Source: Acidimicrobiales bacterium (lineage in GTDB: Bacteria > Actinomycetota > Acidimicrobiia > Acidimicrobiales > Bog-793). Taken from it: a stretch of DNA of 64,000 bases. This document shows, in pieces, positions 1-64,000 of this stretch. The position numbers were made by a program, and so were the translations under genes. The DNA lies in contig JBEKBX010000017.1 of assembly GCA_050015175.1 (NCBI GenBank), forward strand, positions 195 to 64,194. Reading direction: 5' to 3'. How positions within the stretch are numbered: the stretch's first letter is position 1; each line of letters opens with the position of its first letter. Below the pieces are notes generated by a model. That model searched no databases. It was not told the DNA's origin and saw only the letters and a list, made by a program, of their open reading frames with translations.

Positions 1-126
1 CGGCATTGCGCCCGAACTCGATGAGCCTGGTCTTGTCGGGGTGCAGCTCCGCTCGGCGTCGTCACGGTGTTCGAACCCGGCGACGAAGTCGTCCGCCCAG
101 CTCCGTGCGAGCCAGCGGATCGTCAA
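1..126 (-). pseudogene. Group II intron reverse transcriptase/maturase remnant (RT5-RT7 region), frameshifted by an internal deletion; runs off the window edge
   Basis: Manual minus-strand translation gives WADDFVAGFEHRDDAER (99..49) and then, in another frame, ELHPDKTRLIEFGRNA (49..2). These match the group II intron IEP motifs YADDFV.GF...DA.RF and L.LHP.KTR.I.FGR. The ~14 aa normally between them are missing. Confidence 0.8.
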
Positions 127-309
127 TCGTTCTCCTCGCTATTACTGGCAGACAGTTCGCGAACGCGCGCTCGCCATTCTGAGCCAGGTCGTGAGCGCGC
201 TGAGATGCTGCGGTGGGAGGGTGTCCACACGCGCCCTAGAACCGTTCGGGCGGGGCCTCGCTAAGGCCCAGCGCGATGCACATGGTACTCCGACCCTGCC
301 GATACGAGA

Positions 310-347
310 TTGACAGCTAGACGCTCCGGTGTAGCATACGTCGTATG
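310..347 (+). promoter_or_regulatory. Putative sigma-70-type promoter (TTGACA-N16-TAGCAT) with an overlapping palindrome CATAC-N3-GTATG, candidate PadR operator
   Basis: TTGACA at 310-315, TAGCAT at 332-337 and CATACgtcGTATG at 335-347, upstream of the PadR gene. Confidence 0.4.
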
Positions 348-385
348 GTTCTAGCAGAGGTATACCATAAACTAAAGGTAGAGCG

Positions 386-961
386 GTGAGCGTTCGACAT
401 GCGCTGCTGGCGCTCTTGAGCGAAGGCCCGAAGTACGGGTTCCAGCTCCGTCAGGAGTTCGAAGAGGGCACCGGAGATGTCTGGCCACTCAACGTCGGTC
501 AGGTGTACTCCACCCTCCAGCGCCTCGAACACTCGGGCCACATCGAGTCCGACGACTCGGCCGATGAGGGCCCCCAGAAGGTCTTCCGTCTCACCGAGGA
601 GGGCAAGTCAGAGCTCCACCGCTGGCTCTCGTCGCCGACCGACATGGCCTCGCCACCTCGCGACGAGCTCGTGATCAAGGTGCTCTCGGCGCTTCGGGTA
701 CCCGAAGTCGACGTCAACGACCTGATCCAGCTCCACCGGCGCTACCTCGTCGAGCTCATGCAGCAGTGGACCCACCTAAAAGATGACGAGGCCGACTTCG
801 ATCTCGCCTTTGCTCTTGTCGTCGACGCCGAGCTGTCCCGATTGGACTCGGTTATCCGCTGGCTCGACGAGGCCGAAGGACGCCTGAAACGGGCCGAGAT
901 TGAACCCGCAGTTCCCTCGACGGTGCCGCGTTTGCGGCGAAGGCTTGTGGCGCGCCGATGA
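386..961 (+). CDS. PadR-family transcriptional regulator
   Basis: MSVRHALLALLSEGPKYGFQLRQEFE...LNVGQVYSTLQRLE...LTEEG winged HTH plus Vir_act_alpha_C-like C-terminus; ATGA overlap with the next gene. Confidence 0.93.
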   Translation: MSVRHALLALLSEGPKYGFQLRQEFEEGTGDVWPLNVGQVYSTLQRLEHSGHIESDDSADEGPQKVFRLTEEGKSELHRWLSSPTDMASPPRDELVIKVLSALRVPEVDVNDLIQLHRRYLVELMQQWTHLKDDEADFDLAFALVVDAELSRLDSVIRWLDEAEGRLKRAEIEPAVPSTVPRLRRRLVARR

Positions 962-1680
962 GCTTTCTCGAACTCAGGAACATCTCCAAGTCCTACGGCG
1001 AGGGCGCGACAGAAGTTCACGCCCTCGTGGACGTCTCGCTCTCGGTCGATCGCGGCCACCTCGTCGCGGTGATGGGACCGTCTGGGTCCGGGAAGTCGAC
1101 CCTCCTCACGATCGCCGGCAGCCTCGAAGAGCCGACGAGCGGTGAAGTGCTGATCGACGGCAAGTCGCTCGCTTCGATGTCCCACAACGACAAGGCACGC
1201 CTTCGCCGCCGCACGATCGGCTATGTCTTCCAGGACTTCAACTTGCTTGCTGGGCTCACCGCTCTCGAGAACGTCTCGCTCCCGCTCGAACTCGATGACA
1301 TGCCGGCGAGAAAAGCACGGACCCTCGCGATGACCGCGCTCGAGAACGTAGGGCTCGCCGAGCGGGCTGGACACTTCCCCGACGAGCTCTCAGGAGGAGA
1401 ACGCCAACGAGTCGCGATCGCCCGCGCCGTGGTCGGTCAGCGCCACCTCCTACTCGCCGACGAGCCGTCGGGCGCGCTCGACTCGGCGAACGGAGAGACC
1501 GTGATGAAGATGATCCGCGGCGCCTGTAAGCAAGGCGTCGCCGCGGTGGTCGTCACCCACGATGCGCACCTTGCATCGTGGGCCGACCGCGTCGTCTTCC
1601 TCAAAGACGGTCGCATCGTCGACCAGACGGTGCCTCCTCCGAGCGCCGAGTCGCTTCTCGCGCCGACGCGGACCTCATGA
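958..1680 (+). CDS. ABC transporter ATP-binding protein (LolD/MacB-like)
   Basis: Walker A GPSGSGKS, signature LSGGERQRV, Walker B LLLADEP, H-loop VTHD. Confidence 0.95.
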   Translation: MSFLELRNISKSYGEGATEVHALVDVSLSVDRGHLVAVMGPSGSGKSTLLTIAGSLEEPTSGEVLIDGKSLASMSHNDKARLRRRTIGYVFQDFNLLAGLTALENVSLPLELDDMPARKARTLAMTALENVGLAERAGHFPDELSGGERQRVAIARAVVGQRHLLLADEPSGALDSANGETVMKMIRGACKQGVAAVVVTHDAHLASWADRVVFLKDGRIVDQTVPPPSAESLLAPTRTS

Positions 1681-4196
1681 GGGTCTCGATGGCCGCGCCG
1701 CGTGGCGAGGCTCGTTCCGCCCTTGGCCTCACGCCATCTCGGCGCGCCGTTGTTCGATGGGCATGGCGCTTGTTCCGCCGCGAGTGGCGCCAACAAATAC
1801 TTGTCCTCGCACTGATCATCGTGGCCGTCACCGCGACGGTCGTCGGCTCGGCGGTGGCGACCAACACGCCCCTTCCGGCGAATACGGGGTTTGGCACCGC
1901 CCAGGACATGGCCACCTTCGCCGGGAATGACCCCCGTCTCGCCGCCGAGATCGCCTCGTTGGAGCACCGCTTCGGCAAGGTCGACGTCATCGAGAACGAG
2001 ACGCTGAAAGTCCCCGGTTCTGTCGCTACCTACCAGCTACGGGCTCAGAACCCGAACGGCCCCTACGGCCAACCGACGCTCTCCCTCATCTCGGGTCACT
2101 ACCCGAGTTCAACGGACCAGGTCGCCGTCACGGCCGGAATCGCATCGGATTTCAACTTGAAGGTCGGAGACACCTGGAAAGTCGGAGGCGAAGTCAGGCG
2201 GGTGGTTGGCATCGTCGAGAACCCACAGAATCTCCTCGACGAGTTCGCCCTCGTTCTGCCTGGACGGGTGAAGTCCGCGAACGACGTCACCGTGCTCTTC
2301 GACGCACCGGGGGTGAGTCCGAGCTCGATCGGCGAGCAGTGTGCCGCCTGCGGCCCATACGGCCGCCCCGGCTCCAATGTGGCCACGCCAGCCTTGGTGG
2401 CGCTGAGCACGATCAACCCCGAGACCCTGTCTCTTGCGGTGCTCACGATCGGGATGCTCCTCATCGCGCTGATGGCTATCGGCGGCTTCACCGTGCTCGC
2501 TCAGCGGCGGCAGCGCTCGCTCGGCATGCTGGCCTCGATCGGGGCTACCAGTAAGAACGTCTCCCTCGTCGTGCGGGCGAACGGACTTGTCGTGGGCGTC
2601 CTCGGGGCGGTGATCGGGACCCTTTTGGGCCTTGTCCTCTGGTTCGCCTATCGACCGAGCCTTGAGCAGAGCTCTCACCATCTGATCGGAGTCCTCGCCC
2701 TGCCCTGGGTCGTCGTCGCCGCGGCCATCGTGCTCGCCATTGTCGCGACGTACCTGGCCGCCTTGCGACCCGCTCGTTCGGTCACGAGGCTCTCTGTCAT
2801 GACCGCCCTGTCCGGTCGTCCCGCCCCACCAAGACAGGTGCACCGGTCTGCGCTACCCGGGATCGCCTTTCTCGTCGTCGCATTCCTCGTACTCGGCTAC
2901 TCGGGCAGCACTGACCACGGGACGGGCGGTGCGAGCACACTCGCGCTCGTCGTAGGGATCGTCGCCCTCATTCCCGCGATCATCCTGTTGGCGCCCTTCC
3001 TCCTCGTCGGGCTCGGGCGACTCGCCCGTCGCACCCCGGTTGCCGTCCGGCTCGCGCTCCGTGACCTCGCTCGCTACAGGGCTCGCTCTGCCTCTGCTCT
3101 AGCCGCGATCGGCCTCGGAGTGATGATCGCGGTGATGATCGCCACGCTTGCCCAGGCCCGATACTCCGATATCTGGGACCCCGCGGGGCCGAACCTGGCC
3201 TCGAACCAGGCGAACATCTCGATGGGAGTTCCGTACCCCACCCCGAGACAGGTGAGCGCCTGGGCCAAGGTCTCAGATGGTGTCGGCACAGCACTCGGAG
3301 CGCACCAAGTCGCGGCGCTCGAGGTGACCAGTGCCGGTCTCGGGAACATCTCCGGGACGAAGTCCCTTGGCGAATCGGTCTACGTCGCCACCCCACAGCT
3401 CCTGCAGGCGTTGGGCGTCTCCTCCTCCGAGATCGAGCCGAACGCCGAGATCGTGACGGCGCTTCCCGGTTTGACAGGCGATTCGGGTCTCGCGCTCAAC
3501 TGGTGCGAGAAGATGATCCCGCAAGGCCCGCCCGGCAGCGGGAACTTCAACTGCGCGAAGAACGGCGTGTTGAACAACCCGGTGATCCAGGGGCTTGGCG
3601 CACTACCGAGCGGGATTCACGCACCGAACACGTTGATCACCGAGCGTGCCGTCCGCGCATTCCACCTTGCGCCCTCGATCTCGGTGCTTGGGTGGTTCGT
3701 CGAGGGCGCCGAACCGCTCACCGCGGCAGAGATCCACAACGCGCAGGCAGTCGCGGCAACGGCGAACTTGAGCATCGAGACCAGGAATGACGAACCGACC
3801 TCTTCGACAGTCATCAACTGGGCCACGTTCTTCGGCGTCGCGCTGGCGCTTTGCATCCTGGCCATGAGCGTCGGACTGATCCGCAGCGAGACTGCCAACG
3901 ACCTACGGACCCTCGCCGCAACCGGAGCGAGCAGCTACACCCGTCGGACGCTGAGCGCCGCCACCGCCGGCGCGCTCGGGCTGGCCGGGGCGGTCCTCGG
4001 CACGTTCGCCGGCTACGTCGGTGTCATCGGCTGGTTGCGCGGCGACTCCGTGAACGGTGGCATCTCCGCGCTCGGAAACGTGCCCGTCGCAAATCTGTTG
4101 GTGATTCTCCTTGGCCTGCCGGTCCTGGCGGCTGCGGTCGGATGGTTGCTCGCCGGCCGTCAGCCGCCCATGCTCGCGCGCCAACCCATCGAGTGA
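1677..4196 (+). CDS. FtsX/MacB-like ABC permease (two FtsX TM units)
   Basis: Start at the ATGA overlap (1677). Two FtsX-type segments (AQRRQRSLGMLASIGAT; RSETANDLRTLAATGAS) with multiple TM helices. Confidence 0.9.
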   Translation: MRVSMAAPRGEARSALGLTPSRRAVVRWAWRLFRREWRQQILVLALIIVAVTATVVGSAVATNTPLPANTGFGTAQDMATFAGNDPRLAAEIASLEHRFGKVDVIENETLKVPGSVATYQLRAQNPNGPYGQPTLSLISGHYPSSTDQVAVTAGIASDFNLKVGDTWKVGGEVRRVVGIVENPQNLLDEFALVLPGRVKSANDVTVLFDAPGVSPSSIGEQCAACGPYGRPGSNVATPALVALSTINPETLSLAVLTIGMLLIALMAIGGFTVLAQRRQRSLGMLASIGATSKNVSLVVRANGLVVGVLGAVIGTLLGLVLWFAYRPSLEQSSHHLIGVLALPWVVVAAAIVLAIVATYLAALRPARSVTRLSVMTALSGRPAPPRQVHRSALPGIAFLVVAFLVLGYSGSTDHGTGGASTLALVVGIVALIPAIILLAPFLLVGLGRLARRTPVAVRLALRDLARYRARSASALAAIGLGVMIAVMIATLAQARYSDIWDPAGPNLASNQANISMGVPYPTPRQVSAWAKVSDGVGTALGAHQVAALEVTSAGLGNISGTKSLGESVYVATPQLLQALGVSSSEIEPNAEIVTALPGLTGDSGLALNWCEKMIPQGPPGSGNFNCAKNGVLNNPVIQGLGALPSGIHAPNTLITERAVRAFHLAPSISVLGWFVEGAEPLTAAEIHNAQAVAATANLSIETRNDEPTSSTVINWATFFGVALALCILAMSVGLIRSETANDLRTLAATGASSYTRRTLSAATAGALGLAGAVLGTFAGYVGVIGWLRGDSVNGGISALGNVPVANLLVILLGLPVLAAAVGWLLAGRQPPMLARQPIE

Positions 4197-4836
4197 ACAG
4201 ATGTCGAGTTCGGTGTACGAGATTGAACCTCGGCCATCTTCGCCGTGGGTCTTGCGGTCACGGCAGCCGGTTCACGACTGGCCGAAAGCTGATCGGCATC
4301 GGTACGGCAGGTACGAACCGAGCGAGACACCCCGCACCTGCCTGCCGGCACGACGCGGGGATGCCGGTTCCGGCGCCTCCCCGCCCTTGACCGCCTTTGG
4401 GTGGGGGCCTTCGTGTCGTTCGCCGTCGTCCTTGACGCATCTATCTACTTCGCGGTGACGTAGGACCGACTGGACAGAACACCTGACGCGCTACAGGAGC
4501 GTCGCGCAAGGCGGATCGTGTCGCGACAAATCGTCGGTCAGGTCGCACTCCGGGCGGCCGAGAGCGGGCGCAAATACTAGGCGTTACGCGCTTGCACAGA
4601 GTGAGCCGAGTTCGATGTACACAAGCGAGAGCGTTCGGTGCCAGTGCCCTCGGGTGGGGCCGGGTCGATCAGCTACCCGCTGTCGATGCCGCGAGGACGG
4701 CCCTCGTCGAGGCGATCGGTCATCGGTGGCTGCTCAGCTCTCTCTGGTAGATGTGTTGTTCTGCGTCGCGAAGTGCGCGTCGTTAGGGACCCGGCCCTTT
4801 CGTGACAGAGTCAAGATTTGGCCTTACCGTGTACCC

Positions 4837-7549
<2,713 letters not shown>

Positions 7550-7719
7550 ACACGGCGCACCAGCTTCTCCCCGACGCGTGGACGCCCACAGCATCGGGGG
7601 GAATCCGCTCGGACGGCCACCTTCGCCGCGTCCGCAAGGGTGGAGGTCAGGCAGGCAGAACGAGCCATTGGATCAAACGTTTACCCGACCAGAACACGTC
7701 TGCGCCCGATACCTGATGG

Positions 7720-8125
7720 TGTCCGCGGTCACATCGCCGCCGCGGCAGAAGTCGACAAGCACCAACGCACTCCCACTGTGGACGTGTCCTGCAGCGGAGC
7801 TGTGACAACCCTCGCCAGGTCCGATGCGAGGCGTGCATCGACGCCTACCCGACATCGACGCCCGAGATCAGAGGTCGGTGTGGTGCGGCGATCGCGACTC
7901 GGAAGAAAGCACGCACGGAGTGGAACAGGGCCAATCCCGGGACGGTCCACGACCCGGAGCTGCTCCGACGGGAGATCCTTCCGCGCCTCCGGACCCTGCC
8001 GCTTTCCGAAGCATTCGAGGCGGCCGGTTGTTCCAAGGCTTGGTGCTGGCGCCGCCTACCTTCCTGGACGGTCGTAGGAGCACCGTCGCCCAACATTCGG
8101 GGCAGAATCCTCACACCCCACGGCG
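7720..8125 (+). pseudogene. Decayed Zn-finger + HTH fragment resembling the C-terminal tail of stand-alone (casposase-like) Cas1 proteins
   Basis: Frameshifted LWTCP / SGAVT, then open frame +1 CDNPRQVRCEACIDAYPTSTPEIRGRCGAAIATRKKARTEWNRANPGTVHDPELLRREILPRLRTLPLSEAFEAAGCSKA (7801-8040). The family assignment is from recall and was not searched. Confidence 0.5.
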
Positions 8126-8580
8126 GCCCATCCCGAGGTGTAGGCTCAGCTAGCAGTTCTCAGCAGGGACGCTCCGTTCGGCTGGGACGACCAGTCAGGT
8201 CGCCGCCCGGGTGCAGGCTCAACGCCTCTTCTGATCATGGTGAAGAGGAGGGGCATGTCTGCAGAGGATCAGGCCATGTTTGGTCACCGCCGTTGTGTCC
8301 TCACGATCGCTCTCTCGGGAAGTGTCTGGCATGTCGCGTCGGGAGCACGGCCGCACGGAACTTGGAGAGACAAATGGATCGGGAGGTAAGACTGGCCGTC
8401 AATCGTGGCAGCGCACGCGTCCCCGACCGTGGTGCCAGGCGCGCCGACGCGGAAGATTCGCGGCCCCTTCCCATGCCCGCCGCATGGCCACAGCACGGCA
8501 GGCTAAACGGCGGCGGGGGTGAAGCACTTGCTTCGCTCGAGCCTCCCAGCCCGAGTGTGCCATTCGTCTCCACAAGGATC

Positions 8581-9711
8581 ATGCCCACGCCAACAGTGGC
8601 GTTGGTGAGCACCTACCCGCCGACCGTCTGCGGACTAGCCACTTTCACGAGCAACCTATCGGCGGCAATCGCCGCTCCCGAGTCGGGTTGGCGCACTCTG
8701 GTTATCCGGGTAGTTGATCGCGTCGAAGCCGATGCACACGACGAGGTTGTCGCCCAGTGGGTCGCCGGCGACCGCGCCTCTCTTCATCGGGCGGTCACAG
8801 CCATCGAGTCGTCGGATGCGGTGGTGCTCCAGCATGAGTACGGGCTATTCGGGGGGCCTGACGGCGAGGACGTGCTCGAGTTGATCGAGGCCGTGGAAGT
8901 GCCGCTCGTTGCAGTGCTGCACACGGTGCTACTCGACCCGACCCTGCATCAGCGTTACGTCCTCGAACAAGTGATGACGGCGGCATCGTTGACCGTCGTC
9001 CAGAGCGAAGCCGCCCGTCGTCGTCTTATCGCGGTCCACGGTGCGGACGCCGAACAGGTCGTGGTCGTGCCCCATGGCGCAGCCGCGAACTTCACAGGAC
9101 CGGTGCTACCCGAGATCGAACGACCGGCCGTCCTGACTTGGGGCCTCCTCGGCCCGGGCAAGGGGATCGAGCACGGGATCACCGCGGTCGCTCTCCTGCG
9201 GCAACGTTCGCCCGCGCCGTGGTACATCGTTGCCGGGCAGACTCACCCCAAAGTCCTCGCCGCTCAGGGCGAGCGCTACCGCTGCCAGTTGCAGGACCAG
9301 AGCCGCGCCCTGGGCATAGCCGACCGGGTGTGCTTCGACGACAGCTACCGGGACTGGGGGTCCTTGCGAGCGTTAGTCCGCAGCGTCGATGTCGTGCTGT
9401 TGCCCTACGACTCGCTCGACCAGGTCAGCTCCGGTGTACTGGTCGAGGCCATCGCATCGGGTAAGCCGGTCGTCGCGACGAGATTCCCGCACGCGGAAGA
9501 GCTGCTCTCTCAAGGCGCCGGTTTGACGGTGCCCCAGGGCAACTGCGAGGCCATGGCAGATGCACTCGACCGGGTGCTGTACGAACCCGGCTTGGCGGCA
9601 AGAATGGCCGCCGCCTCACGGCGGGAGGGTGCTGCCCTCCTCTGGCCGGCGATAGGCGCGACATACCGTTCGCTCATTGCGGAGGTCTTGCCAGCGAGAG
9701 CAGTGGCGTGA
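8581..9711 (+). CDS. Glycosyltransferase family 4 (GT-B, mannosyltransferase-like)
   Basis: STYPPTVCGLATFT, LQHEYGLFGG, GLLGPGKGIE, SSGVLVEAIASGKPVVAT (EX7E region). Start placed at ATG 8581; the track ORF begins at 8293. Confidence 0.9.
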   Translation: MPTPTVALVSTYPPTVCGLATFTSNLSAAIAAPESGWRTLVIRVVDRVEADAHDEVVAQWVAGDRASLHRAVTAIESSDAVVLQHEYGLFGGPDGEDVLELIEAVEVPLVAVLHTVLLDPTLHQRYVLEQVMTAASLTVVQSEAARRRLIAVHGADAEQVVVVPHGAAANFTGPVLPEIERPAVLTWGLLGPGKGIEHGITAVALLRQRSPAPWYIVAGQTHPKVLAAQGERYRCQLQDQSRALGIADRVCFDDSYRDWGSLRALVRSVDVVLLPYDSLDQVSSGVLVEAIASGKPVVATRFPHAEELLSQGAGLTVPQGNCEAMADALDRVLYEPGLAARMAAASRREGAALLWPAIGATYRSLIAEVLPARAVA

Positions 9712-10775
9712 TCGAGACGGTGGCGCCGCTGCCGACTCTCCGCCACCTGGCCCGACTGTCCGATGTCGTGGGGACCTTCGAACACGCCAAACTGGACCGC
9801 CCTCGGCCGGAATGCGGCTACTGCACCGACGACGCCGGGCGACTGCTCGCCATCGCGTCCCGGCTGGCCTCGGATGCCAACGCGCCCCTCCTAGCAGAGG
9901 TCGCTCTCGGCTTTCTCGAGCGGGCCCATGTTGGCGGGGGCCGCTTCCGCTTGCGGCAGGGTGTGGACGGCGCCTGGACGAACGATCGACCGAGCGACGA
10001 CTCGGCTGGCCGCGCCCTGCTCGGTCTCGGGACCGCCGTGGCGCGGGCGCCGTGGACGAACCTGCGCGATCGAGCCCTCGTGCTCTTCGGTGAAGCCGCG
10101 GACTTCCGTTCCGAACACCCTCGCGCCGTTGCCTATGCTGCCCTCGGCGCCGTCGAGCTGTTGCAGGCCGTGCCCAACCATGCCGGTGCGCGCGGCTTGG
10201 TCAGTGACGCCGCGGACAGCATGCCTGGCCCTGGCACCTCCGACGAGTGGCCGTGGCCGGAGCCCCGGCTCAGCTATGCCAACGCGCTACTTCCGGACGC
10301 TGCCCTGGCGGTAGCCGTCGCTATGGGGAGACAGCGTGCCGCGAGCGACGCGCTTCACCTGTTGGAATGGCTCGTCGACCAGGAAATGGTCGAGGGTCAC
10401 TTCAGCTTCACGCCAGTCGGTGGCCGCGGCCGAGATGGGCCGCAACCGGCGTTCGACCAGCAACCGATCGAGGCGTGGATGATGACAGAAGCATGTGCGA
10501 GAGCCTTTGCTCACACGGGAGACCGCCAGTGGGCAAATGCGGCGTGCCGCTCGGGTGCGTGGTTCCTCGGAGACAACGACGTGAGGGTGACTGTCTTCGA
10601 CCCGGCGACCGGGGGCGGCTTCGACGGGCTGGAGCCAGAGGGCGTGAACCGCAACGAGGGGGCAGAGTCGACCCTGGCGTTCGTGGGCACGATGCTCCAG
10701 CTCCAAGAGCTGACGTCCGCGAATGCGGGTCACATTGAGTCAGTTCCGACGGTCCCCTCGCGTTGCGGGGTTTAG
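9708..10775 (+). CDS. Six-hairpin glycosidase-like protein of the type usually fused or adjacent to this GT4 family
   Basis: GYCTDDAGR, WPWPEPRLSYANALLP, FDQQPIEA, NRNEGAESTLAF motifs; GTGA overlap with the GT4 stop. Confidence 0.7.
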   Translation: MIETVAPLPTLRHLARLSDVVGTFEHAKLDRPRPECGYCTDDAGRLLAIASRLASDANAPLLAEVALGFLERAHVGGGRFRLRQGVDGAWTNDRPSDDSAGRALLGLGTAVARAPWTNLRDRALVLFGEAADFRSEHPRAVAYAALGAVELLQAVPNHAGARGLVSDAADSMPGPGTSDEWPWPEPRLSYANALLPDAALAVAVAMGRQRAASDALHLLEWLVDQEMVEGHFSFTPVGGRGRDGPQPAFDQQPIEAWMMTEACARAFAHTGDRQWANAACRSGAWFLGDNDVRVTVFDPATGGGFDGLEPEGVNRNEGAESTLAFVGTMLQLQELTSANAGHIESVPTVPSRCGV

Positions 10776-11777
10776 GGTGGCGACGCGCAGGGCGTCGAGC
10801 AGATTACCCACGTGCGCGGTGGCCACGCCGACACAGCGGTCGGCGGCTCCGTAAGTGAGGTACACGTCGTCACCGTCGCAATGCGCTCCTTGGACAAAGA
10901 CGACGTTGTCCACATCGCCCCGGCGCTCCCAGTCGAGCTCCGGCTCGAGCACTGGTTGGGAGAGGCGGCTCTGCAGTCGACCGGTGACCTGGTCCAACAG
11001 CGCCAGGTTGATCGTGTACGAGCCGTCGCCACGCCGTTCGTGAAAGAAGAGTAGGAACCCCGCCTCCGTCGGGACGGGGGGTGCCCCCGCGCCGACGCCG
11101 AGCGCCCCTGGAGTTGGTCGGATCAGCGTGTGCACGTCGAGGTCGGCCATGTAGGCATCCCAGTAGTCGGGGCCCGCATGCCACAGCTGCTCGAGGTCGT
11201 CGAACACGGCGAGTTGCATGTCGGGGTAGATGCGATGGATGAGAGCGACGCGGTTGTCGGAGAGGGTGAAGACGACAGCGTCCTTGTTTGCCACGCCGGG
11301 TGGTCCGAGCAGCTGGCCGGTCGCCTCTTCAAGCTCGAACCTTTGGCCGTCCCAGCACAGGCGGTGAGCGCCGATGCGCCACGGTCCCTGTCCGGGCGGG
11401 GGCACGTGCGTGTAGGTCATCACGAGCCGCCGGATGCCGCGGTCCTCCACCCACTGCACCCGCGGGTCCTCAAAGCTCAGCGCGGCCCCGATACCTGAGC
11501 TGGCAAGGACGTAGCCGTACTCGTAGTGGTACCCGTCGGCGGAGGTAAAGACGACGATGTCGGAGACGTAGTCGACGAAACGCTGGCCGGTGCCGTCACC
11601 GGCGCGGTAGCGATCCCGCACGGCCCGAACGAAGAGGTGGTAGGCGCCAGCATGATGCAGAACACCGGCGTTGAACAACGGCCCGTACCCGCGCACCGCG
11701 CCAGCCTCGACAATGGGCCGGTCGCGCAACCGCCGGACAGGACGTGGTGGAATCACGGCCACCGAGTCGTCGTGCAA
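10740..11777 (-). CDS. Glycoside hydrolase family 130 (beta-mannoside phosphorylase/mannosidase-like)
   Basis: LFNAG, SFEDPRV, NKDAVVF, LIHRI, ERRGDVDNVVFVQG, YGAAD motifs; TTG start 4 nt after AGGAGG. Confidence 0.82.
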   Translation of the reverse strand: MHDDSVAVIPPRPVRRLRDRPIVEAGAVRGYGPLFNAGVLHHAGAYHLFVRAVRDRYRAGDGTGQRFVDYVSDIVVFTSADGYHYEYGYVLASSGIGAALSFEDPRVQWVEDRGIRRLVMTYTHVPPPGQGPWRIGAHRLCWDGQRFELEEATGQLLGPPGVANKDAVVFTLSDNRVALIHRIYPDMQLAVFDDLEQLWHAGPDYWDAYMADLDVHTLIRPTPGALGVGAGAPPVPTEAGFLLFFHERRGDGSYTINLALLDQVTGRLQSRLSQPVLEPELDWERRGDVDNVVFVQGAHCDGDDVYLTYGAADRCVGVATAHVGNLLDALRVATLNPATRGDRRN

Positions 11778-11860
11778 GCCGCCTCCTGCTCGGATCGATA
11801 GGGTAATAACACGCTTGTTATCGACACGATCAGAGCACGGCTTAACCAGCTGGGTGGTGG

Positions 11861-12886
11861 ATGCCAATGAGCCACAGCGCCGACCCACGTGAGCTGTTCC
11901 AGCGCTTCGAAGGCAATCCGATCCTGCGCCCGCACGACTTCCCCAAGATGGTGAACGCGGTGTTCAACCCGGGCGCCACCGTCATCGACGGTCGAACACT
12001 GCTGTTGTTGCGCGTCGAGTACCGCACCGGCCTCTCCTCGCTCGTCACGGCTACCAGCGAAGACGGGCTGACTGGGTGGGAAATCGACGCGGTTCGAGGG
12101 TTGCAGCCACGGTCGGACGGTTTCGAGGAGCACTGGGGGATCGAGGACCCGAGGATCACCCGTGTCGGCGACGAGTACTTCGTCGTCTATGTCGGATACT
12201 CCACCGCTGGGCCGCTCGTCTGTCTGGCCAAGACGCGTGACTTCGTGCAATGGGAGCGAAGCGGTGTCCTGCAGCCGCCCGAGGACAAAGACGCCGCACT
12301 CTTCCCGACGACCTTCGATGGACGATGGGCGCTGATTCACAGGCCAGCACCGGCGATGTCAGGGTTGGGCGCTCACATCTGGCTGTCGTTCAGCCCCGAT
12401 CTGCGCCACTGGGGCGACGCCCGGGTGCTGCTCGCGGCACGGCACGGCGGTTGGTGGGACGCCAACAAGGTGGGGCTCGGACCCCCTCCGCTTCTCACCA
12501 AGGATGGTTGGCTGCTGTGCTACCACGGGGTGCGGGTCACTGCATCCGGGTCGATCTACCGGCTTGGGTTGGCATTGCTGGACAGGGACGACCCGACCAA
12601 AGTTCTGGCGCGCGGCAACGAGTGGGTGTTCGGTCCCCACGAACCTTACGAACGATCAGGCGACGTGCCGGACGTTGTCTTCCCGTGTGGTTGGGTCGTG
12701 CGCGACGACGGCGACACCTTGCACCTCTACTACGGCGCCGCGGACAGCGTCGTCTGCGCGGCCGAGGCGAGTCTGGAGAAACTGCTGAGCCACCTGGAGG
12801 AGCACCCGTACCCGCTGGACGAAGAACACCCGTACCCGCTGGACACGGCCGACAAACCTCCGAGGGGGACTCCGGGCGTGGCCTAA
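11861..12886 (+). CDS. Glycoside hydrolase family 130 phosphorylase-like
   Basis: VFNPGA, GIEDPRIT, EDKDAALFP, LIHRP, KVGLGPPP, YHGV, YRLG, GDVPDVVFPCG, YYGAAD. Confidence 0.92.
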   Translation: MPMSHSADPRELFQRFEGNPILRPHDFPKMVNAVFNPGATVIDGRTLLLLRVEYRTGLSSLVTATSEDGLTGWEIDAVRGLQPRSDGFEEHWGIEDPRITRVGDEYFVVYVGYSTAGPLVCLAKTRDFVQWERSGVLQPPEDKDAALFPTTFDGRWALIHRPAPAMSGLGAHIWLSFSPDLRHWGDARVLLAARHGGWWDANKVGLGPPPLLTKDGWLLCYHGVRVTASGSIYRLGLALLDRDDPTKVLARGNEWVFGPHEPYERSGDVPDVVFPCGWVVRDDGDTLHLYYGAADSVVCAAEASLEKLLSHLEEHPYPLDEEHPYPLDTADKPPRGTPGVA

Positions 12887-12990
12887 GGGTGCGGCGAAGG
12901 CTACACAAGGGGTGGTCGCCCACGCTCGGTGAAGGGAGCGCGACCTCCTGAGCCAAGCGATGGTTTGCATCTCAGTTGCTCATCCAAACA

Positions 12991-13005
12991 TGCTCATTGT
13001 GAGCA
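12991..13005. promoter_or_regulatory. Palindromic operator candidate O1 (TGCTCA-N3-TGAGCA)
   Basis: Perfect 6-3-6 palindrome upstream of the sugar operon; matches a second copy over the start codon. Confidence 0.6.
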
Positions 13006-13196
13006 GTACTGATCAGTGTGCCTCGCCTCAGCGTGGTTGCCCGACTTGGGATCGTCCCCCGAACACGGAGTGCAGGACGACGTTTCTGGTACGCACCTTG
13101 GCCCTAACTGGGGCAATAGTGGAAGTTACGTGGACCTTGCGCGGTAGTCGAGAGTTACGTAGGGTGAACCAAGTCAGTTTCACTACCGGGAAGGAT

Positions 13197-13211
13197 CGCT
13201 CATAATGAGCA
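13197..13211. promoter_or_regulatory. Palindromic operator candidate O2 (CGCTCA-N3-TGAGCA) overlapping the SIS-gene ATG
   Basis: CGCTCATAATGAGCA, 206 bp from O1. Confidence 0.55.
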
Positions 13212-14080
13212 ACTTCGAGCATGAGTTCACGACGCAACCGGAGATGTGGCGGCGCGCCGCGGAGCTCGCGTCCGCGGTGACCCTGTTTCCACCGGATGCC
13301 CGGGTCGCCTTTGTCGGCTGTGGCACCTCGCTCTATGTCGCTCAGGCGGCCGCTGCATACAGGAACGAGCAGATGCTAGGCGAGAGCGACGCCTTCCCGG
13401 CGTCGGAGATGCCCCCCGGCCGCAGGTATGACGCGGTTGTCGTGATCTCTCGCTCGGGGACGACCACTGAGGTCCTCGACGTGACGGCGACGCTCGTTCC
13501 ACACACGCGGACCTTGGCGATCACCGCTGTAGACGACAGTCCCCTCACCCGGCTTGCCGCAGAGCGCATCGTGCTCTCGTTCGCTGACGAGCAGTCGATC
13601 GTACAAACGCGCTTCGCGACAAGCGCCCTCTCTCTCCTGCTCGCCAGCTTCGGGTGGGACGTCGAGGCCTCTGCGACCAGGGCCGAGGTGTTCCTCGGCG
13701 AGCCGCCCGAAGATGTCGGCGCGGCTGACCACTTCGTCTTCCTCGGCCGGGGCGTCGGCGCCGCGCTGGCGAACGAGGCCGCGCTCAAGTTGCGAGAGGT
13801 GCTCGGCGCCTGGACCGAGTCCTACCCCACGATGGAGTACCGCCACGGACCGATCTCCGTCGCCAGCGAGCGATCGCTCGTATGGATCCTCGACGACGCC
13901 GAGCCGAGTATCGACGATGAGATAGCGATCACCGGCGCTCGTGTCGTGCGTAGTGGGAACGACCCGCTCGCCGGCCTCGTCCGGGTCCACAGCGCCGTCC
14001 AGCTACTAGCGACGAGGCGGGGCGTCGATCCCGATCACCCCCGCTTCCTCGTTCGCTCGATCATGCTCGACCGCCGCTGA
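13205..14080 (+). CDS. SIS-domain sugar-phosphate isomerase/deaminase (AgaS/GlmS-C-like)
   Basis: FVGCGTS, VISRSGTTTE, QTRFATS, EAALKLRE, EYRHGP motifs. Confidence 0.9.
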   Translation: MSNFEHEFTTQPEMWRRAAELASAVTLFPPDARVAFVGCGTSLYVAQAAAAYRNEQMLGESDAFPASEMPPGRRYDAVVVISRSGTTTEVLDVTATLVPHTRTLAITAVDDSPLTRLAAERIVLSFADEQSIVQTRFATSALSLLLASFGWDVEASATRAEVFLGEPPEDVGAADHFVFLGRGVGAALANEAALKLREVLGAWTESYPTMEYRHGPISVASERSLVWILDDAEPSIDDEIAITGARVVRSGNDPLAGLVRVHSAVQLLATRRGVDPDHPRFLVRSIMLDRR

Positions 14081-14081
14081 G

Positions 14082-15062
14082 ATGACGAGCGGTGCAGCGA
14101 GTGCCGTTGTCGCACTCGACATCGGCGGCACGAAGATCGCCTCGGCGATCGGCGACGCCGACGGGGAGCTGCGCCGTTGGCGAACGCTGCCGACCGAGGC
14201 CGAGCGCGGTGCCGAACGGGTGCTCGAGTCGGCGATCGCTCTCGCCAACGAAGTGCTCTCAGAGGAGCGGGCGAACGGTGGTGACGTCCGTGCCATCGGC
14301 GTGTCCACGATGGGCTTGACCCGCGTTGATCGCGTTGATCTCGCACCAAACGTCCCAGGCTGGGAGGACCTCGCGATTCCCGCGGCGATCGAGAGTGCGT
14401 TTCCCTCGCTACCAGCGGCGTTCGGCAACGACGTGAAGCTGGCAGCGCTCGCCGAACTTACGTGGGGTGCACTCGCGGGCGTGGCCTGTGGCGTCTACCT
14501 CAACCTTGGGACCGGCATCGCCGCCACTCTCGTCTTCGACGGCCAGGTTGTCGAGGGGGCTCACGGGGCGGCCGGCGAGATCGGTTACTGGCTCACCGAC
14601 GACTCCGCGACGGCACGAATGGCCGCGGACGGTGCGGTTCCGACAGAGGAGGCGCTCGGCGGCAGGGGTGTCGCGCGCCAGACCGCCGCGCTCTTCGGGC
14701 GGGCGGTCGAGGTCGACGAGCTCATCGCACGAGCCGAGGACGACCAGCGCGCAGAGCTGCTGCTCCAGCGCTTGTGGGACAAGATCGGGGCCCTCGTTGC
14801 CAATCTGGCGATCGTCTGCGACCCGAAGGTCCTCGTCCTGGGTGGTGGTTACGTCCGATCCGACCACTTCCCCATCGACGCCATCGCCCGCTTCGTCGGT
14901 CGCGCGGTGCCCTACCCTCCCGATGTGGTGCGCGCTCGCTTCGCGGGAGACGCGTCGCTCCACGGGGCGGTGGCGGTGGCACTGCGGGACTGCCTCGGCG
15001 TCGCGAGCCCAGGTGGGGCCGTCGCCCGGACAAGGAACCGTCGTAGAGGATCCTCACAGTGA
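14082..15062 (+). CDS. ROK-family sugar kinase
   Basis: LDIGGTKIA, NDVKLAALAE, LNLGTGIA, GAAGEIG; no N-terminal HTH. Confidence 0.9.
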   Translation: MTSGAASAVVALDIGGTKIASAIGDADGELRRWRTLPTEAERGAERVLESAIALANEVLSEERANGGDVRAIGVSTMGLTRVDRVDLAPNVPGWEDLAIPAAIESAFPSLPAAFGNDVKLAALAELTWGALAGVACGVYLNLGTGIAATLVFDGQVVEGAHGAAGEIGYWLTDDSATARMAADGAVPTEEALGGRGVARQTAALFGRAVEVDELIARAEDDQRAELLLQRLWDKIGALVANLAIVCDPKVLVLGGGYVRSDHFPIDAIARFVGRAVPYPPDVVRARFAGDASLHGAVAVALRDCLGVASPGGAVARTRNRRRGSSQ

Positions 15063-15259
15063 CCCTGAGTGCCGCCCTCGACGAGACCTACCACGTCAGT
15101 GCGCTCACGCTCGGCGCAGCCCATGGCGCCGAGGAGGCGCATTCCCGGGCGGGCGGGAATGGCCTCGACGTCGCGCGCGTCCTCGGGGGCGCCCGGGTCG
15201 CGGTGCCAACTACCGATCTCGCGGCGAGATCCGCCGTCCATCAGATCGAGCAGTCGTGA
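15059..15259 (+). pseudogene. Truncated PfkB-family (FruK/LacC-like) kinase, N-terminal ~45 aa only
   Basis: VTLSAALDETYHVSALTLGAAHGAEEAHSRAGGNGLDVARVL matches the PfkB N-terminus (TLNPAxD...GGKGINVARVL) and then stops; full-length members are ~310 aa. Confidence 0.75.
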
Positions 15260-15358
15260 CGCTGCCGTACTCGGTTCGCCGAGGCCCTCCGGAACTTTTC
15301 CGAATGCGTTCTACCGCAAGCATGCAATCAGCAAATGGGCAGACAAGGAAGGGGAACG

Positions 15359-16690
15359 ATGAGCAAGAGGACATGGATACACAGCACGGCGTTCAAAGCA
15401 ACTGCGGCGGCAGCGGCCGCATCGTTGGTGCTTTTCGGGAGCGCCGCGGCTGCTTCGCCGGCCCCGCGCCACGCCAGCACAAGCGGCGTGACGATCAACG
15501 TGGCCATCGCCTACCCGGCTCCGCCGAAGGCGATGCTCGCCAAATTCACGAGCCAGACCGGCATCAAGGTCAACTGGTCGAACGTGGGATGGGACGACCT
15601 GCAGACCAAGATCGCAGCCGCCGCGGCGGCCAACACCTACTTCGCCGACGTTACGGACGTGGACTGGTCCAAGGTGGGCGAGTACTACGTGACGAAATGG
15701 TTCCTGCCACTCAACCAGTACTTCAAGATCAGCTCCCTTACATCTCAGTACCCGCAGCTCAGCTCGTTCGTCCGGAACGGGTCGCTCATCGGGATGCCGA
15801 TGGACGTGTCGCTACTCGTCACGACGATCAATGAGAAGCTCTTCAACAAGGCTGGGATCACCTCGACGCCGACCACGCTCGGTCAGTACACAAAGGACCT
15901 GCAGACCCTGAAGTCCAAGGGCGTCGTCAAATACCCCCTGGACATCCCCTTTGCCGCTGCAGAAGGGCTCTCGACGTACTGGTACGAGCTCACTGCGGCG
16001 ATGGGAGGCCAGGTGCTGAGCACGTCCTACAAGCCTTTGTTCACCAGCCCATCCTCTGCCGGTTACAAGGCGATGGCGTGGATGGTGAACGCCTACAAGA
16101 GTGGGCTCGTGGCGAAAGCGAACCTCGACTACACGGACTACCAGGGGTTCACGACCGAGATGGCGCACGGTCTTGCTGCGAGCGTCTTCTCCGATTACTC
16201 GGGAGACATCGGCACGATTTATGACGTCCCCAGCCAGTCGAGCGTCGTCGGTGACGTCACCTACGTCTCGACACCAGGGATCTCTGGCGCAGCTCCCAAC
16301 CTCGCCAACCCTGACGGGATCGGCATCCCAAGGTTGGCCGAGCACGTCCAAGCAGCGGTCGAGTTCATCAAGTGGATGGAGGAGCCCGCAAACCAGGCGG
16401 CGTTCGCTGGTGCCGCCGGGCCCAAGAACGTCATCAGCACCTTCCCGCTGCCGTCCAATCGTGGCGGACTCGGCCTCCTCGCATCATCGGGCAAGGTCCC
16501 TGGCGCAGCCGCGCTCGTCAACCTCGTCGAGAACCACGGGCGTGCCGTCTTCCCCGCCGGTGCCCCACCCTGGTACCCGAACTTCAGCAACGCCGTCTAC
16601 ACGAACTTGCATTCAGCCGCTGCAGGCCAGGAGAGCGTCGCCGCCGCCATCTCGGCGATCGCCTCCGAGGTGAACAGCCTCAACAGCTAG
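15359..16690 (+). CDS. Sugar ABC transporter substrate-binding protein
   Basis: Signal peptide ending in AAA-A, SBP_bac_1-like fold motifs (WDDLQTKI, DVTDVDW, NPDGIGIP), followed by two permeases. Confidence 0.9.
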   Translation: MSKRTWIHSTAFKATAAAAAASLVLFGSAAAASPAPRHASTSGVTINVAIAYPAPPKAMLAKFTSQTGIKVNWSNVGWDDLQTKIAAAAAANTYFADVTDVDWSKVGEYYVTKWFLPLNQYFKISSLTSQYPQLSSFVRNGSLIGMPMDVSLLVTTINEKLFNKAGITSTPTTLGQYTKDLQTLKSKGVVKYPLDIPFAAAEGLSTYWYELTAAMGGQVLSTSYKPLFTSPSSAGYKAMAWMVNAYKSGLVAKANLDYTDYQGFTTEMAHGLAASVFSDYSGDIGTIYDVPSQSSVVGDVTYVSTPGISGAAPNLANPDGIGIPRLAEHVQAAVEFIKWMEEPANQAAFAGAAGPKNVISTFPLPSNRGGLGLLASSGKVPGAAALVNLVENHGRAVFPAGAPPWYPNFSNAVYTNLHSAAAGQESVAAAISAIASEVNSLNS

Positions 16691-16769
16691 CACCAGTCAG
16701 AAGTGGGTCCCGGCCGGGCCGTCGACGAGGGGCGCGGCCGGGACCTCGAACTTGGGAGGAAGGAGCAGC

Positions 16770-17696
16770 GTGTCGCAGGCCGCGATCTCGAGTCGACGCC
16801 CGCTGCCTGGGCTCGCCCACCGACGTTCGCGCCGGTCCGAGGCGATGGGCTACGCCATGGTCGCACCGCTGCTCGTCTTCATCCTGGCCCTCGCGCTTTA
16901 TCCAACAGTTCTCACCACGATCGACGCGTTCATGCACATCGACCCGCTCACCCCGCCGAACCACTTCGCCGGGTTCGGCAACTTCGCGGCCATCTTCTCC
17001 AACCCGGAGATCCGCCAGAGCTTCGAGAACACCGGCTGGTACGTCGTCTTCGGCGTCGGGCTGACGCTCGTGTTAGGCACGGCCTTCGGGCTCCTGCTCC
17101 AGCGGCGCTTCCGCGGCCGGGGCGTCGTCCTGGCGATCGTGATCCTCCCCTGGGCGCTGCCCGGAGTCGTCGAGGGTGTGATCTGGTCCTGGATCTACGA
17201 CCCGACGTTCGGCGTGCTCAACTCGGTGCTGAAGAGCCTGCATCTCCTCTCCCAATACCAGCTCTTCATCGGCACCCGTCAGATCGAGAGCATCCTGCTC
17301 ATCTCGCTCGTCCAGGTCTGGCAGATCACCCCGCTCGCGACTCTGCTCGTGCTCGCGTCTTTGCAGAGCATCCCCGGTGAGGTCTATGAAGCGGCCCGCG
17401 TCGACGGTGCCGGTTGGTGGCAGGTGATCCGCCGGATCACGCTGCCGCTCATCAGGCCCGGGCTCGCGATCGCGGCCGTTGAGGCACTCGTCCTGTCGCT
17501 GAACATCTTCGATCAGGTCTATGTGTTGAACGCGGGTGCCACGACGGCGTCGTCGGTGATGAACATGACCTATTTCGTCACTTTCCAGGGGCTCAACTTC
17601 GGGCAGGGATATGCCCTCTCGTTGCTGGCGACCGTCGTCACGGTGGTGCTGTCACTCGGCGCCTTGAAGCTCCTCTATCGGAAGGTCACCTTCTAA
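16770..17696 (+). CDS. Carbohydrate ABC permease (MalF-like)
   Basis: EAA motif EVYEAARVDGAGWW...RITLPL; 6 TM segments. Confidence 0.93.
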   Translation: MSQAAISSRRPLPGLAHRRSRRSEAMGYAMVAPLLVFILALALYPTVLTTIDAFMHIDPLTPPNHFAGFGNFAAIFSNPEIRQSFENTGWYVVFGVGLTLVLGTAFGLLLQRRFRGRGVVLAIVILPWALPGVVEGVIWSWIYDPTFGVLNSVLKSLHLLSQYQLFIGTRQIESILLISLVQVWQITPLATLLVLASLQSIPGEVYEAARVDGAGWWQVIRRITLPLIRPGLAIAAVEALVLSLNIFDQVYVLNAGATTASSVMNMTYFVTFQGLNFGQGYALSLLATVVTVVLSLGALKLLYRKVTF

Positions 17697-18545
17697 ATGA
17701 GACGGCGGATCGGGGTCTGGGCCCGGCGGGCCGGAATCGCCCTCGTGATCGCGTGGTCGCTGTTCCCGGTCTACTGGGCGCTCAACACGAGCCTCATGAC
17801 AAGTTCTGAGGCTCAGAGCACTCCCACACACTTCTTCGCTACTCGGCCAATCTTCACGAACTATCAGGCCATCTTCGGAGCCGGTCCACAGTCCGCCGCG
17901 GCGGCCGGGGGTATCGGCCGTTCTCTCGTGAACATCGTGGTGGAGAGCGGCGGGGCGACACTGCTGACGCTCGCTATCGCGATCCTCGGTGCCTACGCGT
18001 TCGCGCGGCTGCGATTCCGGCTGAAGAACCTGTTCTTCTACACCGTGCTCGGGACCCTCACCCTCCCGGTATACGCGACGCTGATTCCGCTCTACCGGAT
18101 CATGAGCGAAGTCGGCCTTATCAACACCTACCTCGGCATCGTTCTCGTCTACGCATCGGGGTTCATGCCCCTTGCCATGTGGATCATGTACAACGTCTTT
18201 CTCGCCCTCCCTCCGAGCATCGAGGAGGCGGCCGTCATCGACGGAGCCTCGATGCTCCAGAGGTTCTACAAGGTCGCGCTTCCCATCGCGAAGCCAGGGA
18301 TCGCTGCGACGGCGATCATCACATTCCTCTTGGGATGGGGGCAGTTCATCTTCCCCCTGGTGCTCAGTAGCACCGGGTCGACCCAGCCGCTCACCGTCGT
18401 CCTCGCTGCGCTCGAAGGCCGCCACGTCGTCCCCTACACGATCATCAATGCGGCGGCTATCGTTGCTATCGCCATCCCTGCGGTTCTGGTCTTTCTGTTG
18501 AATAGGTGGATCGTGGAAGGCATCATCGCGGGAAGCGTGAAGTAG
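17697..18545 (+). CDS. Carbohydrate ABC permease (MalG-like)
   Basis: IEEAAVIDGAS...VALPIAKPGI motif. Confidence 0.93.
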   Translation: MRRRIGVWARRAGIALVIAWSLFPVYWALNTSLMTSSEAQSTPTHFFATRPIFTNYQAIFGAGPQSAAAAGGIGRSLVNIVVESGGATLLTLAIAILGAYAFARLRFRLKNLFFYTVLGTLTLPVYATLIPLYRIMSEVGLINTYLGIVLVYASGFMPLAMWIMYNVFLALPPSIEEAAVIDGASMLQRFYKVALPIAKPGIAATAIITFLLGWGQFIFPLVLSSTGSTQPLTVVLAALEGRHVVPYTIINAAAIVAIAIPAVLVFLLNRWIVEGIIAGSVK

Positions 18546-18676
18546 TTATGGACCGCCCCGCAGGTCAGGCCGTGAGAGTCCCAGATGAGAACCGGGCGCC
18601 CACTGCTGGCAACCCTGATCAGACGGTTCCCCCGGACCCACGAGACGGCAGAACGAAGAGGCGGAAAGGTGCTCCC

Positions 18677-19492
18677 ATGCCGGGTCCCGAGCACCCGTTG
18701 CCGCCCCGCAACCGCGCCCGGAACCTCCGCCCGCGGATACGAGACAGCCGACTGCGGTCGATCGTCGAGGTCATCGACGACAACGGTGCCGTCGGCGTCG
18801 AGGACCTCGCGGAGTCGCTCGGAGTGTCGCCGGCGACGGTCCGCCGAGACCTCGCCCGCCTGGCCGACCAGGGCATGATCACACGGTCACATGGCGGCGC
18901 CATGCGTCCGGACGTCGGGCTCGAGGTGCCGATCAGCTATCGCCGCGGAACAGCTGTTGCCCAGAAGCGTCGGATCGCCGCCGCGGCCGCCGCGCTGATC
19001 GGCGAAGGCGCCATCGTAGGCATCACCGGCGGTACGACCACGATGGAGGTCGCGCGGGCGCTGACGCCGGTGCGCAAGCTCACAGTCGTGACCAATGCGC
19101 TCAACGTAGGAATGCAGCTGGCGCGCCACCGAAACATCCGTCTCGTCTTAACCGGTGGCGTCTGCCGCACGGCGTCGTTCGAGCTGTCGGGGCCGATCGC
19201 AGAGAGCACCCTCTCCGGTTACAACCTCGACGTAGCCTTCCTCGGCGTCGACGGAATCGACGTTGACGCCGGTTGCACGACGCATGACGACGCCGAGGCG
19301 AGAGCGAACGCAGCGCTCGTCAAAATAGCGCGACACACTGTCGTCGTCGCCGATAGCTCAAAGATCGGCCGCATCACTTTCGCGAGCATCTGTCCGCTCG
19401 ACCTCGTCGACCAGCTCATCACCGACAACGAGGCAGATCCACAGGCTGTGTCACGACTCGAAGCTGCCGGGCTTCGAGTCGTCCTCGCGTGA
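18677..19492 (+). CDS. DeoR/GlpR-family regulator (AgaR-like)
   Basis: VSPATVRRDL HTH, RSHGGA, GGTTTMEVA, VVTNALN, VADSSKIG; start placed at MPGPEH. Confidence 0.92.
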   Translation: MPGPEHPLPPRNRARNLRPRIRDSRLRSIVEVIDDNGAVGVEDLAESLGVSPATVRRDLARLADQGMITRSHGGAMRPDVGLEVPISYRRGTAVAQKRRIAAAAAALIGEGAIVGITGGTTTMEVARALTPVRKLTVVTNALNVGMQLARHRNIRLVLTGGVCRTASFELSGPIAESTLSGYNLDVAFLGVDGIDVDAGCTTHDDAEARANAALVKIARHTVVVADSSKIGRITFASICPLDLVDQLITDNEADPQAVSRLEAAGLRVVLA

Positions 19493-20060
19493 CTCAGCTG
19501 AGAGAGCCTGCAACTGAGAACAAGTCGATCCCCGAGCGCCTTTTTTGCTCCCAACCGAGAGCAAAGACTGTGAGAGCCTGCCAGATTCGCTTGACCACCA
19601 GAACCGGCCAGATTCAGTTGGCCTGGTCCTCGGCGCTCCCGTCTGTTCCTAAATCGGCGGTGGCGCCTCACCCTCGCCTTGAGTGACGCGAAGCGCTCCA
19701 ACGGCCCGCGATCGTTGGCCCGCCAACTGTCTGATCAGACTCTGACACCACTGAGGCTGGGTCCGCGTGGTCTCGCCGGGCCTAGCGAGCAGAGCACCTT
19801 GAAAACACGCCCTCGAGAAAGGAAGGCTCATGACCATACTGAGCGAACCCACCGGGCTCGGCCTGGCTGAGAGCGCAAGTGCCAGCCGCGGCTGGCGCGG
19901 CAAGCCGACCCTGACTCTGGAGGCCACTACCTCCGCAACAGATCGCGCGCGGCTTAAGGGCCTCAGGTTCATAACCCGTCTTGGCATAAACCGTCAGGTG
20001 CCTTTGGACCAAGGACGATCTGCGAACGGCGACGCGGTGTGGCGCGGCGTCGTTTGAGAG

Positions 20061-23000
20061 CTATCCGATGACGAACCAGGCAATCTCGACCGAGACACTG
20101 ACGGGCGCTGTCAGATAGATCGTGAAGGCGCCGGCCTGCGTGTCCGGTACGACGGCTGCGACCGCGACGACGGCTGAGGTGCTGCCGCTGGTGACAAAAG
20201 CCTGGAGAGTGGCGAAAATCAGACTACCCGCCGTCAGTGTGACTCCGGCAACGGTCACACTCGCCTCGGGATTGGCCGTCGTTCCCGCTATGAGAGCGGT
20301 TCCGCTTCGCGAGAACGTGGCAACTCCCTCGACTTGGAGCGCCGTGCCTGTAGTGCTTGCGGCCGACACGCCGATCCCCGTGCCGCTCGAGCCCTGCACT
20401 CCAATACCGTCATTCTGGGTGCTGCCGTAGACGCCCACGCCACCTTCTGGGCTCGTGCTGACGCCCTGGACGCCGTACTTGCCGGCCAGTGCGCTTTGGC
20501 CGTACACGCCGGTGCCGTTCTCCGAGGTTCCTTGGACGCCGTAGCCACCGCCTGGGCTCGTATCGACACCTTCCACGCCGCTCTTGCCATTTGCTGCGGT
20601 TTGGCCGTAGGCACCCGTACCGTTGGTCGAGCTCCCGTTGGTGCCGTAGCCACCTCCTTTGCTCGTGTCGACGCCTTCCAGGCCGCTCTGGTCATCGGTC
20701 GTGGTAGTGCCGTAGACGCCGGTGCCGTTGTCTGAGCTTCCCTGGACGCCGTAGCCTCCGCCTGGGCTGGTGTTGACGCCCTCGACTCCGCTCTTGCCGG
20801 CCGCCGAGGTTTGCCCCTGGACACCGGCACCTCCGCTCGAGGTTCCGAAGGCGCCGATCCCGACCGCAGAGGCCCCGTAGGTGCCGTAACCGCCGGCAGA
20901 GCTCGTGTCGACGCCCTCGACTCCGCTCTTGCCGGCCGCCGAAGTTTGGCCGCGGGCTCCGATGCCGTTCTCCGAGGTTCCCTCGATGCCGTAACCGCCG
21001 GCCGAACTCGTGTCGACGCCTTTGACGCCGCTCTTGCCAGCGGCCAAGGTCTCGCCGTAGGCGCCGACGCCGTTGGTCGAGCTCCCGTAGGTACCGAAGC
21101 CGCCCAGCTTGCTTTCGTCGACCCCTTCCACGCCGCTCTTGTTCGCCGCCAAGGTTTGGCCGTAGGCGCCGACGCCGTTGGTCGAGCTCCCGTAGGTGCC
21201 GAAGCCGCCTAACTTGCTCGTGTCGACGCCTTTGACGCCGCTATTGTCGGCCGCCGAGGTCTCACCGTAGGCGCCGGTGCCGTGCTCTGAGGTTCCTTCG
21301 ACGCCGTAGCCACCGTCCACGCTCGTGTTGACGCCTCTGACGCCGCTCTTGCCAGCCGCTGCGGTCTCACCGTAGGCGCCTGTTCCGTTGGTCGAGCTCC
21401 CGTAGGTGCCGAAACCGCCTTCCTTGCCCGTGTCGACACCCTCGACTCCGCTCTTGCCGGTCGCCGAGGTTTGGCCGTAGACGCCGGTGCCGTTCTCTGA
21501 GGTTCCTTCGACGCCGTAGCCACCGTCCACGCTCGTGTTGACGCCTCTGACGCCGCTCTTGCCAGCCGCTGCGGTCCGGCCGTAAACGCCGGTACCTCCG
21601 CTGGAGCCTCCGTAAGCCCCGATTCCGTTCGTAGAGTGCCCGTAGGTGCCGTAACCGCCTGACTTGCTCGTGTCGACGCCCTCTACGCCGCTCTTGCCGT
21701 TCGCGGCGGTCTCACCGTAGGCGCCGGTGCCGTTCTCTGAGGATCCCTGGACGCCGTAGCCACCCTTCTTGCTCGTGTCGACACCCTCGACGCCGCTCTT
21801 AATGTCCGCCGAGGTCTCACCGTAGGCGCCGGTGCCGTTGGTAGAGCGCCCGTAGGTGCCGTAACCGCCTGACTTGCTCGTGTCGACACCCTCGACGCCA
21901 CTCTTGTTATCCGCCGAGGTCTCACCGTAGGCGCCGGTGCCATTGGTAGAGCTCCCGTAGGTGCCGTAACCGCCTGACTTGCTGGTGTCGGCGCCCTCGA
22001 CTCCGCTCTTGCCGGCCGCCGAGGTTTGGCCGTAGACGCCGGCGCCGTTCTCCGAGGTTCCTTCGACGCCGTAGCCACCGTCTGCGCTCGTGTTGACGCC
22101 TCTGACGCCGCCCTTGCCGGTTGCCGAGGTTTGGCCGTAGACACCGGCATCTCCGCTGGAGCCTCCATAAGCCCCGATCCCGTTCGCAGAGCTCCCGTGG
22201 GTGCCATAGCCGCCTGACTTGCTCGTGTCGACGCCTTCGACGCCACTCTTGCCGGTCGCCAAGCTTTGGCCGTAGACACCGGTGCCGTTCTCTGAGGATC
22301 CCTGGACGCCGTAGCCACCCTTCTTGCTCGTGTCGACACCCTCGACGCCGCTCTTATTATCCGCCAAGGTTTCACCGTAGGCGCCGGTGCCATTGGTAGA
22401 GCTCCCGTAGATGCCGTAACCGCCTGATTTGCTCGTGTCGACGCCCTCGACGCCACTCTTGCCGCTCGCGGCGGTCTCGCCGTAGGCGCCTGTTCCGTTG
22501 GTCGAGCTCCCGTAGGTGCCGTAACCGCCTGACTTGCTCGCGTCGACGCCCTCGACGCCGCTCTGGCCGGCGGCCGCCGTCTCGCCGTAGACACCGATTC
22601 CGTTCGTAGAGTGCCCGTAGGTGCCATAGGCGCCGCCGGCACTGGTATCGACGCCTTCGACGCCGCTTCGGTTTGCCGCCGATGTCTGGCCTTGAACACC
22701 GGTGCCGTTCTCTGAGGTTCCTTGAACGCCGTAGCCACCGCTCGGGCTCTTGTCGACGCCTTCGACGCCGCTCATGTCATCACCAAATGTCCGGCCGTAG
22801 GCGCCGATCCCGTGCGTCGAGAGCCCGTAGGTGCCATAGCCGCCGCCAGAACTGGTGTCGACGCCTTCGACGCCGCTGCTGTCTGTCTGGGAGGTGATGC
22901 CCTCAAGGCCTGAGCCGTGCGCGGTCGTGACGGCGGTCGTGGCGGTGGCCGAGTTCGTCGTGCCGAGAACCAAAGCGTCACTCGATGCATCCGTGGGATC

Positions 23001-23153
23001 TGCGCCAGCGACCAGGCCGGCGGTGATCCCCACACCGGTCGCCGCCGCCCCGAGCATGAGCGCGCGCCGACCGTATCTCGCCGCAGCCTTTCCTGATGCA
23101 TCACTGTCCCTGTCGGGTACAGCCCCAAGTTCGTCAAGGGGTCGCTCGTTCAC
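20061..23153 (-). CDS. Exported Gly/Ser/Thr-rich tandem-repeat protein (Tat-like leader, 22 repeats, C-terminal beta-rich domain)
   Basis: Leader RYGRRALMLGAAATGVG...ADPTDA. Repeats SGVEGVDTSKSGGYGTYGSSTNGTGAYGETAAAGK. C-terminus ATFSRSG...LTAGSLIFATLQ...FTIYL...IAWFVIG. Confidence 0.85.
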   Translation of the reverse strand: MNERPLDELGAVPDRDSDASGKAAARYGRRALMLGAAATGVGITAGLVAGADPTDASSDALVLGTTNSATATTAVTTAHGSGLEGITSQTDSSGVEGVDTSSGGGYGTYGLSTHGIGAYGRTFGDDMSGVEGVDKSPSGGYGVQGTSENGTGVQGQTSAANRSGVEGVDTSAGGAYGTYGHSTNGIGVYGETAAAGQSGVEGVDASKSGGYGTYGSSTNGTGAYGETAASGKSGVEGVDTSKSGGYGIYGSSTNGTGAYGETLADNKSGVEGVDTSKKGGYGVQGSSENGTGVYGQSLATGKSGVEGVDTSKSGGYGTHGSSANGIGAYGGSSGDAGVYGQTSATGKGGVRGVNTSADGGYGVEGTSENGAGVYGQTSAAGKSGVEGADTSKSGGYGTYGSSTNGTGAYGETSADNKSGVEGVDTSKSGGYGTYGRSTNGTGAYGETSADIKSGVEGVDTSKKGGYGVQGSSENGTGAYGETAANGKSGVEGVDTSKSGGYGTYGHSTNGIGAYGGSSGGTGVYGRTAAAGKSGVRGVNTSVDGGYGVEGTSENGTGVYGQTSATGKSGVEGVDTGKEGGFGTYGSSTNGTGAYGETAAAGKSGVRGVNTSVDGGYGVEGTSEHGTGAYGETSAADNSGVKGVDTSKLGGFGTYGSSTNGVGAYGQTLAANKSGVEGVDESKLGGFGTYGSSTNGVGAYGETLAAGKSGVKGVDTSSAGGYGIEGTSENGIGARGQTSAAGKSGVEGVDTSSAGGYGTYGASAVGIGAFGTSSGGAGVQGQTSAAGKSGVEGVNTSPGGGYGVQGSSDNGTGVYGTTTTDDQSGLEGVDTSKGGGYGTNGSSTNGTGAYGQTAANGKSGVEGVDTSPGGGYGVQGTSENGTGVYGQSALAGKYGVQGVSTSPEGGVGVYGSTQNDGIGVQGSSGTGIGVSAASTTGTALQVEGVATFSRSGTALIAGTTANPEASVTVAGVTLTAGSLIFATLQAFVTSGSTSAVVAVAAVVPDTQAGAFTIYLTAPVSVSVEIAWFVIG
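20478..22877 (-). repeat. Coding tandem repeat: 19 x 105 bp and 3 x 135 bp units
   Basis: Counted from the translation: 22 units starting S/G-G-V/L-x-G. Units 7, 12 and 19 carry an extra 10-aa GIGAYGGSSG-type subunit. Confidence 0.92.
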
Positions 23154-23227
23154 CTGAATGTCCTTTCGCTCCGTTGAGTCATTGGGTGACGCCGTTCGAT
23201 ATCGCTTGCCCGCAAGACAGGCGTCGT

Positions 23228-23851
23228 TCAGCCCGTAACAGACACGCCCGCAGCCGTGTCAGCAACGGACGTCGCGTCCACCGTCCCGTTCTTCTCCTTG
23301 GTGCCCTGCACGATCACGGTGTCTCCCGGTTGCATCGCTGACGCCGTGCTCTTGGCCTCACGGGTGTAGGTCGTGGATGTCCCGAGAAGCACCTTGACCA
23401 GGCCCCCGCTTGCAGTCGTGACATAGAGCGTGTTGCCCTCGATGGTCGTCACGATGCCGGCGGCCGCGCCCGTGCTCGAGAAGCCTGAGAAACCGCCCGA
23501 ACTGATGCCGGACGACCCCCTGGAACTGAACAGCCTCGCGAAGTTCGACGCAGCGCTTCCGGTGTTGGTCGTCCCGTGGGCGCGCTGCAAGGCAGCTCCG
23601 CCCCAGAGCCCGCCCGCACCGATGAGAAGGGCCACCAATACAGCCGTCGGGTACTTGAGCCGAAGACCCGCACGAGGGCTTCGTATCGGCCACTCGTCGT
23701 CGTCCGCTATATCGGTGTCGTCTCCTCCAAGTTGTCCCGCTGGTCGCGGCGAACCGGTGAGCTCGGAAGGGGCCATGTCGATCCCGACCGGTTGCGTGAT
23801 GGCACCGCTGATCGGAGGAAGCTCCTCTGTGGTGTTCGGGTCGTCTGGCAT
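23228..23851 (-). CDS. Single-TM membrane protein with a Gly-rich linker and DUF5666-like OB domain
   Basis: TM AVLVALLIGAGGLWGGAAL; GIVTTIEGNTLYVTT...MQPGDTVIVQG. GGGGAG RBS; last gene of the export operon. Confidence 0.7.
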   Translation of the reverse strand: MPDDPNTTEELPPISGAITQPVGIDMAPSELTGSPRPAGQLGGDDTDIADDDEWPIRSPRAGLRLKYPTAVLVALLIGAGGLWGGAALQRAHGTTNTGSAASNFARLFSSRGSSGISSGGFSGFSSTGAAAGIVTTIEGNTLYVTTASGGLVKVLLGTSTTYTREAKSTASAMQPGDTVIVQGTKEKNGTVDATSVADTAAGVSVTG

Positions 23852-23867
23852 GGATGCTCCCCTGTCT

Positions 23868-25091
23868 TCACTCATAACGAAGGGCGTCGATGGGTCTAAG
23901 TGACGCGGCACGATTGGCGGGGTAGAAACCAAAGAACACACCGACGGCGATCGAGACGCCGAAGGCGAGCACGATCGAGTACGGGGCTATGACAGGCTGA
24001 ACACCGACGATTTTGAACCGCGAGCCGACCACACCGATGACTACGCCAACGGTTCCCCCGATCAACGACAGCAAGACCGCCTCGAACAGGAACTGGGTGA
24101 GGATCGCTGATTTCGGAGCACCGATCGCCTTGCGGATCCCGATCTCGTGAGTGCGCTCCGTCACGGTCACGAGCATGATGTTCATCACTCCGATACCGCC
24201 GACGAGGAGCGAGATTGCGGCCACGGCGCCTAGCAACACGGTGAACGTGCTCGAGGTCGACTGCACCGTGGAAAGCAGGGTCGCCTGGTTCAGCACCTCG
24301 AACGGCAGGTCTGCGACCGTGGTGTCGTTCTGGGCCGCGAGGACGTTCTCGACCTCGGCCTCGGCGAGGTTCAGCGTTGAAGCCGACCTTCCTTGAACGA
24401 TGAGCTCGCTGAACGACTGGGAATAACCTGTCAAGTGGTCCTCGACCGCGGTGTAGGGCGCAATGGCCACTGCGTCCTGGTCAGTCAGCCCGCTCGAGCC
24501 CTTCGATGCGAGCACGCCGATTACCTCGAAGTTGGTCGATCCGATCATGATCGTCGCGCCGAGAGGATTCTCGCCGGTCGTGAACAGGTTGCTCGCAACA
24601 TCGGACCCGATGTCGACGACCTGGGCGTGGGATGTGACGTCCTGGCTGGAGATCGCGCTGCCGGCCTGGACGGTGTAGTCCTCGGCACCTAGGTAGGAGG
24701 GAGTCGACCCGTCAACAGTGGTGGTGTAGGAGGCCGCGCCGTAAGTGGCCGTCTCGCTCGTGCTCACGACCGGCGAGACCGACTTCACGTCCGGGGCGTT
24801 GTCCGGGTTCTCGAGCTCGTTGACGTCCGCGATCGTCAACGACGCCTGTTGGGTTTGGGTGCCACTTGAAAAAGCCCCCCGGCCGAAGCGGCCGGTGTTG
24901 AAGACCGTGAGGGTGTTTGTTCCGAGCTGGTTGATCCGGCTCTCGACCGCCTGAGAGGATCCGGTCCCGACCGCGACAAGGATGATGACGGCCGCGACAC
25001 CAATCAGCACGCCAAGGGTAGTGAGCACGGACCGGAGCTTGTTCGAACTGATCCCGCCGATGGCGACCCGGAGATTGTCAAAAACGTTCAA
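23868..25091 (-). CDS. MacB-family ABC permease
   Basis: NKLRSVLTTLGVLIGVAAVI, GIGVMNIMLVTVTERTHEIGIRKAIGA, PANRAASLRPIDALRYE. Confidence 0.96.
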   Translation of the reverse strand: MNVFDNLRVAIGGISSNKLRSVLTTLGVLIGVAAVIILVAVGTGSSQAVESRINQLGTNTLTVFNTGRFGRGAFSSGTQTQQASLTIADVNELENPDNAPDVKSVSPVVSTSETATYGAASYTTTVDGSTPSYLGAEDYTVQAGSAISSQDVTSHAQVVDIGSDVASNLFTTGENPLGATIMIGSTNFEVIGVLASKGSSGLTDQDAVAIAPYTAVEDHLTGYSQSFSELIVQGRSASTLNLAEAEVENVLAAQNDTTVADLPFEVLNQATLLSTVQSTSSTFTVLLGAVAAISLLVGGIGVMNIMLVTVTERTHEIGIRKAIGAPKSAILTQFLFEAVLLSLIGGTVGVVIGVVGSRFKIVGVQPVIAPYSIVLAFGVSIAVGVFFGFYPANRAASLRPIDALRYE

Positions 25092-25969
25092 CTCACTCCT
25101 CCGCCTAGGTTGCCTGACGCCGGCGCAGCGCCGGCGGGCGCCTCACGCTGCTCCATTCGCGTCTCCGAATGCACCGGGACGATGCGGCTGTCCTCGTAGA
25201 TCTGCCCGTCGCGCAGCCGGACGACCCGACGCGTGAAAGAGGCGATGTCCTGTTCATGGGTGATGATCACGACGGTCCGGCCCTCGGCGTTCAGTCGACT
25301 GAAAATGGCCATGATCTCGTGGCTCGAGGCCGTGTCGAGATTCCCGGTCGGCTCGTCGGCAAGGATCAGGGCAGGGGCCGTCACCAGAGCTCGGGCGATG
25401 GCGACGCGCTGCTGCTGGCCACCGGACATCTCGCTCGGGAGGTGATGGCTGCGGTCCTCGAGGCCGACCTGGCGCAGCGCTGCCATGGCCCGTGCGTGCC
25501 TTTCTTTCGGCTTCACGCCTCCGTAAGCGAGCGCGAGCTCCACGTTCGCCAAAGCGGTAGTGCGCGGGATCAGGTTGTAGTTCTGGAACACGAACCCGAT
25601 CTTGCGATTGCGGATCCGCGAGAGATCCGACTCCTCGAGTTGGCGTACGTCCACTCCCTCGAGCCAATAGTGCCCCCTCGTCGGCACGTCAAGGCATCCG
25701 ATGATATTCATCATCGTCGACTTCCCAGAGCCGGAGGCTCCCATTATGGCGACGAAGTCGCCTGCCTCGACGCTCAGCGAGACCCGGCGGAGCGCGTGAA
25801 CTTCGACCTCCCCCGTCTCGTAGGTCTTCGATACCGAGCGCAGGACGACGACCGGTCGTCTCCCGCCAACGGGGACCAAGGCCGTCGGAGCCGCCGCGCC
25901 TCGGGATGGCAGGGCGCGAAGGCCGTCGGGTGACCCGCCTCGGCGGCGGAAGAGCTGTTGACTGCTCAT
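25088..25969 (-). CDS. MacB-family ABC ATP-binding protein
   Basis: GASGSGKST, MSGGQQQRVAIARAL, ILADEPTGNLD. Confidence 0.95.
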   Translation of the reverse strand: MSSQQLFRRRGGSPDGLRALPSRGAAAPTALVPVGGRRPVVVLRSVSKTYETGEVEVHALRRVSLSVEAGDFVAIMGASGSGKSTMMNIIGCLDVPTRGHYWLEGVDVRQLEESDLSRIRNRKIGFVFQNYNLIPRTTALANVELALAYGGVKPKERHARAMAALRQVGLEDRSHHLPSEMSGGQQQRVAIARALVTAPALILADEPTGNLDTASSHEIMAIFSRLNAEGRTVVIITHEQDIASFTRRVVRLRDGQIYEDSRIVPVHSETRMEQREAPAGAAPASGNLGGGVS

Positions 25970-28074
25970 CCGAAGCTGCCGCCGCCTACGAAGACACCGC
26001 CGCCGCCGCCGCCGATGCGGGTCGGGCTTGTCGATCCTGTCGTGCCGGACGAGGGCGAGATCGTCGCTGTCGGCTCCACGAGTTTCTCGCCTGCGGTGAC
26101 GCCGCTCAGGATCTGCGTCGTCGAGTTACCGACCAGACCGACGGTGACGGGGGTGGTGACATCCTTGCCGTTCTTCAACACCGTGACAGTCGAGGTGAGG
26201 CCGGCCGTCGTCACTGCGGCGCTCGGGACCTCGAGCACATTCGTTGCCGTGTCGACGACGACGCTGACGTCCGCCGTCATTCCGTCCAAGATCGTGGCCG
26301 GAGGGTCCTTGAGCGCGATCGTCTCGTCATAGGTGACGACGTTGCTGCTGACGACCGATGTCGGCGATATCGCAGTGACGACGGCAGCGAGCTCGGTGGA
26401 AGGCAGGGCGGCCAAGGTCACGGTCGCCGGTTGACCGACGGCGATCTTGGTGGCGTCGGCCTCGGCGAAGCCTGCGACGACCTCGAGGTCCTTGAGGTTG
26501 TCAATGGTGACGAAACCGCTCGACGACGATGAGCTCGACGACGATGAGGCCGCGGACGACGAGGCCGCGGACGAAGAGCTGCCTCCGCTCACCGTCTCGC
26601 CGACCGTGCCGTTGACCGCAGTCACCGTGCCGGAGATGGAGGCGGTGAGGACGGTTCCCGCGAGCGCATTCTCGTCAGAAGTGACGGCCTGCTGGTCCTG
26701 GGTGACCGCCGCCTCATCCTGAGAGATGGTCGCCGTGTCGATTGCCTGACTTGCCTTGGTGGCTGCCAGGCTGGCCTGCTGCAGCTGAATCGTCTGCTTC
26801 TCGTTCTGCACGGCCTGCTCGTCGCTGGCAATTGTCTCCCGATCCGTCACACACGACCTGGTGGCGGTGATCAGGTACTCAGGCGAGCCGTAGGAAGTCC
26901 CCTTACTGTTGGAGGCCACCAGGCGGAAGACGTACGAGGTTTCCGCCTTGAGCCCGCGCACCAGAGCCGAGACGGTAACAGTCGTGGAACCGGCGTCGAC
27001 CGTCGTCGGTACGGTCTGCGACCCGTATACCGCGGTGGTTCCGTACTGGAAGAAATAGGTCGTCTCGGCGTCATTGGGATCCACCGATCCCTCGAGCGTG
27101 GCCGTCGTTGTCGTGACCGATTCCGCGGATGAGGTGACGACCGTGGGAGCCGTCACCTGGTCGCTTCCCGAGTCAGAAATGCTGACGGCGTGGCTGGAGC
27201 TGGAGGGGAATGTGGTGGAGGTGGAGCTGGTGTTCGTTGTTGTCGTCGGCGTCGTGGTCGTGGTTGTCGTCGGCGTCGTGGTCGTGGTTGTCGTCGGCGC
27301 CTCGGTGGTGGTCGTGGTCGACGCCGGCTTCGTGGTCGTGGTTGTCGTCGGCGTCGTGGTCGTGGTCGTGGAGCTGGTTCCGGTCGAGCCCGTGGAGCCG
27401 GTGGAGCTGGTTCCGGTCGAGCCCGTGGAGCCGGTGGAGCTGGAACTGCTGCCTGACGAGGACGACGAAGAAGAGGCCGCCGGGCAACCGAGCCTCTGGT
27501 CCGTGGCGAGCTGAGCCTTTGCGGTTGCCAGTGTCGACTGGTCCGAAATGAGCTGCAGGCTGTCGGAGCTCAACTGGGCTTGCGCAGATGCGAGCTGCGA
27601 CTTGTCCTGCGCGAGCTGCGACGCCGAGCCGCCCTGGCGAGCTTCCTGCAAGGCTGCTTCAGCGCTCTGGAGACTGGCGACGGCAATCACGAGGTTCGAT
27701 CGCGCCGTAGTCGGGTCAAGCGTGGCGAGCACTTGTCCAGCCCGGACCTGGTCCCCGACAGCGACGTCGACGGCGGTGACTGTGCCGCTAGCGGTGAAAT
27801 TCTCGCTGGCGTCGGTGGCGGGGCTGATGTTGCCGGAGGCCGTGACACTTTCTTGGACGATGCCGCGCTGCACTGTCACGGTCCGAACGATGCCGGTCGA
27901 GGCTGAAGTGGTCCCGTAGATCGATCGCAGGCCAAATCCGGCTACGGCTGCGATGGCCAAAACAAGGACCGTGTAGAAGGCAATCTTGCGTCCTCGTCGC
28001 GCATGAGGCTGGCCAACAACGCTATCTACTGCCATATCAGAACGCGACTTGCGAAAAACAGACTTCACTGCCAA
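25966..28074 (-). CDS. Membrane-fusion (MacA-like) adaptor with a Ser/Thr-rich + fibronectin type III insertion
   Basis: N-terminal TM, lipoyl half-motif (ASGTVTAVDVAVGDQVRAGQVLATLD), coiled-coil hairpin, FN3-like insert (TTATLEGSVDPNDAETTYFFQYGTT...GLKAETSYVFRLVASNSKGTSYG), C-terminal MFP barrel (VGLVGNSTTQILSGVTAGE). Confidence 0.88.
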   Translation of the reverse strand: MAVKSVFRKSRSDMAVDSVVGQPHARRGRKIAFYTVLVLAIAAVAGFGLRSIYGTTSASTGIVRTVTVQRGIVQESVTASGNISPATDASENFTASGTVTAVDVAVGDQVRAGQVLATLDPTTARSNLVIAVASLQSAEAALQEARQGGSASQLAQDKSQLASAQAQLSSDSLQLISDQSTLATAKAQLATDQRLGCPAASSSSSSSGSSSSSTGSTGSTGTSSTGSTGSTGTSSTTTTTTPTTTTTTKPASTTTTTEAPTTTTTTTPTTTTTTTPTTTTNTSSTSTTFPSSSSHAVSISDSGSDQVTAPTVVTSSAESVTTTTATLEGSVDPNDAETTYFFQYGTTAVYGSQTVPTTVDAGSTTVTVSALVRGLKAETSYVFRLVASNSKGTSYGSPEYLITATRSCVTDRETIASDEQAVQNEKQTIQLQQASLAATKASQAIDTATISQDEAAVTQDQQAVTSDENALAGTVLTASISGTVTAVNGTVGETVSGGSSSSAASSSAASSSSSSSSSSGFVTIDNLKDLEVVAGFAEADATKIAVGQPATVTLAALPSTELAAVVTAISPTSVVSSNVVTYDETIALKDPPATILDGMTADVSVVVDTATNVLEVPSAAVTTAGLTSTVTVLKNGKDVTTPVTVGLVGNSTTQILSGVTAGEKLVEPTATISPSSGTTGSTSPTRIGGGGGGVFVGGGSFG
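27175..27480 (-). repeat. Low-complexity Thr/Ser/Pro-coding repeats (24-bp TTTTTTPT units; 33-bp STGSTGTSSTG units)
   Basis: Repeated gtcgtcggcgtcgtggtcgtggtt and gtggagctggttccggtcgagcccgtggagccg. Confidence 0.85.
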
Positions 28075-28133
28075 TCCTGTCCTTTACTCATCGGGAGAGG
28101 CCGGCTAGCTGGGCGGAGGCGGCACAAAGGTCG

Positions 28134-28949
28134 TCAGCTTGTCGTCGACGTCGAGGTTGTACTGGATGTCGGGATGGACTTCGGCAGGAGGCTCGCGCAG
28201 GCTGCGAGCGCCTTCTGAACCGACGCGCTCTTCGTGTTGGGCGTGGTCGACGTGGTTGAGTTGTCGGCGCCGGAACTGCTGGGCAACGTCACGCCGTGGA
28301 GCTTGAGGCAGTTGCGGTAAGCGGCGAAGGCCGCGCTCGAGAAGCCGCCCGCCCCGGCCCCGAATCCCTTCGGGCGCAGGCTAGCGCAGGCGGCGAGCGC
28401 CTTTTGGACCGACGCACTCTTCGTGTTGAGCGTGGTCGACGTGGTTGGACTGGCGCCGGAAGATCCGCTGGGCAACGTCACGCCGTGGAGCTTCAAGCAG
28501 TTGCGGTACGCGGCAGAGGCCGCGCTCGAGAAGCCGCCCGTCCTCGTGCCGAATCCCTTCGGGCGCAGGCTCGCGCACGCGGCGGACGCCTTTTGGAACG
28601 CGGGCGAGTTGAAGCTCCCGCCCGTCGGGAACCCGCCTGTCGGGAAGCTGCCGCCGGTCGGGAAGCTGCCGCCCGTCGCTCCAGCGCCAAACCCGCCGAA
28701 CTTCACGCCGTGCTTCTGCATGCACGCGGCGAATGCCACGGATGACGCCTTTGGACTGCTGCCGGCACTTGTCGCTGCGGTCGTCGTGGAGGTGGTCGAG
28801 GAGGTCGCGTTCGATGACCCGCCCCCGCAGGCGCTCAACGCGACGGAGCCGGCAAGCACGATCGCCAGCAGAGGAAACCAGACCCGCCGCAACGACCGGA
28901 CACGGAAGGCGGGCGATAACTGGCCATTACGGCGAATGGTTCTCCGCAT
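28134..28949 (-). CDS. Lipoprotein with Cys-paired helical modules (first gene of the export operon)
   Basis: Lipobox ALSA-C; repeated AYRNCLKLHGV...ALAACASL; AGGGAG RBS. Confidence 0.8.
   Translation of the reverse strand: MRRTIRRNGQLSPAFRVRSLRRVWFPLLAIVLAGSVALSACGGGSSNATSSTTSTTTAATSAGSSPKASSVAFAACMQKHGVKFGGFGAGATGGSFPTGGSFPTGGFPTGGSFNSPAFQKASAACASLRPKGFGTRTGGFSSAASAAYRNCLKLHGVTLPSGSSGASPTTSTTLNTKSASVQKALAACASLRPKGFGAGAGGFSSAAFAAYRNCLKLHGVTLPSSSGADNSTTSTTPNTKSASVQKALAACASLLPKSIPTSSTTSTSTTS
28195..28572 (-). repeat. 189-bp (63-aa) internal tandem duplication in the lipoprotein
   Basis: gcgagcgcctt at 28204 and 28393; near-identical peptide modules. Confidence 0.9.
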
Positions 28950-29509
28950 GTTGGGAGCTCCCTTTGGAAGTCAGATTCATATTCACCCGGTGTCGACATT
29001 CCGCTTGACAAGGGCAACAAAGCATAACGGCGCCTTCGGTGTCGGGATGGGCGTGGCGATACGGCAGCAGGATCAGTCTGGATCCCGATTCTGAGAGCAA
29101 GCTGTGAACTAGCAAAGGACTGCCTGTGGCCGGGCCCGCTTCCGCCCCGCACACGCCACGTCGTTCCCCCGCCGACGTCGGCCCTACCGACCCTGACAAT
29201 CTCGCGATCTCGTGCCACACATCATCCCGTGCTCCATGAGCGACGTTGGGGGATTGAACTCCGATCTGAGCGGCTCGTCGAAGTCGCACTCGGCTCGTGC
29301 ATCGCCACCGAGCTGAACACCGAGGTGTTCCTCGCGACAGCAGGAGTTGTGCACAGTGCACGGTCTCCCACTCCCTCTCGATAACTTGCTCGCCACCTAC
29401 GGCAGCGATGCCGTCCCCGCACTGAGCGAGGTTCGCATCACCGTCGAACTGCTCAGTGGCCTCGACCCGTCCCGCGGCTAGAACCAGTCGCTAGGACCGG
29501 AGTGTTTCA

Positions 29510-30050
29510 GTGTGCGACTCGGTACCTGCTCAGCAGGGCGCCGATGTACCGAAGGGTCCCCTGGTCCAACTCCTTTCCTTCGCGAAGTTCTTCGTCGCTC
29601 TCAGGCCTGTGCCGCCCATCTGTCTCTCGGTCCCTGTCCACACAGAACTGGGCGAAGGCGACCTGTCGTCGCAGAAGCCCTCTTCCAGGTCGTCGCCCGC
29701 GTGGTACACGACATGAGCCTTGAGCCAGTCCATCACCTGCGAGAGTGCCTCGCGGTCAGGGATGCAAGTGGTTTGGTGCGCTCGCGCTCTTCTGGGTGAG
29801 CGGGTCAGCGATCGCCATCAACTCGTAGAGCGAGTCGAGGCCGTAGGCTTCGACGAACCCCTTCAGCATGCTCTCCCACTCGTCCCAGACGTCGTAGGCT
29901 TTCTGGACGCTCAAGCGCCCATCGTAGAGAGCTTCGCAGGTGTCGTGGAGTCTGACCGCGACGCCAGGATCGAGATGACCTGACGCCTCAAGGTAGTCAC
30001 TCGGGAAGTCCTCGCCTCGACAGTCGAAGACCTCGGCAGTCGTCCTCGTG
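29510..30050 (-). pseudogene. Frameshifted remnant of an unknown protein gene
   Basis: Protein-like segments in different frames: AEVFDCRGEDFPSDYLEASGHLDPGVAVRLHDTCEALYDGRLSVQKAYDVWDEWESMLKGFVEAYGLDSLYELM / VMDWLKAHVVYH / ELDQGTLRYIGALLSRYRV. Confidence 0.45.
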
Positions 30051-30155
30051 GCGTCATGTTTGCCAGGTGCATCTCGTCACCCATCGCCTGGCTCTCCTCG
30101 CTCCTCCGAGCCTCGACCTCACGGTGTTGGAAGTCCGACTCACGGCGCAGGTCCC

Positions 30156-30197
30156 AAAAAGAAAGGAACCCCGGTCCCTTGTGAGGACCGGGGTTCC
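30156..30197 (-). terminator. Intrinsic terminator of the surface-protein gene
   Basis: 13-bp stem GGAACCCCGGTCC (30165-30177)/GGACCGGGGTTCC (30185-30197), 7-nt loop, followed on the minus strand by TTTCTTTTT; 35 bp after the stop. Confidence 0.9.
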
Positions 30198-30231
30198 CAT
30201 CACACCTTGCTAGAAGGCGTTAGTCCCTTGG

Positions 30232-32949
30232 CTAGCTGATTGGAGACGGCGAACCCGCAATGGTTTGCGGGTCTGCTGCGAACACGTCCGCGCTTGCCGA
30301 GTTCACCGCGTACACCGCGTTGGCGGTGGTCTCTGCAGCTCCTTGGTCGAACTCGATGCTGGCACTGCCCTGTGGTGCGTTGAACGGCCCAAGCAGGGTC
30401 AGCACGTCACCCGAGGTTGTGCAGTCACCGGACGTTGGCGCACCACCGGAGAATCCAGCTGTGTACTCGTAGATGAAGTCGCTCACATCAGCACCAGTTG
30501 ACGGGCAGAACACGGGTTCGTTGTAGGTGATCGCGATTGACACACCCGTCGTCACGACCGCCGACACCATCGACGGAACGCCCGTCAGATCAGCGTAAGG
30601 AAGTGTCTGCGTCGCCGCGTACTCCGGGAATCCAACAGCCGTGCTCACCGATACGCCACCGCCGTCCGTCGTCGGCTCTGTGTACACGAGCGTGTCCGTG
30701 GACACCGGGGTGACCAGAGTCACTGCTGTGGTACCGGTCGTCCCACCAGCGAGGAAGAGCGACAGCGTCAGCACGTCGCCAGCAACCCCGCAGTGGGTTG
30801 GGTAAGCAGGCGTGCCGTCGTTGCTGTACACCCAGGCCGCTTGAATGCCAGCAGCCGTGAGCGGGCAGATGGGGGCCTCGTTGTAGGTAACGGCGATGGT
30901 CCCTACCCCGGAGGCACCAGGCGTCACGATCGCCGTCGTCATGGCTGGCGTCTCAAACGTCGTCAATGTCTGCGTTGGCGCAAACACTGAAGTACTACCG
31001 GTGGCGTAAGCCGCGTTCCCAAACGGACTCGTTGCAGCCGTGGCTACCGGTGTCGTCGGTGCCGTGTACAAGATCTCGGCACCGCTCCCTGGGTCCTGGA
31101 AGGTCGTATTCGGAATCAGCCACAGCACGTCACTGCCCTGTTGTTCGCAGTTCGCGATCGCGCCACCGAGGATTCCAGCAGCCGAGTAGTACGTGAAGTC
31201 GCTGAACGCAGTACCGTCCGGACCGGCCTGGCAGGACACGTCCTCGTTGTAGGTGATCGCGAGTTCGCCGCCAGCGAGCACTTGCGCAGACTTCATGGTG
31301 AGACCCACTGTCGAGGCCACCGAGAGTGCCTGCGGGGTTAGCGCAGCCGTCGCGGAGCTGTTTTGCACGTTGTCCCCAGCGGCGCCAACAGCGATGTACT
31401 CGATGGTGCCAACACCAACTGGCAAAAGGAAGCTCGTCACCGGGAGCAGGGTCAGTACATCACCTGAACACGAACCAGAGGCGACTAGGCCGCCAGAGGC
31501 CGCACCGCTGTAGTAGTACGTGAAGTCGGCAGCATCCAACGCTGCGCAGTTCACGGCCTGGTTGTAGGTGATCGCGATTGATGTGTCGGTCACGACCGCC
31601 GAGGCCATGACCGGCCCAGAAGTGACGTAGGTCGCGAAGTACCCGAAGACGTCGACCACGAGGTTGATCGTCCCGTAGCTGTTGTAGACCTCGACGCTGC
31701 CCGTGCCGTTCGTGTCCGCGATGGTGAAGTTCGGGACGATGCCGTTGGCAACCCAGTTGACGTCAGAAAAGTCTGGCTGGGTCGTCATGGCCGGTGCCGG
31801 GTAGACCGAGAGGTAACCGGAGCTGGCGCCTGCAACCACCGTGACGTTGGCATCCACCGAAGTGGCAGTCGTGGGGATCCCACTCGCCGTGGTGGCGAGG
31901 AGGAAGCTCTCCGAGGCGTTAGTCGTGATCGGTGTCTCGGTGCCGATCAAGCTGGCGGTGCGGGTGTCGGCCACGCGGACCGGTGCCGCGAGCGGCACGT
32001 AGTCCGAGCCGGTGCCACCAACGCCGGTGAAGTACCCGTCCACGTCGATGTCGACGTCAGCGCTGCCGGCGTGGTTGTAGACCTCGATCACTCCGCCGGT
32101 GCCGACTGCGACGATCGCGCGGTTGGCAACAACTTCTCCGGCCGAGGCGTTGAGGTTCGAGAACGTCGGCTCCGTCGTTACCGCCGGTGCCGGGTAGAGG
32201 CTAAGGAACGTCGCCGCACTGTCGTGGGCGACAGTCGCGTTGACCAGAACAGCGCTCGCGTTGGCGGGCACGGTGGTGGTACCCCCCGCCACTGTGACGG
32301 GCACGCTCGTGTTCGCCGCAACCGCTGCGCCGAGGGCGAGGGTGCCGAGATCACGCACGGGAGACATCGAGTTGAACAACCCGTAGCCGTTGGCCGCAGG
32401 AGTGCTCGTGAAGTAGCCCTCCACGTCGACTACGACGTCCGCGTCAGTGGCCGAGCTGTAGATCGACACCGCACCCGCAGCGCTCAGCGGAGCTGTCACG
32501 AGGTTCGCCACCGTCTGGCCGGCGTCGAAGTTGAGGTTGGAGACCGTCGGCTGGGTGGTCCCCGCCTCGAAGACGGTCAGGAACCCGGAAGACTTCGTGT
32601 TTGTGGCAGTCACGTTGAGCACCGCCGCCAACGATCCAGCCGGTACGGGCGTAGTGCCCACCCCGGTGACCTGCACGGTCAGCGTGGGGGCGGCAGTGGT
32701 GAGAGTCGAACCTGCGTTCGGCAGGCCGGAGCCAGTCCGCGTGTCAGTGATGCGGAAAGGCGTCACTGGGACGTAGGTGCCCGGGTCGGCCGCCGTCGCA
32801 TGTGAGTGAGTTGCGGCAGAGGCCGAAGTGGCTAGTGCAAGTGGTCCAAGGAGCAGACCGGTCGCGGCAATCAAGGCCGTCCCGAGCCGGATCGGCATAT
32901 GCCTACCCGTCTTCTCCTCCGTCGGGCCTTCACGGGATGACCTAAGCAT
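30232..32949 (-). CDS. Large secreted surface (S-layer/adhesin-like) protein
   Basis: Signal peptide ending in ATSASA-A. Three beta-sandwich units (YVPVTPFRITDTR...SNLNF...ADVVVDVEGYF), then four SwmB-like units (M.SA.V....IAITYNE.V.C). Start placed after GGAGG RBS. Confidence 0.82.
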   Translation of the reverse strand: MLRSSREGPTEEKTGRHMPIRLGTALIAATGLLLGPLALATSASAATHSHATAADPGTYVPVTPFRITDTRTGSGLPNAGSTLTTAAPTLTVQVTGVGTTPVPAGSLAAVLNVTATNTKSSGFLTVFEAGTTQPTVSNLNFDAGQTVANLVTAPLSAAGAVSIYSSATDADVVVDVEGYFTSTPAANGYGLFNSMSPVRDLGTLALGAAVAANTSVPVTVAGGTTTVPANASAVLVNATVAHDSAATFLSLYPAPAVTTEPTFSNLNASAGEVVANRAIVAVGTGGVIEVYNHAGSADVDIDVDGYFTGVGGTGSDYVPLAAPVRVADTRTASLIGTETPITTNASESFLLATTASGIPTTATSVDANVTVVAGASSGYLSVYPAPAMTTQPDFSDVNWVANGIVPNFTIADTNGTGSVEVYNSYGTINLVVDVFGYFATYVTSGPVMASAVVTDTSIAITYNQAVNCAALDAADFTYYYSGAASGGLVASGSCSGDVLTLLPVTSFLLPVGVGTIEYIAVGAAGDNVQNSSATAALTPQALSVASTVGLTMKSAQVLAGGELAITYNEDVSCQAGPDGTAFSDFTYYSAAGILGGAIANCEQQGSDVLWLIPNTTFQDPGSGAEILYTAPTTPVATAATSPFGNAAYATGSTSVFAPTQTLTTFETPAMTTAIVTPGASGVGTIAVTYNEAPICPLTAAGIQAAWVYSNDGTPAYPTHCGVAGDVLTLSLFLAGGTTGTTAVTLVTPVSTDTLVYTEPTTDGGGVSVSTAVGFPEYAATQTLPYADLTGVPSMVSAVVTTGVSIAITYNEPVFCPSTGADVSDFIYEYTAGFSGGAPTSGDCTTSGDVLTLLGPFNAPQGSASIEFDQGAAETTANAVYAVNSASADVFAADPQTIAGSPSPIS

Positions 32950-33559
32950 ACGTTTCTTCCTCCATCTCCAGGGTTCCTGCGTATTTCTGTACCGTCGTGT
33001 GGCTCTTTTCAAACCGCCAGCCAACGGCACAAACCTATCACAGCCCAGCCGATACCACTCGATACATGGAACAAGTCGAAACTAGTTGCTCACGTGACAG
33101 GAGTCAAGCATACTGACATATCCTTCTTGACAACGTCCTGTTCCGGAGCATCAAGCAGGACTTGGCAGTCCACGTCGTTGCAACTCTAGTATGCACCACT
33201 GCACAAACAAACAATGGTCAGGGTTCAAAGTTCCGGACCTCTTCGGTCGGATCTTACGCATCCGGAGCACAAGCTCGCACGCGACCGCTTCCTGAACGCG
33301 ACACGAACCGCCTCTGCTCATGGCCCGTGCGTGCCAGATCAGCTTGGACGCGCCGCGGGCGCGCCAGCCGTGATCGGGGCGCGCGTCTTCTCAGGAGCGG
33401 ACGTCGTCTTGCGATTTCGGGGAGGTATCCCGGCTAAACCTCATCAGGTCAAAGCACCGGCTATTCGCCAAACCTGGGGCAACACCGAGTGCGCGCCGGC
33501 AGACCCGGTCGCGCGTTAATGACCTCAGGCGACATTCATGATCGGGGTGTCGGACGGCC

Positions 33560-35530
33560 TCAGGAACCTCCACGTCGCCGGCCGCCTCGGATCAGCGTCA
33601 CGAGCGCACGCAACGGGGCAGTCAGCCGCCAGAACTCAGAGGCGAGAAGTTCGTCACGCGCGTGCTCTGCCTGGCGTGCGCGATGTTCGAGCCGGGCGAC
33701 CTGCCTGGCCAGCTCCTCGGCCTGCGCACTCTCGGCATGCAGGCGGTCGACCTCGAGACGCAGGGTCTCCTGTGTCACCGCGAGCGCGCCCCTTACCTCG
33801 TCAAACGCACGGTCGAGCTCCGCGCGGTGCGCCTCGAGCGCCTTTGTAGGGCCCTCGTTGCCCGCGAGACAGGCCAGCTGAGAGGCACTGCCTGACGGAA
33901 GGAGCAGCGGCCTGGCGTCAAGGCGCGCGAGCATTCGCAGGTATTCCCCCTCCCGCACGTCGGGAGGGACAGCCTCGGCCGTGGTACCGACGTCATCCCA
34001 GCACAGTTGGATCGAGCTCACGTGACCGGTGTCCTCAACGCCGACGACCGAAGCTGCACGTACCAGGAAATCCCACTCCGCACAGATCGCCAGCTCCTCG
34101 TCGAACCGGAAGTGCAGCTCGGTCACGAGCGACCGGGGCACAGCGAAGCTCGAGATCGGCGTCGCGTCCACCGCCAGGCTGGAGATCGCGTCGAAACGCT
34201 CGGCGAACTCCGCGAGCGGTCTAGTGAGCGTCACCGGGGCCGCTCCCATCGCCTCCTCCTCCGGCATGCGCCGCCGGACGTGGCGGGCAAAGCAGACCGA
34301 GCGGACGATCTTGCCCGGTGCCCGAGCTGCTGCTTCGGCAAAGCGCTCCGCCCAGTCCGCGGTCACGAGGTCGCCCTCGTCCAAGAACGCGACATAACGT
34401 CCGCGGGCGAGCCCGAGCCCCGCGTTCAAGGCCGTAGCCCCGCCCTCGCCCTGGACCCGCTCGACGCGGACCCGGGAGGCGAAACCCTCCTCGAAGCTCC
34501 TCGCGACCGCCGCCGAGAACTCGACGGCTCCGGGGACGTCGCCGTGCACGAGGACGACGACCTCGAGGTCCTCAAAGCTCTGGGCCGCGAGGCATGTCAG
34601 CGCCTCGGTGAGGATCGACGGGCGCGTCCCGTCGGTTCGGGTCAACACAGAAAGGAACGGCGTATCGGTCGCCGTCACCTCGGCCGGGTGAACGTCCCTC
34701 ACCGTCGGCGGTGAGTGCCTGTCGGACGCCGGCGTTCGCTCGACCAGGCGGTAGGCGCGCACGAATTGATTGACCGCCATGTTGGGGTCGACTGCGGACC
34801 GCAGCGCCCGGAGGTGATCGTGGACCGGTCCCCCCTCGACCAGGAAGGGGTGGTCGAGGGGGAACCACTGATCCGAGTGTTCCATGATGACGTCGTCGCG
34901 GCCGCACTCCTGCCAGCCGAACCGGCCGAGCTCGGCACCGACCCGCCGCTCTGTGAACATCTGCAGGTGCGTCCGGTCCAAGAGGCCGCTCGGTGTGACG
35001 TCCCACCGGCCGCCGACGAGCTTGGCGCCGAGGTCGAAGTGCGCCACGTTCGGGATGCTGGTCACCAGGACCGGGGCATCGTTCCCATCTGCCGCCAGCG
35101 ACCACGACCACTCGGCGATCTCGCGGAGCACCGCGGACGGGTCGGGCAGGTGCTCGATGATGTCGAGCATCATCACGGCACCGACCCGGCGGCCCGCGAG
35201 CAGACCCGTCAGCACGCTGACAAGGTCCTCGCCGGTCGCGAGGTCGACCACGTGGCCTTCGAGTCCCCGCGACACGACGTCGGCCACGGCGTCGACGTCC
35301 CGGTCCCCGCCTACGTACTCCCATCCCGCGTCACGCAGCACCTCCCCGACCGCCGCGTAGCCGCAGCCGAGATCGAGGACGACGCCGCGCCGCGCGTGGC
35401 GTTCGACGAGACGCACCGCGTGACCGTACGGGCCCTCCCACGAGAACGAGAAGCGATAGGTCGGGGGGCGCCCCGGCCCGTTGCCCTCGCGGCCCGCGGC
35501 CTCACCGGGCTCAGAAGCGGTGCTCGGCAT
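33560..35530 (-). CDS. SAM methyltransferase - GT2 - short coiled-coil fusion (glycan modification/termination)
   Basis: VLDLGCGYA, DIIEHLPDP, GLLDRTHLQMF; GT-A region FLSVLTRT...YVAFLDEGD; ~70-aa coiled coil ending ASEFWRLTAPLR. Confidence 0.85.
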   Translation of the reverse strand: MPSTASEPGEAAGREGNGPGRPPTYRFSFSWEGPYGHAVRLVERHARRGVVLDLGCGYAAVGEVLRDAGWEYVGGDRDVDAVADVVSRGLEGHVVDLATGEDLVSVLTGLLAGRRVGAVMMLDIIEHLPDPSAVLREIAEWSWSLAADGNDAPVLVTSIPNVAHFDLGAKLVGGRWDVTPSGLLDRTHLQMFTERRVGAELGRFGWQECGRDDVIMEHSDQWFPLDHPFLVEGGPVHDHLRALRSAVDPNMAVNQFVRAYRLVERTPASDRHSPPTVRDVHPAEVTATDTPFLSVLTRTDGTRPSILTEALTCLAAQSFEDLEVVVLVHGDVPGAVEFSAAVARSFEEGFASRVRVERVQGEGGATALNAGLGLARGRYVAFLDEGDLVTADWAERFAEAAARAPGKIVRSVCFARHVRRRMPEEEAMGAAPVTLTRPLAEFAERFDAISSLAVDATPISSFAVPRSLVTELHFRFDEELAICAEWDFLVRAASVVGVEDTGHVSSIQLCWDDVGTTAEAVPPDVREGEYLRMLARLDARPLLLPSGSASQLACLAGNEGPTKALEAHRAELDRAFDEVRGALAVTQETLRLEVDRLHAESAQAEELARQVARLEHRARQAEHARDELLASEFWRLTAPLRALVTLIRGGRRRGGS

Positions 35531-36473
35531 ACTCCCCCTCGCGGAAGAAGGCAACCGAGGCGACCGCCTCGGAAGAAAGGTCGAGCGCCTCGCGGTAGGT
35601 GGCGGGAAGCGCCCCTTCGGCCCGCCTGCGCAGGAACTCCGCAGCCGCTTGACGGTGCAGCTCACTGCCGTGGGCGCCGGCCCAGCCCAGCCACTGGTCG
35701 ACGACATCAGGTCGCTCCGCCCGGTGGCCGAGAAGCAGGCGGGCCAGCACGGCCTGGTACTCCTCCTCCAGGGTTGGTGCGGGGAAGCCTGTGACCATCA
35801 ACTCCTTGTCGTGGAAGACGGTTGCCTCGGGCACGTGGCGCACGCGCAGGCCGCGTAGGCGGACCCGCCAGGACAGGTCCACGTCGTCACCGTGGAGAAA
35901 AAAAGCCGGCTCGAACCCACCGAGAGCGTCGAAGAGCGCCGCCCTCATTGCAATTAGACAGCCACTCGCCCAGGGCGTGTCACCTGTCACCGGGTCGAAC
36001 GCCTTCGGGTGCTCGAGCGGGATCTGGCGCGCCTCGGCGATGCCGACCGTCTCGTCGTCGAGCACACCGACGAGCGTTGACAGGCAGTTCGGCGACAGGT
36101 ACGTGTCAGGGTTGAGCAGCACGAGGATCTCGCCGTCGCCACCGGTGCGAAGCGATCCGGCCGCCCGCCTGGCGAGAAGGTTCTGGCCTGCGCCATGCCC
36201 CGTGTTCACCATGAAGGCGACGTACTCGAGCGCTATGCCGGCTCTGTCGAGGATCTCGCCGGCCGCGGTCAGCACCTCCTCGCCGACCAAGGCATCCGGG
36301 CCCTCGGCGCCCCCGCAGTCGCCGATCGCCACGGCCACGGTCGGGCCGACCGTTCCACCGTCCAAGTGGCGGACTGCCGCCGCCACTGAACGCAGCATCC
36401 GCAGCAGGCCGTGCGCTTGCCCCCCGTAGCGGACCGTCTGGACCCGCAGCGCCGTCGCCATCGCAGATCTCAA
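35511..36473 (-). CDS. Glycosyltransferase family 2 (rhamnosyl/galactofuranosyl-transferase-like)
   Basis: NTGHGAGQN, LLNPDT, PLEHPKAFDPVTGDTPWASG, FFLHGDDVDLSWR. Confidence 0.88.
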   Translation of the reverse strand: MRSAMATALRVQTVRYGGQAHGLLRMLRSVAAAVRHLDGGTVGPTVAVAIGDCGGAEGPDALVGEEVLTAAGEILDRAGIALEYVAFMVNTGHGAGQNLLARRAAGSLRTGGDGEILVLLNPDTYLSPNCLSTLVGVLDDETVGIAEARQIPLEHPKAFDPVTGDTPWASGCLIAMRAALFDALGGFEPAFFLHGDDVDLSWRVRLRGLRVRHVPEATVFHDKELMVTGFPAPTLEEEYQAVLARLLLGHRAERPDVVDQWLGWAGAHGSELHRQAAAEFLRRRAEGALPATYREALDLSSEAVASVAFFREGEYAEHRF

Positions 36474-39103
36474 TCAGGGCGCTGGCGGTATGCGTCGACG
36501 AGCCGCAACGCGACGCGAAGCGGAACCGTCACCTTCCAGCTCTTTGTGGCCTCGAATTCCGAGCGCACACGAGCTTCGGCTTCGCCCACGGCCTCATCCA
36601 GTCGTGCGAGCGCGACATCGCGCTCGGCCGCAGCGGCCCGGGCGCGAGCCTCAGCTTCGCGACACTCGTTGAGCCTCGCCTCGGCCAGGGCAGCGACCTG
36701 CGCAGCGTACTGCTCGACCTCGGCGGCACGATGCTCCGCCGCGACCACACGTTGCTCGGCAAAGATCACCCGCTCCTGGGCGAGAGCGACGCCCTGCTCG
36801 GCAGCGGCGACGCGTTGCTCGGCAAAATCAACGCGCTCTTGGACAAGGGCCACGCTCTGCTCGGCGACGGCCGCGCTCTGCTCGGCGACGGCCACGTGCT
36901 GCTCGGCGGCCGCGACACGCTGCTCGGCAAATTCCACGCGCTCTTCGGCAGCCGCGACGCGTTGTTCGGCAAAAACGACGCGCTCTTCGGCAAGGGCCGC
37001 GCTCTGCTGGGCAACGACCGCGCTCTGCTCGGCGACAGCCGCGTGCTCCTCGGCGACGGCCGCGCGTTGCTCGGCGACGTCCACGCCCTGCACCGCCAGG
37101 CCGGCGCCCTGCACCGCCAGAGCCGCGCCCTCCTCGGCGAGCTTCACGCGCTGCTCGGCAACGGCCACGTGTTCCTCGACTACCTTCGCCTGGCGCTCGG
37201 CGACCTTCACGCGCTGCTCGGCAACGGCCACGTGTTCCTCGGCCACCTTCGCCTGACGCTCGGCGACCTTCACCTGCCGTTCGGCGACGGCCGCGCGCTG
37301 TTCGGCGACGGCAAGCAGCTTCTCTGCCGCCTCCACGCGCGCCAGCAGCTGACCTTTCTCCACCCACAGGTCCGCCACCTCTGTGGTTGAGGCCCCCAGG
37401 GAGTGCTTCGCCGAGTCCAGGTCCTTCTGGAGCTGCGCGACGGTGTTCGCCGTCATCTCCATCTGCGTGAGCCTGCTCACCGTCCCGGGTGGAACGAGGA
37501 GAGGCCTGGCGTCGAACCGGCCCCGTATCGACCACGTCGTGATGTCCCACGTCTCCTCGGGGTGCTCGATGTGGGACGCGTACCCCCGCTTCCATCGCCG
37601 GTAGAGAGAGGTCACCTCCGGCGTGCTGACCACTCCGCACAACAGCGAGGCGTTCAGCAACATGTCCCAGTCCTCGAGCACCGGCAGCCTGTCGTCGAAG
37701 GACATCCCCAGGTCCGCGAAGCAGCTCCGCGGGATGGCCACCGAGCAGTTGGGGGTTCTGTTGCCGACCAGGTGAGCGACGAGGTCGAACTCGAGCGGGT
37801 AGGGAGTCGTGGTCGGCCCGATCTGGCAGTAGCCGGTGCCGCATTCCCACGGCTCCTCGTCTATCGAGTGCGTGGCGCAGCCGGCGCGGGCTACTGCGCC
37901 GGGATGGAGCTTGACGAGCTTGGCGAACTCCTCCACCCAATGGCAGAAGGCGAGGTCGTCGTCGTCGAGGAAGGCCACGTAGCGGCCCCGCGCTTCGGTC
38001 ACCCCGACCTGAAGCGGGCGCGCCCTGCCCCCGCCCTCGACGCGGATCGCCCGCGTCCTCTCGACGAGCCAGCGGGGAAGGCGTGCAACGACCTCGGCTA
38101 CCGCCGCGTATTCGCCGTCGGTCGTGTCGTGACAGCAGACGATCGCTTCGATGTCGCGGTTGGTCTGGGCGGCGAGCGATGTGAGGTTGTCCTCCAGGGC
38201 CATGAGGCGCCGACCCTGGGTGCGCACGATCACGCTCAGGAAAGGCGCGGGGGCGGGCTCGTCAGAAGCCGATGAGCCGGGGAGTCGGGTTGTGCCCGCC
38301 CGGGGCCGGGCTGTCGGCAGGTACGCCCGCACGAACTGGTCGACGAGCGCGCCGGGAGCACTCTGCTCCCTCACCTCCAACAAGAAGTCGTGCAGCGGAG
38401 TGCCGGCTGAAAGCGTCGTCAGCGTATCGGGAAAGTGCTGGTCGCTGCGCGCGACGACGAGGTCGTCAGCCTTGATCTCCTTCCATCCGGCCTGGGAGAG
38501 CTCTGCCTCCAGCCTGCCGGACGCGAACAACGAGAGGTGGCCCTCGTCGAGGAGACCGTCCGGGGTGACGTCCCAACGCCCGGATACCAGCTTGGCGGCT
38601 ACGTCGAAGTGCGAGACGTTGGCTACGCTGACGACAAGCGGAGCGCCCTTGTGGCGTCTCGCCATGGCGGCCAGCGCGGTGAGCAACTCACCCGGGCGGG
38701 CCGTACGCCCGATCAGGTCGAGCGCCGTGATGGCCGCAAGTTGGCGACCGCCGAGAGCCTCCTCGAGGCGCTTGACGAGCAAGGTGCTCCCGCCGAGGTC
38801 CACCAACGCGGTGGCGAGTCCTTGCTTGGAAAGCTCTTCGAGGCGATCCGGCTCGGTGTCCACCCCCAGGTACTCGAGGCCGAGGTCCGCGCACGAACCA
38901 GCGGCGGTGCCGAAGCCGCACCCGAGATCGAGGAGCACTCCCTCGTGCAGGGCGTGGCCGGACAGGAGCCGGACAACGTGGCTGTGAACGGTCCTCGCCT
39001 CGTTGTCGAGCTTTACGAGATCGGTCACGGACATGCCTCCTCGAAGATCGCGCGGCGACCCCCCGGGCCCATCGAAGGCACTCGGTTCGTGTTCATGGCT
39101 CAC
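36470..39103 (-). CDS. SAM methyltransferase - GT2 - very long coiled-coil fusion
   Basis: LLDLGCGFG, GLLDEGHLSLF; FLSVIVRTQGRR...YVAFLDDDD, VLEDWD; ~300-aa coiled coil ending ATKSWKVTVPLR. Confidence 0.88.
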   Translation of the reverse strand: MSHEHEPSAFDGPGGSPRDLRGGMSVTDLVKLDNEARTVHSHVVRLLSGHALHEGVLLDLGCGFGTAAGSCADLGLEYLGVDTEPDRLEELSKQGLATALVDLGGSTLLVKRLEEALGGRQLAAITALDLIGRTARPGELLTALAAMARRHKGAPLVVSVANVSHFDVAAKLVSGRWDVTPDGLLDEGHLSLFASGRLEAELSQAGWKEIKADDLVVARSDQHFPDTLTTLSAGTPLHDFLLEVREQSAPGALVDQFVRAYLPTARPRAGTTRLPGSSASDEPAPAPFLSVIVRTQGRRLMALEDNLTSLAAQTNRDIEAIVCCHDTTDGEYAAVAEVVARLPRWLVERTRAIRVEGGGRARPLQVGVTEARGRYVAFLDDDDLAFCHWVEEFAKLVKLHPGAVARAGCATHSIDEEPWECGTGYCQIGPTTTPYPLEFDLVAHLVGNRTPNCSVAIPRSCFADLGMSFDDRLPVLEDWDMLLNASLLCGVVSTPEVTSLYRRWKRGYASHIEHPEETWDITTWSIRGRFDARPLLVPPGTVSRLTQMEMTANTVAQLQKDLDSAKHSLGASTTEVADLWVEKGQLLARVEAAEKLLAVAEQRAAVAERQVKVAERQAKVAEEHVAVAEQRVKVAERQAKVVEEHVAVAEQRVKLAEEGAALAVQGAGLAVQGVDVAEQRAAVAEEHAAVAEQSAVVAQQSAALAEERVVFAEQRVAAAEERVEFAEQRVAAAEQHVAVAEQSAAVAEQSVALVQERVDFAEQRVAAAEQGVALAQERVIFAEQRVVAAEHRAAEVEQYAAQVAALAEARLNECREAEARARAAAAERDVALARLDEAVGEAEARVRSEFEATKSWKVTVPLRVALRLVDAYRQRPD
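36710..37310 (-). repeat. 21-bp (heptad) coding repeat, consensus VAEQRVA
   Basis: Roughly 28 consecutive heptads such as VAEQRAA/VAERQVK/FAEQRVA/AAEQHVA. Confidence 0.9.
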
Positions 39104-40017
39104 GCGAAACGCTGAACTGCATAAGAACCATCGAGAAAGAATGCCACCCTCTCCGCGCCGGGAACCGGCGAGGGCAGGCGGCCCGACGTTTGGCGCTCCC
39201 GGAAGTCCGCGGCCGCTTGTCGCTGCGGCTTGGTCCCGTACTCGCCGTACCAGGCGAGCCTGTCCTCCAGCCGACCTCGACCGCCGTACTTCTGGCTGAG
39301 CAGCAGATCCGCTTCTGCGGCCCAGCGCTCCTCCTTGGGCGAGACGAGCAACGCACCCGATTCGTCGACGCGCTGGTCATTGATGACCCGCGCAGAGGGC
39401 CTGTACACGCATTGGTGACCGGACAGCCGTACCCGCCAGGAGTAATCGACGTCGTCGCCGTAGAGGAAGAACGACTCGGCGTCCAGGCCACCTAGCTCGG
39501 AGAAGAGCTCGGCACGTGTCAGCGCGCAGGCCAACGAGCACCACCCGGTCTCCCCCGTCACGCGGTCGTACTCCTTCGGGTTCTCGAATGGGAGTTGATG
39601 AGCCTCGACTAGCCCGACCTCCGGACCCGCGAGGAGGCCCTTGACAAGCTCAGCCACGGCAAGCGGCCCGACGACGACATCGTCGTTGCAGAGCAGAAGG
39701 AGCTCGGACTCGTTCTTACGGAAGAGGCGGTTGTGCCCTTCGGCGTGGCCCAGATTCTGACCGAACCGCTCGTAGGTGAAGTCGCTGCCACCCTCTTTGA
39801 GGACAGCGCCGAGCGCATCCTGGGTCCTCTTGCTGAGGCCGGCCTTCTCGGAGCAGTCGCCGAGGACAACGACGGCGTCCCCGATGAGCTTCGCAGAGCG
39901 CGCGTTCTCCAGCGACCGGGCGAGAGCCTCTGCGTACCTGAGCAGCGTCGCGGGTGTAAACGCATGCGCTACCGTCTGCACCCGCAGACTGGACCGGGAC
40001 GCCTCGGCTTTCGGCAC
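39100..40017 (-). CDS. Glycosyltransferase family 2, paralog of 35511..36473
   Basis: NLGHAEGHN, LLCNDD, PFENPKEYDRVTGETGWCS, FFLYGDDVDYSWR. Confidence 0.88.
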   Translation of the reverse strand: MPKAEASRSSLRVQTVAHAFTPATLLRYAEALARSLENARSAKLIGDAVVVLGDCSEKAGLSKRTQDALGAVLKEGGSDFTYERFGQNLGHAEGHNRLFRKNESELLLLCNDDVVVGPLAVAELVKGLLAGPEVGLVEAHQLPFENPKEYDRVTGETGWCSLACALTRAELFSELGGLDAESFFLYGDDVDYSWRVRLSGHQCVYRPSARVINDQRVDESGALLVSPKEERWAAEADLLLSQKYGGRGRLEDRLAWYGEYGTKPQRQAAADFRERQTSGRLPSPVPGAERVAFFLDGSYAVQRFA

Positions 40018-40422
40018 AGCACTCCCATCTCCCGAGAACCCGGGTCTTGTATCCGGGCCGACCCGTCGACAATATCTCCGGTGCAGTCCCGGGAGGTGCC
40101 CCGGATGGTTTCGCGCCCTGCGTGGCCGGCCGACTCTCGTACGCCGCTACCCACGGGGTCCCGGTCAGGCCGGGAGCGGCGGCACGACGAGCCGTTTCGC
40201 ACGTGCCCACGCCCATGGGCTACATTGCCTCCGCCCTGTCGTGCTTCGGCGTCAAGTAATCCTTCTCCGAGGCCCGGCTCCGCAGGCTGTCTCCCGACGT
40301 TCCCAGCCAGCATGACATCTCTGAAGTCGGACGCCCAGAGGCGCAACCTCGTCGGCATGGCCTCGTGGATACTTTAGTGATAAAGACTCCACACCGTGCT
40401 GGTTCGATCGAAGAGGACGGAG

Positions 40423-41256
40423 ATGCCAAGGAAGCCGCTAACTCTGCCAGAGGTCGCAGACACGCTCGGTGTGCACTACATGACCGTCTACCGCTACGTC
40501 CGCACGGGCCGGCTCCCCGCCAAGCGTGTCCGAGGCGCGTGGCAAGTTGACCCTGCGGATCTCGCTCAGGTGGAACGCTCACGCCAGACGACACGAGCGA
40601 CCGGCAGGACACCGTCCCGGACGCGCCTGCAGACGCGGCTCGTCGCGAGTGACGAAGCCGGGGCCTGGGACCTCCTCGAAGAGGCACTCGCATCCGGCAT
40701 GGAACCGGACGAAGTGCTCTTGGACCTCATCGCACCCGCGCTGCACTCGATAGGAGAGCTGTGGGCGCAGGGCAAGCTCTCCGTCGCGGATGAGCACCGG
40801 GCGAGCTGTGTCGCCGCGCGGCTCGTCAGCCGGCTCGGAGCTCGCTTCGCCCGACGCGGGCACAGGCGGGGAACGGTGGTTCTCGCCGCCGCGCCCCGGG
40901 AGCTCCACGGGCTGCCTGTCGCCATCGCGGCCAACCTGCTGCGGTGGAGAGGATTCGACGTGATCGAGCTCGGGGCGGACACCCCGGCCGAAGCACTAGC
41001 GGAGACAGTCGCTGCCGAGCGCGACCTCGTGGCCGTGGGACTTGCATGTACCGCGGCAGGCTCCCCGCAGGCGGCGCGCCGTGCGATCGCTGCTATCCGT
41101 CAGGCCGTCCCGCAGGTTCCTGTGTTGGTCGGCGGGGCCTCGATCGCCGATGCTGCTCACGCTCGCCGCCTCGGAGCCGACGTCTTCACCGGAGGGCGCG
41201 CCGACGAGGTCGTGCGCTCGGTTGAAGCTCTCCTCGCGCACAAGTCCTCGAGCTGA
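40423..41256 (+). CDS. Excisionase-type HTH + cobalamin-binding regulator (CarH/LitR-like)
   Basis: HTH_17-like LPEVADTLGVHYMTVYRYVRTGRLPA; W-x9-EH (WAQGKLSVADEH) and ExH (RELHGLP); Rossmann B12-binding domain (LGADTP, VLVGG). Confidence 0.85.
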   Translation: MPRKPLTLPEVADTLGVHYMTVYRYVRTGRLPAKRVRGAWQVDPADLAQVERSRQTTRATGRTPSRTRLQTRLVASDEAGAWDLLEEALASGMEPDEVLLDLIAPALHSIGELWAQGKLSVADEHRASCVAARLVSRLGARFARRGHRRGTVVLAAAPRELHGLPVAIAANLLRWRGFDVIELGADTPAEALAETVAAERDLVAVGLACTAAGSPQAARRAIAAIRQAVPQVPVLVGGASIADAAHARRLGADVFTGGRADEVVRSVEALLAHKSSS

Positions 41257-41557
41257 CGGCGGCGCACCCAGTAGTAATCGTGAGCTCAGACGGTCCGGGC
41301 ACCTAGTCGGCCGCGCCGGGACGGCTTGGCGAGCACAACCTGCACGTCACTCACGCGGTCTCGAGGAACGCCTCGCAGTCCGCGAGGTGCGCTCCACGGT
41401 CGCCGCAACTCGGTGCCCACCCCGAGACGCTGGAGCGGTGCCGGTGAACCCGCTCGCCTGGCATGGTACGCGGCCCGCACCGGGATGGTGACGCCGCCAG
41501 CCCATGCGCTGTGGGCTGGGCCCACTGACGTCGCCACCGGGTCACCGTTGGTACTTC

Positions 41558-42013
41558 CTATTCGCGGCACTCCGGACACAGGCCCAGCAGGTCGAGTTGG
41601 TGCTCGGTCACCTGGTAACCCTGCTCCTCGGCCACCGCTCGCGCCGCCTCGCCGAGCGCCCGTTCCAACTTCGGTGAGGGGTGGACGTCCTCCACCTTTC
41701 CGCACGTCGCGCAGACAAAATGGTGATGGTGGCTCGAGAGCTCCTCGGCCAGCTCGAAGCGACCGTGATCGTCGGCGCCTACGACCCTGCGGACGACGCC
41801 GACGTCGATGAGGGCGGTCATGTTGCGATAGGCGCTGCTCTGGGGGAGCTCTGGGGCTGACGCGACGATCTCGGGGATGGTCAGAGGCCTCCCGGCCACC
41901 GCCAATGTCTCGACCAGGATCCTGCGCAAATGCGTGTATCGCTGGTCCACACCGGCCAGCCGGAGGCTCACGGCTTCATGGATCGAGCGTGCGATCACCA
42001 CCGCCGGAGACAT
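41558..42013 (-). CDS. Fur-family metalloregulator (Zur-like)
   Basis: SSAYRNM, HHHHFVCATCGKVEDV, GLCPEC; last gene of the metal ABC operon. Confidence 0.9.
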   Translation of the reverse strand: MSPAVVIARSIHEAVSLRLAGVDQRYTHLRRILVETLAVAGRPLTIPEIVASAPELPQSSAYRNMTALIDVGVVRRVVGADDHGRFELAEELSSHHHHFVCATCGKVEDVHPSPKLERALGEAARAVAEEQGYQVTEHQLDLLGLCPECRE

Positions 42014-42885
42014 TAGGTCCGCTCACCGCCCGTTCCGGTGGCCGTCGCGAGCTGTACCGGGCCTGTCGCCACGTGCTCGGCGTCATCCGCGCGCCCGGCC
42101 GACCTGCGCCACGCGACCCAGCCGCGCCCGGCAATGAAGAAGACCGCGCCGAGGACGCCGACGAAGAACCCGACCGGCCAATTGGTCGCGTATGACGCTG
42201 CAATGGCTATCCAGACGATGGCCATCGAGATGCCGACCGAAAGACAAAGCGCTCCGAGCGGCTTGTCCGTGAACGACCGAGCGGCACCGGGAGCGCCGAC
42301 CATCAGGCTGAACATCAAAAGGGCCCCGACAACTGGCACCGACATGGTCGTCACCAGCGCCACCACCACCAGGAAGCACATTTCCATCCGGTGGGTCCGC
42401 ACGCCACGAGCCTCTGCCACCTCCGGCATCACCGACGCGAGGAGCAGCGGGCGGTACAGGATCACGACTGCGGAGATGCACACGACACCGAGCACCGCAG
42501 TCGCGAGCACCTCATTGGAGCTGACCCCGAGCACCTCGCCGAAGAGCAACGCGTAGGTCGCTGACGCGTACTCCTCACTCCAGCTCAGGAACAGTGCCCC
42601 GAGACCCAGCATGAACACGAGCGCTAGCGCCGTCACCGCGTCATGACGGCCACGCTTGCCCAACAGGCCTATGGAAAGCGCGCTTATGACAGCGAAAGTT
42701 CCCAGCCCCGCGAGAGTGCTGACGCCGATGAGGGCGGCGCCGGCGGCTCCCGCGAAGCCGGCTTGCGGGACCGCGTGGGCAACGAAGGCCGAGCCTCGCA
42801 GCACCGTGAAGAACCCCACGACGCCCGCGACGACTGCGACCATCGTGGCGACGATCCAGGCATTGGCCATGAACCCCGAGAACAT
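42013..42885 (-). CDS. Zn/Mn ABC permease (ABC-3 family)
   Basis: MFSGFMANAW...AFVAHAVPQAGFAG, LLFGEVL, VPVVGALLMFSLMVGAP; TGATG coupling at 42885. Confidence 0.9.
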   Translation of the reverse strand: MFSGFMANAWIVATMVAVVAGVVGFFTVLRGSAFVAHAVPQAGFAGAAGAALIGVSTLAGLGTFAVISALSIGLLGKRGRHDAVTALALVFMLGLGALFLSWSEEYASATYALLFGEVLGVSSNEVLATAVLGVVCISAVVILYRPLLLASVMPEVAEARGVRTHRMEMCFLVVVALVTTMSVPVVGALLMFSLMVGAPGAARSFTDKPLGALCLSVGISMAIVWIAIAASYATNWPVGFFVGVLGAVFFIAGRGWVAWRRSAGRADDAEHVATGPVQLATATGTGGERT

Positions 42886-43844
42886 CAGCCTGCTCCCATC
42901 GCCGGGGACTCGGACGGCCGGGCGCGCCCGGACAGGCCTTTGCTGGCGGCGAGTGCCCGCGCCCCGGCTCGTCGCTCCTTGTTCCGGCTGGCGAGGTCGG
43001 CCAGCAGGTAGACGACGAGGATCAAGGCCACGACGAAGAAGCTCACCGGCCAGCCCCGTCCCGTCGGCGGCCAGTAGTAGCTGTCGTAGGCGAGCAGGAT
43101 GCCGAGCCATGTCACCGCCAGCCCTATGACCACGGCCCAGGCGATCGCCAAGCCGGGCCGCTTCGTCAACCGCAACGCCGCGGCAGCAGGGCCGATCAAC
43201 ACCGCGGTGCTGAGGATCGCCCCGATGGTCACACAGGAAAGCGACACCGCGACCGCCATCGCGAGCAGGTACAGAACGCCCACAACACGCACGGGCACGC
43301 CCCTCGCATGAGCAATGTCCTCGCTCACGGCGCTCAACAGCAGCGGACGGTAGAGCAAGGCGACGATGGCGAGCGCAAGAACGCTCAACAACGCGAAGAC
43401 CGGGATCATCGACGCACGGATGACGAACATGGAGCCGAACAGGATCGTGACGGTCGCGCCGGTCGTACTGCTCTCCGTCGTGCCCAGGTACAAGAACAAC
43501 GCTGCGATCCCGAGGCCCGCGCCCAGCACGATCCCCGTTGCCATGTCCCTTGCACGTGGCCGGCGGGTCCCGAAAAGCTCCATGGCCCCGGCTCCGAGGA
43601 TCGCGAAGACGACAAAACCCCAAAGCGGGTTGGCTCTGACCAAAAATGCGCCCGAACCACCCGTCGTGCCCAGGTCTCCCAGGGAATGGCCGGCAAAGGA
43701 CTGGCCGCGGATGACCGTGAAAACGCCCACCACGGCGGACACGAGCGCGACGGCGCCGCCCACCACGACAGCCACGCGAACCGGTTCGCTCGCGAAAAAA
43801 CCGGGTTCGAAGACGCCGTTGAGAATGGCGCTCATCCCGGTCAC
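42885..43844 (-). CDS. Zn/Mn ABC permease (ABC-3 family)
   Basis: GQSFAGHSLGD, ILFGS, GAILSTAVLIGPAAAA. Confidence 0.9.
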   Translation of the reverse strand: MTGMSAILNGVFEPGFFASEPVRVAVVVGGAVALVSAVVGVFTVIRGQSFAGHSLGDLGTTGGSGAFLVRANPLWGFVVFAILGAGAMELFGTRRPRARDMATGIVLGAGLGIAALFLYLGTTESSTTGATVTILFGSMFVIRASMIPVFALLSVLALAIVALLYRPLLLSAVSEDIAHARGVPVRVVGVLYLLAMAVAVSLSCVTIGAILSTAVLIGPAAAALRLTKRPGLAIAWAVVIGLAVTWLGILLAYDSYYWPPTGRGWPVSFFVVALILVVYLLADLASRNKERRAGARALAASKGLSGRARPSESPAMGAG

Positions 43845-44692
43845 CCAAGCCCACGAGGCGCGACGGTGTGCGCGCTCTCGGGCTCGGCGTGGTGGACTTC
43901 GTCCTTTCCCGCGACGACCAGGATGCGACCGTGAACGTGCAACACGTCGACGTGGTGGCCGTACAAAGCGCTGAGCACGTCTTCGCGGACGACCTCCTCG
44001 GTCGATCCGCTCGCGGCACGGCCGGACGCGACGTAGACGACACGGTCCATCACCGGCAGCAGCGGGTTCATCTCGTGCGCTGAGATGAGAACCGCGATCT
44101 GCTGCTCCTTCGCTATCCTTCCCAGGAGCCCGACGACCTCCTGCTCGCTGCGGATGTCCAGGTTTGCCAGTGGCTCGTCCAAGAGCAGCAGCCTCGGCTT
44201 GGCAATGAGCGCATGCGCGATCAGCGTCCGCTGCAGCTCACCGCCCGAGAGCTTGCCGACGCGGGATTCGGCGAAGCCTTGAGCATCGACGGCCTCGAGC
44301 ATCTCGTCGACCAGCTGTCGGCGGCTCCGCGTGGGAAACGGAATGCCGAATCGGTCGCCATCGAGCCCGAGAGCCACCAGGTCCCGTGCGCGCAAGGGCA
44401 TGTCCGGGTCGAGACTGAGGCTCTGTGGCACGTAACCGATGGACCGGTTGCGGCGCGCACGTGGATGGCCTGCGAAGAGCACGCTGCCTGCCGAGGGTGT
44501 CTCCAGGCCGAGGATCACCCTGAATATGGTCGTCTTGCCGGCGCCGTTGGACCCGATGAGACCGGTGAGCTCGCCGGCATGGAGGCGGAAGCCGACATCG
44601 TGGAGGATCTCCCGGCCGGACAGCCAGAGCGAAACGCCGTCGAGCGAGAGGATCTCCCCCCGACCGGCGCCGGGCGGGAAAGGCTCGTTCAC
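43841..44692 (-). CDS. Zn/Mn ABC ATP-binding protein
   Basis: GSNGAGKTT, LSGGELQR, LLLDEP; GTGA overlap with the SBP stop. Confidence 0.92.
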   Translation of the reverse strand: MNEPFPPGAGRGEILSLDGVSLWLSGREILHDVGFRLHAGELTGLIGSNGAGKTTIFRVILGLETPSAGSVLFAGHPRARRNRSIGYVPQSLSLDPDMPLRARDLVALGLDGDRFGIPFPTRSRRQLVDEMLEAVDAQGFAESRVGKLSGGELQRTLIAHALIAKPRLLLLDEPLANLDIRSEQEVVGLLGRIAKEQQIAVLISAHEMNPLLPVMDRVVYVASGRAASGSTEEVVREDVLSALYGHHVDVLHVHGRILVVAGKDEVHHAEPESAHTVAPRGLG

Positions 44693-45630
44693 AGGTGCTC
44701 CGTCGAGACCTTGTCCGTCACTGCCTTCTCGAGTGCGCGCACCTCGGCCAGCATCCACGTCTGGTAGTCGTAACCGGGCGTGGGCATCGTCTCGTAAACG
44801 CCGACGACCGGTATGCCGTTCTTCTTGGCAAGCGCGAGGAAAGACTGGGTGATCGAGTCGGTCACCTGCTCGTTGTAAAGGAACACGTCGACCTTGTGCC
44901 CTGTGAACAAGCTGTCTTGAGCGGTGATGTCCTCAGGCGCCGGGTCCACGCCGTTCATGATGTCCGCCTGCAATGCCCAAGGAGTCTCGTTCTTGGTGCC
45001 CGCAGCCTCCAGCATGTAGTCGGCGACCGGCTCGGTGGTGGCCACCGGGACGTTCGGATGGCCGGCCTTGAAACTCGCGATCGCCCGCAGCCAAGGGTCG
45101 AGGGAATCGTCGAATCTCGCCAGGTTGGCCCGGAAGTAGGAGGCGTGCGCTGGATCGATCGCGGACAGGTCTCGGCTTATCGCCTTGGCCACCGCAGGCA
45201 TCGTGCGCGGGTCGTACCAAAGGTGCGGGTTCCGCGTGCTGCCGGGAAAGCCCAGCGTCTTCTGGACGTCAATGACCTTCCGCTTCGGGTTCGGCGACGC
45301 GGCCTCGATCGTGCCCATGAAGCTGTCGTAGCCGACACCGTTCTGGACGACCAGCTGGGCGGCGCTGATCTCGGAGGCCACCGACGGACTTGCCTCGAAC
45401 GTGTGAGGGTCGGTGTTGGGGTTGCTCAGGATCGCCGTCACCTTGACATACCTGCCGCCGATCTGGCTGATTAGGTTCGCGTACTCGTTCTCCGCCCCTA
45501 CGGCCACTGTGACACCTCCGCCACGAACGGCTGGGCTCGAGCAGGCGGACACGAGCATCGCCACAGCGACGCAGAGCAAGGCGGCAACCGCCCGGTTGCC
45601 GCCTCGAAGAACCTGAAAATGAACCGTCAT
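44689..45630 (-). CDS. Zn/Mn ABC substrate-binding lipoprotein (ZnuA/MntC family)
   Basis: Lipobox VSA-C; DPHTFE, NPHLWYDP, VYETMP. Confidence 0.92.
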   Translation of the reverse strand: MTVHFQVLRGGNRAVAALLCVAVAMLVSACSSPAVRGGGVTVAVGAENEYANLISQIGGRYVKVTAILSNPNTDPHTFEASPSVASEISAAQLVVQNGVGYDSFMGTIEAASPNPKRKVIDVQKTLGFPGSTRNPHLWYDPRTMPAVAKAISRDLSAIDPAHASYFRANLARFDDSLDPWLRAIASFKAGHPNVPVATTEPVADYMLEAAGTKNETPWALQADIMNGVDPAPEDITAQDSLFTGHKVDVFLYNEQVTDSITQSFLALAKKNGIPVVGVYETMPTPGYDYQTWMLAEVRALEKAVTDKVSTEHL

Positions 45631-45678
45631 CGGACACCTCGCGTGACAAGGTCACCTGGTCGTGGTCACCGCGAACGG

Positions 45679-45708
45679 AATGATAATCACTCTTATTATG
45701 AGAGTCAA
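45679..45708 (-). promoter_or_regulatory. Promoter TTGACT-N17-TATCAT with an overlapping Fur/Zur-type box
   Basis: Minus strand: -35 at 45708-45703, -10 at 45685-45680. AATGATAATCACTCTTATT (45679-45697) resembles the AATGATAA-C-TTATCATT box. Confidence 0.7.
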
Positions 45709-45968
45709 CCCCTCAGGCACTCTTCGCGTCGAGGAGTCGCAGGGGCTCTCCGCGGGCAAAGGGCGCTCCGATGACGATGATGACGGCGTGCAAGGCCCAT
45801 CCGTGCGACGGTTGAGCGCAAGTCATCCGCCGGTCGATCTCTATTCAGGAAACGGGTCCTGGAGACTCGCATGCCCTCTCGGAATTCTGCTGTTTCTCCT
45901 TGGTTGTAAGGGTCGCCCGAACGAACGAGCCCAGCTGACCTGCGGCGACAGCCGCTATAGTCGGCTCA

Positions 45969-46027
45969 GGCGCGATGAGGCCCGCTCCTTGAATCGTCGG
46001 ACACCGGTTCGACTGATGGCTTCTACC
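45969..46027 (+). ncRNA. Fluoride riboswitch (crcB motif) aptamer
   Basis: GGCGCGATGAGGCCCGCTCC...GTCGGAC-accg-GTTCGAC-TGATGGCTTCTAC. P1 GCG/CGC (plus GG/CC), P2 45996-46002/46007-46013, pseudoknot GAGGCC (45977-82)/GGCTTC (46018-23), conserved ATGAGG and CTGATG; -10 TATAGT at 45956-45961. Confidence 0.93.
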
Positions 46028-46090
46028 AGCTAGGACGGACGCTGGTAGGGCTCTTGCGTACCCCTGTCAGCCGAACAGGGAGTACGGATG
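46023..46090 (+). promoter_or_regulatory. Riboswitch expression platform (translational ON switch)
   Basis: CTACCAGC (46023-30)/GCTGGTAG (46041-48) stem. SD-sequestering CCCTGT (46062-67)/ACAGGG (46075-80). Alternative helix GCTGGTAGGG (46041-50)/CCCTGTCAGC (46062-71). Confidence 0.8.
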
Positions 46091-47275
46091 AACTCGTATT
46101 ACGTCTTTGCCATCTGGATCTCCATGGCGTTGCTGGCGTCGGTGATCAGCGTCAGGTTCGGGGTCTCGGTCGCTCTCGTCGAGATCCTCGTCGGCGCGGT
46201 TCTCGGCAACATCCCGGGCCTCAAGGAACACATCCAGCAGACTGATGTCACGACGTTCCTCGCGGGTGCGGGGTCGTTGATGCTGACCTTTCTCGCAGGC
46301 GCCGAGATCGATCCGGTTTCCCTGCGAAAACATTGGAAGCCGAGCTTGGCGATCGGCGCCGTGTCCTTCCTGTTGCCCTTCCTCGGGGCCTTCGGTTTCT
46401 GCAAGCTCGTGCTCGACTGGCCGCTTCACGGTGCGGAGATCGGCGGGGTGGCGCTGAGCACGACGTCGGTCGCCGTGGTGTACGCAGTCATGATCGAGAC
46501 AGGGCTCAACCGCGAGGATCTCGGCAAGCTCATCCTGGCGGCCTGCTTCGTGACCGACCTCGGCACTGTGCTGGCTCTCGGCGGGCTGTTCGCCACCTAT
46601 GGCTTGCTCCTTCTCGTGTTCGTGGCGGTGACGGTCGCCACCTTGTTGGTCCTGCCGAGAGCGACACGCTATGTGGTCGACCACACCGGCCACCGTGTGA
46701 GCGAGCCGGAGGTGAAGTTCCTTCTCGTCGTGCTGTTCGCGCTCGGCGGCCTCGCGACCGCGGCCGGAAGCGAAGCGGTCCTGCCGGCGTATCTGGCCGG
46801 CCTGGTCGTAGCCGGGGCCTTCATGAACGACCGGGTGCTGATGGACAGGATCCGTTCTATCGCCTTCGCGCTGTTGACACCTTTCTTCTTCTTGCATGCC
46901 GGCCTCTTGATCTCCGCGCCCACGCTCGCGTCGGGGGCGGGCGTGATCGCGTTGTTGTTCGGCGTGAAGATGGCAGCCAAGCTGCTCGGCGTCTGGCCGA
47001 CCGCGTCGGCACTGAGGATCCCCAAGCGCGAGCGCACGTACATGACGCTTCTCATGGCAACCGGCCTCACGTTCGGGTCCATCTCCGCGCTCTTCGGTTT
47101 GACGCACCACCTCATCGACAGGACCCAGTACACAGAGCTCGTGACGGTGGTGCTGCTTTCTGCTCTGCTGCCGACACTCGTCGCCCAGCAATTGTTCCGG
47201 CCCGAATTGCCGACCGAGCGGGACGAGCTCGAGGCGCTCGGCGAAGAGGACCTGTCGCTGCGCCCGCCCCGTTGA
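46088..47275 (+). CDS. Cation:proton antiporter (CPA / Na_H_Exchanger family), fluoride-riboswitch controlled
   Basis: ~12 TM; FLAGAEID, LSTTSVAVV, ILAACFVTDLGTV, TPFFFLHAG, KLLG. Confidence 0.88.
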   Translation: MNSYYVFAIWISMALLASVISVRFGVSVALVEILVGAVLGNIPGLKEHIQQTDVTTFLAGAGSLMLTFLAGAEIDPVSLRKHWKPSLAIGAVSFLLPFLGAFGFCKLVLDWPLHGAEIGGVALSTTSVAVVYAVMIETGLNREDLGKLILAACFVTDLGTVLALGGLFATYGLLLLVFVAVTVATLLVLPRATRYVVDHTGHRVSEPEVKFLLVVLFALGGLATAAGSEAVLPAYLAGLVVAGAFMNDRVLMDRIRSIAFALLTPFFFLHAGLLISAPTLASGAGVIALLFGVKMAAKLLGVWPTASALRIPKRERTYMTLLMATGLTFGSISALFGLTHHLIDRTQYTELVTVVLLSALLPTLVAQQLFRPELPTERDELEALGEEDLSLRPPR

Positions 47276-47539
47276 GAGACGGGCGACACCGGCCAAGGCA
47301 GGCTCAATTGCACGTCTTGTGTCATGCGGCTCGACTGCAACACGTTTGACATCTCGATATGGGACCTTTGGCTCTATGGCGCTCCCGGCGCCAGACATAG
47401 CGTGAGTTGATGGTCCTGGGCGTGCCGGGTGCTCGGGGACGCTCCCTCACCGGCGACCCCAAGTTGCCCGGTGCGCCGGGACCGTGCTCCTTCGCCCGCT
47501 GAAGTCCTCGCCGGCCCGGCTGCTGCGGTGCCTTGCCGT

Positions 47540-49438
47540 TCAGAAGTCCGACGCGTGTCGGCGGCGGAACCTCTTCTGCAGCCCGCGCGCGCGGGTCAGC
47601 GCCGGCTCGACCCCGGCGAGCCTGTGCTCGTGGGTGAAGCCCTTGGCCACGCCCAGGAGCCCCACTGTCGTGTTGACCAACGAAACGTGTGAGAAAGCTT
47701 GAGGGAAATTGCCGACGAGACGTCTTGCGACCGGGTCGTACTCCTCGGCCAGGAGTCCGAGATCCGTGCGCAGCGACAGCAGCCTCTCGAACAGCCTCAC
47801 GGCGTCGTCGTGGCGGCCGATGAGGTGCAGGTCATCGGTCAACCAGAACGAACAGGCGAGAAACGCGCCCTCGCGCCCCGTGAGCCCGTCGACGTGCTCA
47901 GACCTCTCCGAGTCGTACCGGCTGACGAAGCCGTCCACCATGAGCTCGTGCTCGATTGCCTCCACCGTCCCGATCACCCGGGAGTCCCGCGGTGGGAGGA
48001 ACCCCACGATCGGGATCATGAGCACGCTGGCGTCGAGCTCCTTCGATCCGTAGTACTGCGTGAAGGTGTTCCGCTCGGCGTCGAAGCCCTTCTCGCACAC
48101 CTCCTTGTGGATCTCGGCGCGCAGCGACTTCCACTTGTCGAGCGGGCCCTCGAGCCCGAAGTCCTCCACGTCGTGGATCGCCCTGTCGACTGCCACCCAC
48201 GCCTCCACCTTCGAGTGCGTGAAGTGACGGCGTGGCCCGCGCACTTCCCAGATGCCGTCGTCGGGCTCGGTCCAGCCCGTCTCGATGAAGTCCATGAGCG
48301 CGAGCTCGAGGTCCCAAGCCGGACCGGCGGGCTCGAGGCCAGTCCGGCGTGCTTCGTGCAACGCACCGAGGACTTCTCCATAGACGTCGAGCTGGTACTG
48401 GGCCGAGGCCGCGTTTCCGATCCGCACGGGCCTCGAGCCTTCGTAACCGGGCAGCCAGTCGAGCACCTCCTCCTTCAAGTTCTTCTCGCCGGCGACCCCG
48501 TACATGATCTGGAGCTTCGACGGGTCACCCGCCGCCGCGCGCAACAGCCAGTCGCGCCAGGCGGCGGCCTCGTCGCGGTAGCCCGCCGCCATGAGCGCGG
48601 ACAGCGTGAGCGTGGCGTCGCGGAGCCAGCAGTAGCGGTAGTCCCAGTTCCGCTCCCCACCGAGCGATTCCGGGAGCGAGGTCGTGGGCGCGGCGAGAAT
48701 GCCGCCGGTGGGCCCGTAGGTGAGCGCCTTCAAGGTGATGAGGGAACGGACAACGGCGTCGCGCCACTCATGAGGCTCGAAGTTGGCAAGGTCGGCCCAC
48801 TCCTGCCACCAGCGCTTGGTCTCCTCGATCGCGTACTGGGCGGCCACGGGACGCGCCACTTCTCCGTGCGAGGGAAAGTAGGTGAGCACGAAGGGCACCT
48901 GCTGGCCTTCGCGCACGTGGAACTCGGAGACCGTGCGCATGTCCTCGCCACGCGTCTCCGCAGTCGTCCACAACGCCAACCCGTCGGGTCCGGCCACGGC
49001 GACGAGCTGGCCGTCGTAACGACGCACCCACGGCACGACCGACCCGTAGTCGAAGCGGATCTCGAGGTCCATGCGCATCCCGACCGTGCCGCGCGAGCAC
49101 TCGACCAACCGGACGATGCTCGGGCTTTGCCCCCTGAGCGGCATGCAGTCGGTGATGCTGACGCTCCCTTCCGGCAGGTCGAACTCGCTCTCTAGCACCA
49201 AGGTGTCGCCGAGGTAACGGCGACGCGCCGCACGCAGCGCCTCACCCCGGCCTGGTGGTGGGCTCGCGGCCGGTGCGATCCGCCAGAACCCGTGGTCGGT
49301 GCCGCCGAGAAGATGGGCGAAGCACGCCGCCGAGTCGAAGCGAGGCAGGCACAGCCAGTCGATGGACCCGTCGCGCCCGACGAGCGCGGCCGTATGGGTG
49401 TCGCCGATCAGGCCGTAGTCCTCGATCGGGAGCGTCAC
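47540..49438 (-). CDS. GH15 glucoamylase/trehalase-like hydrolase
   Basis: IEDYGLIGD, GSIDWLC.PRFDS, RNWDYRYCWLRD, QLDVYGE, GIWEVRG, LLAEEYD, GNFPQAFSHVSL. Confidence 0.93.
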   Translation of the reverse strand: MTLPIEDYGLIGDTHTAALVGRDGSIDWLCLPRFDSAACFAHLLGGTDHGFWRIAPAASPPPGRGEALRAARRRYLGDTLVLESEFDLPEGSVSITDCMPLRGQSPSIVRLVECSRGTVGMRMDLEIRFDYGSVVPWVRRYDGQLVAVAGPDGLALWTTAETRGEDMRTVSEFHVREGQQVPFVLTYFPSHGEVARPVAAQYAIEETKRWWQEWADLANFEPHEWRDAVVRSLITLKALTYGPTGGILAAPTTSLPESLGGERNWDYRYCWLRDATLTLSALMAAGYRDEAAAWRDWLLRAAAGDPSKLQIMYGVAGEKNLKEEVLDWLPGYEGSRPVRIGNAASAQYQLDVYGEVLGALHEARRTGLEPAGPAWDLELALMDFIETGWTEPDDGIWEVRGPRRHFTHSKVEAWVAVDRAIHDVEDFGLEGPLDKWKSLRAEIHKEVCEKGFDAERNTFTQYYGSKELDASVLMIPIVGFLPPRDSRVIGTVEAIEHELMVDGFVSRYDSERSEHVDGLTGREGAFLACSFWLTDDLHLIGRHDDAVRLFERLLSLRTDLGLLAEEYDPVARRLVGNFPQAFSHVSLVNTTVGLLGVAKGFTHEHRLAGVEPALTRARGLQKRFRRRHASDF

Positions 49439-49478
49439 CGCACCATCCTTACCGACCTGCGGCCTTCTCGTTGCCGGC

Positions 49479-50654
49479 TCATCGCGGGACGCAGGCGCCG
49501 GTGCCGACCACCGTCGAGGTTGGCAACTCCTCCGCCTTCCGGACGCGCTCGAGGACCCCGGGGGACGCGAGCGCGTAGCCGACGTCGTTGCCTGTGGGCG
49601 ACCTCGAGAAGACGACTCCGATGACGACACCGTCCGGCTCCACCAGGGGGCCTCCGGAGTTGCCGGGCCGGACAAGGGCCTGGATCACGTACACCTCGCG
49701 AACCGTCGGGTTCTCGCCGTAGATGTCGAGTCCGGTCGCGAGGATCTCAGAGCGGACACCGGCGCGGTCGGCCGCGAGCGGACCCCCCTCCGGATAGCCG
49801 AGCACGACGGCCTTGGTCGCGCGGGCGACCGTGTCGGGGTCGATTGTGAGCGCAGGCTCCGTGAGCCCGCGCACGCGCAGGATCGCAAGGTCGAACTCCG
49901 GGTCGAAGAGCTCGACCACGGCAACGTGGAAGCCGACGGTGTCCTCGACCCTGATCGACTGCGTGCCTGCTACGACATGGGCGTTCGTGACGACGAGACC
50001 GGGCGCCACCACGAAGCCCGAGCCCTCTTGAACCTCGCCGCATCCGATCGCGACGACCTTCAGCGTGGAAGGTGCGGCGTTCCTGGTACCGGCCCGCACC
50101 TGAGCCGCTGAGGGATAGGGGACCGGCCCGGCAAGCTGGATGAACCCGTCGGCCACGAGCTGCAGGCCTTCGTCACTCAGGAATCGCTCCACAGGCGCGA
50201 GTGCCGTCGGGATCGGCGGCATGACTTCGGTGACGACCCGGACGATGCCTGAACCGTCGATCTGGTTGGCCACGACCGGGAACTGGCTGTTCACCAGGAT
50301 CGAGGCCAGCAGCCACACCACGATGAGAGCGCCCCCGGTCGCGGTGATGGCGCCGCCTGCCGCGTCCACGGCGCCGAAGCGGGCCCGGCGCAGTCGGCTC
50401 CACAGTCCCGCGCCCAACTGGCGTCCCGCGGTGGCAAGCACAGCAGCGGGTACGAGAAGGAGGAGGAGAGCGGCAACAGTCTTGGCGTGCTGCCCCCTGA
50501 CATGGGGGCACACGAGCAGCACGAGCACGACGCCGAGGGCCAGACCGCCGAGGGCTCCGCCGTAGGAAAGGATCTGGACTGCTGCTCCCCGCCGGAACCC
50601 GCGGAAGGCCGACGCCAGGATGACGACGACGAGGATCAGATCGAGAACGTCCAT
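49479..50654 (-). CDS. marP: MarP-like membrane serine protease (CvpA-like TM + trypsin domain)
   Basis: Four N-terminal TMs; GSGFVV, TNAHVVAG, DLAIL, GNSGGP; CGEVQEG and GACV Cys pair. Confidence 0.85.
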   Translation of the reverse strand: MDVLDLILVVVILASAFRGFRRGAAVQILSYGGALGGLALGVVLVLLVCPHVRGQHAKTVAALLLLLVPAAVLATAGRQLGAGLWSRLRRARFGAVDAAGGAITATGGALIVVWLLASILVNSQFPVVANQIDGSGIVRVVTEVMPPIPTALAPVERFLSDEGLQLVADGFIQLAGPVPYPSAAQVRAGTRNAAPSTLKVVAIGCGEVQEGSGFVVAPGLVVTNAHVVAGTQSIRVEDTVGFHVAVVELFDPEFDLAILRVRGLTEPALTIDPDTVARATKAVVLGYPEGGPLAADRAGVRSEILATGLDIYGENPTVREVYVIQALVRPGNSGGPLVEPDGVVIGVVFSRSPTGNDVGYALASPGVLERVRKAEELPTSTVVGTGACVPR

Positions 50655-50939
50655 GTCGGGCTCGGTCAGATCCCGCTTCTGCTCACAGGGGCTTCGCGCA
50701 GGGGCCGTGCTCGCCGCAACAACCTCGGGGACCGCCCCCATCACGGGCTCGAGACGCCGGTCGGTCCATAGGGCTGGGGTGAGTGTAGGCGCGGGACTGC
50801 CGGGGCCGAACGCGCCCACCTGCCAATTCCGCCGTTCTGGGCCGAGTTCGCGGGCTTCGGGCCGCGTCCGGGCGCCCACCCAGACGCGAAGAACTGTACT
50901 GGTTGCACTTCGGGTGCCCAACTGCTCCAAACTGGAGTC

Positions 50940-51767
50940 GTGGCCCGATCAACCGACCGACCCCTTGTGCCCGCGCGGCGTTCTGCCAGGGGCCGCTCGC
51001 GCACCCCGAAATGGCTCGTCGCGATCCTTAGCGCTCGGCGCAAGCCACAGGGCCTCAGCGAAGGACCGACCCAAGAGCACCACCACCGCGACATTCGGGG
51101 GGGCAGCGCTCGGGCCGCCGTGTTCGGCATCAGTGACGGGCTCGTGACAAACATCTCTCTGATCCTGGGGCTCTCGGGGGCGAACCCGCCCGCCGGAGTC
51201 GTACGGCTCGCAGGTTTGGCGGGGCTGCTCGGCGGTGCGTTCTCCATGGCGGCCGGGGAGTACGTCTCGATGCGCGCTCAGAGCGAGCTGTTCGAGCGCG
51301 AGCTGGAACGCGAGCGGCAGGAGATCCATCACCGACCCGAAGGAGAGCTCCAAGAGCTGGTGAGGATCTACGAGAGCCGCGGCATATCCACCGAGCTCGC
51401 CAAAGAGGTGGCCCGCCAGATGATGGCCGACCCTAAGACCGCGCTCGAGACTCATGCCCGCGAGGAGCTCGGCATCCATCCCGACTCTCTGGGCCGGCCC
51501 GTGCAGGCGGCGTTCGCGTCGTTCGTGACCTTCAGCGTGGGCGCCTTGTTACCGCTGATACCGTTCCTGACCGCGCACGGAACCGGTGCCGTTCTCGTGT
51601 CGATCGTGATCGCCGCAATTGCCGCTGTGATCGTCGGCTCTGCGCTCTCGCTCTTCACGGGGCGCTCGTGGTGGTGGTCGGCGTTCCGTCAGCTGGCGAT
51701 CTGTGCCGCGGCCGGTGCTGTGACCTACGGTGTTGGCGCAGCAGTCGGCCTGAGCGTTGTTCACTGA
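50940..51767 (+). CDS. VIT1/CCC1 family Fe/Mn transporter
   Basis: RAAVFGISDGLVTN, SMAAGEYVS, EQ-rich cytosolic loop, HAREELG. Confidence 0.92.
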   Translation: MARSTDRPLVPARRSARGRSRTPKWLVAILSARRKPQGLSEGPTQEHHHRDIRGGSARAAVFGISDGLVTNISLILGLSGANPPAGVVRLAGLAGLLGGAFSMAAGEYVSMRAQSELFERELERERQEIHHRPEGELQELVRIYESRGISTELAKEVARQMMADPKTALETHAREELGIHPDSLGRPVQAAFASFVTFSVGALLPLIPFLTAHGTGAVLVSIVIAAIAAVIVGSALSLFTGRSWWWSAFRQLAICAAAGAVTYGVGAAVGLSVVH

Positions 51768-52360
51768 TGGGAACCAGGACGAAAGCCTCCGAGACGCCGG
51801 CACGCTCTGGGGCTGAGGCGGGGGGTGAGCTGGTGGCGGTGGTCGCCGTCTACGTCGTGCGCCACGCCCACGCCCAGCCGCGCGAGGGCTGGACGGGCCG
51901 GGACGAGGACCGTCCCCTCACCGATCGCGGCGTGAAGGAGGCTCGGGCCCTAGCCGACCGGTTCGATACGACTGCGCCCGGCACGCGGTCGCGCAAGTCC
52001 TTTGCTCAGGCGCGCGAGCCCAGGCCCACGCTGCTCCTGTCCAGCAGTGCCGAACGCTGCCTGGCGACTCTCGGTCCCCTCGCTGCCGCGTGCGGGCTGT
52101 CGGTCGGCACCGCTGAGTTCCTCTCGGAGGGATCCGACGCCCGCGACGCTCTCGTGCAGGCACAAGAGCTTGCTGCCGGTGGCGGCGTGCCGGTGCTGTG
52201 CACCCATGGGGACGTGATCTGGGGAATGGTCGAACTGCTCGAGAAGTCAGGCGCTTACCTGCCAGGACCGGTGGACGTGAAGAAGGGGTCGGTCTGGGTC
52301 CTCGAGGTCGAATCGGGCTTGATAGGGTCCGCGAGGTACATCCCCCCGGGCAGGGTGTAG
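51767..52360 (+). CDS. Histidine phosphatase (SixA/MutT1-phosphatase-like)
   Basis: VRHAHA, RPLTDRG, SSSAERCLAT, CTHGDVI, KKGSVW. Confidence 0.82.
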   Translation: MGTRTKASETPARSGAEAGGELVAVVAVYVVRHAHAQPREGWTGRDEDRPLTDRGVKEARALADRFDTTAPGTRSRKSFAQAREPRPTLLLSSSAERCLATLGPLAAACGLSVGTAEFLSEGSDARDALVQAQELAAGGGVPVLCTHGDVIWGMVELLEKSGAYLPGPVDVKKGSVWVLEVESGLIGSARYIPPGRV

Positions 52361-52371
52361 GTTCCCGCCCC

Positions 52372-53088
52372 GTGAGCGCTCGGCAAGACACGGGACCGAC
52401 GGCCGAGGACGCCCCCGGACCCTCGGCCGGTTTGCTCGCCCTCGTCGGGGGCGGTGAGTGGCAACAGGGCACTGACTACGACGCCGAGCTGCTGGAGCGC
52501 TCTGGTGCCGACGAAGTGCTCATTCTTCCCACCGCCGCTGCCTACCAGCATCCCGAACGGGCGGTTGCTCACGCCGAGACGTGGTTCTCGTCGCTCGGCT
52601 CCAGGGCCCGTGGGCTGATGGTGCTGCGCCATTCGGACGCCAACAAGGAGCCCAGCGCGGCCGCGGTGCGTGACGCACGCTTCATCTACCTCTCCGGTGG
52701 TTCGCCCCTCCACCTGCTGTCGGTGCTGAAGGGCTCGCTCGTCTTCGCGGCGCTCGCGAACGCCTGGCGCCGCGGCGCGGTCGTCGCCGGCTCGTCGGCG
52801 GGGGCGATGGTGCTCGTCGATCCCATGGTCGACCCCCGAGGCGGGGCGTTCACCGTGGGGCTCGGCCTCGTCGAACAGCTGGCCGTCGTGCCGCACCACG
52901 ACTCAGGCGCCTCCCACCATTTCTGGCGGACCCTCGAGCTGGCCCCGGCAGGGCTCCCGGTCGCCGGCATCCCCGAGCGCACGGCGCTCATCAGGGAGCC
53001 GGACGGGGCGTGGCGATCAGCCGGTGAAGGACAGGTCACCGTCTATATAGACGGGGTGGACGCCGGCCTCGGCGCTTTGCGTCGATAG
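52372..53088 (+). CDS. Peptidase S51 family (cyanophycinase/PepE-like)
   Basis: LVGGGE, ILPTAAA, YLSGG, GSSAGAM, VVPHH. Confidence 0.85.
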   Translation: MSARQDTGPTAEDAPGPSAGLLALVGGGEWQQGTDYDAELLERSGADEVLILPTAAAYQHPERAVAHAETWFSSLGSRARGLMVLRHSDANKEPSAAAVRDARFIYLSGGSPLHLLSVLKGSLVFAALANAWRRGAVVAGSSAGAMVLVDPMVDPRGGAFTVGLGLVEQLAVVPHHDSGASHHFWRTLELAPAGLPVAGIPERTALIREPDGAWRSAGEGQVTVYIDGVDAGLGALRR

Positions 53089-53113
53089 AGCTGCCACCAA
53101 GGCGCGCCGGCGC

Positions 53114-53668
53114 TCAGTCCAGCTCGGTGACCGTGACCGACTCGATGAGGACCTTCTCCTTCGGCGCGCCCGACCTCGTCCCCACGGAGTCGATCGCCGC
53201 GACGACGTCCCGCCCGGAGACAAGCTGGCCGAACAGCGAGTAAAGCGGCGGCAGGCGGGTCCCGTCGTGCCCCGAGATGACGAAGAACTGGCTCCCGTTG
53301 GTGTCCCGCCCCGCATTGGCCATTGCGAGCGATCCGAGCTCGTAGCGGCCGGGCTGGGGCAGCTCGTCCTCGAATCGGTAGCCGGGCCCGCCGGCACCCG
53401 TCCCCTCCGGGTCGCCCCCCTGCAGGACGAAACCGGGGATGATCCGGTGGAACACGATCCCGTCGAAGTAGTGGTAGCGCGCCAGGAACACGAAGTTGTT
53501 CACCGTCCTGGGAGCGCTTACCGCATCGAGGGCGAAGATCATCGTGCCCTTGGAGGTGACCATCTCGGCGGTGTAGCGCTTCGAGAGGTCGATGCACATC
53601 GGTGGCGGCCCGTCGAAACGTTGGGTCTTCGGCGCAGAGCCGTCGGCAGGTGGGCACTCGCTCGGCAT
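53114..53668 (-). CDS. Cyclophilin-type peptidyl-prolyl isomerase
   Basis: APRTVNNFVFLARYHYFDGIVFHRIIPGFVLQGGDP, ANAGRDTNGSQFF. Confidence 0.95.
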   Translation of the reverse strand: MPSECPPADGSAPKTQRFDGPPPMCIDLSKRYTAEMVTSKGTMIFALDAVSAPRTVNNFVFLARYHYFDGIVFHRIIPGFVLQGGDPEGTGAGGPGYRFEDELPQPGRYELGSLAMANAGRDTNGSQFFVISGHDGTRLPPLYSLFGQLVSGRDVVAAIDSVGTRSGAPKEKVLIESVTVTELD

Positions 53669-53709
53669 TGAAGGGGCTCCGTTTCTCTCGAGGTGATGAT
53701 GGGCCGCGC

Positions 53710-54582
53710 TCAGCCGGAGACCTGCGAGACCGTGACGCTGAGAAGGTAGACCCTGACCTTCGGGGTGCCGGTCGGATATGCACCACCGAGGGCACCGATC
53801 TTGTCGAGGACGCTCGTCCCAGAAATGGCCTTGCCAAAGATCGTGTAGAGAGGCTGGAGCTGCTTCTGACCGCCGGGCAGCACGAAGAAGAACTGGCTCT
53901 CATCGGAAGTCGCATTGCCGCTGTTGGCCATCACGAGGTCGTAGGGCTGGTAACACGCGGCTTGCGTCGGCTTGCTCTTACAACTCGCCGGTGGCGTATT
54001 GCCGGTGAAGTGGTAGCCGGGCAAGCCATGCGGCCCCCCGTATCCGGTGCCGGTCGGGTCACCACCCTGCACGATGAACCCGGGAATCACCCTGTGGAAG
54101 TAAGTGCCGTTGAAGTACTGGTAGCGGGCGAGGAACACGAAGTTGTTGACCGCGGCGAACGATGCGGCCGCAGGCATTTGCACGAGGATGTCCCCGAGGC
54201 TCGTCTTGAAAGTGGCGTCCCAGACCGAGGTCGCGGGGATGCACGCCGACGGTGCCGTCGTGAACCAAACGACACGCGTTTTCGATCCTGTGGCGGGCGG
54301 GCATGTCGTGGCTACGGCGGCCGTCGCGAACGGCTGGGTCGTCGGCGTCGGGAACGTCGTCACGGTGGTCGTCGTGGCCGTCGTGGTCGTCGTGGTCGTC
54401 GGCGGCTTGGCCGACTTGGTGGTCGAGCCGTTGACGAGGAGCACGATGCCGACGATGACGACTGCCAGGACCCCGGCCCCCAATGCACGGCGCGTGTTGC
54501 GGCGTCGCTTGCGGCTCTTTTGGATGACGGCTTGCTTTTGTTCACGAGCGGCTCGCTGGCGCGCTCTCTTGTCGGTGGGCAC
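53710..54582 (-). CDS. Membrane-anchored cyclophilin (PpiB-like)
   Basis: Basic N-terminus, one TM, Thr-rich linker, VNNFVFLARYQYFNGTYFHRVIPGFIVQGGDP, SQFF. Confidence 0.92.
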   Translation of the reverse strand: MPTDKRARQRAAREQKQAVIQKSRKRRRNTRRALGAGVLAVVIVGIVLLVNGSTTKSAKPPTTTTTTTATTTTVTTFPTPTTQPFATAAVATTCPPATGSKTRVVWFTTAPSACIPATSVWDATFKTSLGDILVQMPAAASFAAVNNFVFLARYQYFNGTYFHRVIPGFIVQGGDPTGTGYGGPHGLPGYHFTGNTPPASCKSKPTQAACYQPYDLVMANSGNATSDESQFFFVLPGGQKQLQPLYTIFGKAISGTSVLDKIGALGGAYPTGTPKVRVYLLSVTVSQVSG

Positions 54583-54716
54583 GGATCGAAAGGCTACTTA
54601 ACCTGCGCCCCTGAGCGCATACGCGGGCCGCGTCGAGGAGAAGGCACGTCCTCGCTGCTCCGCCACTGAGGCCGGCCGGTCGCCCGAGCTCGCGGCCCGG
54701 CGGTAGGTTGGCGGGC

Positions 54717-55931
54717 GTGACCCTGGTCGTCCAGAAATTCGGCGGGACCTCGGTCGGCGATGCCGACCGCATCCGTGCCGTCGCGGACCATATAGCCCGC
54801 ACAAGGCGCAGTGGCGCCGATGTCATCGTCGTGGTCAGCGCCATGGGCAAGACCACCGACGCGCTCATCCGCCTCGCCGAGGACGTGAGCAGGGTGCGCC
54901 CGGGCCGGGAGCTCGACATGCTGCTCACCGCGGGCGAGCGGATAACGATGTCGCTGCTGTGCATGGCGCTCGCGGAGCTCGGCGTGCCCGCCGCCTCGTT
55001 CACCGGCAGCCAGGCAGGCATCATCACAGACACCACGCACACCAAGGCGCGGATCCTCGAGGTAAAAGGCGACCGCCTCCGTGAATCGCTGGCCCAGGGC
55101 ATCGTCCCCGTCGTGGCCGGATTCCAGGGAGTCTCGAGCAAACGGGACGTGACCACGCTCGGTCGCGGGGGCTCCGACACGACGGCCGTGGCCCTCGCCG
55201 CCGCCCTCGATGCCGAGCTCTGTGAGATCTACACCGACGTCTCAGGCGTCTTCACCGCGGATCCCCGCGTGGTCCCGACCGCCCACCGGATACCCAGGAT
55301 CTCCTTCGAGGAAATGCTCGAGATCGCCGCGACTGGTGGCAAGGTCCTTGCGCTCCGCTCGGTCGAGTTCGCCCGTAACCACCATGTGCGTCTCCACGTG
55401 CGCTCAAGCTTCACGTGGGAGCCCGGGACCATCGTCAGCGAGGAGGACCCTTCCATGGAACAGCCCATCGTCTCGGCGGTGACGAGCGATTCGAGCGAGG
55501 CCAAGATCACCATCACCGGCGTCCCGGACCAGCCGGGCATCGCTGCCTCGGTGTTCAGGGGGCTCGCCGACCGGGCGATCAACGTCGACGTGATCGTTCA
55601 GAACACCTCCCACCACGGGACGACGGACATCTCCTTCACCGTCCCCCGCTCGGACTTGGATGGCGGCCTCGAAGTGGCCGAGCAGCTCGTCCCGCAACTG
55701 GGCGCGGTGTCGGTGGTCGCCGACGACGACGTTGCCACCGTCTCTCTTGTAGGTGCGGGGATGAGGACCCATCCGGGCGTCACCGCGACCATGTTCGAGA
55801 CCCTCGCGGCCGCCGGGATAAACATCGAGATGATCTCCACGTCTCCCATTCGCATCTCATGCCTTGTCCGCGCGGAGCACGCGGAGCGGGCGGTCCAGGC
55901 CCTCCACACCGCCTTCGAGCTCGGCGGCTAG
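54717..55931 (+). CDS. ask: Aspartate kinase
   Basis: [33 protein letters not shown]; two ACT domains. Confidence 0.97.
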
Positions 55932-56003
55932 CGGCAGGGGAGTCTTCCGACTTCCCGCGCCGGCGGCTCGGCCGAGCCCAGCCAACAAGAGGTCCGCCAT
56001 TAA

Positions 56004-57035
<1,032 letters not shown>

Positions 57036-57113
57036 CCGCTGCAATCTGGCTAAGGTGCGCTCGCGCTCTCCCGATCGCCGCCGTCGCCGACAGGCCCCGC
57101 CTCAGCGGACCGG

Positions 57114-58811
57114 TCACATGCCGAAGAAAGGCAGTATCCGAGTGGGCACGACGCGCTTGGAAGGGATCACCACCACATACGGTCCGCTGTAGCGCATCGT
57201 GTAGCCGATGTGATGATCGTCGCACCACTCGACGATCTCGGGCACCAACAGGCACTGCTGGTCCGGCGCGATGCACCCGGGGTCGAGGGCCGTCGTCCCG
57301 GCCTCGACGGCCGCCTCCTGCTCCAGGGCGGGCTTCACGAAGATCCACGCCGGCGTCGGGCTCGCGGCTATGGCTCGGTAATAGGGCTGATAGCGGATGA
57401 AATCAGGCCCGGCAGGGCTGACGGTGACGCGGCCGTCGGAGAGGAAGGCCAGGTCGTAGCCGAGCCAGTAGCTGGAAAAGGCGTCACGGACATGCCAGCG
57501 GACCAGTGAGTCCGCGAGCGCGGTGGGCAGGTTGTTGGGGTTCGTATGCCACGAGAGCCAACTGGTGCGCTCGACTGCGGGCAGGGCCACGACGGGCTTG
57601 TAAGGCGGCTCGCCTCGCGCGGCGACAAGTGTCAGCCCCAAGGCCGCGACGAGCACGATCGCAGCCATGGTCGCAGGAGCGAGCTGCGTGTACCCCATCG
57701 CCCACATGCCGGCCTCGCAGACCAACGAGACGATGACGAGCCCGAGCAAGGGCGCCAGGAAGATCGCGTAGCGGGCGTCGTGCCAGTACCAGGTGAACGG
57801 CTGCGCGGCGTAGAGGAACGGGAACGCCGCGACGAAGAGCAGCAGCAGCCACGCTCGCCCGTGCATCGCCAGGTACAAGAGCCAGCCGACGAGCACGACG
57901 AGCACGACGTTCACGAGATGGGGCGTCAGGTTCGACGGGGCCACCCATTCGCCCGACCCGCGGGTCCGAAGGCCGAGAACGATCGGGAGCACGTAGCGGT
58001 CGAATATGCCAAGATGCCACCAATACGCTCCTCCCGGACCGGGAGGCGGAGGCTGGGGAACCCCGGCGAGCGAGTCGAAGTGATGGGGGAGGTTCTGCCA
58101 CCACCAGGGGAGCGAGCCGACGGCAAGAGCCACTACGCCAAGGGCCAGGGAGCCCAAAGGCACCTCGGCCCGTCGCTGTACGACGCGGGCCAGAAGGTAG
58201 ACGCCGGCCGGGGCGAGGAAGTAGACGATCTCCGGGCTGGACCACCAGCCAACGCCGGCGCCGAGCCCGAGCGCGAGCCAGTCGAGCCTCCCGCCGTCGC
58301 CGTCCCCGATCCTGAGCACGGTCAAGAACACGACGAGCCCGCAGACGAGCACGACCCAACGAAAGCCATCGCCATGGTCGTAGTAGGTCACATAAGGCTC
58401 GGGCCAGACCCAAAAGGCGATGGCGGCCACCGCGCCGACCGGACTGCCGAACATGCGGTTCCCGATCCGCCACAGGACTGCGACCGACGCGGCACACAAC
58501 AGGACGGTCGTGAGCCCGAGGGTGAACGCAGAGCTCCCCAACAGTGCGAAGACCCCGGCGACCGCGTAGGCCTCCGTGCCTCCGTAGTTCTGGGCCCAGA
58601 AGAACGCGAAGAAGTGACCGTGCAGGATCTCCTGGGCCATGAGCCCGACGACTGCCTCGTCGGAGTTGATGGTGCCTCTGCCGAGGGCATAGAGCCTGAG
58701 CAGGAGGCCGAGCAGGAGCGCGAGCACCACAACGGCAGTCAGCGCCGGGTTCGCCCGCCAGCACGCGGCAAGTCGCCGCCAAGGAGTCGACCGGCGGCTC
58801 AAGGCTCTCAC
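57114..58811 (-). CDS. GT-C fold membrane glycosyltransferase (PMT/ArnT-like)
   Basis: First loop NSDEAVVGLMA, ~11 TMs, extracytoplasmic C-terminal domain; start uncertain. Confidence 0.72.
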   Translation of the reverse strand: MRALSRRSTPWRRLAACWRANPALTAVVVLALLLGLLLRLYALGRGTINSDEAVVGLMAQEILHGHFFAFFWAQNYGGTEAYAVAGVFALLGSSAFTLGLTTVLLCAASVAVLWRIGNRMFGSPVGAVAAIAFWVWPEPYVTYYDHGDGFRWVVLVCGLVVFLTVLRIGDGDGGRLDWLALGLGAGVGWWSSPEIVYFLAPAGVYLLARVVQRRAEVPLGSLALGVVALAVGSLPWWWQNLPHHFDSLAGVPQPPPPGPGGAYWWHLGIFDRYVLPIVLGLRTRGSGEWVAPSNLTPHLVNVVLVVLVGWLLYLAMHGRAWLLLLFVAAFPFLYAAQPFTWYWHDARYAIFLAPLLGLVIVSLVCEAGMWAMGYTQLAPATMAAIVLVAALGLTLVAARGEPPYKPVVALPAVERTSWLSWHTNPNNLPTALADSLVRWHVRDAFSSYWLGYDLAFLSDGRVTVSPAGPDFIRYQPYYRAIAASPTPAWIFVKPALEQEAAVEAGTTALDPGCIAPDQQCLLVPEIVEWCDDHHIGYTMRYSGPYVVVIPSKRVVPTRILPFFGM

Positions 58812-58881
58812 GAGCGCTGGCCGCCCAAGATGCTTCAGCTGACGGGAAGTGAGCGACGGGTGGCCGCGCGGCCGGCCATCC

Positions 58882-59460
58882 TCACGTCAACTTCGCGAGA
58901 TAGGGACTGAGCAGCTTCTCGATCTGCTTGGCGGCAACGTCGACCTCGATGTTCACCTTGTCGCCAGGCATCCGCCGGCCAAGTGTCGTCAACTCCGCGG
59001 TGTGGGGTATCACGGCAACGGAAAAACTGTCCTGGTCGACGTCGAAGATCGTGAGGCTCACGCCGTCGACGGCGATGGAGCCTTTCTCGACGCAGTAGCG
59101 GATCAGCTCAGGCGGTACCCGAACCCTGAGATCCGGCGGCCCGACTGTCACTTCACCGATGCCGTCGACGTGACCCTGCACGATGTGCCCTCCGAGGCGG
59201 TCGCTCACCCGCACCGGCCGCTCGAGGTTGACCGGGTCACCAGGCTGCAGGAGACCGAAGGTCGTCCGGCTCAGGGTCTCGGCGGTGACCTGGGTCTCCC
59301 AAGTCTCGGAGCCACAGGCGACGACTGTCGTGCAGCACCCGTTCACCGAGATGGAGTCGCCGACCTTGGCGTCAACGAGCACGAGCGACGCTCTTATCCG
59401 GTAGCGGTCGCCGTCGTGGCCGACGTATGTACCCATCTCCTCGACAAGTCCGGTGAACAT
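58882..59460 (-). CDS. ribE: Riboflavin synthase (alpha chain)
   Basis: MFTGLVE, GDSISVNGCCTTV, VNLER, GGHIVQGHVD, KGSIAVDGVSLT, VNIEVD. Confidence 0.96.
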   Translation of the reverse strand: MFTGLVEEMGTYVGHDGDRYRIRASLVLVDAKVGDSISVNGCCTTVVACGSETWETQVTAETLSRTTFGLLQPGDPVNLERPVRVSDRLGGHIVQGHVDGIGEVTVGPPDLRVRVPPELIRYCVEKGSIAVDGVSLTIFDVDQDSFSVAVIPHTAELTTLGRRMPGDKVNIEVDVAAKQIEKLLSPYLAKLT

Positions 59461-59494
59461 GCGCGCCGAGCGTACCAACCCGGGTGCTCGGGCG

Positions 59495-60253
59495 TCATTG
59501 ACGCGCGAGCAGGATGCAGCCGACCGTGACGCCGAAGCCGAGGACGAGGACGCGCAGCAGGACCGGGCTCAGGCGACGGGCAAAGCCGCCGCCGAGACGG
59601 CCGCCGGCGAGGCTGGTCACAGCCATGATGGCCACGGCAGTCCAGGCGACGGGACCGAACAAGCCGTAGGCGACGACGGCGACGGAGTTGATGACGACCG
59701 AAAGGACCTGCTTCAACCCGTTCAGCCTCTGCAGGCTGTCCGGGATGGCCAGCCCGAGCATCGCCAGCAGGACGATCCCGAGCCCCGCCCCGAAGTAGGC
59801 ACCGTAGACGGCCGCGAGCAGGACCGCGACGTGAAGACCGAGCGAGCGGTGCTCCCTGGAAGGGGCGTGTCGCTTCGCGAGCACGCGGGTCGCCAAGGGC
59901 TGAAAGGCGAACAGGGCGCAGGCGAGGAGTATCAGAAAGGGTACGGCCTGTTTGAACACCTTCGCTGGCGTCGTGAGCAAGAGCACCGACCCGGCGGTGC
60001 CGCCGACCACGCAAGTGACGGCCAGCACCATCGCGCGCGATCGCTGGCCTTTCAACTCCCGGCTGTACGCGACCGAGCTGCCCACATAGCCGGGCCAGAG
60101 AGCCACCGTGTTCGTCACGTTCGCAGTGACACCGGGATAGCCCACGGCAAGCAGTGCCGGGAACGAGATGAGCGAGCCTCCCCCGGCGACACTGTTCACC
60201 GCGCCTCCGAGGAAGCCGGCGATGCCGAGAACGATTCCCTGCTCGGGCGTCAA
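59495..60253 (-). CDS. TauE/SafE (TSUP) family permease
   Basis: AGFLGGAVNSVAGGGSL, YGAYFGAGLG. Confidence 0.9.
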   Translation of the reverse strand: MTPEQGIVLGIAGFLGGAVNSVAGGGSLISFPALLAVGYPGVTANVTNTVALWPGYVGSSVAYSRELKGQRSRAMVLAVTCVVGGTAGSVLLLTTPAKVFKQAVPFLILLACALFAFQPLATRVLAKRHAPSREHRSLGLHVAVLLAAVYGAYFGAGLGIVLLAMLGLAIPDSLQRLNGLKQVLSVVINSVAVVAYGLFGPVAWTAVAIMAVTSLAGGRLGGGFARRLSPVLLRVLVLGFGVTVGCILLARQ

Positions 60254-61434
60254 TCCGTTACCGCGCTAGGCCAATTCTCGTCGCGAACCTCGGCGAGGTA
60301 CGAAGCGTGGTTGCGCGTGAACTCGGCGACGCTGTCCCCCCCGAACTTGCGGAGCGCCTCGGACGCCAGCACGAGGGCCAACATCGTTTCCGCCACCACT
60401 CCCATGGCGGGCACCGCGGTGACGTCGGTGCGCTCCTTGAACGAGACGGTCTCCTCCTTGGTGAGGACGTCGACGGTCTTGAGGACAGGGCGGTTCAGCG
60501 TGGCGAGTGGCTTCATGGACGCGCCGACAAGGAGAAGGCCCCCCGTGGACATGCCGCCCTCGATGCCGCCGGCCAACGAAGTCGTCCTCTTGTACTCGCG
60601 CGAGCCGGCGTCGAAGAAGATGGAGTCGTGGCCCGCTGATCCTCGGCGACGTGCGATGGCGAAGCCCTCGCCGATCCACACGGCCTTGACTGCCTGAATG
60701 CTCATAAGAGCCTGGGCAATGAGGCCGTCGAGCTTGCGGTCCCAGTGGACGTGACTTCCGAGGCCCACGGGCACCCCATAAGCTACGACCTCGACGGTGC
60801 CGCCGAGAGAGTCGCCTTCCTTGGCTGCAGTCTTGATCTCGGCGATCATGGCAGCCTCGGCCGAGGGGTCGAAACACCGCACCGGCGACGCGTCGACCGT
60901 CACAAGGTCGTCCGGCATGGGGCGTAGCCCGGCTGACGCATCAATGCCGCCGATCTGGACGACGTGGCTCACGATCGCGACGCCGATCTGGGCCAGAAGC
61001 GCCTTGGCGCACGCACCGGCGGCCACCCTTGCAGCCGTCTCCCGTGCCGAAGCCCGCTCCAACACGTCACGGGCGTCGTCGAAGCCGTACTTCTGCATGC
61101 CGGCGAGGTCGGCGTGGCCCGGACGGGGCTGAGTGAGCAGACGCGAGGGACGCCCGGGCCCAGCGGACATCTCGGCCTCCCACTTGGGCCACTCGGCGTT
61201 GGCGATCTCGATCGCGACCGGCGATCCCAAAGTCCGGCCGTGGCGAACCCCACCGATGATGCTGATCGCGTCGGTCTCGAACCGCTGGCGGGGACCGCGC
61301 CCGAATCCGAGCCGGCGGCGGGCGAGCTCGCCCGAGATCTCATCCGCGAGGATCGGCAGCCCGGCGGGGAGCCCCTCGACGACTGCAACGAGCGCACGCC
61401 CGTGGGACTCGCCCGCGGTCAGAAGGCGCAACAC
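60250..61434 (-). CDS. aroC: Chorismate synthase
   Basis: TAGESHG, PRPGHADL, ERASARETAARVA, GGIEGGMSTG, MKPLATL. Confidence 0.98.
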   Translation of the reverse strand: MLRLLTAGESHGRALVAVVEGLPAGLPILADEISGELARRRLGFGRGPRQRFETDAISIIGGVRHGRTLGSPVAIEIANAEWPKWEAEMSAGPGRPSRLLTQPRPGHADLAGMQKYGFDDARDVLERASARETAARVAAGACAKALLAQIGVAIVSHVVQIGGIDASAGLRPMPDDLVTVDASPVRCFDPSAEAAMIAEIKTAAKEGDSLGGTVEVVAYGVPVGLGSHVHWDRKLDGLIAQALMSIQAVKAVWIGEGFAIARRRGSAGHDSIFFDAGSREYKRTTSLAGGIEGGMSTGGLLLVGASMKPLATLNRPVLKTVDVLTKEETVSFKERTDVTAVPAMGVVAETMLALVLASEALRKFGGDSVAEFTRNHASYLAEVRDENWPSAVTD

Positions 61435-61486
61435 GAGACCAGCCTACGCCGGGGCGGGTCCTGAGGAACCGTTCAGGGGTGTTCGT

Positions 61487-61653
61487 TGGAGTCCCCCAAC
61501 TGTTGGGATGTGCAACTTGACCCCTCTCAGCAGTACCCGTCAGAACGCCTACAACGGCCCAGTGACGTCTGGGGGAGTGACACCAGCGCACACCCGTCAC
61601 GGAACTGCCGAACTCAAACTCAAGGTACGGCACCTTGCCCAGGCGCGCGGATC
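61487..61653 (+). repeat. Diverged direct repeat, copy A
   Basis: Shares TGGAGTCC.CCAACTGTT, GCCTACAACGGCCC, GTCACGGAAC, GGTACGGC, CAGGCGC, CGGATC in the same order with 63061-63246. Confidence 0.8.
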
Positions 61654-61759
61654 ATGAGCCCATCGAGCTGTGTTCCTGTGGGCTGACGTGGCCGCCGCTA
61701 CCAGGGATCTGTCCGGCAGACTAGTTCACCATTTTATGTACGCAGAAGAGGAATTGAGT

Positions 61760-62797
61760 TCAATCCTCATCCCAATTGAGAATTATGGCCAACCCGTGTG
61801 TCCGCTCCTTGAGGAGCGACCGGTAAGCGTCACACGCGGCGCTGTAAGGGAGCCGATGCGTTATGAGCGGCTCCAAATCGATCTCCTTTGAGGCGACAAG
61901 ATCCAAGAGGAGCTCCGCGTCTCGGTGCAGTGTCCATGGGTTCGCCGCCGTTTCGACCAGAGGATGGGATCTGTTGTGCGCACCAATGATCGTGTGGCTT
62001 GGGCTATTGCACAGGTCATGAAAATCGAACCATGTTGGCCCGCTAGGACTGCTCAGGACGACGAATCGGCCGTCACTAGCCTTCATCACCTGGAATTCCT
62101 CTGGGATGAGCGAGGGCATGCCGGTTACCTCGAACACGACATCAGCCATGCGCCCTCGTGTGACATCGGCCACATGGTCCCGCAAGTTGGTGCTTGTTGG
62201 TTCGATGGCAACAATGCCCTCTTCCTTGGGTAGGCAGGCAAGTCGATTGGAACAGGGATCAACCGCGATCACGGGACGTGCACCGACAAGTCGGCAAAAG
62301 CGCACGGCCAGCTGACCGAGGATGCCGACTCCGAACACGACGACTGTCTCTCCCCACCCCAGGTGAGCACGTCGGACTCCGTTCATGACGACCTGACCTA
62401 GTGAAACAAAGGGAATGTGATCGAGAGCGAGGCGCTCGTCGCGCACGGGATTCACCGAACTTGCTGCGACAGTCGCGAAGCGTACATGGGGTGTGGGTGC
62501 CGCTACGAGATCACCGACCTTCACCGACCTGACTTCGCTTCCGATTTCGATCACCTCAACCGCCGCGCTGTAACCGACGAGGAAGGGAAAACGACCATAC
62601 GTCGCCCATGCCGAATTCTCCGGGAACTGACCGGAAAGAATCGTCAGCTCGGTTCCCGGGCTGATCATCGAACGTCGGGTTCGAACAAGCACTTCATCAG
62701 GCCCCGGAGGCTTCAATTCCTGCTCCTGAAGCTCGACCTGACCTGCCATGGGAAACACAACCCCTGGATTACTCGTTGCATCACTACTAGCAGTCAT
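61760..62797 (-). CDS. MDR-superfamily dehydrogenase (zinc-binding alcohol dehydrogenase-like, BchC/YcjQ-type subgroup)
   Basis: SMISPGTEL, GYSAA, VVVFGVGILGQL, VFEVTG, LITHR; AAGGAG RBS. Confidence 0.85.
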   Translation of the reverse strand: MTASSDATSNPGVVFPMAGQVELQEQELKPPGPDEVLVRTRRSMISPGTELTILSGQFPENSAWATYGRFPFLVGYSAAVEVIEIGSEVRSVKVGDLVAAPTPHVRFATVAASSVNPVRDERLALDHIPFVSLGQVVMNGVRRAHLGWGETVVVFGVGILGQLAVRFCRLVGARPVIAVDPCSNRLACLPKEEGIVAIEPTSTNLRDHVADVTRGRMADVVFEVTGMPSLIPEEFQVMKASDGRFVVLSSPSGPTWFDFHDLCNSPSHTIIGAHNRSHPLVETAANPWTLHRDAELLLDLVASKEIDLEPLITHRLPYSAACDAYRSLLKERTHGLAIILNWDED

Positions 62798-63060
62798 GCA
62801 CCGACTCCTTTCTTCGTGTTTCGACTGCAATGCCCGACACTCAGGCGTGGTATTCGCTGGTCAAGAAAGATCCCGTGACGGACGGAGAACGTAGCTCGTC
62901 GCCTGTCAACGGCAAACGTTCGGCGTTACGCGCAGGGCAGGACCACTCGCATTCCCACCGACGACCACTCGACAGCGCCGCTGAACTTGCATGCTGACGA
63001 CCGGATCGACCGATCGAGGATGTTACGAAGGTCGGCGCCTCCCGCGACACCTCCTCGCCC

Positions 63061-63246
63061 TGGAGTCCTCCAACTGTTCAAATGTGCCACCTGCCAGATC
63101 CTCCAAGTTCCCTGCTCGGCAGCACGCGCCAGAACGGCCTACAACGGCCCGGGACACGTGGGGGAGTGGAGCATCGGCCGGAAACCAGTCACGGAACCGC
63201 TGGGGCTCCAGTTCAGGGTACGGCGCTTTCCGCAGGCGCACGGATC
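63061..63246 (+). repeat. Diverged direct repeat, copy B
   Basis: Collinear blocks shared with 61487-61653; extra ~19 nt near the 5' end. Confidence 0.8.
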
Positions 63247-63274
63247 TTGGCGAACCATCCGTCTGTCGCGCGTT

Positions 63275-63598
63275 CTAGTCCCCGGCGCTACACGCGCGGC
63301 CACTCCGAGGGCTCGTCATGTTCTCCATAGGTACCGTGGTCGACGGCGGCTTTCTATGGGTGGCTTCTTGGCGCTCGTTGAAACGCTTTGGCGGGATGAT
63401 GGCCCCGTTATGGTCTCTGAGCCCGAAGCCCACACCTCGGTCCATGAGAATGTGGGTGACCCAGCTGGTGGCGACGACAGCTAAAGGCGCGGATTGCAGG
63501 ACTGCTGACGCGACGAGCATTAAGACCGGTGGGACGGGACGGTGGAGCAAGTTGTAGGGGACGACGACTTCTTCAGTCTGTCTGTATCGCGGGCTCAT
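63275..63598 (-). pseudogene. DUF4260-like membrane protein, C-terminal half only
   Basis: VPYNLLHRP...WVTHILMDRGVGFGLRD matches the YN..H...W..HI..DR..GYGL pattern; I found no in-frame N-terminal PDL segment. Confidence 0.55.
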
Positions 63599-63778
63599 CT
63601 CGGCTCCGCTGCGGGCACGGACAAGGCACGCGCGGCTTGAGGATGGTGCTAAGCCAGTCGAAGGTCACGTGCCATCGAAAAGGACCTGTATTGAGGCCTC
63701 CAAACTGGCTGAGACCGGCGAGAAGACGGATAAGGCGCGGTGCTTGAACGACGTAGACGTCGATATTCCGATTGACCT

Positions 63779-64000
63779 TCACGTTGCGCTCCGAGACGTC
63801 GATTCCTCGGTCCAGCTGGCGAGCACCGACTCGAGCCAATGAACGAGACGATCGAAACTGCGATCGACGTCGTCCGGGAGTCCAAAGCCGCCCCCCGCCT
63901 CGAGGGTGACGAAGCCGTGCAGTGCGGCGCGCAAGGCACGGATGACATCGGTCGCATCGTCCTCGTGCAGTTCGTAGCCGGTGAGGACATCGGAGACAAC
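63779..64000 (-). CDS. TetR-family regulator, C-terminal WHG-type domain (5' end outside the window)
   Basis: Manual translation VVSDVLTGYELHEDDATDVIRALRAALHGFVTLEAGGGFGLPDDVDRSFDRLV..., stop at 63779-63781. Confidence 0.85.
   Translation of the reverse strand, partial: VVSDVLTGYELHEDDATDVIRALRAALHGFVTLEAGGGFGLPDDVDRSFDRLVHWLESVLASWTEESTSRSAT

What the first reader, a model, noticed from the sequence alone, without database searches (positions are those of the whole stretch)
7720..8125. Orphan Zn-finger/HTH fragment resembling the tail of stand-alone Cas1 (casposase-like) proteins
Seen: a start-less, frameshifted reading LWTCP..SGAVT/NPRQVRCEAC...PEIRGRCGAAIATRKKARTEWNRANPGTVHDPELLRREILPRLRTLPLSEAFEAAGCSKA. 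This is a CxxC..CxxC-type knuckle, a basic helix and an HTH-like end, between katG and the GT4 cluster. Established: casposon Cas1 integrases carry a C-terminal HTH. Inference from recall only: this matches the extended C-terminus of CRISPR-independent Cas1 homologs in Acidimicrobiia. It would mark a former mobile element and explain the accessory character of the neighbourhood. No Cas1 catalytic core or CRISPR array is present here.
Basis: inference. Interest (0 to 1): 0.55.

Follow-up and report, generated by a model that had tools for sequence, protein, structure and literature searches.

The report
Dead casposase-tail fragment beside katG
The stretch is a broken, non-functional ~300-base leftover of the DNA-binding tail of a Cas1-type transposase (casposase); it marks where a casposon-type mobile element once sat, and is ordinary debris in a genus that is unusually rich in such elements.

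Summary
Window 7766-8061 (weakly from 7732) is a start-less remnant with at least four indels. It matches the last ~100 codons (zinc ribbon, basic helix, HTH) of stand-alone Cas1 genes in the same genome: 79% DNA identity and tblastn E 1e-30 to a 562-aa Cas1 on contig C95.

The full-length relatives form a large Acidimicrobiales solo-Cas1 family with the catalytic E/H/E intact, and the genome has no Cas2 and no CRISPR array.

These genes are casposases:
- Family loci carry a ~1000-aa protein that Pfam misses. Its motifs, a confident model and fold search identify it as a family-B DNA polymerase.
- The same genome holds an intact 20.5-kb casposon on another contig, with 130-bp inverted ends and an exact 14-bp target duplication at a tRNA-Val 3' end.

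The window copy has no Cas1 core, polymerase or inverted ends nearby. It lies in a 560-bp genome-specific junction between a katG block and a glycosyltransferase block that sit apart in relatives.

Across the genus, tail-only relics outnumber Cas1 cores about 4:1. The cause is unresolved.

This scan has already found Zn-ribbon/HTH casposases and their relics on other DNA. The finding is a new member of a known kind, of modest interest.

The parts
7766..8061 (+). Pseudogene relic of the 3' end of a casposase (solo Cas1) gene. It corresponds to residues ~424-520 of the 562-aa paralogue P0003: zinc ribbon, basic helix and most of the HTH.
   Evidence: DNA alignment to G000:C95 and C46 cas1 genes; tblastn; column-by-column protein alignment A2.
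7732..7765 (+). Weak 5' extension of the relic into the linker that precedes the zinc ribbon in full-length cas1 genes.
   Evidence: blastn matches of congeners' full-length cas1 genes begin at query 933-946 of window:6800-9700, which is window 7732-7745.
7767..7806 (+). Damaged first zinc knuckle. 'ALPLWTCP' is followed by a 4-bp deletion (after 7789) that removes the DCGG codons. 'SGAVT' is then read in another frame, and a 1-bp deletion follows after 7806.
   Evidence: Six-frame translation and pairwise DNA alignment.
7801..8055 (+). Longest in-frame piece (P0002, 85 codons, no start). It holds the second CxxC at 7825-7836, the basic helix RGRCGAAIATRKKAR, and the HTH-like part from about 7951 to 8040. 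The invariant RGRRG is changed to RGRCG.
   Evidence: dN/dS against the C95 tail is 0.32, versus 0.16-0.19 for pairs whose aligned tail is intact and in frame.
7550..7731 (.). Genome-specific spacer between the katG stop codon and the relic. No similarity was found in this genome or in the genus.
8062..8133 (.). Genome-specific spacer between the relic and the start of the conserved GT4 block.
   Evidence: Homology of congeners' GT4 loci starts at window 8121-8134.
5294..7549 (+). katG, the end of the upstream synteny block (block about 4889-7560). It is not part of the relic and is listed as the left boundary.
   Evidence: ORF list. Homology to G003 and G014 katG loci ends at 7549-7560.
8134..9711 (+). 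Conserved leader (8134 to about 8580) and GT4 glycosyltransferase gene (probable start near 8581). This is the right boundary block and is not part of the relic.
   Evidence: The frame open from 7717 is continuous with the GT4 frame only by chance in this high-G+C sequence.

Best explanation
Window 7766-8061 is a dead remnant of the 3' end of a casposase gene. A casposase is the Cas1-family integrase of a casposon, a self-synthesizing transposon that carries its own family-B DNA polymerase. In intact proteins this tail (CxxC-x12-CxxC zinc ribbon, basic helix, XRE-like HTH) is the DNA-binding module attached to the Cas1 catalytic core. By analogy with the M. mazei casposase, whose HTH deletion abolishes integration, it probably recognises the target or the element ends (inferred).

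In the window the Cas1 core (about 1.27 kb), the polymerase and the terminal inverted repeats have been deleted. What is left has no start codon and at least four frame-breaking indels, and has lost the first zinc knuckle and the last ~20 conserved codons. It does nothing now. It records that a casposon of the C95/C46 lineage once lay at this point.

That point is today the junction between a katG-fur block and a GT4 block, which are not adjacent in related genomes. The rearrangement or deletion that made this junction most likely removed the rest of the element (inferred).
For: Identity of the fragment.

The full-length paralogues are Cas1:
- PF01867 E 5e-44 and TIGR00287 above cut-off.
- E203, H291 and E306 align with casposase E162/H232/E247 (PMC6977970).

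They are solo genes: no Cas2 and no CRISPR-like array.

The family is in Acidimicrobiales.

They are casposases:
- A conserved ~1000-aa neighbour of cas1 shows PolB motifs A, B and C in alignment A1.
- Its ESM Atlas neighbours carry PF03175/PF00136.
- The AF2 model has pLDDT 84.8, and the Foldseek top 50 are all family-B polymerases at probability 1.00.
- It lies 3-6 kb from cas1 in five genus genomes.
- G000:C6:101274-121823 is an intact element with 130-bp TIRs (129/130 identical) and an exact 14-bp TSD at a tRNA-Val 3' end copy.
- G020:C6 is a decayed C95-type element with ~250-bp imperfect TIRs.

Breakpoint position.

Decay: frameshifts and raised dN/dS.

Function of the tail: the delta-HTH casposase is inactive (PMC6977970). 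The Cas1-ZBD-HTH architecture is described for AceAut-C1 (PMC4046053).
Against: - Nothing else of a casposon is detectable in the window. There is no PolB match on contig C17, no TIR-like motif, no tRNA within 20 kb and no TSD. 'A whole element was once here' is therefore an inference from one gene fragment.
- The progenitor could have been an already truncated tail-only copy moved here by recombination.
- The lineage of the relic (C95/C46 type) is shown inside TIR-bounded elements only in a decayed copy in another species. The intact element in this genome carries a casposase only ~46% identical.
- The Pfam PolB models themselves find nothing. The polymerase call rests on motifs, a language-model neighbour search and a predicted fold.
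Confidence: 0.88

Rival explanations
1. The fragment descends from an independent small zinc-ribbon/HTH gene, either a tail-only derivative or the stand-alone paralogue family. It would then be debris of a small DNA-binding protein gene and not of a full-length casposase gene.
For: A stand-alone protein with the same CxxC...CxxC plus HTH layout exists on C40. A tail-only 135-codon ORF with a GTG start exists on C70. Tail-only copies are about four times as common as cores in the genus. One congener (G012) has five tail pieces and no full-length cas1.
Against: The closest relatives by far are cas1 3' ends (77-79% DNA identity), whereas the C40 protein is only ~26-30% identical. Homology runs upstream of the zinc ribbon into the cas1-specific linker. 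Tail-only copies have variable 5' cut points and many carry stop codons, as expected of truncations. dN/dS of relics is raised relative to intact tails.
Confidence: 0.07
2. The fragment is still functional. It could be a truncated DNA-binding peptide that inhibits casposon integration, or part of the 5' leader or promoter of the downstream GT4 operon.
For: The frame is open from 7717 to 9711 and continuous with the GT4 ORF. A paralogous locus on C42 also has a tail relic directly upstream of a GT4 paralogue, as does G019:C278. Truncated transposase domains acting as inhibitors are known for other transposons (general knowledge).
Against: There is no start codon in 576 nt. There are at least four indels, the first zinc knuckle and the end of the HTH are missing, and an invariant Arg is changed. 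Orthologous GT4 loci in at least eight congeners lack the relic, and their homology starts only at 8121-8134. Long open frames are expected at 66% G+C.
Confidence: 0.03
3. The fragment is a remnant of a CRISPR adaptation module, that is, a cas1 gene whose array and partner genes were lost.
For: The full-length paralogues score best against CRISPR Cas1 models and structures: TIGR00287, type I-G/I-C/I-D models, and PDB 4n06 at E 4e-20 against casposase 6opm at 1e-14.
Against: There is no Cas2 and no CRISPR-like array in a genome that is 93% complete. The ZBD-HTH tail is not a feature of CRISPR Cas1. cas1 is linked to PolB, TIRs and a TSD. NCBIfam has no casposase model, so the best-hit names are uninformative.
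Confidence: 0.01

Closest known systems
Family 3 (bacterial) casposons, especially the AceAut-C1 casposase of Candidatus 'Acetothermum autotrophicum' (Krupovic et al. 2014, PMC4046053)
   Same: The host is bacterial. The Cas1 core is followed by a zinc-binding domain and an HTH, both at the C-terminus. The element also encodes a family-B polymerase, TIRs and methyltransferase or restriction cargo.
   Different: The polymerase here is so divergent that PF00136 and PF03175 miss it. No HNH gene was looked for or seen next to cas1 in the own-genome element. Placement within family 3 was not tested by phylogeny because no reference sequences were at hand. The window holds only ~300 bp of the gene.
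Family 2 casposons of Aciduliprofundum boonei and Methanosarcina mazei (PMC5137440, PMC6977970)
   Same: The casposase has a C-terminal HTH that is essential for integration. The TSD is 14-15 bp and overlaps the 3' end of a tRNA gene; the own-genome element has a 14-bp TSD that overlaps a tRNA-Val 3' end copy by 2 nt. The catalytic E/H/E is conserved.
   Different: Those elements are archaeal, their casposases have no zinc ribbon before the HTH, and sequence similarity to 6opm is limited to the catalytic domain (E 1e-14).
CRISPR-associated Cas1 (types I-G, I-C, I-D; PDB 4n06, 7cr6, 7mi4)
   Same: The Cas1 fold and active-site residues of the full-length paralogues are the same.
   Different: There is no Cas2 and no array, and there is an added ZBD-HTH tail. 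The window fragment consists only of that tail and has no counterpart in CRISPR Cas1.
Cas1-solo group 1 of Methanomicrobiales (PMC4046053)
   Same: These are stand-alone cas1 genes without CRISPR.
   Different: Group 1 lacks the full set of catalytic residues and shows no sign of mobility. The family here keeps E/H/E and sits in TIR/TSD-bounded elements.

Membership tests
Cas1 (PF01867 / TIGR00287) | Cas1 N-terminal and catalytic domains recognised by the family model | tested here: not met
   For the window fragment there is no PF01867 match on contig C17 and no Pfam or NCBIfam hit for P0001 or P0002. For its full-length paralogues P0003 and P0004 the feature is met (E 5e-44 and 3e-40; TIGR00287 114.9 bits).
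Cas1 (PF01867 / TIGR00287) | Catalytic Glu-His-Glu/Asp triad | tested here: met
   In paralogue P0003, E203, H291 and E306 align with conserved positions of 7cr6 and 6opm (residues E162/H232/E247 named in PMC6977970). This does not apply to the window fragment, which lacks this part.
Casposon (Krupovic et al. 2014) | Cas1-type integrase not associated with cas2 or a CRISPR array | tested here: met
   There is no PF09827 match in the genome and no array in a 22-mer periodicity scan. Three full-length cas1 genes and one half gene are present.
Casposon (Krupovic et al. 2014) | Family-B DNA polymerase encoded in the same element | tested here: met
   This is met for family loci and for G000:C6. 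Pfam models fail. The conserved ~1000-aa neighbour has motifs DxSSxFP, NSLVFG and YRDTDS, ESM neighbours with PF03175/PF00136, a PDB profile hit on motif C, and an AF2 model whose Foldseek hits are all PolB. It lies near cas1 in five genus genomes. Nothing of it is in the window.
Casposon (Krupovic et al. 2014) | Terminal inverted repeats | tested here: met
   G000:C6 has arms at 101274-101403 and 121694-121823, 130 bp, 99.2% identical. G020:C6 has ~250-bp arms at about 70% identity. No TIRs were found within +/-10 kb in seven metagenomic loci, and none in the window.
Casposon (Krupovic et al. 2014) | Target-site duplication of about 14-15 bp | tested here: met
   An exact 14-bp CACAAAGAGATCTT flanks both TIRs of the G000:C6 element. 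No TSD can be defined for the window relic.
Family 3 casposase architecture (AceAut-C1 type) | Zinc-binding domain plus HTH fused C-terminally to Cas1 | tested here: met
   CxxC-x12-CxxC followed by a conserved HTH-like block is seen in nine tails. Sub-threshold zf_Rg matches occur in 6 of 9 and HTH_31 in 5 of 9. PF13560 is precomputed on three homologues. The architecture is described in PMC4046053.
Family 3 casposase architecture (AceAut-C1 type) | Phylogenetic placement within the family 3 Cas1 clade | not tested
Only word-level similarity (3-4 of 110 words) to earlier-scan casposases was seen.
CRISPR adaptation module | cas2 and a CRISPR array next to cas1 | tested here: not met
   Neighbours of cas1 are PolB, methyltransferases, restriction genes and helicases.

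The most novel reading that the evidence does not exclude
The tail relics may not be random debris. Across 20 congeners, matches covering residues 470-530 are about four times as frequent as matches to the Cas1 core, with a steady 5'-to-3' rise. Several tails stand in the same orientation downstream of a cas1 gene or directly upstream of co-oriented cargo such as GT4 clusters. One genome keeps five tails and no intact cas1.

The most novel reading not excluded is that the zinc-ribbon/HTH-coding 3' end of casposase genes is preferentially retained. Two reasons are possible:
- Truncated tails or their DNA may act against incoming casposons, as a dominant-negative binder of the target or element ends.
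- The tail may be kept as the leader of useful downstream cargo.

A further possibility is that casposon remnants are the substrates of the rearrangements that moved katG in this genus.
Probability: 0.12. Interest if true: 0.6.

Novelty: new member of a known kind. Interest (0 to 1): 0.36.

Why it matters
The relic itself has no function. Its value is as a marker. It led to a genus of Acidimicrobiales in which casposons, rare elements that are thought to be ancestral to CRISPR adaptation, are abundant: 19 of 20 genomes have matches.

Two points follow from that:
- The polymerase of these elements is invisible to the standard Pfam models, so surveys that define casposons by cas1 plus a PolB Pfam hit would file these genes as unexplained 'solo Cas1'.
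- One element in this genome looks recently mobile, with 130-bp TIRs that are 99% identical and an exact 14-bp TSD at a tRNA-Val end, and it carries a type I restriction system.

The strong excess of tail-only remnants is an unexplained pattern that could bear on how casposons decay or are controlled.

Tried and rejected
- Pfam and NCBIfam on the fragment alone gave nothing.
- Pfam PolB models PF03175 and PF00136 found nothing in the own genome, in 21 genus genomes or in 5 further class genomes. I first read this as 'no polymerase, hence not a casposon'. That was wrong: the polymerase is too divergent for those models.
- A single-gene, IS-like element was considered. No TIRs flank the three full-length genes, so I rejected it.
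- I searched for TIRs in seven 16-22-kb metagenomic loci and found none. Those elements probably extend beyond the fetched flanks.
- PHROGs on ten neighbouring proteins gave no hits, so there is no support for a prophage reading.
- I considered a model in which cargo cassettes insert into the cas1 3' end and displace the old tail, as with tRNA-targeting islands. The C6 relic is of the C95/C46 lineage and not the resident C6 lineage, and cas1 lies in the middle of the intact element, so the simple form of this model is not supported.
- Rfam found nothing significant in window 7400-8800.
- ARAGORN found no tRNA near the window relic. It also missed the truncated tRNA copy at the C6 element, which Rfam detected.
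- I tried to reconstruct the history of the C42 island from flanking repeats. It was too rearranged to resolve.

Full report
**1. What is in the window**

Between the katG stop codon (7549) and the GT4 gene lies 7550-8292, which has no ATG/GTG/TTG in the frame that is open from 7717.
- ALPLWTCP in frame 2, from 7767;
- SGAVT in frame 1;
- NPRQVRCEAC...AAGCSKAW in frame 3, from 7801 to 8055.

On its own the peptide matches no Pfam or NCBIfam family.

**2. What it is homologous to**

A six-frame search of the organism's own assembly (4.5 Mb, 118 contigs, 93% complete) found about 20 related stretches. Two of them lie at the end of long ORFs. These are a 562-aa protein on C95 (P0003) and a ~603-aa protein on C46 (P0004). 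A third, more distant copy (46% identity) lies on C6.

- All three are Cas1: PF01867 E 5e-44, and TIGR00287 above its cut-off.
- At the DNA level the window matches C95 at 79% over 282 bp (E 1.5e-60) and C46 at 77.5%.
- A gapped alignment places the relic at window 7766-8061, which corresponds to residues ~424-520. It shows a 4-bp deletion that removes the DCGG codons of the first zinc knuckle, a 1-bp deletion 17 nt later, and further indels near 8040.
- Congeners' cas1 genes extend the match weakly to about 7732.
- In a nine-sequence alignment the window residues follow the family column by column, apart from damage such as RGRRG changed to RGRCG.
- dN/dS against the C95 tail is 0.32. It is 0.16-0.19 for the two comparison pairs with intact tails: C46, and the C42 half-gene, whose aligned tail is in frame. 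It is 0.23-0.53 for the other relics. This fits a gene that was functional for most of its divergence and then decayed.

**3. The family**

P0003 has over a thousand relatives in the large protein collection. Almost all are 490-570 aa, and where named they are annotated as Cas1 of Acidimicrobiales MAGs. A few carry a precomputed HTH_31 hit in the tail.

- The catalytic residues are intact: E203, H291 and E306 align with the casposase active site E162/H232/E247 (PMC6977970).
- The genome has no Cas2 and no CRISPR-like array in a periodicity scan.
- The family is present in 19 of 20 other genomes of the genus.
- At E <= 1e-30 it is present in only 6 of 300 other genomes sampled from the class. 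One of those six, G250, is flagged as unpublished, so that count rests partly on it.

**4. Are these casposases?**

Notes from this scan on other genomes described similar Zn-ribbon/HTH solo Cas1 genes as family 3 casposases. Krupovic et al. 2014 does describe AceAut-C1 as Cas1 with a ZBD and an HTH at the C-terminus.

My first tests seemed to contradict this. PF03175 and PF00136 found no polymerase in this genome, in 21 genomes of the genus or in five further class genomes.

Gene neighbourhoods on megabase contigs showed something else. cas1 is the last gene of a co-oriented block with a DnaB/AAA_25 helicase, SSB, Mom, methyltransferases and an unannotated ~750-1080-aa protein, followed by variable restriction-modification cargo. 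That large protein is conserved among the loci and in G000:C6. Several lines identify it as a family-B DNA polymerase:
- Its nearest ESM Atlas clusters carry PF03175/PF00136 (score 0.96).
- A 23-sequence alignment shows DxSSxFP, NSLVFG and YRDTDS, which are PolB motifs A, B and C.
- A profile search of PDB sequences hits a DNA polymerase across motif C (E 0.03).
- An AlphaFold2 model (pLDDT 84.8, pTM 0.84) retrieves only family-B polymerases among the top 50 Foldseek hits, including 9°N, KOD, Pol alpha, phi29 and HSV, at probability 1.00 and E down to 2e-9.
- The alignment profile finds this polymerase in 9 of 21 genus genomes. It lies within 3-6 kb of cas1 in G020:C6, G015:C118, G017:C94, G018:C140 and G000:C6.

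**5. An intact element in the same genome**

G000:C6:101274-121823 (20.5 kb) is bounded by 130-bp inverted repeats that are 129/130 identical. It is flanked by an exact 14-bp direct repeat, CACAAAGAGATCTT.

- The left repeat overlaps by 2 nt the end of a tRNA-like sequence (Rfam tRNA, 38.5 bits).
- That sequence is a 51-nt copy of the 3' part of the genuine tRNA-Val(TAC) 25 kb upstream.
- The element carries the divergent PolB, an N6_N4 methyltransferase, the C6-type cas1, a type I R-M system (hsdM, hsdS, hsdR) and a Beta_protein gene.
- This matches what is known of casposons: a 14-15-bp TSD that overlaps a tRNA 3' end (PMC5137440, PMC6977970).
- A decayed element of the relic's own lineage, with a frameshifted cas1, PolB and ~250-bp imperfect TIRs, is present in G020:C6.

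**6. Where the window relic sits**

Congeners' katG loci are homologous to the window only up to 7549-7560. Their GT4 loci are homologous only from 8121-8134 onward.

- In G003 the two blocks are on different contigs.
- The katG-fur block (window about 4889-7560) lies in three different contexts in G000, G003 and G014.
- The G003 flanks of katG correspond to G000:C3 at 41.0 kb and 49.07 kb, and another tail relic lies between those points at C3:44382-44729.

The relic therefore occupies a 560-bp genome-specific junction. Nothing else of a casposon is in the window: no PolB, no TIR-like motif and no tRNA.

A paralogous locus on C42 has the same order, with a tail relic followed by a GT4 paralogue. 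There it lies downstream of a cas1 gene truncated by an IS5-like transposase and of further tail copies.

In P0070-type elements an AhpC/thioredoxin-reductase-like pair lies just upstream of cas1. katG could therefore once have been similar cargo. This is speculation.

**7. The excess of tails**

- In G000, 3 loci cover residue 200 of Cas1 and 19 cover residue 500.
- In the 20 congeners, match depth rises from about 20 (residues 50-200) through about 30 (300-400) to 64-85 (470-530).
- Relics share a 3' limit near codon 540 and have variable 5' cut points. Codon 540 is also where conservation among full-length genes stops abruptly.
- All G000 relics belong to the C95/C46 lineage.
- A 23-nt motif taken from the G020:C6 TIRs occurs 13 times in G000. 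It lies 2.3-4.4 kb downstream, in right-end orientation, of the C70 and C25 relics, and of the C95 gene through an ambiguous contig link.

This suggests that many relics are right-end portions of 5'-deleted elements. The evidence is suggestive only, and the window copy lacks the motif. I could not establish why tails survive preferentially.

**8. Verdict**

The object is a non-functional relic of a casposase tail at a rearrangement junction. It is a new member of a known kind, and the same kind was met earlier in this scan on other DNA.

The more interesting points lie outside the window:
- a casposon-rich genus whose polymerase escapes Pfam;
- a structurally intact element at tRNA-Val;
- the unexplained 4:1 excess of tail relics.

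Noticed in passing
L074:7275-7404 and L043:13695-13824 (G000:C6:101274-121823): A structurally intact 20.5-kb casposon on another contig of the same genome. It has 130-bp TIRs (129/130 identical) and an exact 14-bp TSD, CACAAAGAGATCTT (L074:7261-7274 and L043:13825-13838). It carries a divergent PolB, an N6_N4 methyltransferase, cas1 (46% identical to P0003), a type I R-M system and a Beta_protein gene.
   Followed up: yes
G000:C6:76303-76377 and L074:7217-7267: A genuine tRNA-Val(TAC) lies 25 kb upstream, and a 51-nt copy of its 3' part lies right at the casposon's left end. The ~24.9 kb between them looks like a second integrated element at the same tRNA. Its content was not examined.
   Followed up: partly
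L073:2005-5151 (alignment A1); G000:C6:107106-110045: A family of ~1000-aa proteins has no Pfam or PHROG hit but is a family-B DNA polymerase by motifs, predicted fold and Foldseek. Surveys that rely on PF00136/PF03175 would miss it.
   Followed up: yes
window 8134-8580, especially 8151-8272: A ~450-nt leader upstream of the GT4 gene is conserved at 83-86% in congeners. Its first ~120 nt recur at one or two further places per genome in the genus (78-89% identity), for example 3.3 kb downstream of katG in G003 in reverse orientation. There is no Rfam match, and it could be a regulatory RNA or promoter region.
   Followed up: partly
window 4889-7560: The fur-like gene plus katG form a 2.6-kb block that lies in three different genomic contexts in three congeners (G000, G003, G014), which suggests it moves as a unit.
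   Followed up: partly
L042:5966-12199 (G000:C42:29965-36198): This is an island with a cas1 gene cut at codon ~266 by an IS5-like transposase, followed on the same strand by three further tail relics. Two copies of a gene for a KAYDEA-repeat protein each stand directly before a tail (an 88% identical 419-bp unit). A paralogous GT4/GH130-like cluster follows.
   Followed up: partly
G000:C4:202183-202205, C70:4746-4768, C25:58118-58140, C73 (three copies) and others: The 23-nt motif GGCGCCCACGTTCGCCCACGTGG occurs 13 times in the genome (up to 4 mismatches) and lies inside the TIR arms of the decayed casposon G020:C6. Several copies lie 2-4 kb downstream of cas1 relics in right-end orientation.
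   Followed up: partly
G000:C40, about 18100-18660: A stand-alone small protein has the same CxxC...CxxC zinc ribbon plus HTH layout as the casposase tail (~26-30% identity). It is a separate paralogous family of DNA-binding proteins.
   Followed up: no
L072:5755-7752; G000:C39:2292-3320 and C63:70-750: Some elements of the family (P0080 loci) carry a family-A DNA polymerase in addition to the PolB-like protein. G000 has two extra PolA-like genes besides Pol I, on contigs without cas1.
   Followed up: no
window 7717-9711: A 1995-nt frame is open from upstream of the relic to the end of the GT4 gene, with no start codon in its first 576 nt. This is a high-G+C artefact that could mislead gene callers into a long N-terminal extension of GT4.
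   Followed up: yes
L042:9463-9855 and L046:4607-5215: A small, nearly identical gene (MAVVGDRVQISSRKVGE...) recurs near the tail relics on C42 and C70. From memory it resembles DUF1918, which was not tested; it is another repeated module of these accessory regions.
   Followed up: no

Follow-up and report, generated by a model that had tools for sequence, protein, structure and literature searches.

A conserved five-gene MacB-type pump cassette of monoderm Actinomycetota with a Cys-bracketed FN3 domain at the predicted adaptor hairpin tip

Introduction

In MacA and AcrA, the tip of the adaptor hairpin docks TolC, which monoderm bacteria lack. What purpose an adaptor serves without an outer membrane is an open question in reviews of MacB pumps (PMC5985334). 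In MacAB-TolC of E. coli (PDB 5NIK, 9QGY, 3FPP), the MacA tip docks TolC and MacB fuses the NBD with the permease. In the monoderm Streptococcus pneumoniae, the system Spr0693-Spr0694-Spr0695 (PDB 5XU0/5XU1; PMC5768738) has a separate NBD and MacB-type permease, together with a TM-anchored adaptor with hairpin, lipoyl and barrel domains, a flexible and variable hairpin turn and an enlarged gating loop; its tube has been proposed to reach the peptidoglycan (PMC5768738). YknWXYZ of Bacillus subtilis and B. amyloliquefaciens is a multi-component MacB-type monoderm system with an additional membrane protein, the four-TM protein YknW, and protects against an envelope-acting peptide.

Here we describe a five-gene MacB-type ABC pump encoded by an uncultured soil actinobacterium without an outer membrane. 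The features just listed for the S. pneumoniae system recur in it. With MacAB-TolC it has in common the order of domains and the periplasmic core domain of MacB, and apparently the ring residues as well. It differs from MacAB-TolC in having separate NBD and permease proteins and no TolC family protein. The tip of Spr0693 consists of about 22 untraced residues that lack both a folded domain and a Cys pair, whereas the corresponding insert here spans 210 residues including an FN3 domain; the hairpin arms are also longer here, and two extra conserved partners, a lipoprotein and an OB-fold protein, are present. YknWXYZ has no lipoprotein partner, no FN3 domain and no Cys clamp, and YknW is unrelated to the bitopic DUF5666 protein of this cassette, which combines one TM helix with an OB-like barrel.

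Results

A five-gene MacB-type cassette

The cassette lies on the minus strand of the window (the whole 64-kb stretch of DNA that was analysed), as do all features located below. Its five genes are co-oriented and overlapping, and encode a lipoprotein (28134..28949; 271 aa, with an LSAC lipobox), an adaptor of the MFP type (25966..28074; 702 aa, likely start GTG at 28068), an ABC ATPase (25088..25969; 293 aa, overlapping the MFP stop by 4 nt), a MacB-type (type VII ABC) permease (23868..25091; 407 aa, overlapping the ATPase gene by 4 nt) and a bitopic membrane protein, the DUF5666 protein (23228..23875), whose gene overlaps that of the permease by 8 nt given the ATG start used by relatives. 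This layout had been proposed in the initial annotation and was confirmed from the open reading frames and Pfam/NCBIfam matches. The ATPase matched ABC_tran (PF00005, E 1e-33, 117 bits), and its translation retains intact Walker A, signature, Walker B-Glu and H-loop motifs. The permease matched MacB_PCD (PF12704, E 3e-38, 132.7 bits) and FtsX (PF02687, E 3e-19, 69.5 bits), with an alignment covering MacB residues 257-646. By its permease domains and the cognate NBD in the upstream overlapping gene, the system is classified on sequence as a MacB-type (type VII) ABC transporter.

The presumed lack of TolC was borne out: the TolC/OEP family (PF02321) had no match in the host genome or in 20 relatives, and Omp85 was not found in the host genome. 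As the host lacks an outer membrane, the adaptor is anchored by a TM helix and NBD and permease are separate proteins, the cassette fits the monoderm MacAB-like pump type (Spr0693-95 / YknXYZ), and the system is a variant of MacB pumps rather than a new kind of system. It does not belong to the four-component YknWXYZ type, as its accessory protein is a single-TM protein with an OB-like barrel, nor is it a BceAB-BceRS type module (ten-TM permease, no adaptor, intramembrane-sensing kinase), as it has a 407-aa MacB-type permease and an adaptor. No resistance gene, biosynthetic cluster or substrate could be linked to the pump in the 64-kb window. Ahead of the lipoprotein gene, a gene-poor region of 1.2 kb contained no convincing open reading frame; it gave no Rfam match at E up to 0.1, and a regulatory RNA at this site was rejected on that ground.

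Conservation and accessory partners

Related loci were searched with a 21-sequence alignment. The survey covered 135 distinct full-length adaptor relatives from Acidimicrobiales, Gaiellales and Solirubrobacterales and 80 named genome loci, all of these loci being from MAGs and none from a cultured organism. Within the genus, the presence of the adaptor rests on four near-identical loci. The arrangement recurs in well over 100 relatives and is therefore far from a chance association; the five-gene cassette is conserved in Actinomycetota without an outer membrane. The family constitutes a natural experiment on the role of an adaptor in cells that lack an outer membrane.

The cassette also defines two nearly obligatory partners, namely a Cys-repeat lipoprotein family without a Pfam model and a membrane-anchored DUF5666 OB-fold protein. 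After its lipobox, the lipoprotein consists of three two-helix repeats with one Cys per helix (F..C..HGV ... A..AC..L.P). It has no Pfam match, its family comprises more than 550 relatives, every one labelled 'hypothetical', and a member adjoins the cassette on the same strand in 66 of the 80 loci. The DUF5666 protein has an acidic tail in the cytoplasm, marked by a DEWPxR motif, and a TM helix from which a Gly/Ser linker runs to an extracytoplasmic OB-like barrel. Its Pfam score of 22 bits is under the cut-off of 27; a family-wide model is nevertheless an OB-like barrel. It was detected beside the permease in 70 of the 80 loci, and most loci without it end at a contig edge. Kinship of this domain with the membrane-proximal domain of the adaptor was considered and rejected (hhalign probability 7%, with only the TM helices aligning). 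We found nothing functional on DUF5666 in the literature.

The neighbouring fibre gene

A gene for a glycine-rich fibre protein with a Tat signal (20061..23153) lies downstream on the same strand, starting 74 nt past the DUF5666 stop, which agrees with the approximately 75 bp given earlier. The gene has a plausible ribosome-binding site and no terminator-like site was found between it and the DUF5666 stop. Together with the richness of the window in surface-glycan and surface-protein genes, this proximity would suit a pump that exports or assembles a surface structure with the fibre protein, the FN3-bearing arm serving as a platform for its display or assembly. The four closest loci (L001, L002, L003 and L009) retain the two as neighbours, but only these 4 of the 80 do; the fibre protein is present in 4 of 12 same-genus genomes, and hence missing from the other 8, and in none of the 8 other families sampled. 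Its translation begins with a twin-arginine (RR) signal, so it would be exported by Tat, a route of its own, and MacB-type machines are not known to translocate folded proteins of 1000 residues (PMC5985334). We consider an export or assembly role of this kind highly improbable. The link between pump and repeat protein made in the initial annotation did not survive the synteny survey, the patchy distribution in the genus and the Tat signal, and on the signal and the synteny the fibre protein was rejected as a cargo or conserved partner. It was judged to lie outside the conserved system, and we infer from these sequence comparisons that it is an unrelated, clade-specific neighbour.

The adaptor follows the MacA plan

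The adaptor scored above the cut-off of the NCBIfam family RND_mfp TIGR01730 (110.1 bits vs 94.9) and also above those of HlyD_D23 and HlyD_3 in Pfam, while the MacA equivalog NF008606 was not reached (70 bits vs a cut-off of 342). Its family profile matched MacA at E 1e-39; the similarity to Spr0693 was weak (E 1.6e-8 by profile). The AF2 monomer model had a mean pLDDT of 77, and in Foldseek comparisons with MacA, AcrA and MexA it gave a target-normalised TM-score of about 0.6 with E-values down to 1e-19. The closest folds were MacA chains in MacAB-TolC (9qgy_G, E 1e-19; 5nik_D, E 2e-17), which makes the E. coli system the best structural as well as profile match. As modelled, the adaptor is built on the full MacA plan, with a TM anchor, a lipoyl domain interrupted by a hairpin whose arms are each about 70 residues long, a beta-barrel and a membrane-proximal domain. 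The N-terminal TM anchor (27916..27987; residues 30-53) is a helix in the model, hairpin helix 1 (27493..27711; residues 122-194) was assigned by DSSP on the model, and hairpin helix 2 (26659..26856; residues 407-472) likewise comes from the AF2 model. The MacA ring residues E231, Y276 and T293 have a reported role in the hexamer (PMC8277102); E231 and T293 align exactly to the invariant E538 and near-invariant T600 of the adaptor, and its conserved Y582 aligns to MacA Y275, one position off ring residue Y276.

A Cys-bracketed insert at the hairpin tip

In the AF2 model, the order of elements is a helix (122-194), a disordered segment (204-305), a beta-sandwich (311-402) and a helix (407-472). 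The lengths of the two hairpin arms vary together in relatives (r = 0.96), being typically 72/66 residues and 100/94 in four of them, an increase of 28 and 28 residues. The insert runs from Cys197 through a Ser/Thr linker of 108 residues and a single FN3 domain to Cys408. The model, the alignments to MacA and the joint change in arm length place it at the hairpin tip, where Gram-negative adaptors dock TolC. A location away from the tip had been named beforehand as an outcome that would refute the initial annotation, and its placement of the insert was upheld. The part of the adaptor that Gram-negatives dedicate to TolC is here a hot spot with a conserved Cys-bracketed loop, whose content in relatives varies from a few residues up to eight FN3 domains.

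The two flanking cysteines were found in the motifs quoted previously, QRLGC(197)PAAS and ATRSC(408)VTDRE. Cys197 (27484..27486; LGCP motif) and Cys408 (26851..26853; SSCVTD motif, first turn of helix 2) form the two halves of the putative tip clamp and are both invariant in alignment A2; their proximity in the model rests on a beta-bridge between residues 199 and 406. Among the 135 distinct full-length relatives, 113 have both cysteines, 17 have neither and 5 have a single one. The pair also brackets loops of 11-112 aa without FN3, and one clade with 3-4 FN3 domains has swapped both residues (C to F, and C to K/Q/R). The pair is ancestral, and its two members are retained or lost jointly. A Cys197-Cys408 disulfide closing the tip loop, as suggested earlier, is plausible, given the co-occurrence of the cysteines, their joint replacement in one clade and the VKOR encoded in the host genome.

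The inserted domain (26860..27159; residues 306-405) is an FN3 domain, despite a score against PF00041 (24.3 bits, E 3.8e-5) that is 0.7 below the gathering cut-off of 25. Its beta-strands (311-402) are modelled with pLDDT above 90, the family profile matches FN3 domains of titin, neogenin and DCC at E 4e-12 to 1e-6, and precomputed annotations place PF00041 on many relatives. The number of FN3 domains in the tip loop ranges from 0 to 8 among the 135 relatives. They are 45-60% identical across the three orders, and in multi-FN3 adaptors the copies within one protein are 40-60% identical, i.e. old copies and not recent duplicates. The adaptor FN3 is the sole copy in the host genome. A subtype dedicated to adaptors, suggested by the single genomic copy and by the identity across orders, was rejected after a library-wide search returned 29,615 matching representative proteins, the top matches being giant proteins with up to 41 copies. 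An FN3 domain in an adaptor hairpin was not found described in the literature, and the FN3-tipped, Cys-bracketed adaptor design is conserved and apparently undescribed.

Between Cys197 and the FN3 domain lies a Ser/Thr/Gly-rich, low-complexity segment (27160..27483; residues 198-305, pLDDT <50 for 204-305), encoded by tandem repeats with periods of 24, 54 and a perfect 33 nt (27230-27443). Between relatives sharing more than 75% identity its length varies from 106 to 180 aa, and over all relatives it is 4-292 aa. The segment is always on the N-terminal side of the FN3 domains, and its minimum length for rising FN3 number is 4, 59, 49, 75, 151 and 189 aa (Spearman rho 0.56). The last FN3 domain is flush with helix 2 (offset -4 to +7 residues) save in six single-FN3 relatives; in one 3-FN3 locus, L020, the offset reads -7. 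No more than about 5 residues separate the C-terminus of the FN3 domain from helix 2, and the linker lies N-terminal in every case; the Ser/Thr stretch would accordingly be a return tether and not the stalk lifting the FN3 domain that had been proposed. In some adaptors with a single FN3 domain the linker measures just 4-7 residues, barely enough to close the loop round an upright FN3 domain. Classical O-glycosylation of the linker by protein O-mannosyltransferase was also rejected: the Pmt family (PF02366) was not found in the host genome, which is 93% complete and encodes only three generic GT-C PMT_2 proteins, although other routes of glycosylation are possible.

The recent tandem repeats and widely varying length of the linker, the range of FN3 numbers, the existence of members without FN3 or without Cys, and the abundance and mobility of this FN3 subtype among surface proteins would all suit a functionally neutral insert, in which a loop freed from TolC docking tolerates low-complexity growth and the capture of FN3 domains. 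Such drift is difficult to reconcile with an FN3 sequence kept across three orders, with an orientation that is constant and flush with helix 2 in nearly every relative, with the age of the multi-copy arrays and with the lone occurrence of this domain in the host genome, and we regard neutrality as quite unlikely.

A wall-facing FN3 crown as the proposed arrangement

We give a little over an even chance to the proposal, taken as a whole, that the cassette encodes a monoderm MacAB-like pump whose free hairpin tip has become a wall-facing FN3 crown. By analogy with MacA, the adaptor would form a hexameric tube on a MacB dimer, and its hairpin barrel, roughly 100 Å long, would extend from the membrane into the wall. 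MacA-like tubes of Gram-positives have been proposed to reach the peptidoglycan (PMC5768738), and YknX binds peptidoglycan (PMC5985334). With no TolC to dock, the six tips would be stapled by the Cys197-Cys408 disulfide, each presenting an FN3 domain rigidly attached to helix 2, and the Ser/Thr stretch would merely bring the polypeptide back to helix 1 from the distal end of the FN3 domain. Six FN3 domains, or up to 48 in relatives, could thereby make up a crown or a bundle of rods, located within the peptidoglycan or beyond it, that would anchor or space the tube in the wall at its far end. The FN3 subtype is widespread as a rod module in giant extracellular repeat proteins. The staple would be dispensable, because seventeen relatives have neither Cys. 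The motor would most likely extract a compound that acts on the envelope from the membrane's outer face, by analogy with Spr0693-0695 and YknWXYZ, and in relatives the pump may be under envelope-stress two-component control.

An OmpR-type regulator, a HAMP kinase or both adjoin the cassette in 23 loci, and an HtrA-like protease is near it in 5. These neighbours, together with the cross-order identity of the FN3 domain and a floppy tether next to a rigidly attached domain, as would suit a lid, also favour a tip FN3 domain that acts as a receptor or tethered lid, binding a substrate or wall ligand or plugging the tube, and that gates the pump or signals flux or damage to the envelope to the adjacent two-component system, in the manner of BceAB to BceS. 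However, the kinases beside the relatives' cassettes have an extracytoplasmic sensor region of about 150 residues of their own and a HAMP domain, unlike the intramembrane-sensing BceS, and no two-component system, and with it no kinase, adjoins the host's own copy of the cassette. Arrays of 2-8 FN3 domains moreover resemble rods rather than lids, and the FN3 subtype is a generic repeat module. A receptor or lid is unlikely on this balance.

A poly-Ser loop in place of the MacA gating loop

A second feature, absent from the initial annotation, is a poly-Ser/Gly loop (26515..26583; residues 498-520) that takes the place of the MacA gating loop. It lies at the position of Gln209 in the lipoyl gating loop of MacA and was placed by alignment, MacA residues 208 and 213 flanking profile positions 417 and 450. 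The 23-residue poly-Ser stretch compares with gating loops of 4 residues in MacA and 14 in Spr0693. The loop is disordered in the AF2 model, and in 92 relatives it comprises 16-73 aa with 52% Ser. Loops of this size could fill the lumen and would be awkward for a simple open duct.

An occluded lumen would be compatible with a mechanotransmission device like FtsEX or LolCDE that has no duct, in which ATP-driven motion of the periplasmic domain of MacB is relayed by the adaptor either to FN3 anchors embedded in the wall or to the two partners, the lipoprotein and the OB-fold protein, and thereby acts on the wall or hands lipid or lipoprotein cargo outward. MacB relatives do work by mechanotransmission (PMC5985334), and two extra conserved extracytoplasmic partners are present in nearly every locus. 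Against this, the MacA architecture is retained in full, apparently together with the ring residues, as would be expected of a tube. Neither a hydrolase nor a Lol-like chaperone is linked to the cassette, and an adaptor acting as a force-bearing rod is without precedent; we find such a device improbable. We hold it similarly doubtful that the cassette represents a distinct five-component MacB class without an open duct, in which six poly-Ser loops make a flexible polar plug at the gating ring, a disulfide-stapled crown of FN3 rods (0-8, matched to envelope thickness) fixes the end of the tube, and cargo from the lipoprotein or OB-fold partner is handed over through or into the wall at the expense of ATP. 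If true, this would make the hairpin tip a wall anchor and ruler, a new answer to the role of adaptors in monoderms.

Both the tip loop and the poly-Ser gating loop lead to testable predictions, concerning disulfide formation, wall binding and the effect of FN3 number. Part of the poly-Ser loop is encoded by a 15-nt tandem repeat.

The cassette and its host

Five co-oriented genes were identified on the minus strand at 23228-28949. The first encodes a lipoprotein (28949-28134; 271 aa) and is separated by a 59-nt gap from the gene for the adaptor (MFP; 28074-25966; 702 aa), which is overlapped by 4 nt by the ATPase gene (25969-25088; 293 aa). The permease gene (25091-23868; 407 aa) in turn overlaps the ATPase gene by 4 nt, and the gene for a DUF5666 protein (23875-23228; 215 aa) overlaps the permease gene by 8 nt, assuming an ATG start that matches those of relatives. 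The gene upstream of the cassette is closed by a strong terminator-like hairpin at 30198-30164 on the minus strand. In the 1.2 kb between this hairpin and the lipoprotein gene (28950-30163), neither a convincing ORF nor an Rfam match was found.

The core assignments were supported by profile searches. The ATPase matched ABC_tran (Pfam, E 1e-33), and its translation retains an intact Walker A motif, signature, Walker B with its glutamate and H-loop; the permease matched MacB_PCD (E 3e-38) and FtsX (E 3e-19). The adaptor exceeded the cut-off of the NCBIfam model RND_mfp TIGR01730 (110 bits, cut-off 94.9) and fell below that of the MacA equivalog model (70 bits, cut-off 342). The source genome (4.5 Mb, 93% complete) encodes one adaptor of this kind and no detectable Omp85, and OEP/TolC was found neither there nor in 20 relatives, in agreement with the initial annotation, which had placed the system in a host lacking TolC. 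The cassette is best read as encoding a MacAB-like machine in a monoderm host, to be grouped with Spr0693-0695 and YknWXYZ, in which the adaptor hairpin tip would be freed from TolC docking.

Architecture of the adaptor and position of the insert

We modeled the adaptor as an AlphaFold2 monomer from an 82-sequence alignment (mean pLDDT 77, most structured blocks >90). The model comprises a transmembrane helix (residues 30-53), lipoyl and barrel strands up to residue 119, hairpin helix 1 with a single kink (122-194), a disordered stretch (204-305), a beta-sandwich (311-402) and hairpin helix 2 (407-472), followed by the remainder of the lipoyl domain, a disordered poly-Ser stretch (501-515), and the barrel and membrane-proximal domains up to residue 666. 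Cys197 lies between helix 1 and the disordered stretch, and Cys408 near the N-terminal end of helix 2; they are neighbors in the model, since DSSP pairs residues 199 and 406 in a bridge. The top PDB matches of the model in Foldseek were MacA in MacAB-TolC (9qgy_G, E 1e-19; 5nik_D, E 2e-17), followed by AcrA, MexA, EmrA and Spr0693. A profile of the adaptor family built from 21 relatives likewise matched MacA (E 1e-39), and its central part matched the FN3 domains of titin, neogenin and DCC; the inserted domain by itself matched PF00041 (E 3.8e-5).

Among relatives, the lengths of the two hairpin arms covary (r = 0.96), with 72 + 66 residues being usual and 100 + 94 residues found in four sequences. 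As the two arms vary together, the antiparallel hairpin is supported independently of the model. The insert thus sits at the hairpin tip, as both the segment order of the model and the covarying arms indicate. The initial annotation had proposed this position, an FN3-like domain within the insert and one cysteine on each side of it, and all three features were recovered here, with Cys197 and Cys408 enclosing residues 204-402. We found no paper in the literature that describes an FN3 domain in an adaptor hairpin.

A poly-Ser loop at the gating position

A second feature lies in the lipoyl domain. In the alignment, residues 208 and 213 of E. coli MacA flank profile positions 417 and 450, which places a poly-Ser/Gly loop of the adaptor (residues 498-520; 26515-26583, minus) exactly at the Gln209 lipoyl loop of MacA. 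In the MacA hexamer this loop makes up the gating ring, as does its equivalent in Spr0693 (PMC5768738, PMC5985334). The gating loop has 4 residues in MacA, whereas it extends over residues 498-520 in the window adaptor, and in 92 relatives it measures 16-73 residues (median about 40; 52% Ser, 21% Gly). MacA residues with a role in the hexamer ring (PMC8277102) have aligned counterparts: E231 corresponds to the invariant E538, T293 to the near-invariant T600, and Y275/276 to Y582. Given these counterparts, the aligned sequences make a MacA-like hexamer of the adaptor likely. If such a hexamer forms, six long polar loops would point into its lumen and would fill it. A less likely alternative is that the cassette encodes a non-transporting device in which FN3 would serve as a force-bearing anchor.

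Linker, cysteine pair and possible modification of the tip

The initial annotation had described the low-complexity segment as a Thr-rich stalk. Among 136 adaptors, this linker (tether) was N-terminal of FN3 in every case, and the last FN3 domain directly adjoins helix 2 (offset 0) in most relatives, the exceptions being six single-FN3 relatives (-4 to +7 residues) and a three-FN3 locus (L020, -7). An FN3 domain has its N-terminus at one end and its C-terminus at the other. The linker is therefore better described as a return path to helix 1 than as a stalk under FN3. It ranges from 4 to 292 residues (33% Ser, 22% Thr, 20% Gly), and the shortest linker goes up with FN3 number (4, 59, 49, 75, 151 and 189 residues; Spearman rho 0.56).

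Comparison of sequences indicates that the linker evolves fast. Relatives more than 75% identical have linkers of 106-180 residues, and a database protein 98% identical to the window adaptor carries indels inside the linker. The tether-coding DNA (27230-27443) contains nested tandem repeats with periods of 24, 54 and 33 nt, the 33-nt repeat being perfect over 2.3 copies, a pattern that fits length change by slippage. An unlikely alternative is that the tip insert is neutral filler.

The tip cysteines belong to a motif pair of the family, LGCP and SSC[VT]TD. The same pair brackets FN3-free loops of 11-112 residues and predates FN3. Both cysteines are present in 113 of the 135 distinct sequences, neither in 17 and a single one in 5; in a clade with three to four FN3 domains, they were substituted jointly, C to F and C to K/Q/R. 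The source genome encodes VKOR, making extracytoplasmic disulfides plausible, and the tip may be a disulfide-stapled loop that was enlarged by FN3 modules. No classical protein O-mannosyltransferase (PF02366) was detected in the 93% complete source genome, which encodes only three generic GT-C proteins of the PMT_2 type, so that O-glycosylation of the linker remains a guess. One of these three PMT_2-type glycosyltransferases is encoded inside the window at about 58098-58571 (minus; contig coordinates G000:C17:58292-58765).

Distribution of the family and FN3 copy number

A search of 5.8 billion proteins with the adaptor returned 1,062 matches, the best of which share its architecture, and 195 loci were obtained when 185,579 species genomes were scanned. 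All of the 80 loci examined are from MAGs of uncultured organisms, assigned to Acidimicrobiaceae/Acidimicrobiales, Gaiellales, Solirubrobacterales and unclassified Actinomycetota; most come from soil, bog and peat. In 136 full-length adaptors (135 distinct sequences), we mapped where the two hairpin helices end and counted FN3 domains by HMM: 18 have none, 87 have one, 11 have two, 14 have three, 4 have four, and single adaptors have five and eight. The extreme of this series, at L037 (6862-11412), is an adaptor of 1,516 residues whose tip cysteines enclose eight FN3 domains and a linker of 189 residues.

The adaptor FN3 domains share 45-60% identity, within proteins as between them, and the multi-copy arrays are therefore old. 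Restriction of this FN3 subtype to adaptors was ruled out by a library-wide search that matched 29,615 representative proteins, the top matches being giant extracellular proteins that contain as many as 41 copies; in the source genome, the sole copy is that of the adaptor. A hexamer would carry its FN3 modules as a crown or a bundle of rods on the far end of a helical barrel of about 100 Å. They would then lie within the peptidoglycan or past it and would most likely act as a wall anchor or spacer. A lid or receptor is a less likely role for the crown.

Accessory proteins and genomic neighborhood

The order adaptor-ATPase-permease-DUF5666 is kept in essentially all sufficiently long loci, and the DUF5666 protein is a near-obligatory fifth cassette gene. 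Its cytoplasmic part has an acidic tail and a conserved DEWPxR motif just ahead of a single transmembrane helix, which is followed by a Gly/Ser linker and an extracytoplasmic five-strand, OB-like barrel with weak and generic fold matches only. Direct comparison showed no relation to the adaptor, and no functional data on DUF5666 were found in the literature.

In a sensitive search, a lipoprotein-family member adjoined the cassette on the same strand in 66 of 80 loci, the remainder being mostly contigs that are cut off. The gene usually lies directly upstream of the adaptor gene; it follows the DUF5666 gene in L008, L018 and L037, and L036 has a copy on both sides. In the window lipoprotein, an LSAC lipobox precedes three copies of a two-helix unit, each helix of which contains one Cys (F..C..HGV ... 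A..AC..L.P); two copies are usual elsewhere. The protein matched no Pfam family, and every one of the more than 550 family members is annotated as hypothetical.

An OmpR-type response regulator and/or a HAMP-HisKA kinase lies beside the cassette in 23 loci, and an HtrA-like Trypsin_2-PDZ protease nearby in 5; examples of these arrangements are L018 5384-7668 and 14323-15411, and L075 5825-8144. These surroundings resemble actinobacterial envelope-stress modules and hint at envelope-stress control in the relatives, the window copy not being included.

The initial annotation had further suggested that the system possibly works with the glycine-rich repeat protein encoded downstream (fibre protein; 20061..23153, minus). 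No terminator-like site was found between the DUF5666 gene and the start of the fibre gene at 23153. The fibre protein carries its own twin-arginine signal, the synteny survey of 80 loci found its gene next to the cassette in just four, the closest ones, and it occurs in 4 of 12 genomes of the same genus and in none of 8 from other families; on these grounds, we rejected it as a member of the system. On the other side of the cassette, 30232-33030 (minus) encodes a secreted protein of 932 aa with internal repeat modules and no Pfam match, paralogues of which occur to either side of the cassette in its closest relatives (L002, L003 and L009), with up to four in L002.

What the first reader, a model, noticed from the sequence alone, without database searches (positions are those of the whole stretch)
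33560..40017. Duplicated [GT2 + methyltransferase-GT2-coiled-coil] module with ~300-aa versus ~70-aa coiled coils: a two-ruler glycan chain-length system?
Seen: an overlapping four-gene operon GT2a, MT-GT2-CC(long), GT2b, MT-GT2-CC(short). The pairs are clear paralogs. Both fusions end in an amphipathic (S/F)W(K/R)(V/L)T.PLR helix. The long one has ~28 VAEQRVA-type heptads (21-bp DNA repeats). The short one has DEGD where the long one has DDDD. Established: in E. coli O9a/O8, WbdD (methyltransferase +/- kinase, coiled coil, C-terminal amphipathic membrane helix) caps the chain, and coiled-coil length sets chain length. Geobacillus WsaE is a methyltransferase-rhamnosyltransferase fusion for S-layer glycan. 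Inference: two terminators hold their catalytic heads at roughly 45 nm versus 10 nm from the membrane (at ~0.15 nm per residue). That would give bimodal methyl-capped glycans, tunable by heptad gain or loss. No Wzm/Wzt exporter is in the window.
Basis: partly seen in the sequence, partly recalled or inferred. Interest (0 to 1): 0.8.

Follow-up and report, generated by a model that had tools for sequence, protein, structure and literature searches.

The report
Tandem coiled-coil glycan terminator modules
An uncultured soil actinobacterium carries two old, diverged copies of a membrane-anchored sugar-chain enzyme pair, one on a short fixed stalk and one on a very long stalk that changes by whole heptads between strains; each copy is losing a different catalytic domain, which suggests they share work on one surface glycan.

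Summary
Four co-oriented genes on the minus strand encode GT2a, MT-GT2-coil (long), GT2b and MT-GT2-coil (short). The paralog pairs are 35-37% identical. There are 29 in-phase heptads on a 21-bp DNA repeat, both fusions end in SW(K/R)xTxPLR, and the window has no Wzm/Wzt.

It is a new variant of a known kind. The plan matches WbdD-type terminator/rulers: catalytic head, coiled coil, C-terminal membrane helix. The [small GT2 + fusion] pair is a conserved unit across Actinomycetota, with Wzm/Wzt within 10 kb in 15 of 78 loci.

The two copies are not a recent duplication (AU p = 7e-5).

- **Stalk lengths:** the short stalk is fixed at 83-86 aa across the genus. The long one runs from 231 to 350 aa in heptad steps, with 41-, 42- and 43-heptad alleles in one population.
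- **Reciprocal decay:** SHORT keeps its methyltransferase but loses 10-17 of 54 conserved GT2 sites. LONG keeps its GT2, while its methyltransferase erodes in some sister species.

This favours division of labour on one glycan over two independent rulers. The island co-occurs with the adjacent secreted repeat protein. Function is entirely inferred.

The parts
39100..40017 (-). GT2a: small COG1216-type (WbbL/GlfT/MftF-like) GT2, partner of LONG
   Evidence: Pfam and NCBIfam hits. A homolog lies immediately upstream of the fusion gene in about 70 of 78 loci. It keeps all 25 invariant columns of the small-GT2 family.
36470..39034 (-). LONG: MT-GT2-coiled coil-C-terminal helix, 854 aa (the ORF extends to 39103)
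   Evidence: AF2 pLDDT 80.8.
38315..38998 (-). LONG methyltransferase domain (aa 13-240)
   Evidence: Methyltransf_23. It resembles PDB 3cc8. It deviates at 5 of 47 family near-invariant sites; sister species deviate at 8-10.
37490..38245 (-). LONG GT-A/GT2 domain (aa 264-515), with DDDD
   Evidence: Only 4 of 54 conserved sites deviate.
36548..37483 (-). LONG stalk (aa 518-829): helices 518-633 and 668-829, joined by in-phase Gly-containing heptads
   Evidence: The tail is 315 aa, which is 45 heptads.
36745..37292 (-). 21-bp tandem DNA repeat encoding the AEQR heptads, with 63- and 147-bp higher-order units
36485..36544 (-). LONG C-terminal SWKVTVPLR helix with a basic tail (putative membrane anchor)
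35511..36461 (-). GT2b: small COG1216-type GT2, partner of SHORT (the ORF extends to 36473)
33560..35530 (-). SHORT: MT-GT2-coiled coil-C-terminal helix, 656 aa (the ORF extends to 35707)
   Evidence: AF2 pLDDT 89, pTM 0.78.
34745..35443 (-). SHORT methyltransferase domain (aa 30-262), well conserved
   Evidence: 4 of 47 sites deviate, the same four in all orthologs. Mean pairwise identity is 84%.
33896..34663 (-). SHORT GT2 domain (aa 290-545), decaying: DEGD, GEGGATAL in place of GGGRARPL, AEWD in place of EDWD
   Evidence: 14 of 54 conserved sites deviate. The changes are lineage-specific across orthologs. It diverges 1.9 times faster than the MT in 45 of 45 pairs.
33641..33856 (-). SHORT stalk, a single predicted helix (aa 559-630)
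   Evidence: The length is fixed at 83-86 aa from GT2 end to Trp, while sequence identity is only 58%.
33569..33637 (-). SHORT C-terminal FWRLTAPLR helix with an Arg-rich tail
   Evidence: 82% identity among orthologs.
30232..33030 (-). Associated gene: secreted Ala/Thr-rich repeat protein (932-aa ORF; signal peptide from Met45), always downstream of SHORT
   Evidence: Synteny in 10 genus genomes. Its presence tracks that of the module. No Pfam or PDB match. A strong terminator-like hairpin lies at 30164-30198.

Best explanation
The locus holds two co-resident members of a widespread, uncharacterised actinobacterial two-gene glycan-assembly module. Each module is a small COG1216-type GT2 followed by a fusion of SAM methyltransferase, GT-A GT2, alpha-helical stalk and a basic Trp-containing C-terminal helix.

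The fusion follows the plan of WbdD-type terminator/rulers of ABC-transporter-dependent glycan synthesis. The C-terminal helix sits on the cytoplasmic face of the membrane. The stalk holds the catalytic head at a set distance, so only lipid-linked chains that have grown long enough are modified or capped.

The two modules are ancient paralogs that came together in this Acidimicrobiaceae genus, and they have since divided the labour. SHORT keeps an intact methyltransferase on a fixed stalk of about 10 nm, while its GT2 decays. LONG keeps an intact GT2 on a stalk of about 35-50 nm that changes by whole heptads, while its methyltransferase erodes in some species. They therefore most likely act on the same glycan, with the long variable stalk as the length-setting element and SHORT supplying the methyl cap.

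The glycan probably serves the adjacent secreted repeat proteins, as their attached glycan or as their wall ligand, and is exported by a Wzm/Wzt encoded elsewhere.

Shown here: architecture, conservation patterns, length polymorphism, synteny. Inferred: every activity, membrane binding, oligomeric state, ruler function, shared substrate.
For: Architecture:
- Domain content and high-confidence models: head, then a 72-residue helix (SHORT) or 116 + 162-residue helices (LONG), then a terminal helix.
- The heptads are canonical: V at a, A at d, E at e, R at g, period 7.0.

Family context:
- The W and R of the C-terminal motif are at least 90% conserved.
- A small GT2 lies immediately upstream in about 70 of 78 loci. 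Wzm plus Wzt, mostly with the C-terminal domain, lie within 10 kb in 15 of 78 and in L004.

Stalks:
- SHORT is fixed in length (83-86 aa) but only 58% identical in sequence, the signature of a spacer (PMC5082667).
- LONG tails of 231-350 aa are almost all 0 mod 7. A sister sub-clade uses 11-residue units instead, so length rather than sequence is kept.
- 41-, 42- and 43-heptad alleles occur among proteins whose heads are at least 98.4% identical.
- Unequal, independently varying arms and Gly at one heptad position argue against a hairpin.

Reciprocal decay:
- The GT2/MT divergence ratio is 1.00 in the family and 1.01 in single-module orthologs of SHORT.
- It is 1.92 in SHORT (45 of 45 pairs) and 0.72 in LONG.
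- The site losses are listed.

Link to the secreted protein: conserved synteny and co-occurrence in 14 of 14 versus 1 of 7 genomes.

The known paradigm is described in PMC11231755 and PMC5082667.
Against: - No experiment exists for any family member.
- WbdD is not detectable as a relative by profile search or among the top 50 fold matches. Only generic GT-A enzymes and methyltransferase 3cc8 appear.
- Known rulers separate the terminator from the polymerase. Here a GT2 sits beside the MT at the distal end (PMC11231755).
- There is no exporter, primer transferase or sugar-nucleotide gene in the window.
- The only Wzt-CBM has its own MT and GT4 genes. It is present in genus genomes that lack the module.
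- The amphipathic moment of the C-terminal helix is not above shuffles: 319 and 568 of 2000 reach it.
- Four SHORT orthologs carry Pro, Gly or a 3-residue gap at mid-stalk, so that stalk may be a hairpin.
- LONG's stalk has a low-confidence stretch, and the model coordinates could not be inspected.
- In this genome LONG's MT still has motif I and the post-I Asp.
- Each fusion keeps its own intact partner GT2, which also fits two separate products.
- Genomes in the co-occurrence test are not phylogenetically independent.
Confidence: 0.45

Rival explanations
1. Two complete, independent terminators cap the same glycan at about 10 nm and about 45 nm, giving a bimodal methyl-capped length distribution.
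For: Two stalk lengths in one operon. Heptad polymorphism. Both MT domains in this genome keep motif I and the post-I Asp. A Wzt-CBM is present in the genome.
Against: A cap added at 10 nm would pre-empt chains from reaching 45 nm unless stoichiometry is limiting. SHORT's GT2 has lost 10-17 of 54 conserved sites. LONG's MT has lost SAM-binding residues in G008, G002 and G018, so the heads are not equivalent. The copies are not recent duplicates.
Confidence: 0.15
2. The two modules are autonomous and each makes and caps its own glycan with different linkages or sugars. They are co-located only because the site is a glycan-gene hot spot.
For: The modules are 35-37% identical and belong to different subfamilies. 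Each fusion keeps its own intact, co-evolving small GT2. Four relatives have a further MT-coil plus GT2-GT4 pair inserted at the same site. Single modules stand alone in other genomes.
Against: This does not explain why SHORT's GT2 lost constraint only in the genus that also has LONG, while single-module orthologs keep it. It also does not explain why the decay is reciprocal.
Confidence: 0.2
3. A WsaE/WsaF-like polymerase-terminator pair. The head GT2 plus the small GT2 polymerise a repeat and the MT caps it. The helices serve only for oligomerisation and membrane tethering and do not measure length.
For: WsaE is an N-terminal MT fused to polymerising GT domains and works with a separate GT, next to an S-layer gene (PMC2943079). 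The head GT2 lies next to the MT rather than across the coil. Most family members have short tails of 35-108 aa.
Against: A fixed-length, sequence-divergent SHORT stalk and a long stalk kept over changes of repeat type (7 versus 11 residues) point to selection on length. A polymerase held tens of nm from a lipid-linked primer is geometrically awkward.
Confidence: 0.15
4. The products are cytoplasmic polymethylated polysaccharides, as in mycobacterial MMP/MGLP, and are not exported.
For: MT plus GT activities without an exporter in the locus.
Against: A conserved C-terminal membrane-type helix. Enrichment of Wzm/Wzt-CBM next to homologs. Linkage to a secreted protein.
Confidence: 0.04

Closest known systems
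WbdD (E. coli O9a/O8; K. pneumoniae O3/O5) terminator and molecular ruler
   Same: An N-terminal SAM methyltransferase head, an extended coiled coil and a C-terminal membrane-associated helix. It acts on lipid-linked chains exported by Wzm/Wzt, and coil length sets chain length (PMC11231755, PMC5082667).
   Different: No detectable sequence or top-ranking fold relation. A GT2 replaces the kinase beside the MT. The partner is a small single GT2, not the dual-GT4 WbdA. The LONG stalk is about twice WbdD's roughly 20 nm and is naturally polymorphic. The host is a monoderm. There is no exporter in the locus.
K. pneumoniae O12 WbbB and the O7 ORF6 / O4 ORF7 coiled-coil assembly proteins
   Same: Multi-module proteins in which GT and terminator modules are arranged around a coiled coil, with further GTs supplied by separate proteins (PMC11231755).
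   Different: In those proteins the polymerising GTs lie at the membrane-proximal end, opposite the terminator. Here the only fused GT is distal, next to the MT.
WsaE/WsaF of Geobacillus stearothermophilus S-layer glycan synthesis
   Same: An N-terminal O-methyltransferase fused to GT domains, working with a separate GT. The methyl cap ends the chain. The genes lie beside the surface-protein gene and export is by Wzm/Wzt (PMC2943079).
   Different: WsaE is described as soluble, with two GT domains and no ruler. Its cluster carries wzm/wzt, rml genes and an oligosaccharyltransferase. No sequence comparison was run here.
E. coli O101/O162 methyltransferase with a C-terminal coiled coil
   Same: An MT-coil protein proposed as a ruler that complexes with GTs (PMC13168486).
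   Different: No fused GT2 and no tandem second module. It is proteobacterial.
Paired Wzz co-polymerases giving bimodal O-antigen in the Wzy-dependent pathway (own knowledge)
   Same: Two length-determining proteins in one cell.
   Different: An unrelated mechanism and protein family, acting in the periplasm. The two proteins here are not functionally equivalent.

Membership tests
WbdD-type coiled-coil terminator/ruler (functional class) | Terminating enzyme at the membrane-distal end of an extended coiled coil | tested here: met
   The MT domain is N-terminal. It is followed, after the GT2, by a 72-residue helix or by 116 + 162-residue helices. The heptad pattern is canonical. Oligomeric state is not known.
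WbdD-type coiled-coil terminator/ruler (functional class) | C-terminal membrane-associating amphipathic helix | tested here: inconclusive
   A predicted helix with a conserved Trp, Pro and Arg plus a basic tail. The hydrophobic moment of 0.7 over 11-14 residues is not better than shuffles over 18.
WbdD-type coiled-coil terminator/ruler (functional class) | Physical separation of the terminator from the polymerising GT modules | tested here: not met
   The fused GT2 lies directly beside the MT on the distal side of the stalk. Whether the small GT2 docks near the membrane could not be tested.
WbdD-type coiled-coil terminator/ruler (functional class) | Genetic association with Wzm/Wzt, with Wzt carrying a carbohydrate-binding domain | tested here: inconclusive
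   Not in this window. One Wzt_C gene lies on another contig in its own cluster and is universal in the genus. At family level, 15 of 78 loci plus L004 have it within 10 kb.
WbdD-type coiled-coil terminator/ruler (functional class) | Stalk length determines glycan length | not testable with these tools
   Indirect evidence only: the SHORT length is conserved despite sequence drift, and the LONG length is quantised.
WbdD protein family (homology) | Detectable sequence or fold similarity to WbdD | tested here: not met
   A profile search of PDB sequences returns 3cc8 and generic methyltransferases and GT2s, and no WbdD. WbdD is not in the Foldseek top 50 for either model.
GT2 / GT-A inverting glycosyltransferases | GT-A fold with DxD and the conserved acidic ED motif | tested here: met
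   LONG has DDDD and LEDWD, and 50 of 54 family sites are kept. For SHORT the fold is kept but the motifs are degraded: DEGD, AEWD and 14 of 54 sites lost.
Class I SAM-dependent methyltransferases | Motif I GxGxG and the post-I acidic residue | tested here: met
   Both window proteins keep DLGCG and the Asp after strand 2. LONG orthologs in G008, G002 and G018 lose the Asp and the third Gly.
WsaE-type MT-rhamnosyltransferase | Sequence homology to WsaE; two GT domains; rhamnose donor | not tested
   No WsaE sequence was compared. There is only one fused GT domain here. The resemblance rests on the literature (PMC2943079).

The most novel reading that the evidence does not exclude
A subfunctionalised two-stalk machine. 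A glycosyltransferase on a 35-50 nm heptad-variable stalk acts as the length gate and adds a terminal sugar only to chains that reach it. A separate methyltransferase on a fixed 10 nm stalk then caps that sugar for Wzt recognition. Natural 33- to 50-heptad alleles would form a ready-made allelic series that tunes surface-glycan length in soil Acidimicrobiaceae. It would be the first ruler system in a monoderm and the longest known.
Probability: 0.22. Interest if true: 0.8.

Novelty: new variant of a known kind. Interest (0 to 1): 0.6.

Why it matters
Coiled-coil rulers are established only in a few enterobacterial O-antigen systems. This locus points to a large, unstudied actinobacterial family built on the same plan, and it offers three things the model systems lack.

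- **A natural allelic series.** Stalk length varies in single-heptad steps within a population and 1.5-fold (231-350 aa) across species.
- **An internal control.** A fixed-length stalk sits in the same operon.
- **A division of labour.** The reciprocal domain decay suggests that length gating and capping can be split between two stalked proteins.

The link to abundant secreted repeat proteins also gives a lead into how uncultured soil Acidimicrobiaceae build their surface.

Tried and rejected
- **Read-level heptad counts.** Assembly collapse of repeats cannot be fully excluded for the short-read proteins.
- **Phyletic link to the exporter.** Wzt_C is in all 21 genus genomes, so the test is uninformative.
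- **Small GT2 against PDB.** The profile search gave no hit.
- **Secreted protein.** It has no Pfam or PDB match and no significant self-repeat by BLASTP.
- **Model geometry.** AF2 coordinates are not exposed, so hairpin versus extended was judged only from arm lengths and heptad phase.
- **Amphipathicity.** The test against shuffles was not significant.
- **Wzy_C ligase-type genes.** They exist elsewhere in the genome but are not linked to the locus.
- **'DEGD means a dead enzyme' on its own.** Rejected, because orthologs vary between DDDD, DEDD and DEGD. The case for decay rests on the whole-domain pattern instead.
- **'Recent tandem duplication'.** Rejected.
- **Literature.** The search found no paper on an actinobacterial MT-GT2-coil protein.

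Full report
**What is there**

The region 33560-40017 carries four co-oriented minus-strand genes. Pfam finds a class I methyltransferase domain followed by a GT2 domain in the two large proteins, and weak GT2 matches in the two small ones. NCBIfam relates the small ones to the MftF/COG1216 type of GT2.

LONG and SHORT are 37% identical over about 590 residues. GT2a and GT2b are 35% identical.

Ribosome-binding sites and public gene calls place the starts at three points:
- LONG starts at ATG 39034, giving 854 aa.
- GT2b starts at ATG 36461.
- SHORT starts at ATG 35530, giving 656 aa. This lies 20 nt inside GT2b, which suggests translational coupling.

A 21-bp tandem array with 63- and 147-bp higher-order units spans 36745-37292. 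It encodes 29 in-register heptads of the form V-x-(V/A)-A-E-Q-R, with V at a, A at d, E at e and R at g. The hydrophobicity period is exactly 7.0.

Both fusions end in SW(K/R)xTxPLR plus a basic tail. No other real gene in the 4.5-Mb genome has this ending. The contig has no ABC-2 or Wzt gene. The rest of the window holds unrelated functions, apart from a MacB-type exporter and a GH130/GT4 sugar cluster.

**Structure**

AlphaFold2 with family alignments gives confident models.
- **SHORT** (pLDDT 89, pTM 0.78) has an MT domain at 30-262 and a GT-A domain at 290-545. One unbroken helix spans 559-630, followed by a terminal helix at 638-654.
- **LONG** (pLDDT 81) has the same head, then helices 518-633 and 668-829 and a terminal helix. 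The two long helices are separated by a low-confidence stretch that is still in heptad phase.

The Gly residues in that stretch all fall at one heptad position. The 'arms' on either side differ by 32-102 residues and vary independently among orthologs. Some orthologs lack the Gly patch altogether. This argues for an extended coil rather than a hairpin.

At about 0.148 nm per residue (textbook value), SHORT's stalk is about 10-11 nm. LONG's is about 41-46 nm in this genome and roughly 30-50 nm across orthologs. WbdD's stalk is about 20 nm (PMC5082667).

Fold and profile searches return only generic GT-A enzymes (AvpGT/PglI, WrtF, TarS/TarP, RmlT, SpsA) and the uncharacterised methyltransferase 3cc8. 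WbdD does not appear. The resemblance to WbdD is one of plan, not of detectable homology.

**The family**

The database search found 130 relatives, and the species-genome scan found 250. They are mostly from Acidimicrobiia, Solirubrobacterales and Pseudonocardiales, including cultured Umezawaea, Labedaea and Actinosynnema. A few come from Proteobacteria and Myxococcales.

The window's organism is an uncultured soil or peat Acidimicrobiaceae.

In about 70 of 78 fetched loci a small GT2 ends at or just over the start of the fusion gene. The two-gene module is therefore the conserved unit.

Wzm plus Wzt lie within 10 kb in 15 of 78 loci, and also in L004 together with a Bac_transf primer enzyme. 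Most of these Wzt align across the C-terminal carbohydrate-binding domain. My rough expectation for a random 20-kb window is about 1%, which is an inference. This ties the family to ABC-transporter-dependent, cap-recognising export.

Outside the LONG clade, the tail between the GT2 domain and the Trp is 35-108 residues.

**Not a recent duplication**

On a tree of the heads, the SHORT and LONG clades are separated by many taxa and by well-supported branches. Forcing them together costs 111 log-likelihood units (AU p = 7e-5). The caveat is that the group was defined after seeing the tree.

Both paralogs are found, adjacent to each other, in 14 of 21 genomes of this genus. Outside the genus only two relatives match, each with a single copy. 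Single-module orthologs of SHORT occur in related genera (L067-L069, L073). LONG was therefore probably added beside an existing SHORT module, and its stalk then expanded.

**Stalk evolution**

SHORT's tail is 83-86 residues in every ortholog, although the stalk is only 58% identical in sequence. This is the spacer signature described in PMC5082667.

LONG's tail ranges from 164 to 350 residues.
- Among the closer orthologs the lengths are 231, 266, 273, 280, 287, 294, 301, 308, 315, 336, 343 and 350, almost all 0 mod 7.
- A sister sub-clade uses 11-residue repeats, with lengths differing by 11 or 33.
- Proteins whose heads are at least 98.4% identical carry 41, 42 or 43 heptads, through single-heptad indels at two different sites.

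Being long is conserved. Exact length and repeat type are not.

**Reciprocal domain decay (new)**

I defined 47 MT and 54 GT2 near-invariant sites from 50 family members that lie outside both clades. Deviations from the family consensus were as follows:

| Group | MT sites deviating (of 47) | GT2 sites deviating (of 54) |
|---|---|---|
| SHORT orthologs in this genus | 4 (the same four everywhere) | 10-17 |
| LONG orthologs in this genus | 4-10 | 2-5 |
| Single-module orthologs of SHORT | 2-3 | 5-8 |
| Family median | 1 | 2 |

The SHORT GT2 changes are lineage-specific and hit several motifs.
- GGGRARPL is altered; it is GEGGATAL in the window.
- The DDDD motif reads DEGD, DEDD or EEGD in different lineages.
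- The H..N pair is changed.
- EDWD reads AEWD, ADWD, TAWD or EAWD.

In LONG, G008, G002 and G018 lose the post-I Asp and the third Gly of motif I.

Divergence ratios point the same way:

| Group | GT2/MT divergence ratio |
|---|---|
| Whole family | 1.00 |
| Single-module SHORT orthologs | 1.01 |
| SHORT in this genus | 1.92 (45 of 45 pairs) |
| LONG in this genus | 0.72 |

Both small GT2s keep all family-invariant residues.

The simplest reading is subfunctionalisation after the two modules met. SHORT is kept for its methyltransferase and LONG for its glycosyltransferase, which implies a shared substrate.

**Context**

A 932-aa secreted Ala/Thr-rich protein with no Pfam or PDB match follows SHORT in every genus genome examined, often with extra paralogs.

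It is present in all 14 genomes that have the module. It is absent from 6 of the 7 that lack the module. My hypergeometric p is about 1.3e-4, not corrected for phylogeny.

The genome's single Wzt with a carbohydrate-binding domain lies on another contig. It sits with Wzm, a 341-aa methyltransferase, a GT4 and a divergent dual-GT4 protein. That WbdA/WbdD-like core cluster is present in all 21 genus genomes. It may or may not also export the product of this locus.

**Mechanism and limits**

The best-supported model is a membrane-tethered, stalked assembly system for a lipid-linked surface glycan. The long variable stalk sets which chains get the final sugar, and the short-stalk methyltransferase caps them.

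The main rivals are:
- two autonomous glycans;
- a WsaE/WsaF-like polymerase-terminator in which the coils are mere tethers (PMC2943079).

Points against the ruler reading:
- The GT2 sits beside the MT at the distal end, unlike all characterised systems (PMC11231755).
- Membrane binding is unproven.
- Four SHORT orthologs have helix breakers at mid-stalk.
- Nothing has been tested at the bench.

I treat that as a lead, not as evidence.

**Verdict**

This is a real feature and a new variant of a known kind. Interest is moderately high because of the natural length series and the reciprocal decay.

Noticed in passing
G000 contig C14:84000-103999 (L017 9081-16285): A separate WbdA/WbdD-like core cluster: Wzm, Wzt with Wzt_C, a 341-aa methyltransferase, a GT4 and a divergent 790-aa dual-GT4 protein. 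The Wzt_C gene is present in all 21 genus genomes.
   Followed up: partly
L053 4158-7361; L055 8650-11787: In four relatives (G006, G009, G010, G016) about 3.3 kb is inserted between LONG and GT2b on the opposite strand. In the two loci read (G009, G016) it encodes a 388-413-aa methyltransferase with an Ala/Glu-rich C-terminal coil (no SW motif) and a 652-aa GT2-GT4 two-domain protein. The site looks like a hot spot for stalked glycan enzymes.
   Followed up: partly
L053 7370-9877; L055 6256-8640: LONG orthologs of a sister sub-clade build the stalk from 11-residue (hendecad) repeats such as EADRRVAEITT instead of heptads. One also carries a run of 4-residue QVTA repeats next to the membrane motif.
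   Followed up: partly
window 30232-33030 (-): A secreted 932-aa Ala/Thr/Val/Gly-rich protein (23% Ser+Thr) with recurring ...DVVVDV.GYF... motifs and no Pfam or PDB match. It is multiplied to 2-7 copies in relatives and co-occurs with the module.
   Followed up: partly
L057 7109-9134 (G011): The SHORT ortholog is split into two overlapping reading frames. This is either a frameshift pseudogene or an assembly error.
   Followed up: no
window 33641-33856 and orthologs: The midpoint of the SHORT stalk carries Pro or Gly, or a 3-residue deletion, in G006, G009, G010 and G016. This hints that the stalk could fold as a hairpin in some species.
   Followed up: no
window 23228-28949 (-): A MacB-type ABC exporter operon whose HlyD-like adaptor (702 aa) contains very long Ser/Thr/Pro-rich inserts. 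It lies just downstream of the secreted protein gene and is also flagged by another reader of this scan.
   Followed up: no
window 8293-19492: A sugar-utilisation cluster with two GH130 mannoside phosphorylases, a GT4, a ROK kinase, a SIS protein, an ABC sugar importer and a DeoR regulator. A PMT_2 family GT-C gene lies at 57114-58811.
   Followed up: no
window 35531-35707 (-): The 59-codon 5' extension of the SHORT reading frame overlaps the end of GT2b. It is most likely not translated, as the ATG at 35530 has a good ribosome-binding site.
   Followed up: yes

What the first reader, a model, noticed from the sequence alone, without database searches (positions are those of the whole stretch)
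45956..47275. Fluoride riboswitch with a readable ON-switch driving a CPA-family antiporter: candidate non-CrcB/non-CLC fluoride-resistance transporter
Seen: a full crcB-motif aptamer (P1, P2, GAGGCC/GGCUUC pseudoknot, conserved AUGAGG and CUGAUG...CUAC) just after a TATAGT -10. The switching logic is complete. OFF: the aptamer tail CUACCAGC pairs with GCUGGUAG, so CCCUGU sequesters ACAGGG of the SD (AGGGAG, 46077-82). ON: the ligand-locked aptamer frees GCUGGUAGGG to form a 10-bp helix with CCCUGUCAGC, exposing the SD for ATG 46088. Established: fluoride riboswitches turn on fluoride-defence genes, chiefly Fluc/CrcB channels and CLC-F antiporters. Genes annotated Na+/H+ antiporter are among reported associations, but I know of no established transport role for them. 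Inference: this antiporter exports F-, or counters the H+/cation load from HF influx, which matters in acidic habitats. The sole regulated gene here is the antiporter.
Basis: partly seen in the sequence, partly recalled or inferred. Interest (0 to 1): 0.85.

Follow-up and report, generated by a model that had tools for sequence, protein, structure and literature searches.

The report
Fluoride riboswitch driving a cation/proton antiporter
A genuine fluoride-sensing RNA switch sits in front of an ion-exchanger gene in a peat-soil actinobacterium; the pairing has been known since 2010-2012, but this exchanger family is almost always wired to the switch, its role is still untested, and this bacterium has no known fluoride exporter.

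Summary
Window 45968-46026 (+) is a fluoride (crcB-motif) aptamer. It scores only 23.9 bits against Rfam RF01734 (cut-off 34). However, the leader is conserved from the -10 box to the start codon in 10 genomes of the genus. In 55 distinct aptamers upstream of the same gene family, P1 pairs 100% and the pseudoknot 96.7%, with perfect A-U/G-C covariation at the position that makes our copy score low.

The gene (46088-47275) is a monocistronic, 395-aa, NapA/KefC-fold antiporter. It keeps D157 and K298 but has T/N where NapA has its first Asp.

In the 80 best family loci from many phyla, all but one of the 79 with upstream sequence carry an upstream fluoride aptamer or near-variant. crcB lies beside the gene in 20 of them.

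The three-helix ON relay is conserved and complementary, but only a kinetic (co-transcriptional) version works in folding calculations.

The riboswitch-antiporter association is published (Weinberg 2010; Baker 2012). The assembly has no CrcB and no CLC, as in most of its genus.

Fluoride export by the antiporter is neither supported nor excluded. Cation/H+ exchange that blunts pH-gradient-driven fluoride accumulation is more likely.

The parts
45956..45961 (+). -10 promoter box TATAGT
   Evidence: Sequence confirmed. GCTATAGT is conserved in 8 of 10 genus leaders, while the sequence further upstream diverges. The sigma-70 consensus scan did not call it because there is no -35 match, so the promoter role is an inference.
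45968..46026 (+). Fluoride (crcB-motif) aptamer: P1 45970-74/45983-88, pseudoknot 45977-82 with 46018-23, P2 45996-46002/46007-13, CUGAUG 46013-18, conserved UAC 46024-26
   Evidence: RF01734 at 23.9 bits, E 1.6e-4, full model length. Helices all paired in 13 related leaders. Pseudoknot and P1 covary in 55 family aptamers.
46021..46030 (+). Segment T: 3' pseudoknot strand plus tail (UUCUACCAGC), which pairs with A1 when no ligand is bound
   Evidence: 10-bp helix with A1, -13.6 kcal/mol. It is in the RNAalifold consensus of 13 leaders.
46041..46050 (+). Segment A1 (GCUGGUAGGG): partner of T (OFF) or of A2 (ON)
   Evidence: A1:A2 is 10 bp, -12.7 kcal/mol. It is 98.5% paired over 13 leaders, with one GC-to-AU double change.
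46058..46071 (+). Segment A2: 5' arm of the SD-sequestering hairpin (GUACCCCUGU, 46058-67), overlapping the A1-complementary stretch CCCUGUCAGC (46062-71)
   Evidence: The CAGC that is loop in the OFF hairpin is nearly invariant, as expected if it pairs with A1.
46075..46085 (+). 3' arm of the SD hairpin (ACAGGGAGUAC), containing the Shine-Dalgarno GGGAG at 46078-82
   Evidence: Hairpin energy -13.9 kcal/mol. Compensatory changes at two stem pairs (UA/CG/UG and GC/AU).
46088..47275 (+). Gene for a 395-aa T/N-D-type CPA2-like cation:proton antiporter (no KTN/RCK domain)
   Evidence: PF00999 E 1.7e-39. TIGR00932 at 110 bits, below its cut-off. AF2 model pLDDT 86, with broken helices at 124-127 and 324-327. 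Foldseek match to NapA, TM 0.78. T156-D157 and K298 align with NapA D156-D157 and K305.

Best explanation
Transcription starts a few bases after the TATAGT box. The first ~60 nt fold into a fluoride riboswitch aptamer of the GAUGAGGCC...GGCUUCUAC variant type.

Without fluoride, the 3' pseudoknot strand and tail (T) pair with A1. That leaves A2 free to close a 10-bp hairpin over the Shine-Dalgarno sequence, so translation of the antiporter is off.

With fluoride bound (as a Mg-F complex), T is held in the aptamer. A1 then pairs with A2 as soon as A2 is transcribed, and the SD emerges unpaired. That state is kinetically trapped long enough for ribosomes to load, so this is a translational ON switch.

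The product is a NapA/KefC-fold monovalent cation:proton antiporter of a distinct T/N-D subfamily, which is wired to fluoride riboswitches almost everywhere it occurs. It most likely exchanges K+ or Na+ for H+. That would lower the transmembrane pH gradient that drives HF entry and fluoride trapping in acid habitats. Where a Fluc channel is present, it would also shift the proton-motive force toward membrane potential, which drives fluoride out through Fluc. It probably does not carry fluoride itself.

Shown: the aptamer, the complementarities, conservation and covariation, the fold, the site residues, the genomic associations, and the absence of crcB and CLC.

Inferred: ligand binding, ON polarity, the kinetic relay, the transported ions and their direction.
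For: Aptamer. Family loci in other phyla pass the Rfam cut-off.

Switch:
- T:A1 -13.6, A1:A2 -12.7 and A2:SD -13.9 kcal/mol.
- The alifold consensus shows T:A1 plus the SD hairpin, with compensatory changes.
- A1:A2 is 98.5% paired, with one double change.
- With nt 1-57 locked, A1:A2 is the minimum-energy fold at transcript lengths 103-110. The estimated barrier to the SD hairpin is ~15 kcal/mol.
- Short direct-type leaders of the same family open their SD when the aptamer is locked (0.23 to 0.6 unpaired). Streptosporangiales leaders re-create the same three-segment relay with different sequences.

Protein:
- PF00999; NapA, NHA2, KefC and NhaP are the top structural matches.
- D157, K298 and T126/S127 are invariant and align with the NapA site.
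- There is no regulatory KTN domain.

Fluoride-specific role:
- Of the 79 best family loci with upstream sequence, 45 have RF01734 at or above the cut-off, and all but one of the rest carry variant aptamers.
- crcB lies within 3 kb in 20 of 80 loci.

Physiological frame: weak-acid accumulation and pH homeostasis under fluoride stress; only ~15% of Flucs and ~30% of CLC-Fs are riboswitch-controlled (review PMC11139923).
Against: - The aptamer is 10 bits under the Rfam cut-off.
- Equilibrium folding keeps the SD hairpin closed even with the aptamer locked. If only nt 1-54 are locked, a 7-bp T:A1 helix persists and the switch stays OFF.
- Covariation for A1:A2 rests on essentially one event, in three related sequences.
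- The ion specificity and direction of transport are pure inference.
- A CPA antiporter cannot expel H+ against an inward pH gradient, so the textbook 'counteracts acidification' reading is itself physically doubtful.
- The genome has no known fluoride exporter, which leaves room for a direct export role.
Confidence: 0.62

Rival explanations
1. The antiporter is itself a third kind of fluoride exporter: F- or HF moved by a CPA-fold protein, perhaps coupled to H+ or K+. It would replace Fluc and CLC-F in lineages that lack them.
For: - This assembly has no CrcB and no CLC. 17 of 19 genus genomes lack CrcB, and the genus CLCs are ordinary CBS-type.
- 23 of 50 sampled genomes with the antiporter had no CrcB match over the family cut-off (one more had only a weak sub-cut-off hit). 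15 of the 23 also have no CLC at all, and the CLCs in the rest have no upstream aptamer.
- The family is coupled to the riboswitch almost everywhere it occurs.
- The first Asp of the NapA DD pair is replaced by T/N, and the site is rich in Ser/Thr.
Against: - D157 and K298 of the cation/proton site are invariant.
- All structural neighbours are cation:proton exchangers.
- crcB is co-operonic in 20 of 80 loci and is present in about half of antiporter genomes.
- Within the genus, CrcB is equally rare with the antiporter (1 of 10) and without it (1 of 9), so there is no complementarity.
- Many of the genomes are MAGs of unknown completeness.
Confidence: 0.1
2. It is an ordinary housekeeping Na+(K+)/H+ antiporter for general pH or salt homeostasis, and the upstream element is a decayed or non-functional aptamer relic.
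For: The sub-threshold Rfam score. There is no direct evidence of ligand binding. Some family members (Propionibacteriales) have changed core nucleotides, AGUG for GAUG.
Against: - The leader is conserved base for base across 10 genomes, while flanking DNA is not.
- The pseudoknot shows perfect A-U/G-C covariation.
- The expression platform is conserved.
- Coupling to the riboswitch across phyla is near-universal, which a general homeostasis gene would not show.
Confidence: 0.04
3. The switch acts mainly on transcription or mRNA fate. One route is Rho-dependent termination or decay when the SD is closed. Another is the T:A1 hairpin acting as a terminator. In this reading the A1:A2 relay is not the mechanism.
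For: At equilibrium the SD hairpin wins in both states. Most characterised fluoride riboswitches are terminator-type. Untranslated leaders are classic Rho substrates (general knowledge).
Against: No U-tract follows T:A1, and none is conserved in relatives. The loop CAGC of the SD hairpin is conserved and complementary to A1, which the relay explains and this rival does not.
Confidence: 0.12
4. The antiporter handles another cation whose homeostasis fluoride disturbs (for example NH4+, or a divalent ion bound by fluoride), rather than K+/Na+.
For: The T/N-D plus Lys site is unlike DD (NapA), QD (KefC) or ND/Arg (NhaP) sites. The review notes that fluoride perturbs cation homeostasis.
Against: No positive evidence. 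PF00999 members with solved structures all move monovalent cations.
Confidence: 0.07

Closest known systems
Fluoride riboswitch (crcB motif, Rfam RF01734; Weinberg 2010, Baker 2012)
   Same: P1, P2, the six-pair pseudoknot, the GAUG and CUGAUG...CUAC core, a 5'-UTR position, and a fluoride-regulon gene downstream.
   Different: It scores 23.9 bits, below the cut-off of 34, because of the A-U/G-U pseudoknot variant and insertions. It is translational rather than terminator-type, with a three-segment relay instead of direct SD or terminator competition.
Riboswitch-associated 'Na+/H+ antiporters' / 'K+ transport' genes of the fluoride super-regulon (Weinberg 2010 PMC2864571; Baker 2012 as cited in PMC11139923)
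   Same: Same gene class behind the same RNA. This locus is a member of that already listed association.
   Different: Not described in the papers I could read: the near-universal coupling of this particular subfamily, its T/N-D signature, and hosts without any known exporter. Baker 2012 itself was not available.
NapA of Thermus thermophilus (PDB 4bwz, 5bz2), an electrogenic CPA2 Na+/H+ antiporter
   Same: Best structural match (TM 0.78). 13-TM NhaA fold with discontinuous crossing helices. T126/S127, D157 and K305-equivalent K298 are conserved.
   Different: NapA D156 is T (31), N (5) or C (2) in this family, and NapA E333 is Leu. Sequence identity is about 22%.
KefC of E. coli (PDB 8bxg), a glutathione-gated K+/H+ exchanger that protects by acidifying the cytoplasm
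   Same: Best sequence match among solved structures (E 5e-11). One Asp in the TM5 motif (KefC QD, here TD). A possible analogous role in protective control of the pH gradient (the role is inference).
   Different: No KTN/RCK gating domain and no KefF partner. Control would be at the level of expression, by the riboswitch.
Fluc/CrcB channels and CLC-F F-/H+ antiporters
   Same: Same regulon, and often the same operon as crcB.
   Different: No sequence or fold relation. Both are absent from this genome.

Membership tests
Fluoride riboswitch (RF01734) | Covariance-model score at or above Rfam gathering cut-off (34 bits) | tested here: not met
   23.9 bits, E 1.6e-4 locally; nothing in the gathering scan. 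Related leaders of the same gene family score 27.8-32.8 and 34-57 bits. The cut-off is a curation threshold, not a structural feature. The model cannot credit the covarying pseudoknot.
Fluoride riboswitch (RF01734) | P1 and P2 helices plus the pseudoknot between the P1 loop and the 3' strand, with the conserved GAUG / CUGAUG / CUAC nucleotides | tested here: met
   All present. 100% paired in 13 leaders. Over 55 family aptamers, P1 is 100% and the pseudoknot 96.7% paired, with covariation.
Fluoride riboswitch (RF01734) | Lies in the 5' leader of a gene of the fluoride regulon, with an expression platform overlapping the 3' aptamer strand | tested here: met
   The aptamer (45968-46026) ends 61 nt upstream of the ATG at 46088. 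The T segment overlaps the pseudoknot strand. The gene class is listed in the literature.
Fluoride riboswitch (RF01734) | Selective binding of fluoride (Mg-F) and fluoride-dependent gene activation | not testable with these tools
   Needs in-line probing or reporter assays. RNA-seq look-up was not possible.
Cation:proton antiporter, PF00999 / CPA2 | Pfam Na_H_Exchanger match above cut-off | tested here: met
   136.2 bits against a cut-off of 26.2, residues 13-365.
Cation:proton antiporter, PF00999 / CPA2 | NCBIfam CPA2 subfamily model TIGR00932 above cut-off | tested here: not met
   109.9 bits against a cut-off of 238.3. It is a divergent subfamily.
Cation:proton antiporter, PF00999 / CPA2 | NhaA fold with two discontinuous crossing helices and a TM5 Asp paired with a TM10 Lys/Arg | tested here: met
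   The AF2 model (pLDDT 86) has helix breaks at 124-127 and 324-327. NapA TM-score 0.78. D157 and K298 are invariant and align with NapA D157 and K305.
Cation:proton antiporter, PF00999 / CPA2 | DD motif of electrogenic CPA2 exchangers | tested here: not met
   T156-D157. Across the family, position 156 is T 31, N 5, C 2.
Kef-type gated K+ efflux system | C-terminal KTN/RCK domain (and glutathione gating) | tested here: not met
   395 aa, with no domain beyond PF00999. Weak KefB/KefC equivalog scores.
Known fluoride exporters (Fluc/CrcB, CLC-F) | Homology to PF02537 or to the CLC family with CLC-F signatures | tested here: not met
   The protein matches only PF00999. The genome has no PF02537 or PF00654 match.

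The most novel reading that the evidence does not exclude
The T/N-D CPA2-like antiporters are a third, dedicated class of fluoride-resistance transporter that moves fluoride (or HF) itself. They would be the sole fluoride exporter in lineages such as this peat Acidimicrobiales genus and the Dormibacterota, which carry the riboswitch-antiporter module but neither CrcB nor CLC-F.
Probability: 0.1. Interest if true: 0.85.

Novelty: new member of a known kind. Interest (0 to 1): 0.42.

Why it matters
What the antiporters of the fluoride regulon do has been an open question since 2012. Reviews assign them to 'pH homeostasis' without an assay. This locus is a clean test case: one riboswitch, one gene, and a host with no known exporter. 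The family-level results sharpen the question: near-universal riboswitch coupling, a T/N-D site, frequent operon linkage to crcB, and many hosts without CrcB or CLC-F. If the protein limits fluoride accumulation by controlled collapse of the pH gradient, or carries fluoride itself, that would be a new resistance mechanism. It would bear on acid soils and on engineering microbes to degrade organofluorines. The three-segment relay would also be a useful example of a kinetically controlled translational riboswitch.

Tried and rejected
- The Rfam gathering scan of the whole window found nothing. The match appears only in a local E-value scan.
- The first leader alignment used the wrong strand for three loci. 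It was redone.
- Equilibrium folding with the aptamer locked was expected to open the SD and did not in relay-type leaders.
- T:A1 as an intrinsic terminator is rejected: there is no U-tract, none is conserved, and no terminator was called in the leader.
- My first pseudoknot tally was off by one base and is void. One search is the correct count.
- I considered the genus CLC genes as possible CLC-F. This is rejected: they are ~690 aa with CBS-type tails and GREGP/GGIFGP motifs. CLCs in other CrcB-less hosts have no upstream aptamer.
- Phyletic complementarity between antiporter and CrcB is not seen within the genus (1/10 against 1/9).
- Baker 2012 is not held.
- From memory, the crystallised Thermotoga petrophila aptamer carries the same GAUGAGGCC variant. 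Two text searches for the sequence found nothing, so this stays unverified and is not used as evidence.
Full report
**Observation**

Rfam's gathering scan of the window found nothing. A local scan gives the Fluoride family RF01734 at 45961-46032 over the whole model, but at 23.9 bits against a cut-off of 34 (E 1.6e-4). On this sequence alone the match is suggestive, not proven.

**Comparative evidence for the aptamer**

- The organism is a peat-bog Acidimicrobiales MAG (source names). The assembly is 4.5 Mb, 65.7% GC and 93% complete.
- Orthologues of the gene (87-92% identity) occur in 10 of 19 genomes of the genus.
- Their leaders align from the -10 box through to the start codon with near identity in the helices and variation in the loops. 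The DNA upstream of the -10 box is unrelated.
- A scan of one genome per species found at least 528 genomes that encode a relative. I examined the best 80 loci (52-92% identity), from Actinomycetota, Dormibacterota, Chloroflexota, Gemmatimonadota, Verrucomicrobiota, Bacteroidota, Planctomycetota and others.
- Rfam at its own cut-off finds a Fluoride riboswitch upstream on the gene's strand in 45 of the 60 loci I scanned.
- The Actinomycetota and Dormibacterota loci carry the same GAUGAGGCC...GGCYUCUAC variant as ours. They score 27.8-32.8 bits where I measured them.
- The four apparent exceptions carry recognisable variants or, in one case, only a 3' half. One further locus is cut off at its 5' end and could not be assessed.
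- Over 55 distinct aptamers, P1 is paired in every cell, with GC/CG/UA exchanges. The pseudoknot is paired in 96.7% of cells, against a maximum of 90.9% in 2000 shuffles.
- The pseudoknot position that is A in our copy and G in the consensus is A-U in 34 aptamers and G-C in 21, with no mismatch. A covariance model cannot credit a pseudoknot, so this compensated variant largely accounts for the low score.
- I therefore take the aptamer as real.

**Expression platform**

Four segments matter:

| Segment | Window position | Role |
|---|---|---|
| T | 46021-30 | pseudoknot 3' strand plus tail |
| A1 | 46041-50 | partner of T or of A2 |
| A2 | 46062-71, inside the hairpin arm 46058-67 | partner of A1 or of the SD arm |
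| SD arm | 46075-85 | contains the Shine-Dalgarno sequence |

- The helix energies are close: T:A1 -13.6, A1:A2 -12.7 and A2:SD -13.9 kcal/mol.
- RNAalifold on 13 leaders returns P1, P2, T:A1 and the SD hairpin, with compensatory changes in P2 and in the SD hairpin.
- The A1:A2 helix is paired in 98.5% of cells, against 34-55% when the partner is slid. It has one GC-to-AU double change, in three related sequences.
- The CAGC that forms the loop of the SD hairpin is almost invariant and complementary to A1. The relay explains this.
- Other branches of the family tell the same story. Dormibacterota and some Streptosporangiales leaders pair the aptamer's 3' strand directly with the SD. Longer Streptosporangiales leaders rebuild a three-segment relay from different sequence.
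At equilibrium, locking the aptamer opens the SD in the short direct leaders (unpaired probability 0.23 to about 0.6). It does not do so in ours or in other relay leaders (0.25 to 0.25).
- Prefix folding shows how the relay could still work. If the bound aptamer holds nt 1-57 (through the conserved UAC), A1:A2 is the best fold while the transcript is 103-110 nt long, before the SD arm exists. The estimated barrier from A1:A2 to the SD hairpin is about 15 kcal/mol.
- If only nt 1-54 are held, a 7-bp T:A1 helix survives and the switch stays off.
- The ON state is therefore plausible only as a co-transcriptional, kinetically trapped state.
- No terminator is present in the leader.

**The protein**

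- It matches PF00999. It falls short of the NCBIfam CPA2 model cut-off. It has no KTN domain.
- An AlphaFold model built on 38 homologues (pLDDT 86) shows the broken helices typical of the NhaA fold.
- Foldseek ranks NapA (TM 0.78), NHA2, KefC and NhaP first.
- Profile alignment puts T156-D157 on NapA D156-D157, K298 on NapA K305 and T126/S127 on the same NapA residues. NapA E333 is Leu here.
- Across phyla, D157, K294, K298, the STTS stretch and the TGLTFG stretch are invariant. Position 156 is T in 31 sequences, N in 5 and C in 2.
- The cation/proton machinery is thus retained in a distinct T/N-D form.

**Genomic associations**

- The gene stands alone here, between a divergent ZnuA and a convergent GH15 gene.
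- In 20 of the 80 family loci, crcB lies within 3 kb. It is nearly always on the same strand and directly before or after the antiporter.
- CrcB is present somewhere in 26 of 50 sampled host genomes.
- Of the 23 without any CrcB match (one further genome had only a weak, sub-cut-off hit), 15 have no CLC at all. The CLCs in the others have no upstream aptamer.
- The window's own assembly has no CrcB, confirmed with a maximum-sensitivity search of all open frames, and no CLC.
- In the genus, 17 of 19 genomes lack CrcB, and the CLCs present are ordinary CBS-type.
- Within the genus, CrcB is as rare with the antiporter (1/10) as without it (1/9), so there is no complementarity.
- The genome also has fluoride-aptamer matches in front of a dynamin-like GTPase, an MFS plus MutS-like pair, a complex-I/Hyf-like module, a HIT plus MutS-like pair and a DUF6062-like protein. 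Only the first of these scores over the Rfam cut-off.

**What is known**

- Weinberg et al. 2010 listed K+ and Cl- transport, mutS and formate hydrogenlyase genes behind the crcB motif.
- The 2024 review by Stockbridge and Wackett cites Baker 2012. It states that Na+/H+ antiporters are the next most common riboswitch-associated class after the exporters, and attributes them to pH homeostasis. It also states that only ~15% of Flucs and ~30% of CLC-Fs are riboswitch-controlled.
- I found no paper reporting a transport assay of such an antiporter.
- Earlier notes of this scan reached the same view of the pairing in other genomes. I treated them as leads only.

**Interpretation**

- The pairing is known, and this is a new member with a variant aptamer and a relay-type translational platform.
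- The near-universal coupling of this subfamily to the riboswitch argues that its job is specific to fluoride stress, and that its activity is unwanted otherwise. That fits an exchanger which dissipates ion gradients better than it fits an exporter.
- The retained Asp/Lys site and the frequent operon partnership with crcB point the same way.
- My preferred model is inference. It is K+(Na+)/H+ exchange that lowers the pH gradient, and so lowers weak-acid accumulation of fluoride. Where Fluc exists, it would also raise the membrane potential that drives fluoride out.
- Direct fluoride export remains possible at about one in ten. The main reason is that so many hosts, this one included, have no recognised exporter.

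**Limits**

- There are no binding, expression or transport data.
- Completeness is not known for the MAGs reached through loci.
- The family sample is the best 80 of at least 528 loci.

Noticed in passing
G000 contigs outside the window: C83:5332-5393(+), C65:9309-9390(+), C65:8358-8428(-), C47:4940-5013(-), C47:7030-7082(-): The same genome has five more fluoride-aptamer matches (39.4, 27.2, 20.7, 19.3 and 17 bits; only the first is over the Rfam cut-off). They precede, respectively, a dynamin-like GTPase, an MFS transporter plus two MutS-domain-V proteins, a complex-I/Hyf-like membrane module, a HIT protein plus two MutS-domain-V proteins, and a Cys-rich DUF6062-like protein. This is a large fluoride regulon in a genome with no known exporter. 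The riboswitch-linked MFS is another exporter candidate.
   Followed up: partly
Genus relatives G001-G018: 17 of 19 genomes of the genus lack CrcB, whereas 9 of 12 other families of the order have it. The six genus CLC genes are ~690-aa CBS-type with GREGP/GGIFGP, not CLC-F.
   Followed up: partly
L018/L019 (G008:C21:39341-40526) and L014 (G009:C58): The antiporter orthologue of G008 is split into two frames with an in-frame TGA. That of G009 carries one in-frame TAG. These may be pseudogenes or assembly errors. Their leaders are intact.
   Followed up: no
L046, L048, L049 (Propionibacteriales), about 60-110 nt upstream of the gene start at locus position 3001: These aptamers have AGUG in place of the conserved GAUG, and CCGAUG or CCAAUG in place of CUGAUG, while keeping a perfect GAGGUC/GACCUC pseudoknot. 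They are either a functional variant or a decaying switch. Rfam does not detect them.
   Followed up: no
L053 (849-932 -, 1445-1521 +, 2841-2916 +); L077, L089, L086, L069 (two each): Several family loci carry two or three Rfam-passing fluoride riboswitches within 3 kb. Typically one precedes crcB or another gene and a second lies directly before the antiporter.
   Followed up: no
L045:1371-1434(-) and 2754-2813(-): Two Rfam-passing fluoride riboswitches lie on the opposite strand, upstream of the variant aptamer that drives the antiporter. Divergent fluoride-controlled units share one intergenic region.
   Followed up: no
window 42013-45630 (-): The divergent neighbour is a metal ABC uptake cluster: a ZnuA-type binding protein, and a 676-aa open frame whose C-terminal part is an ABC-3 permease. 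It has no obvious link to the riboswitch unit.
   Followed up: no
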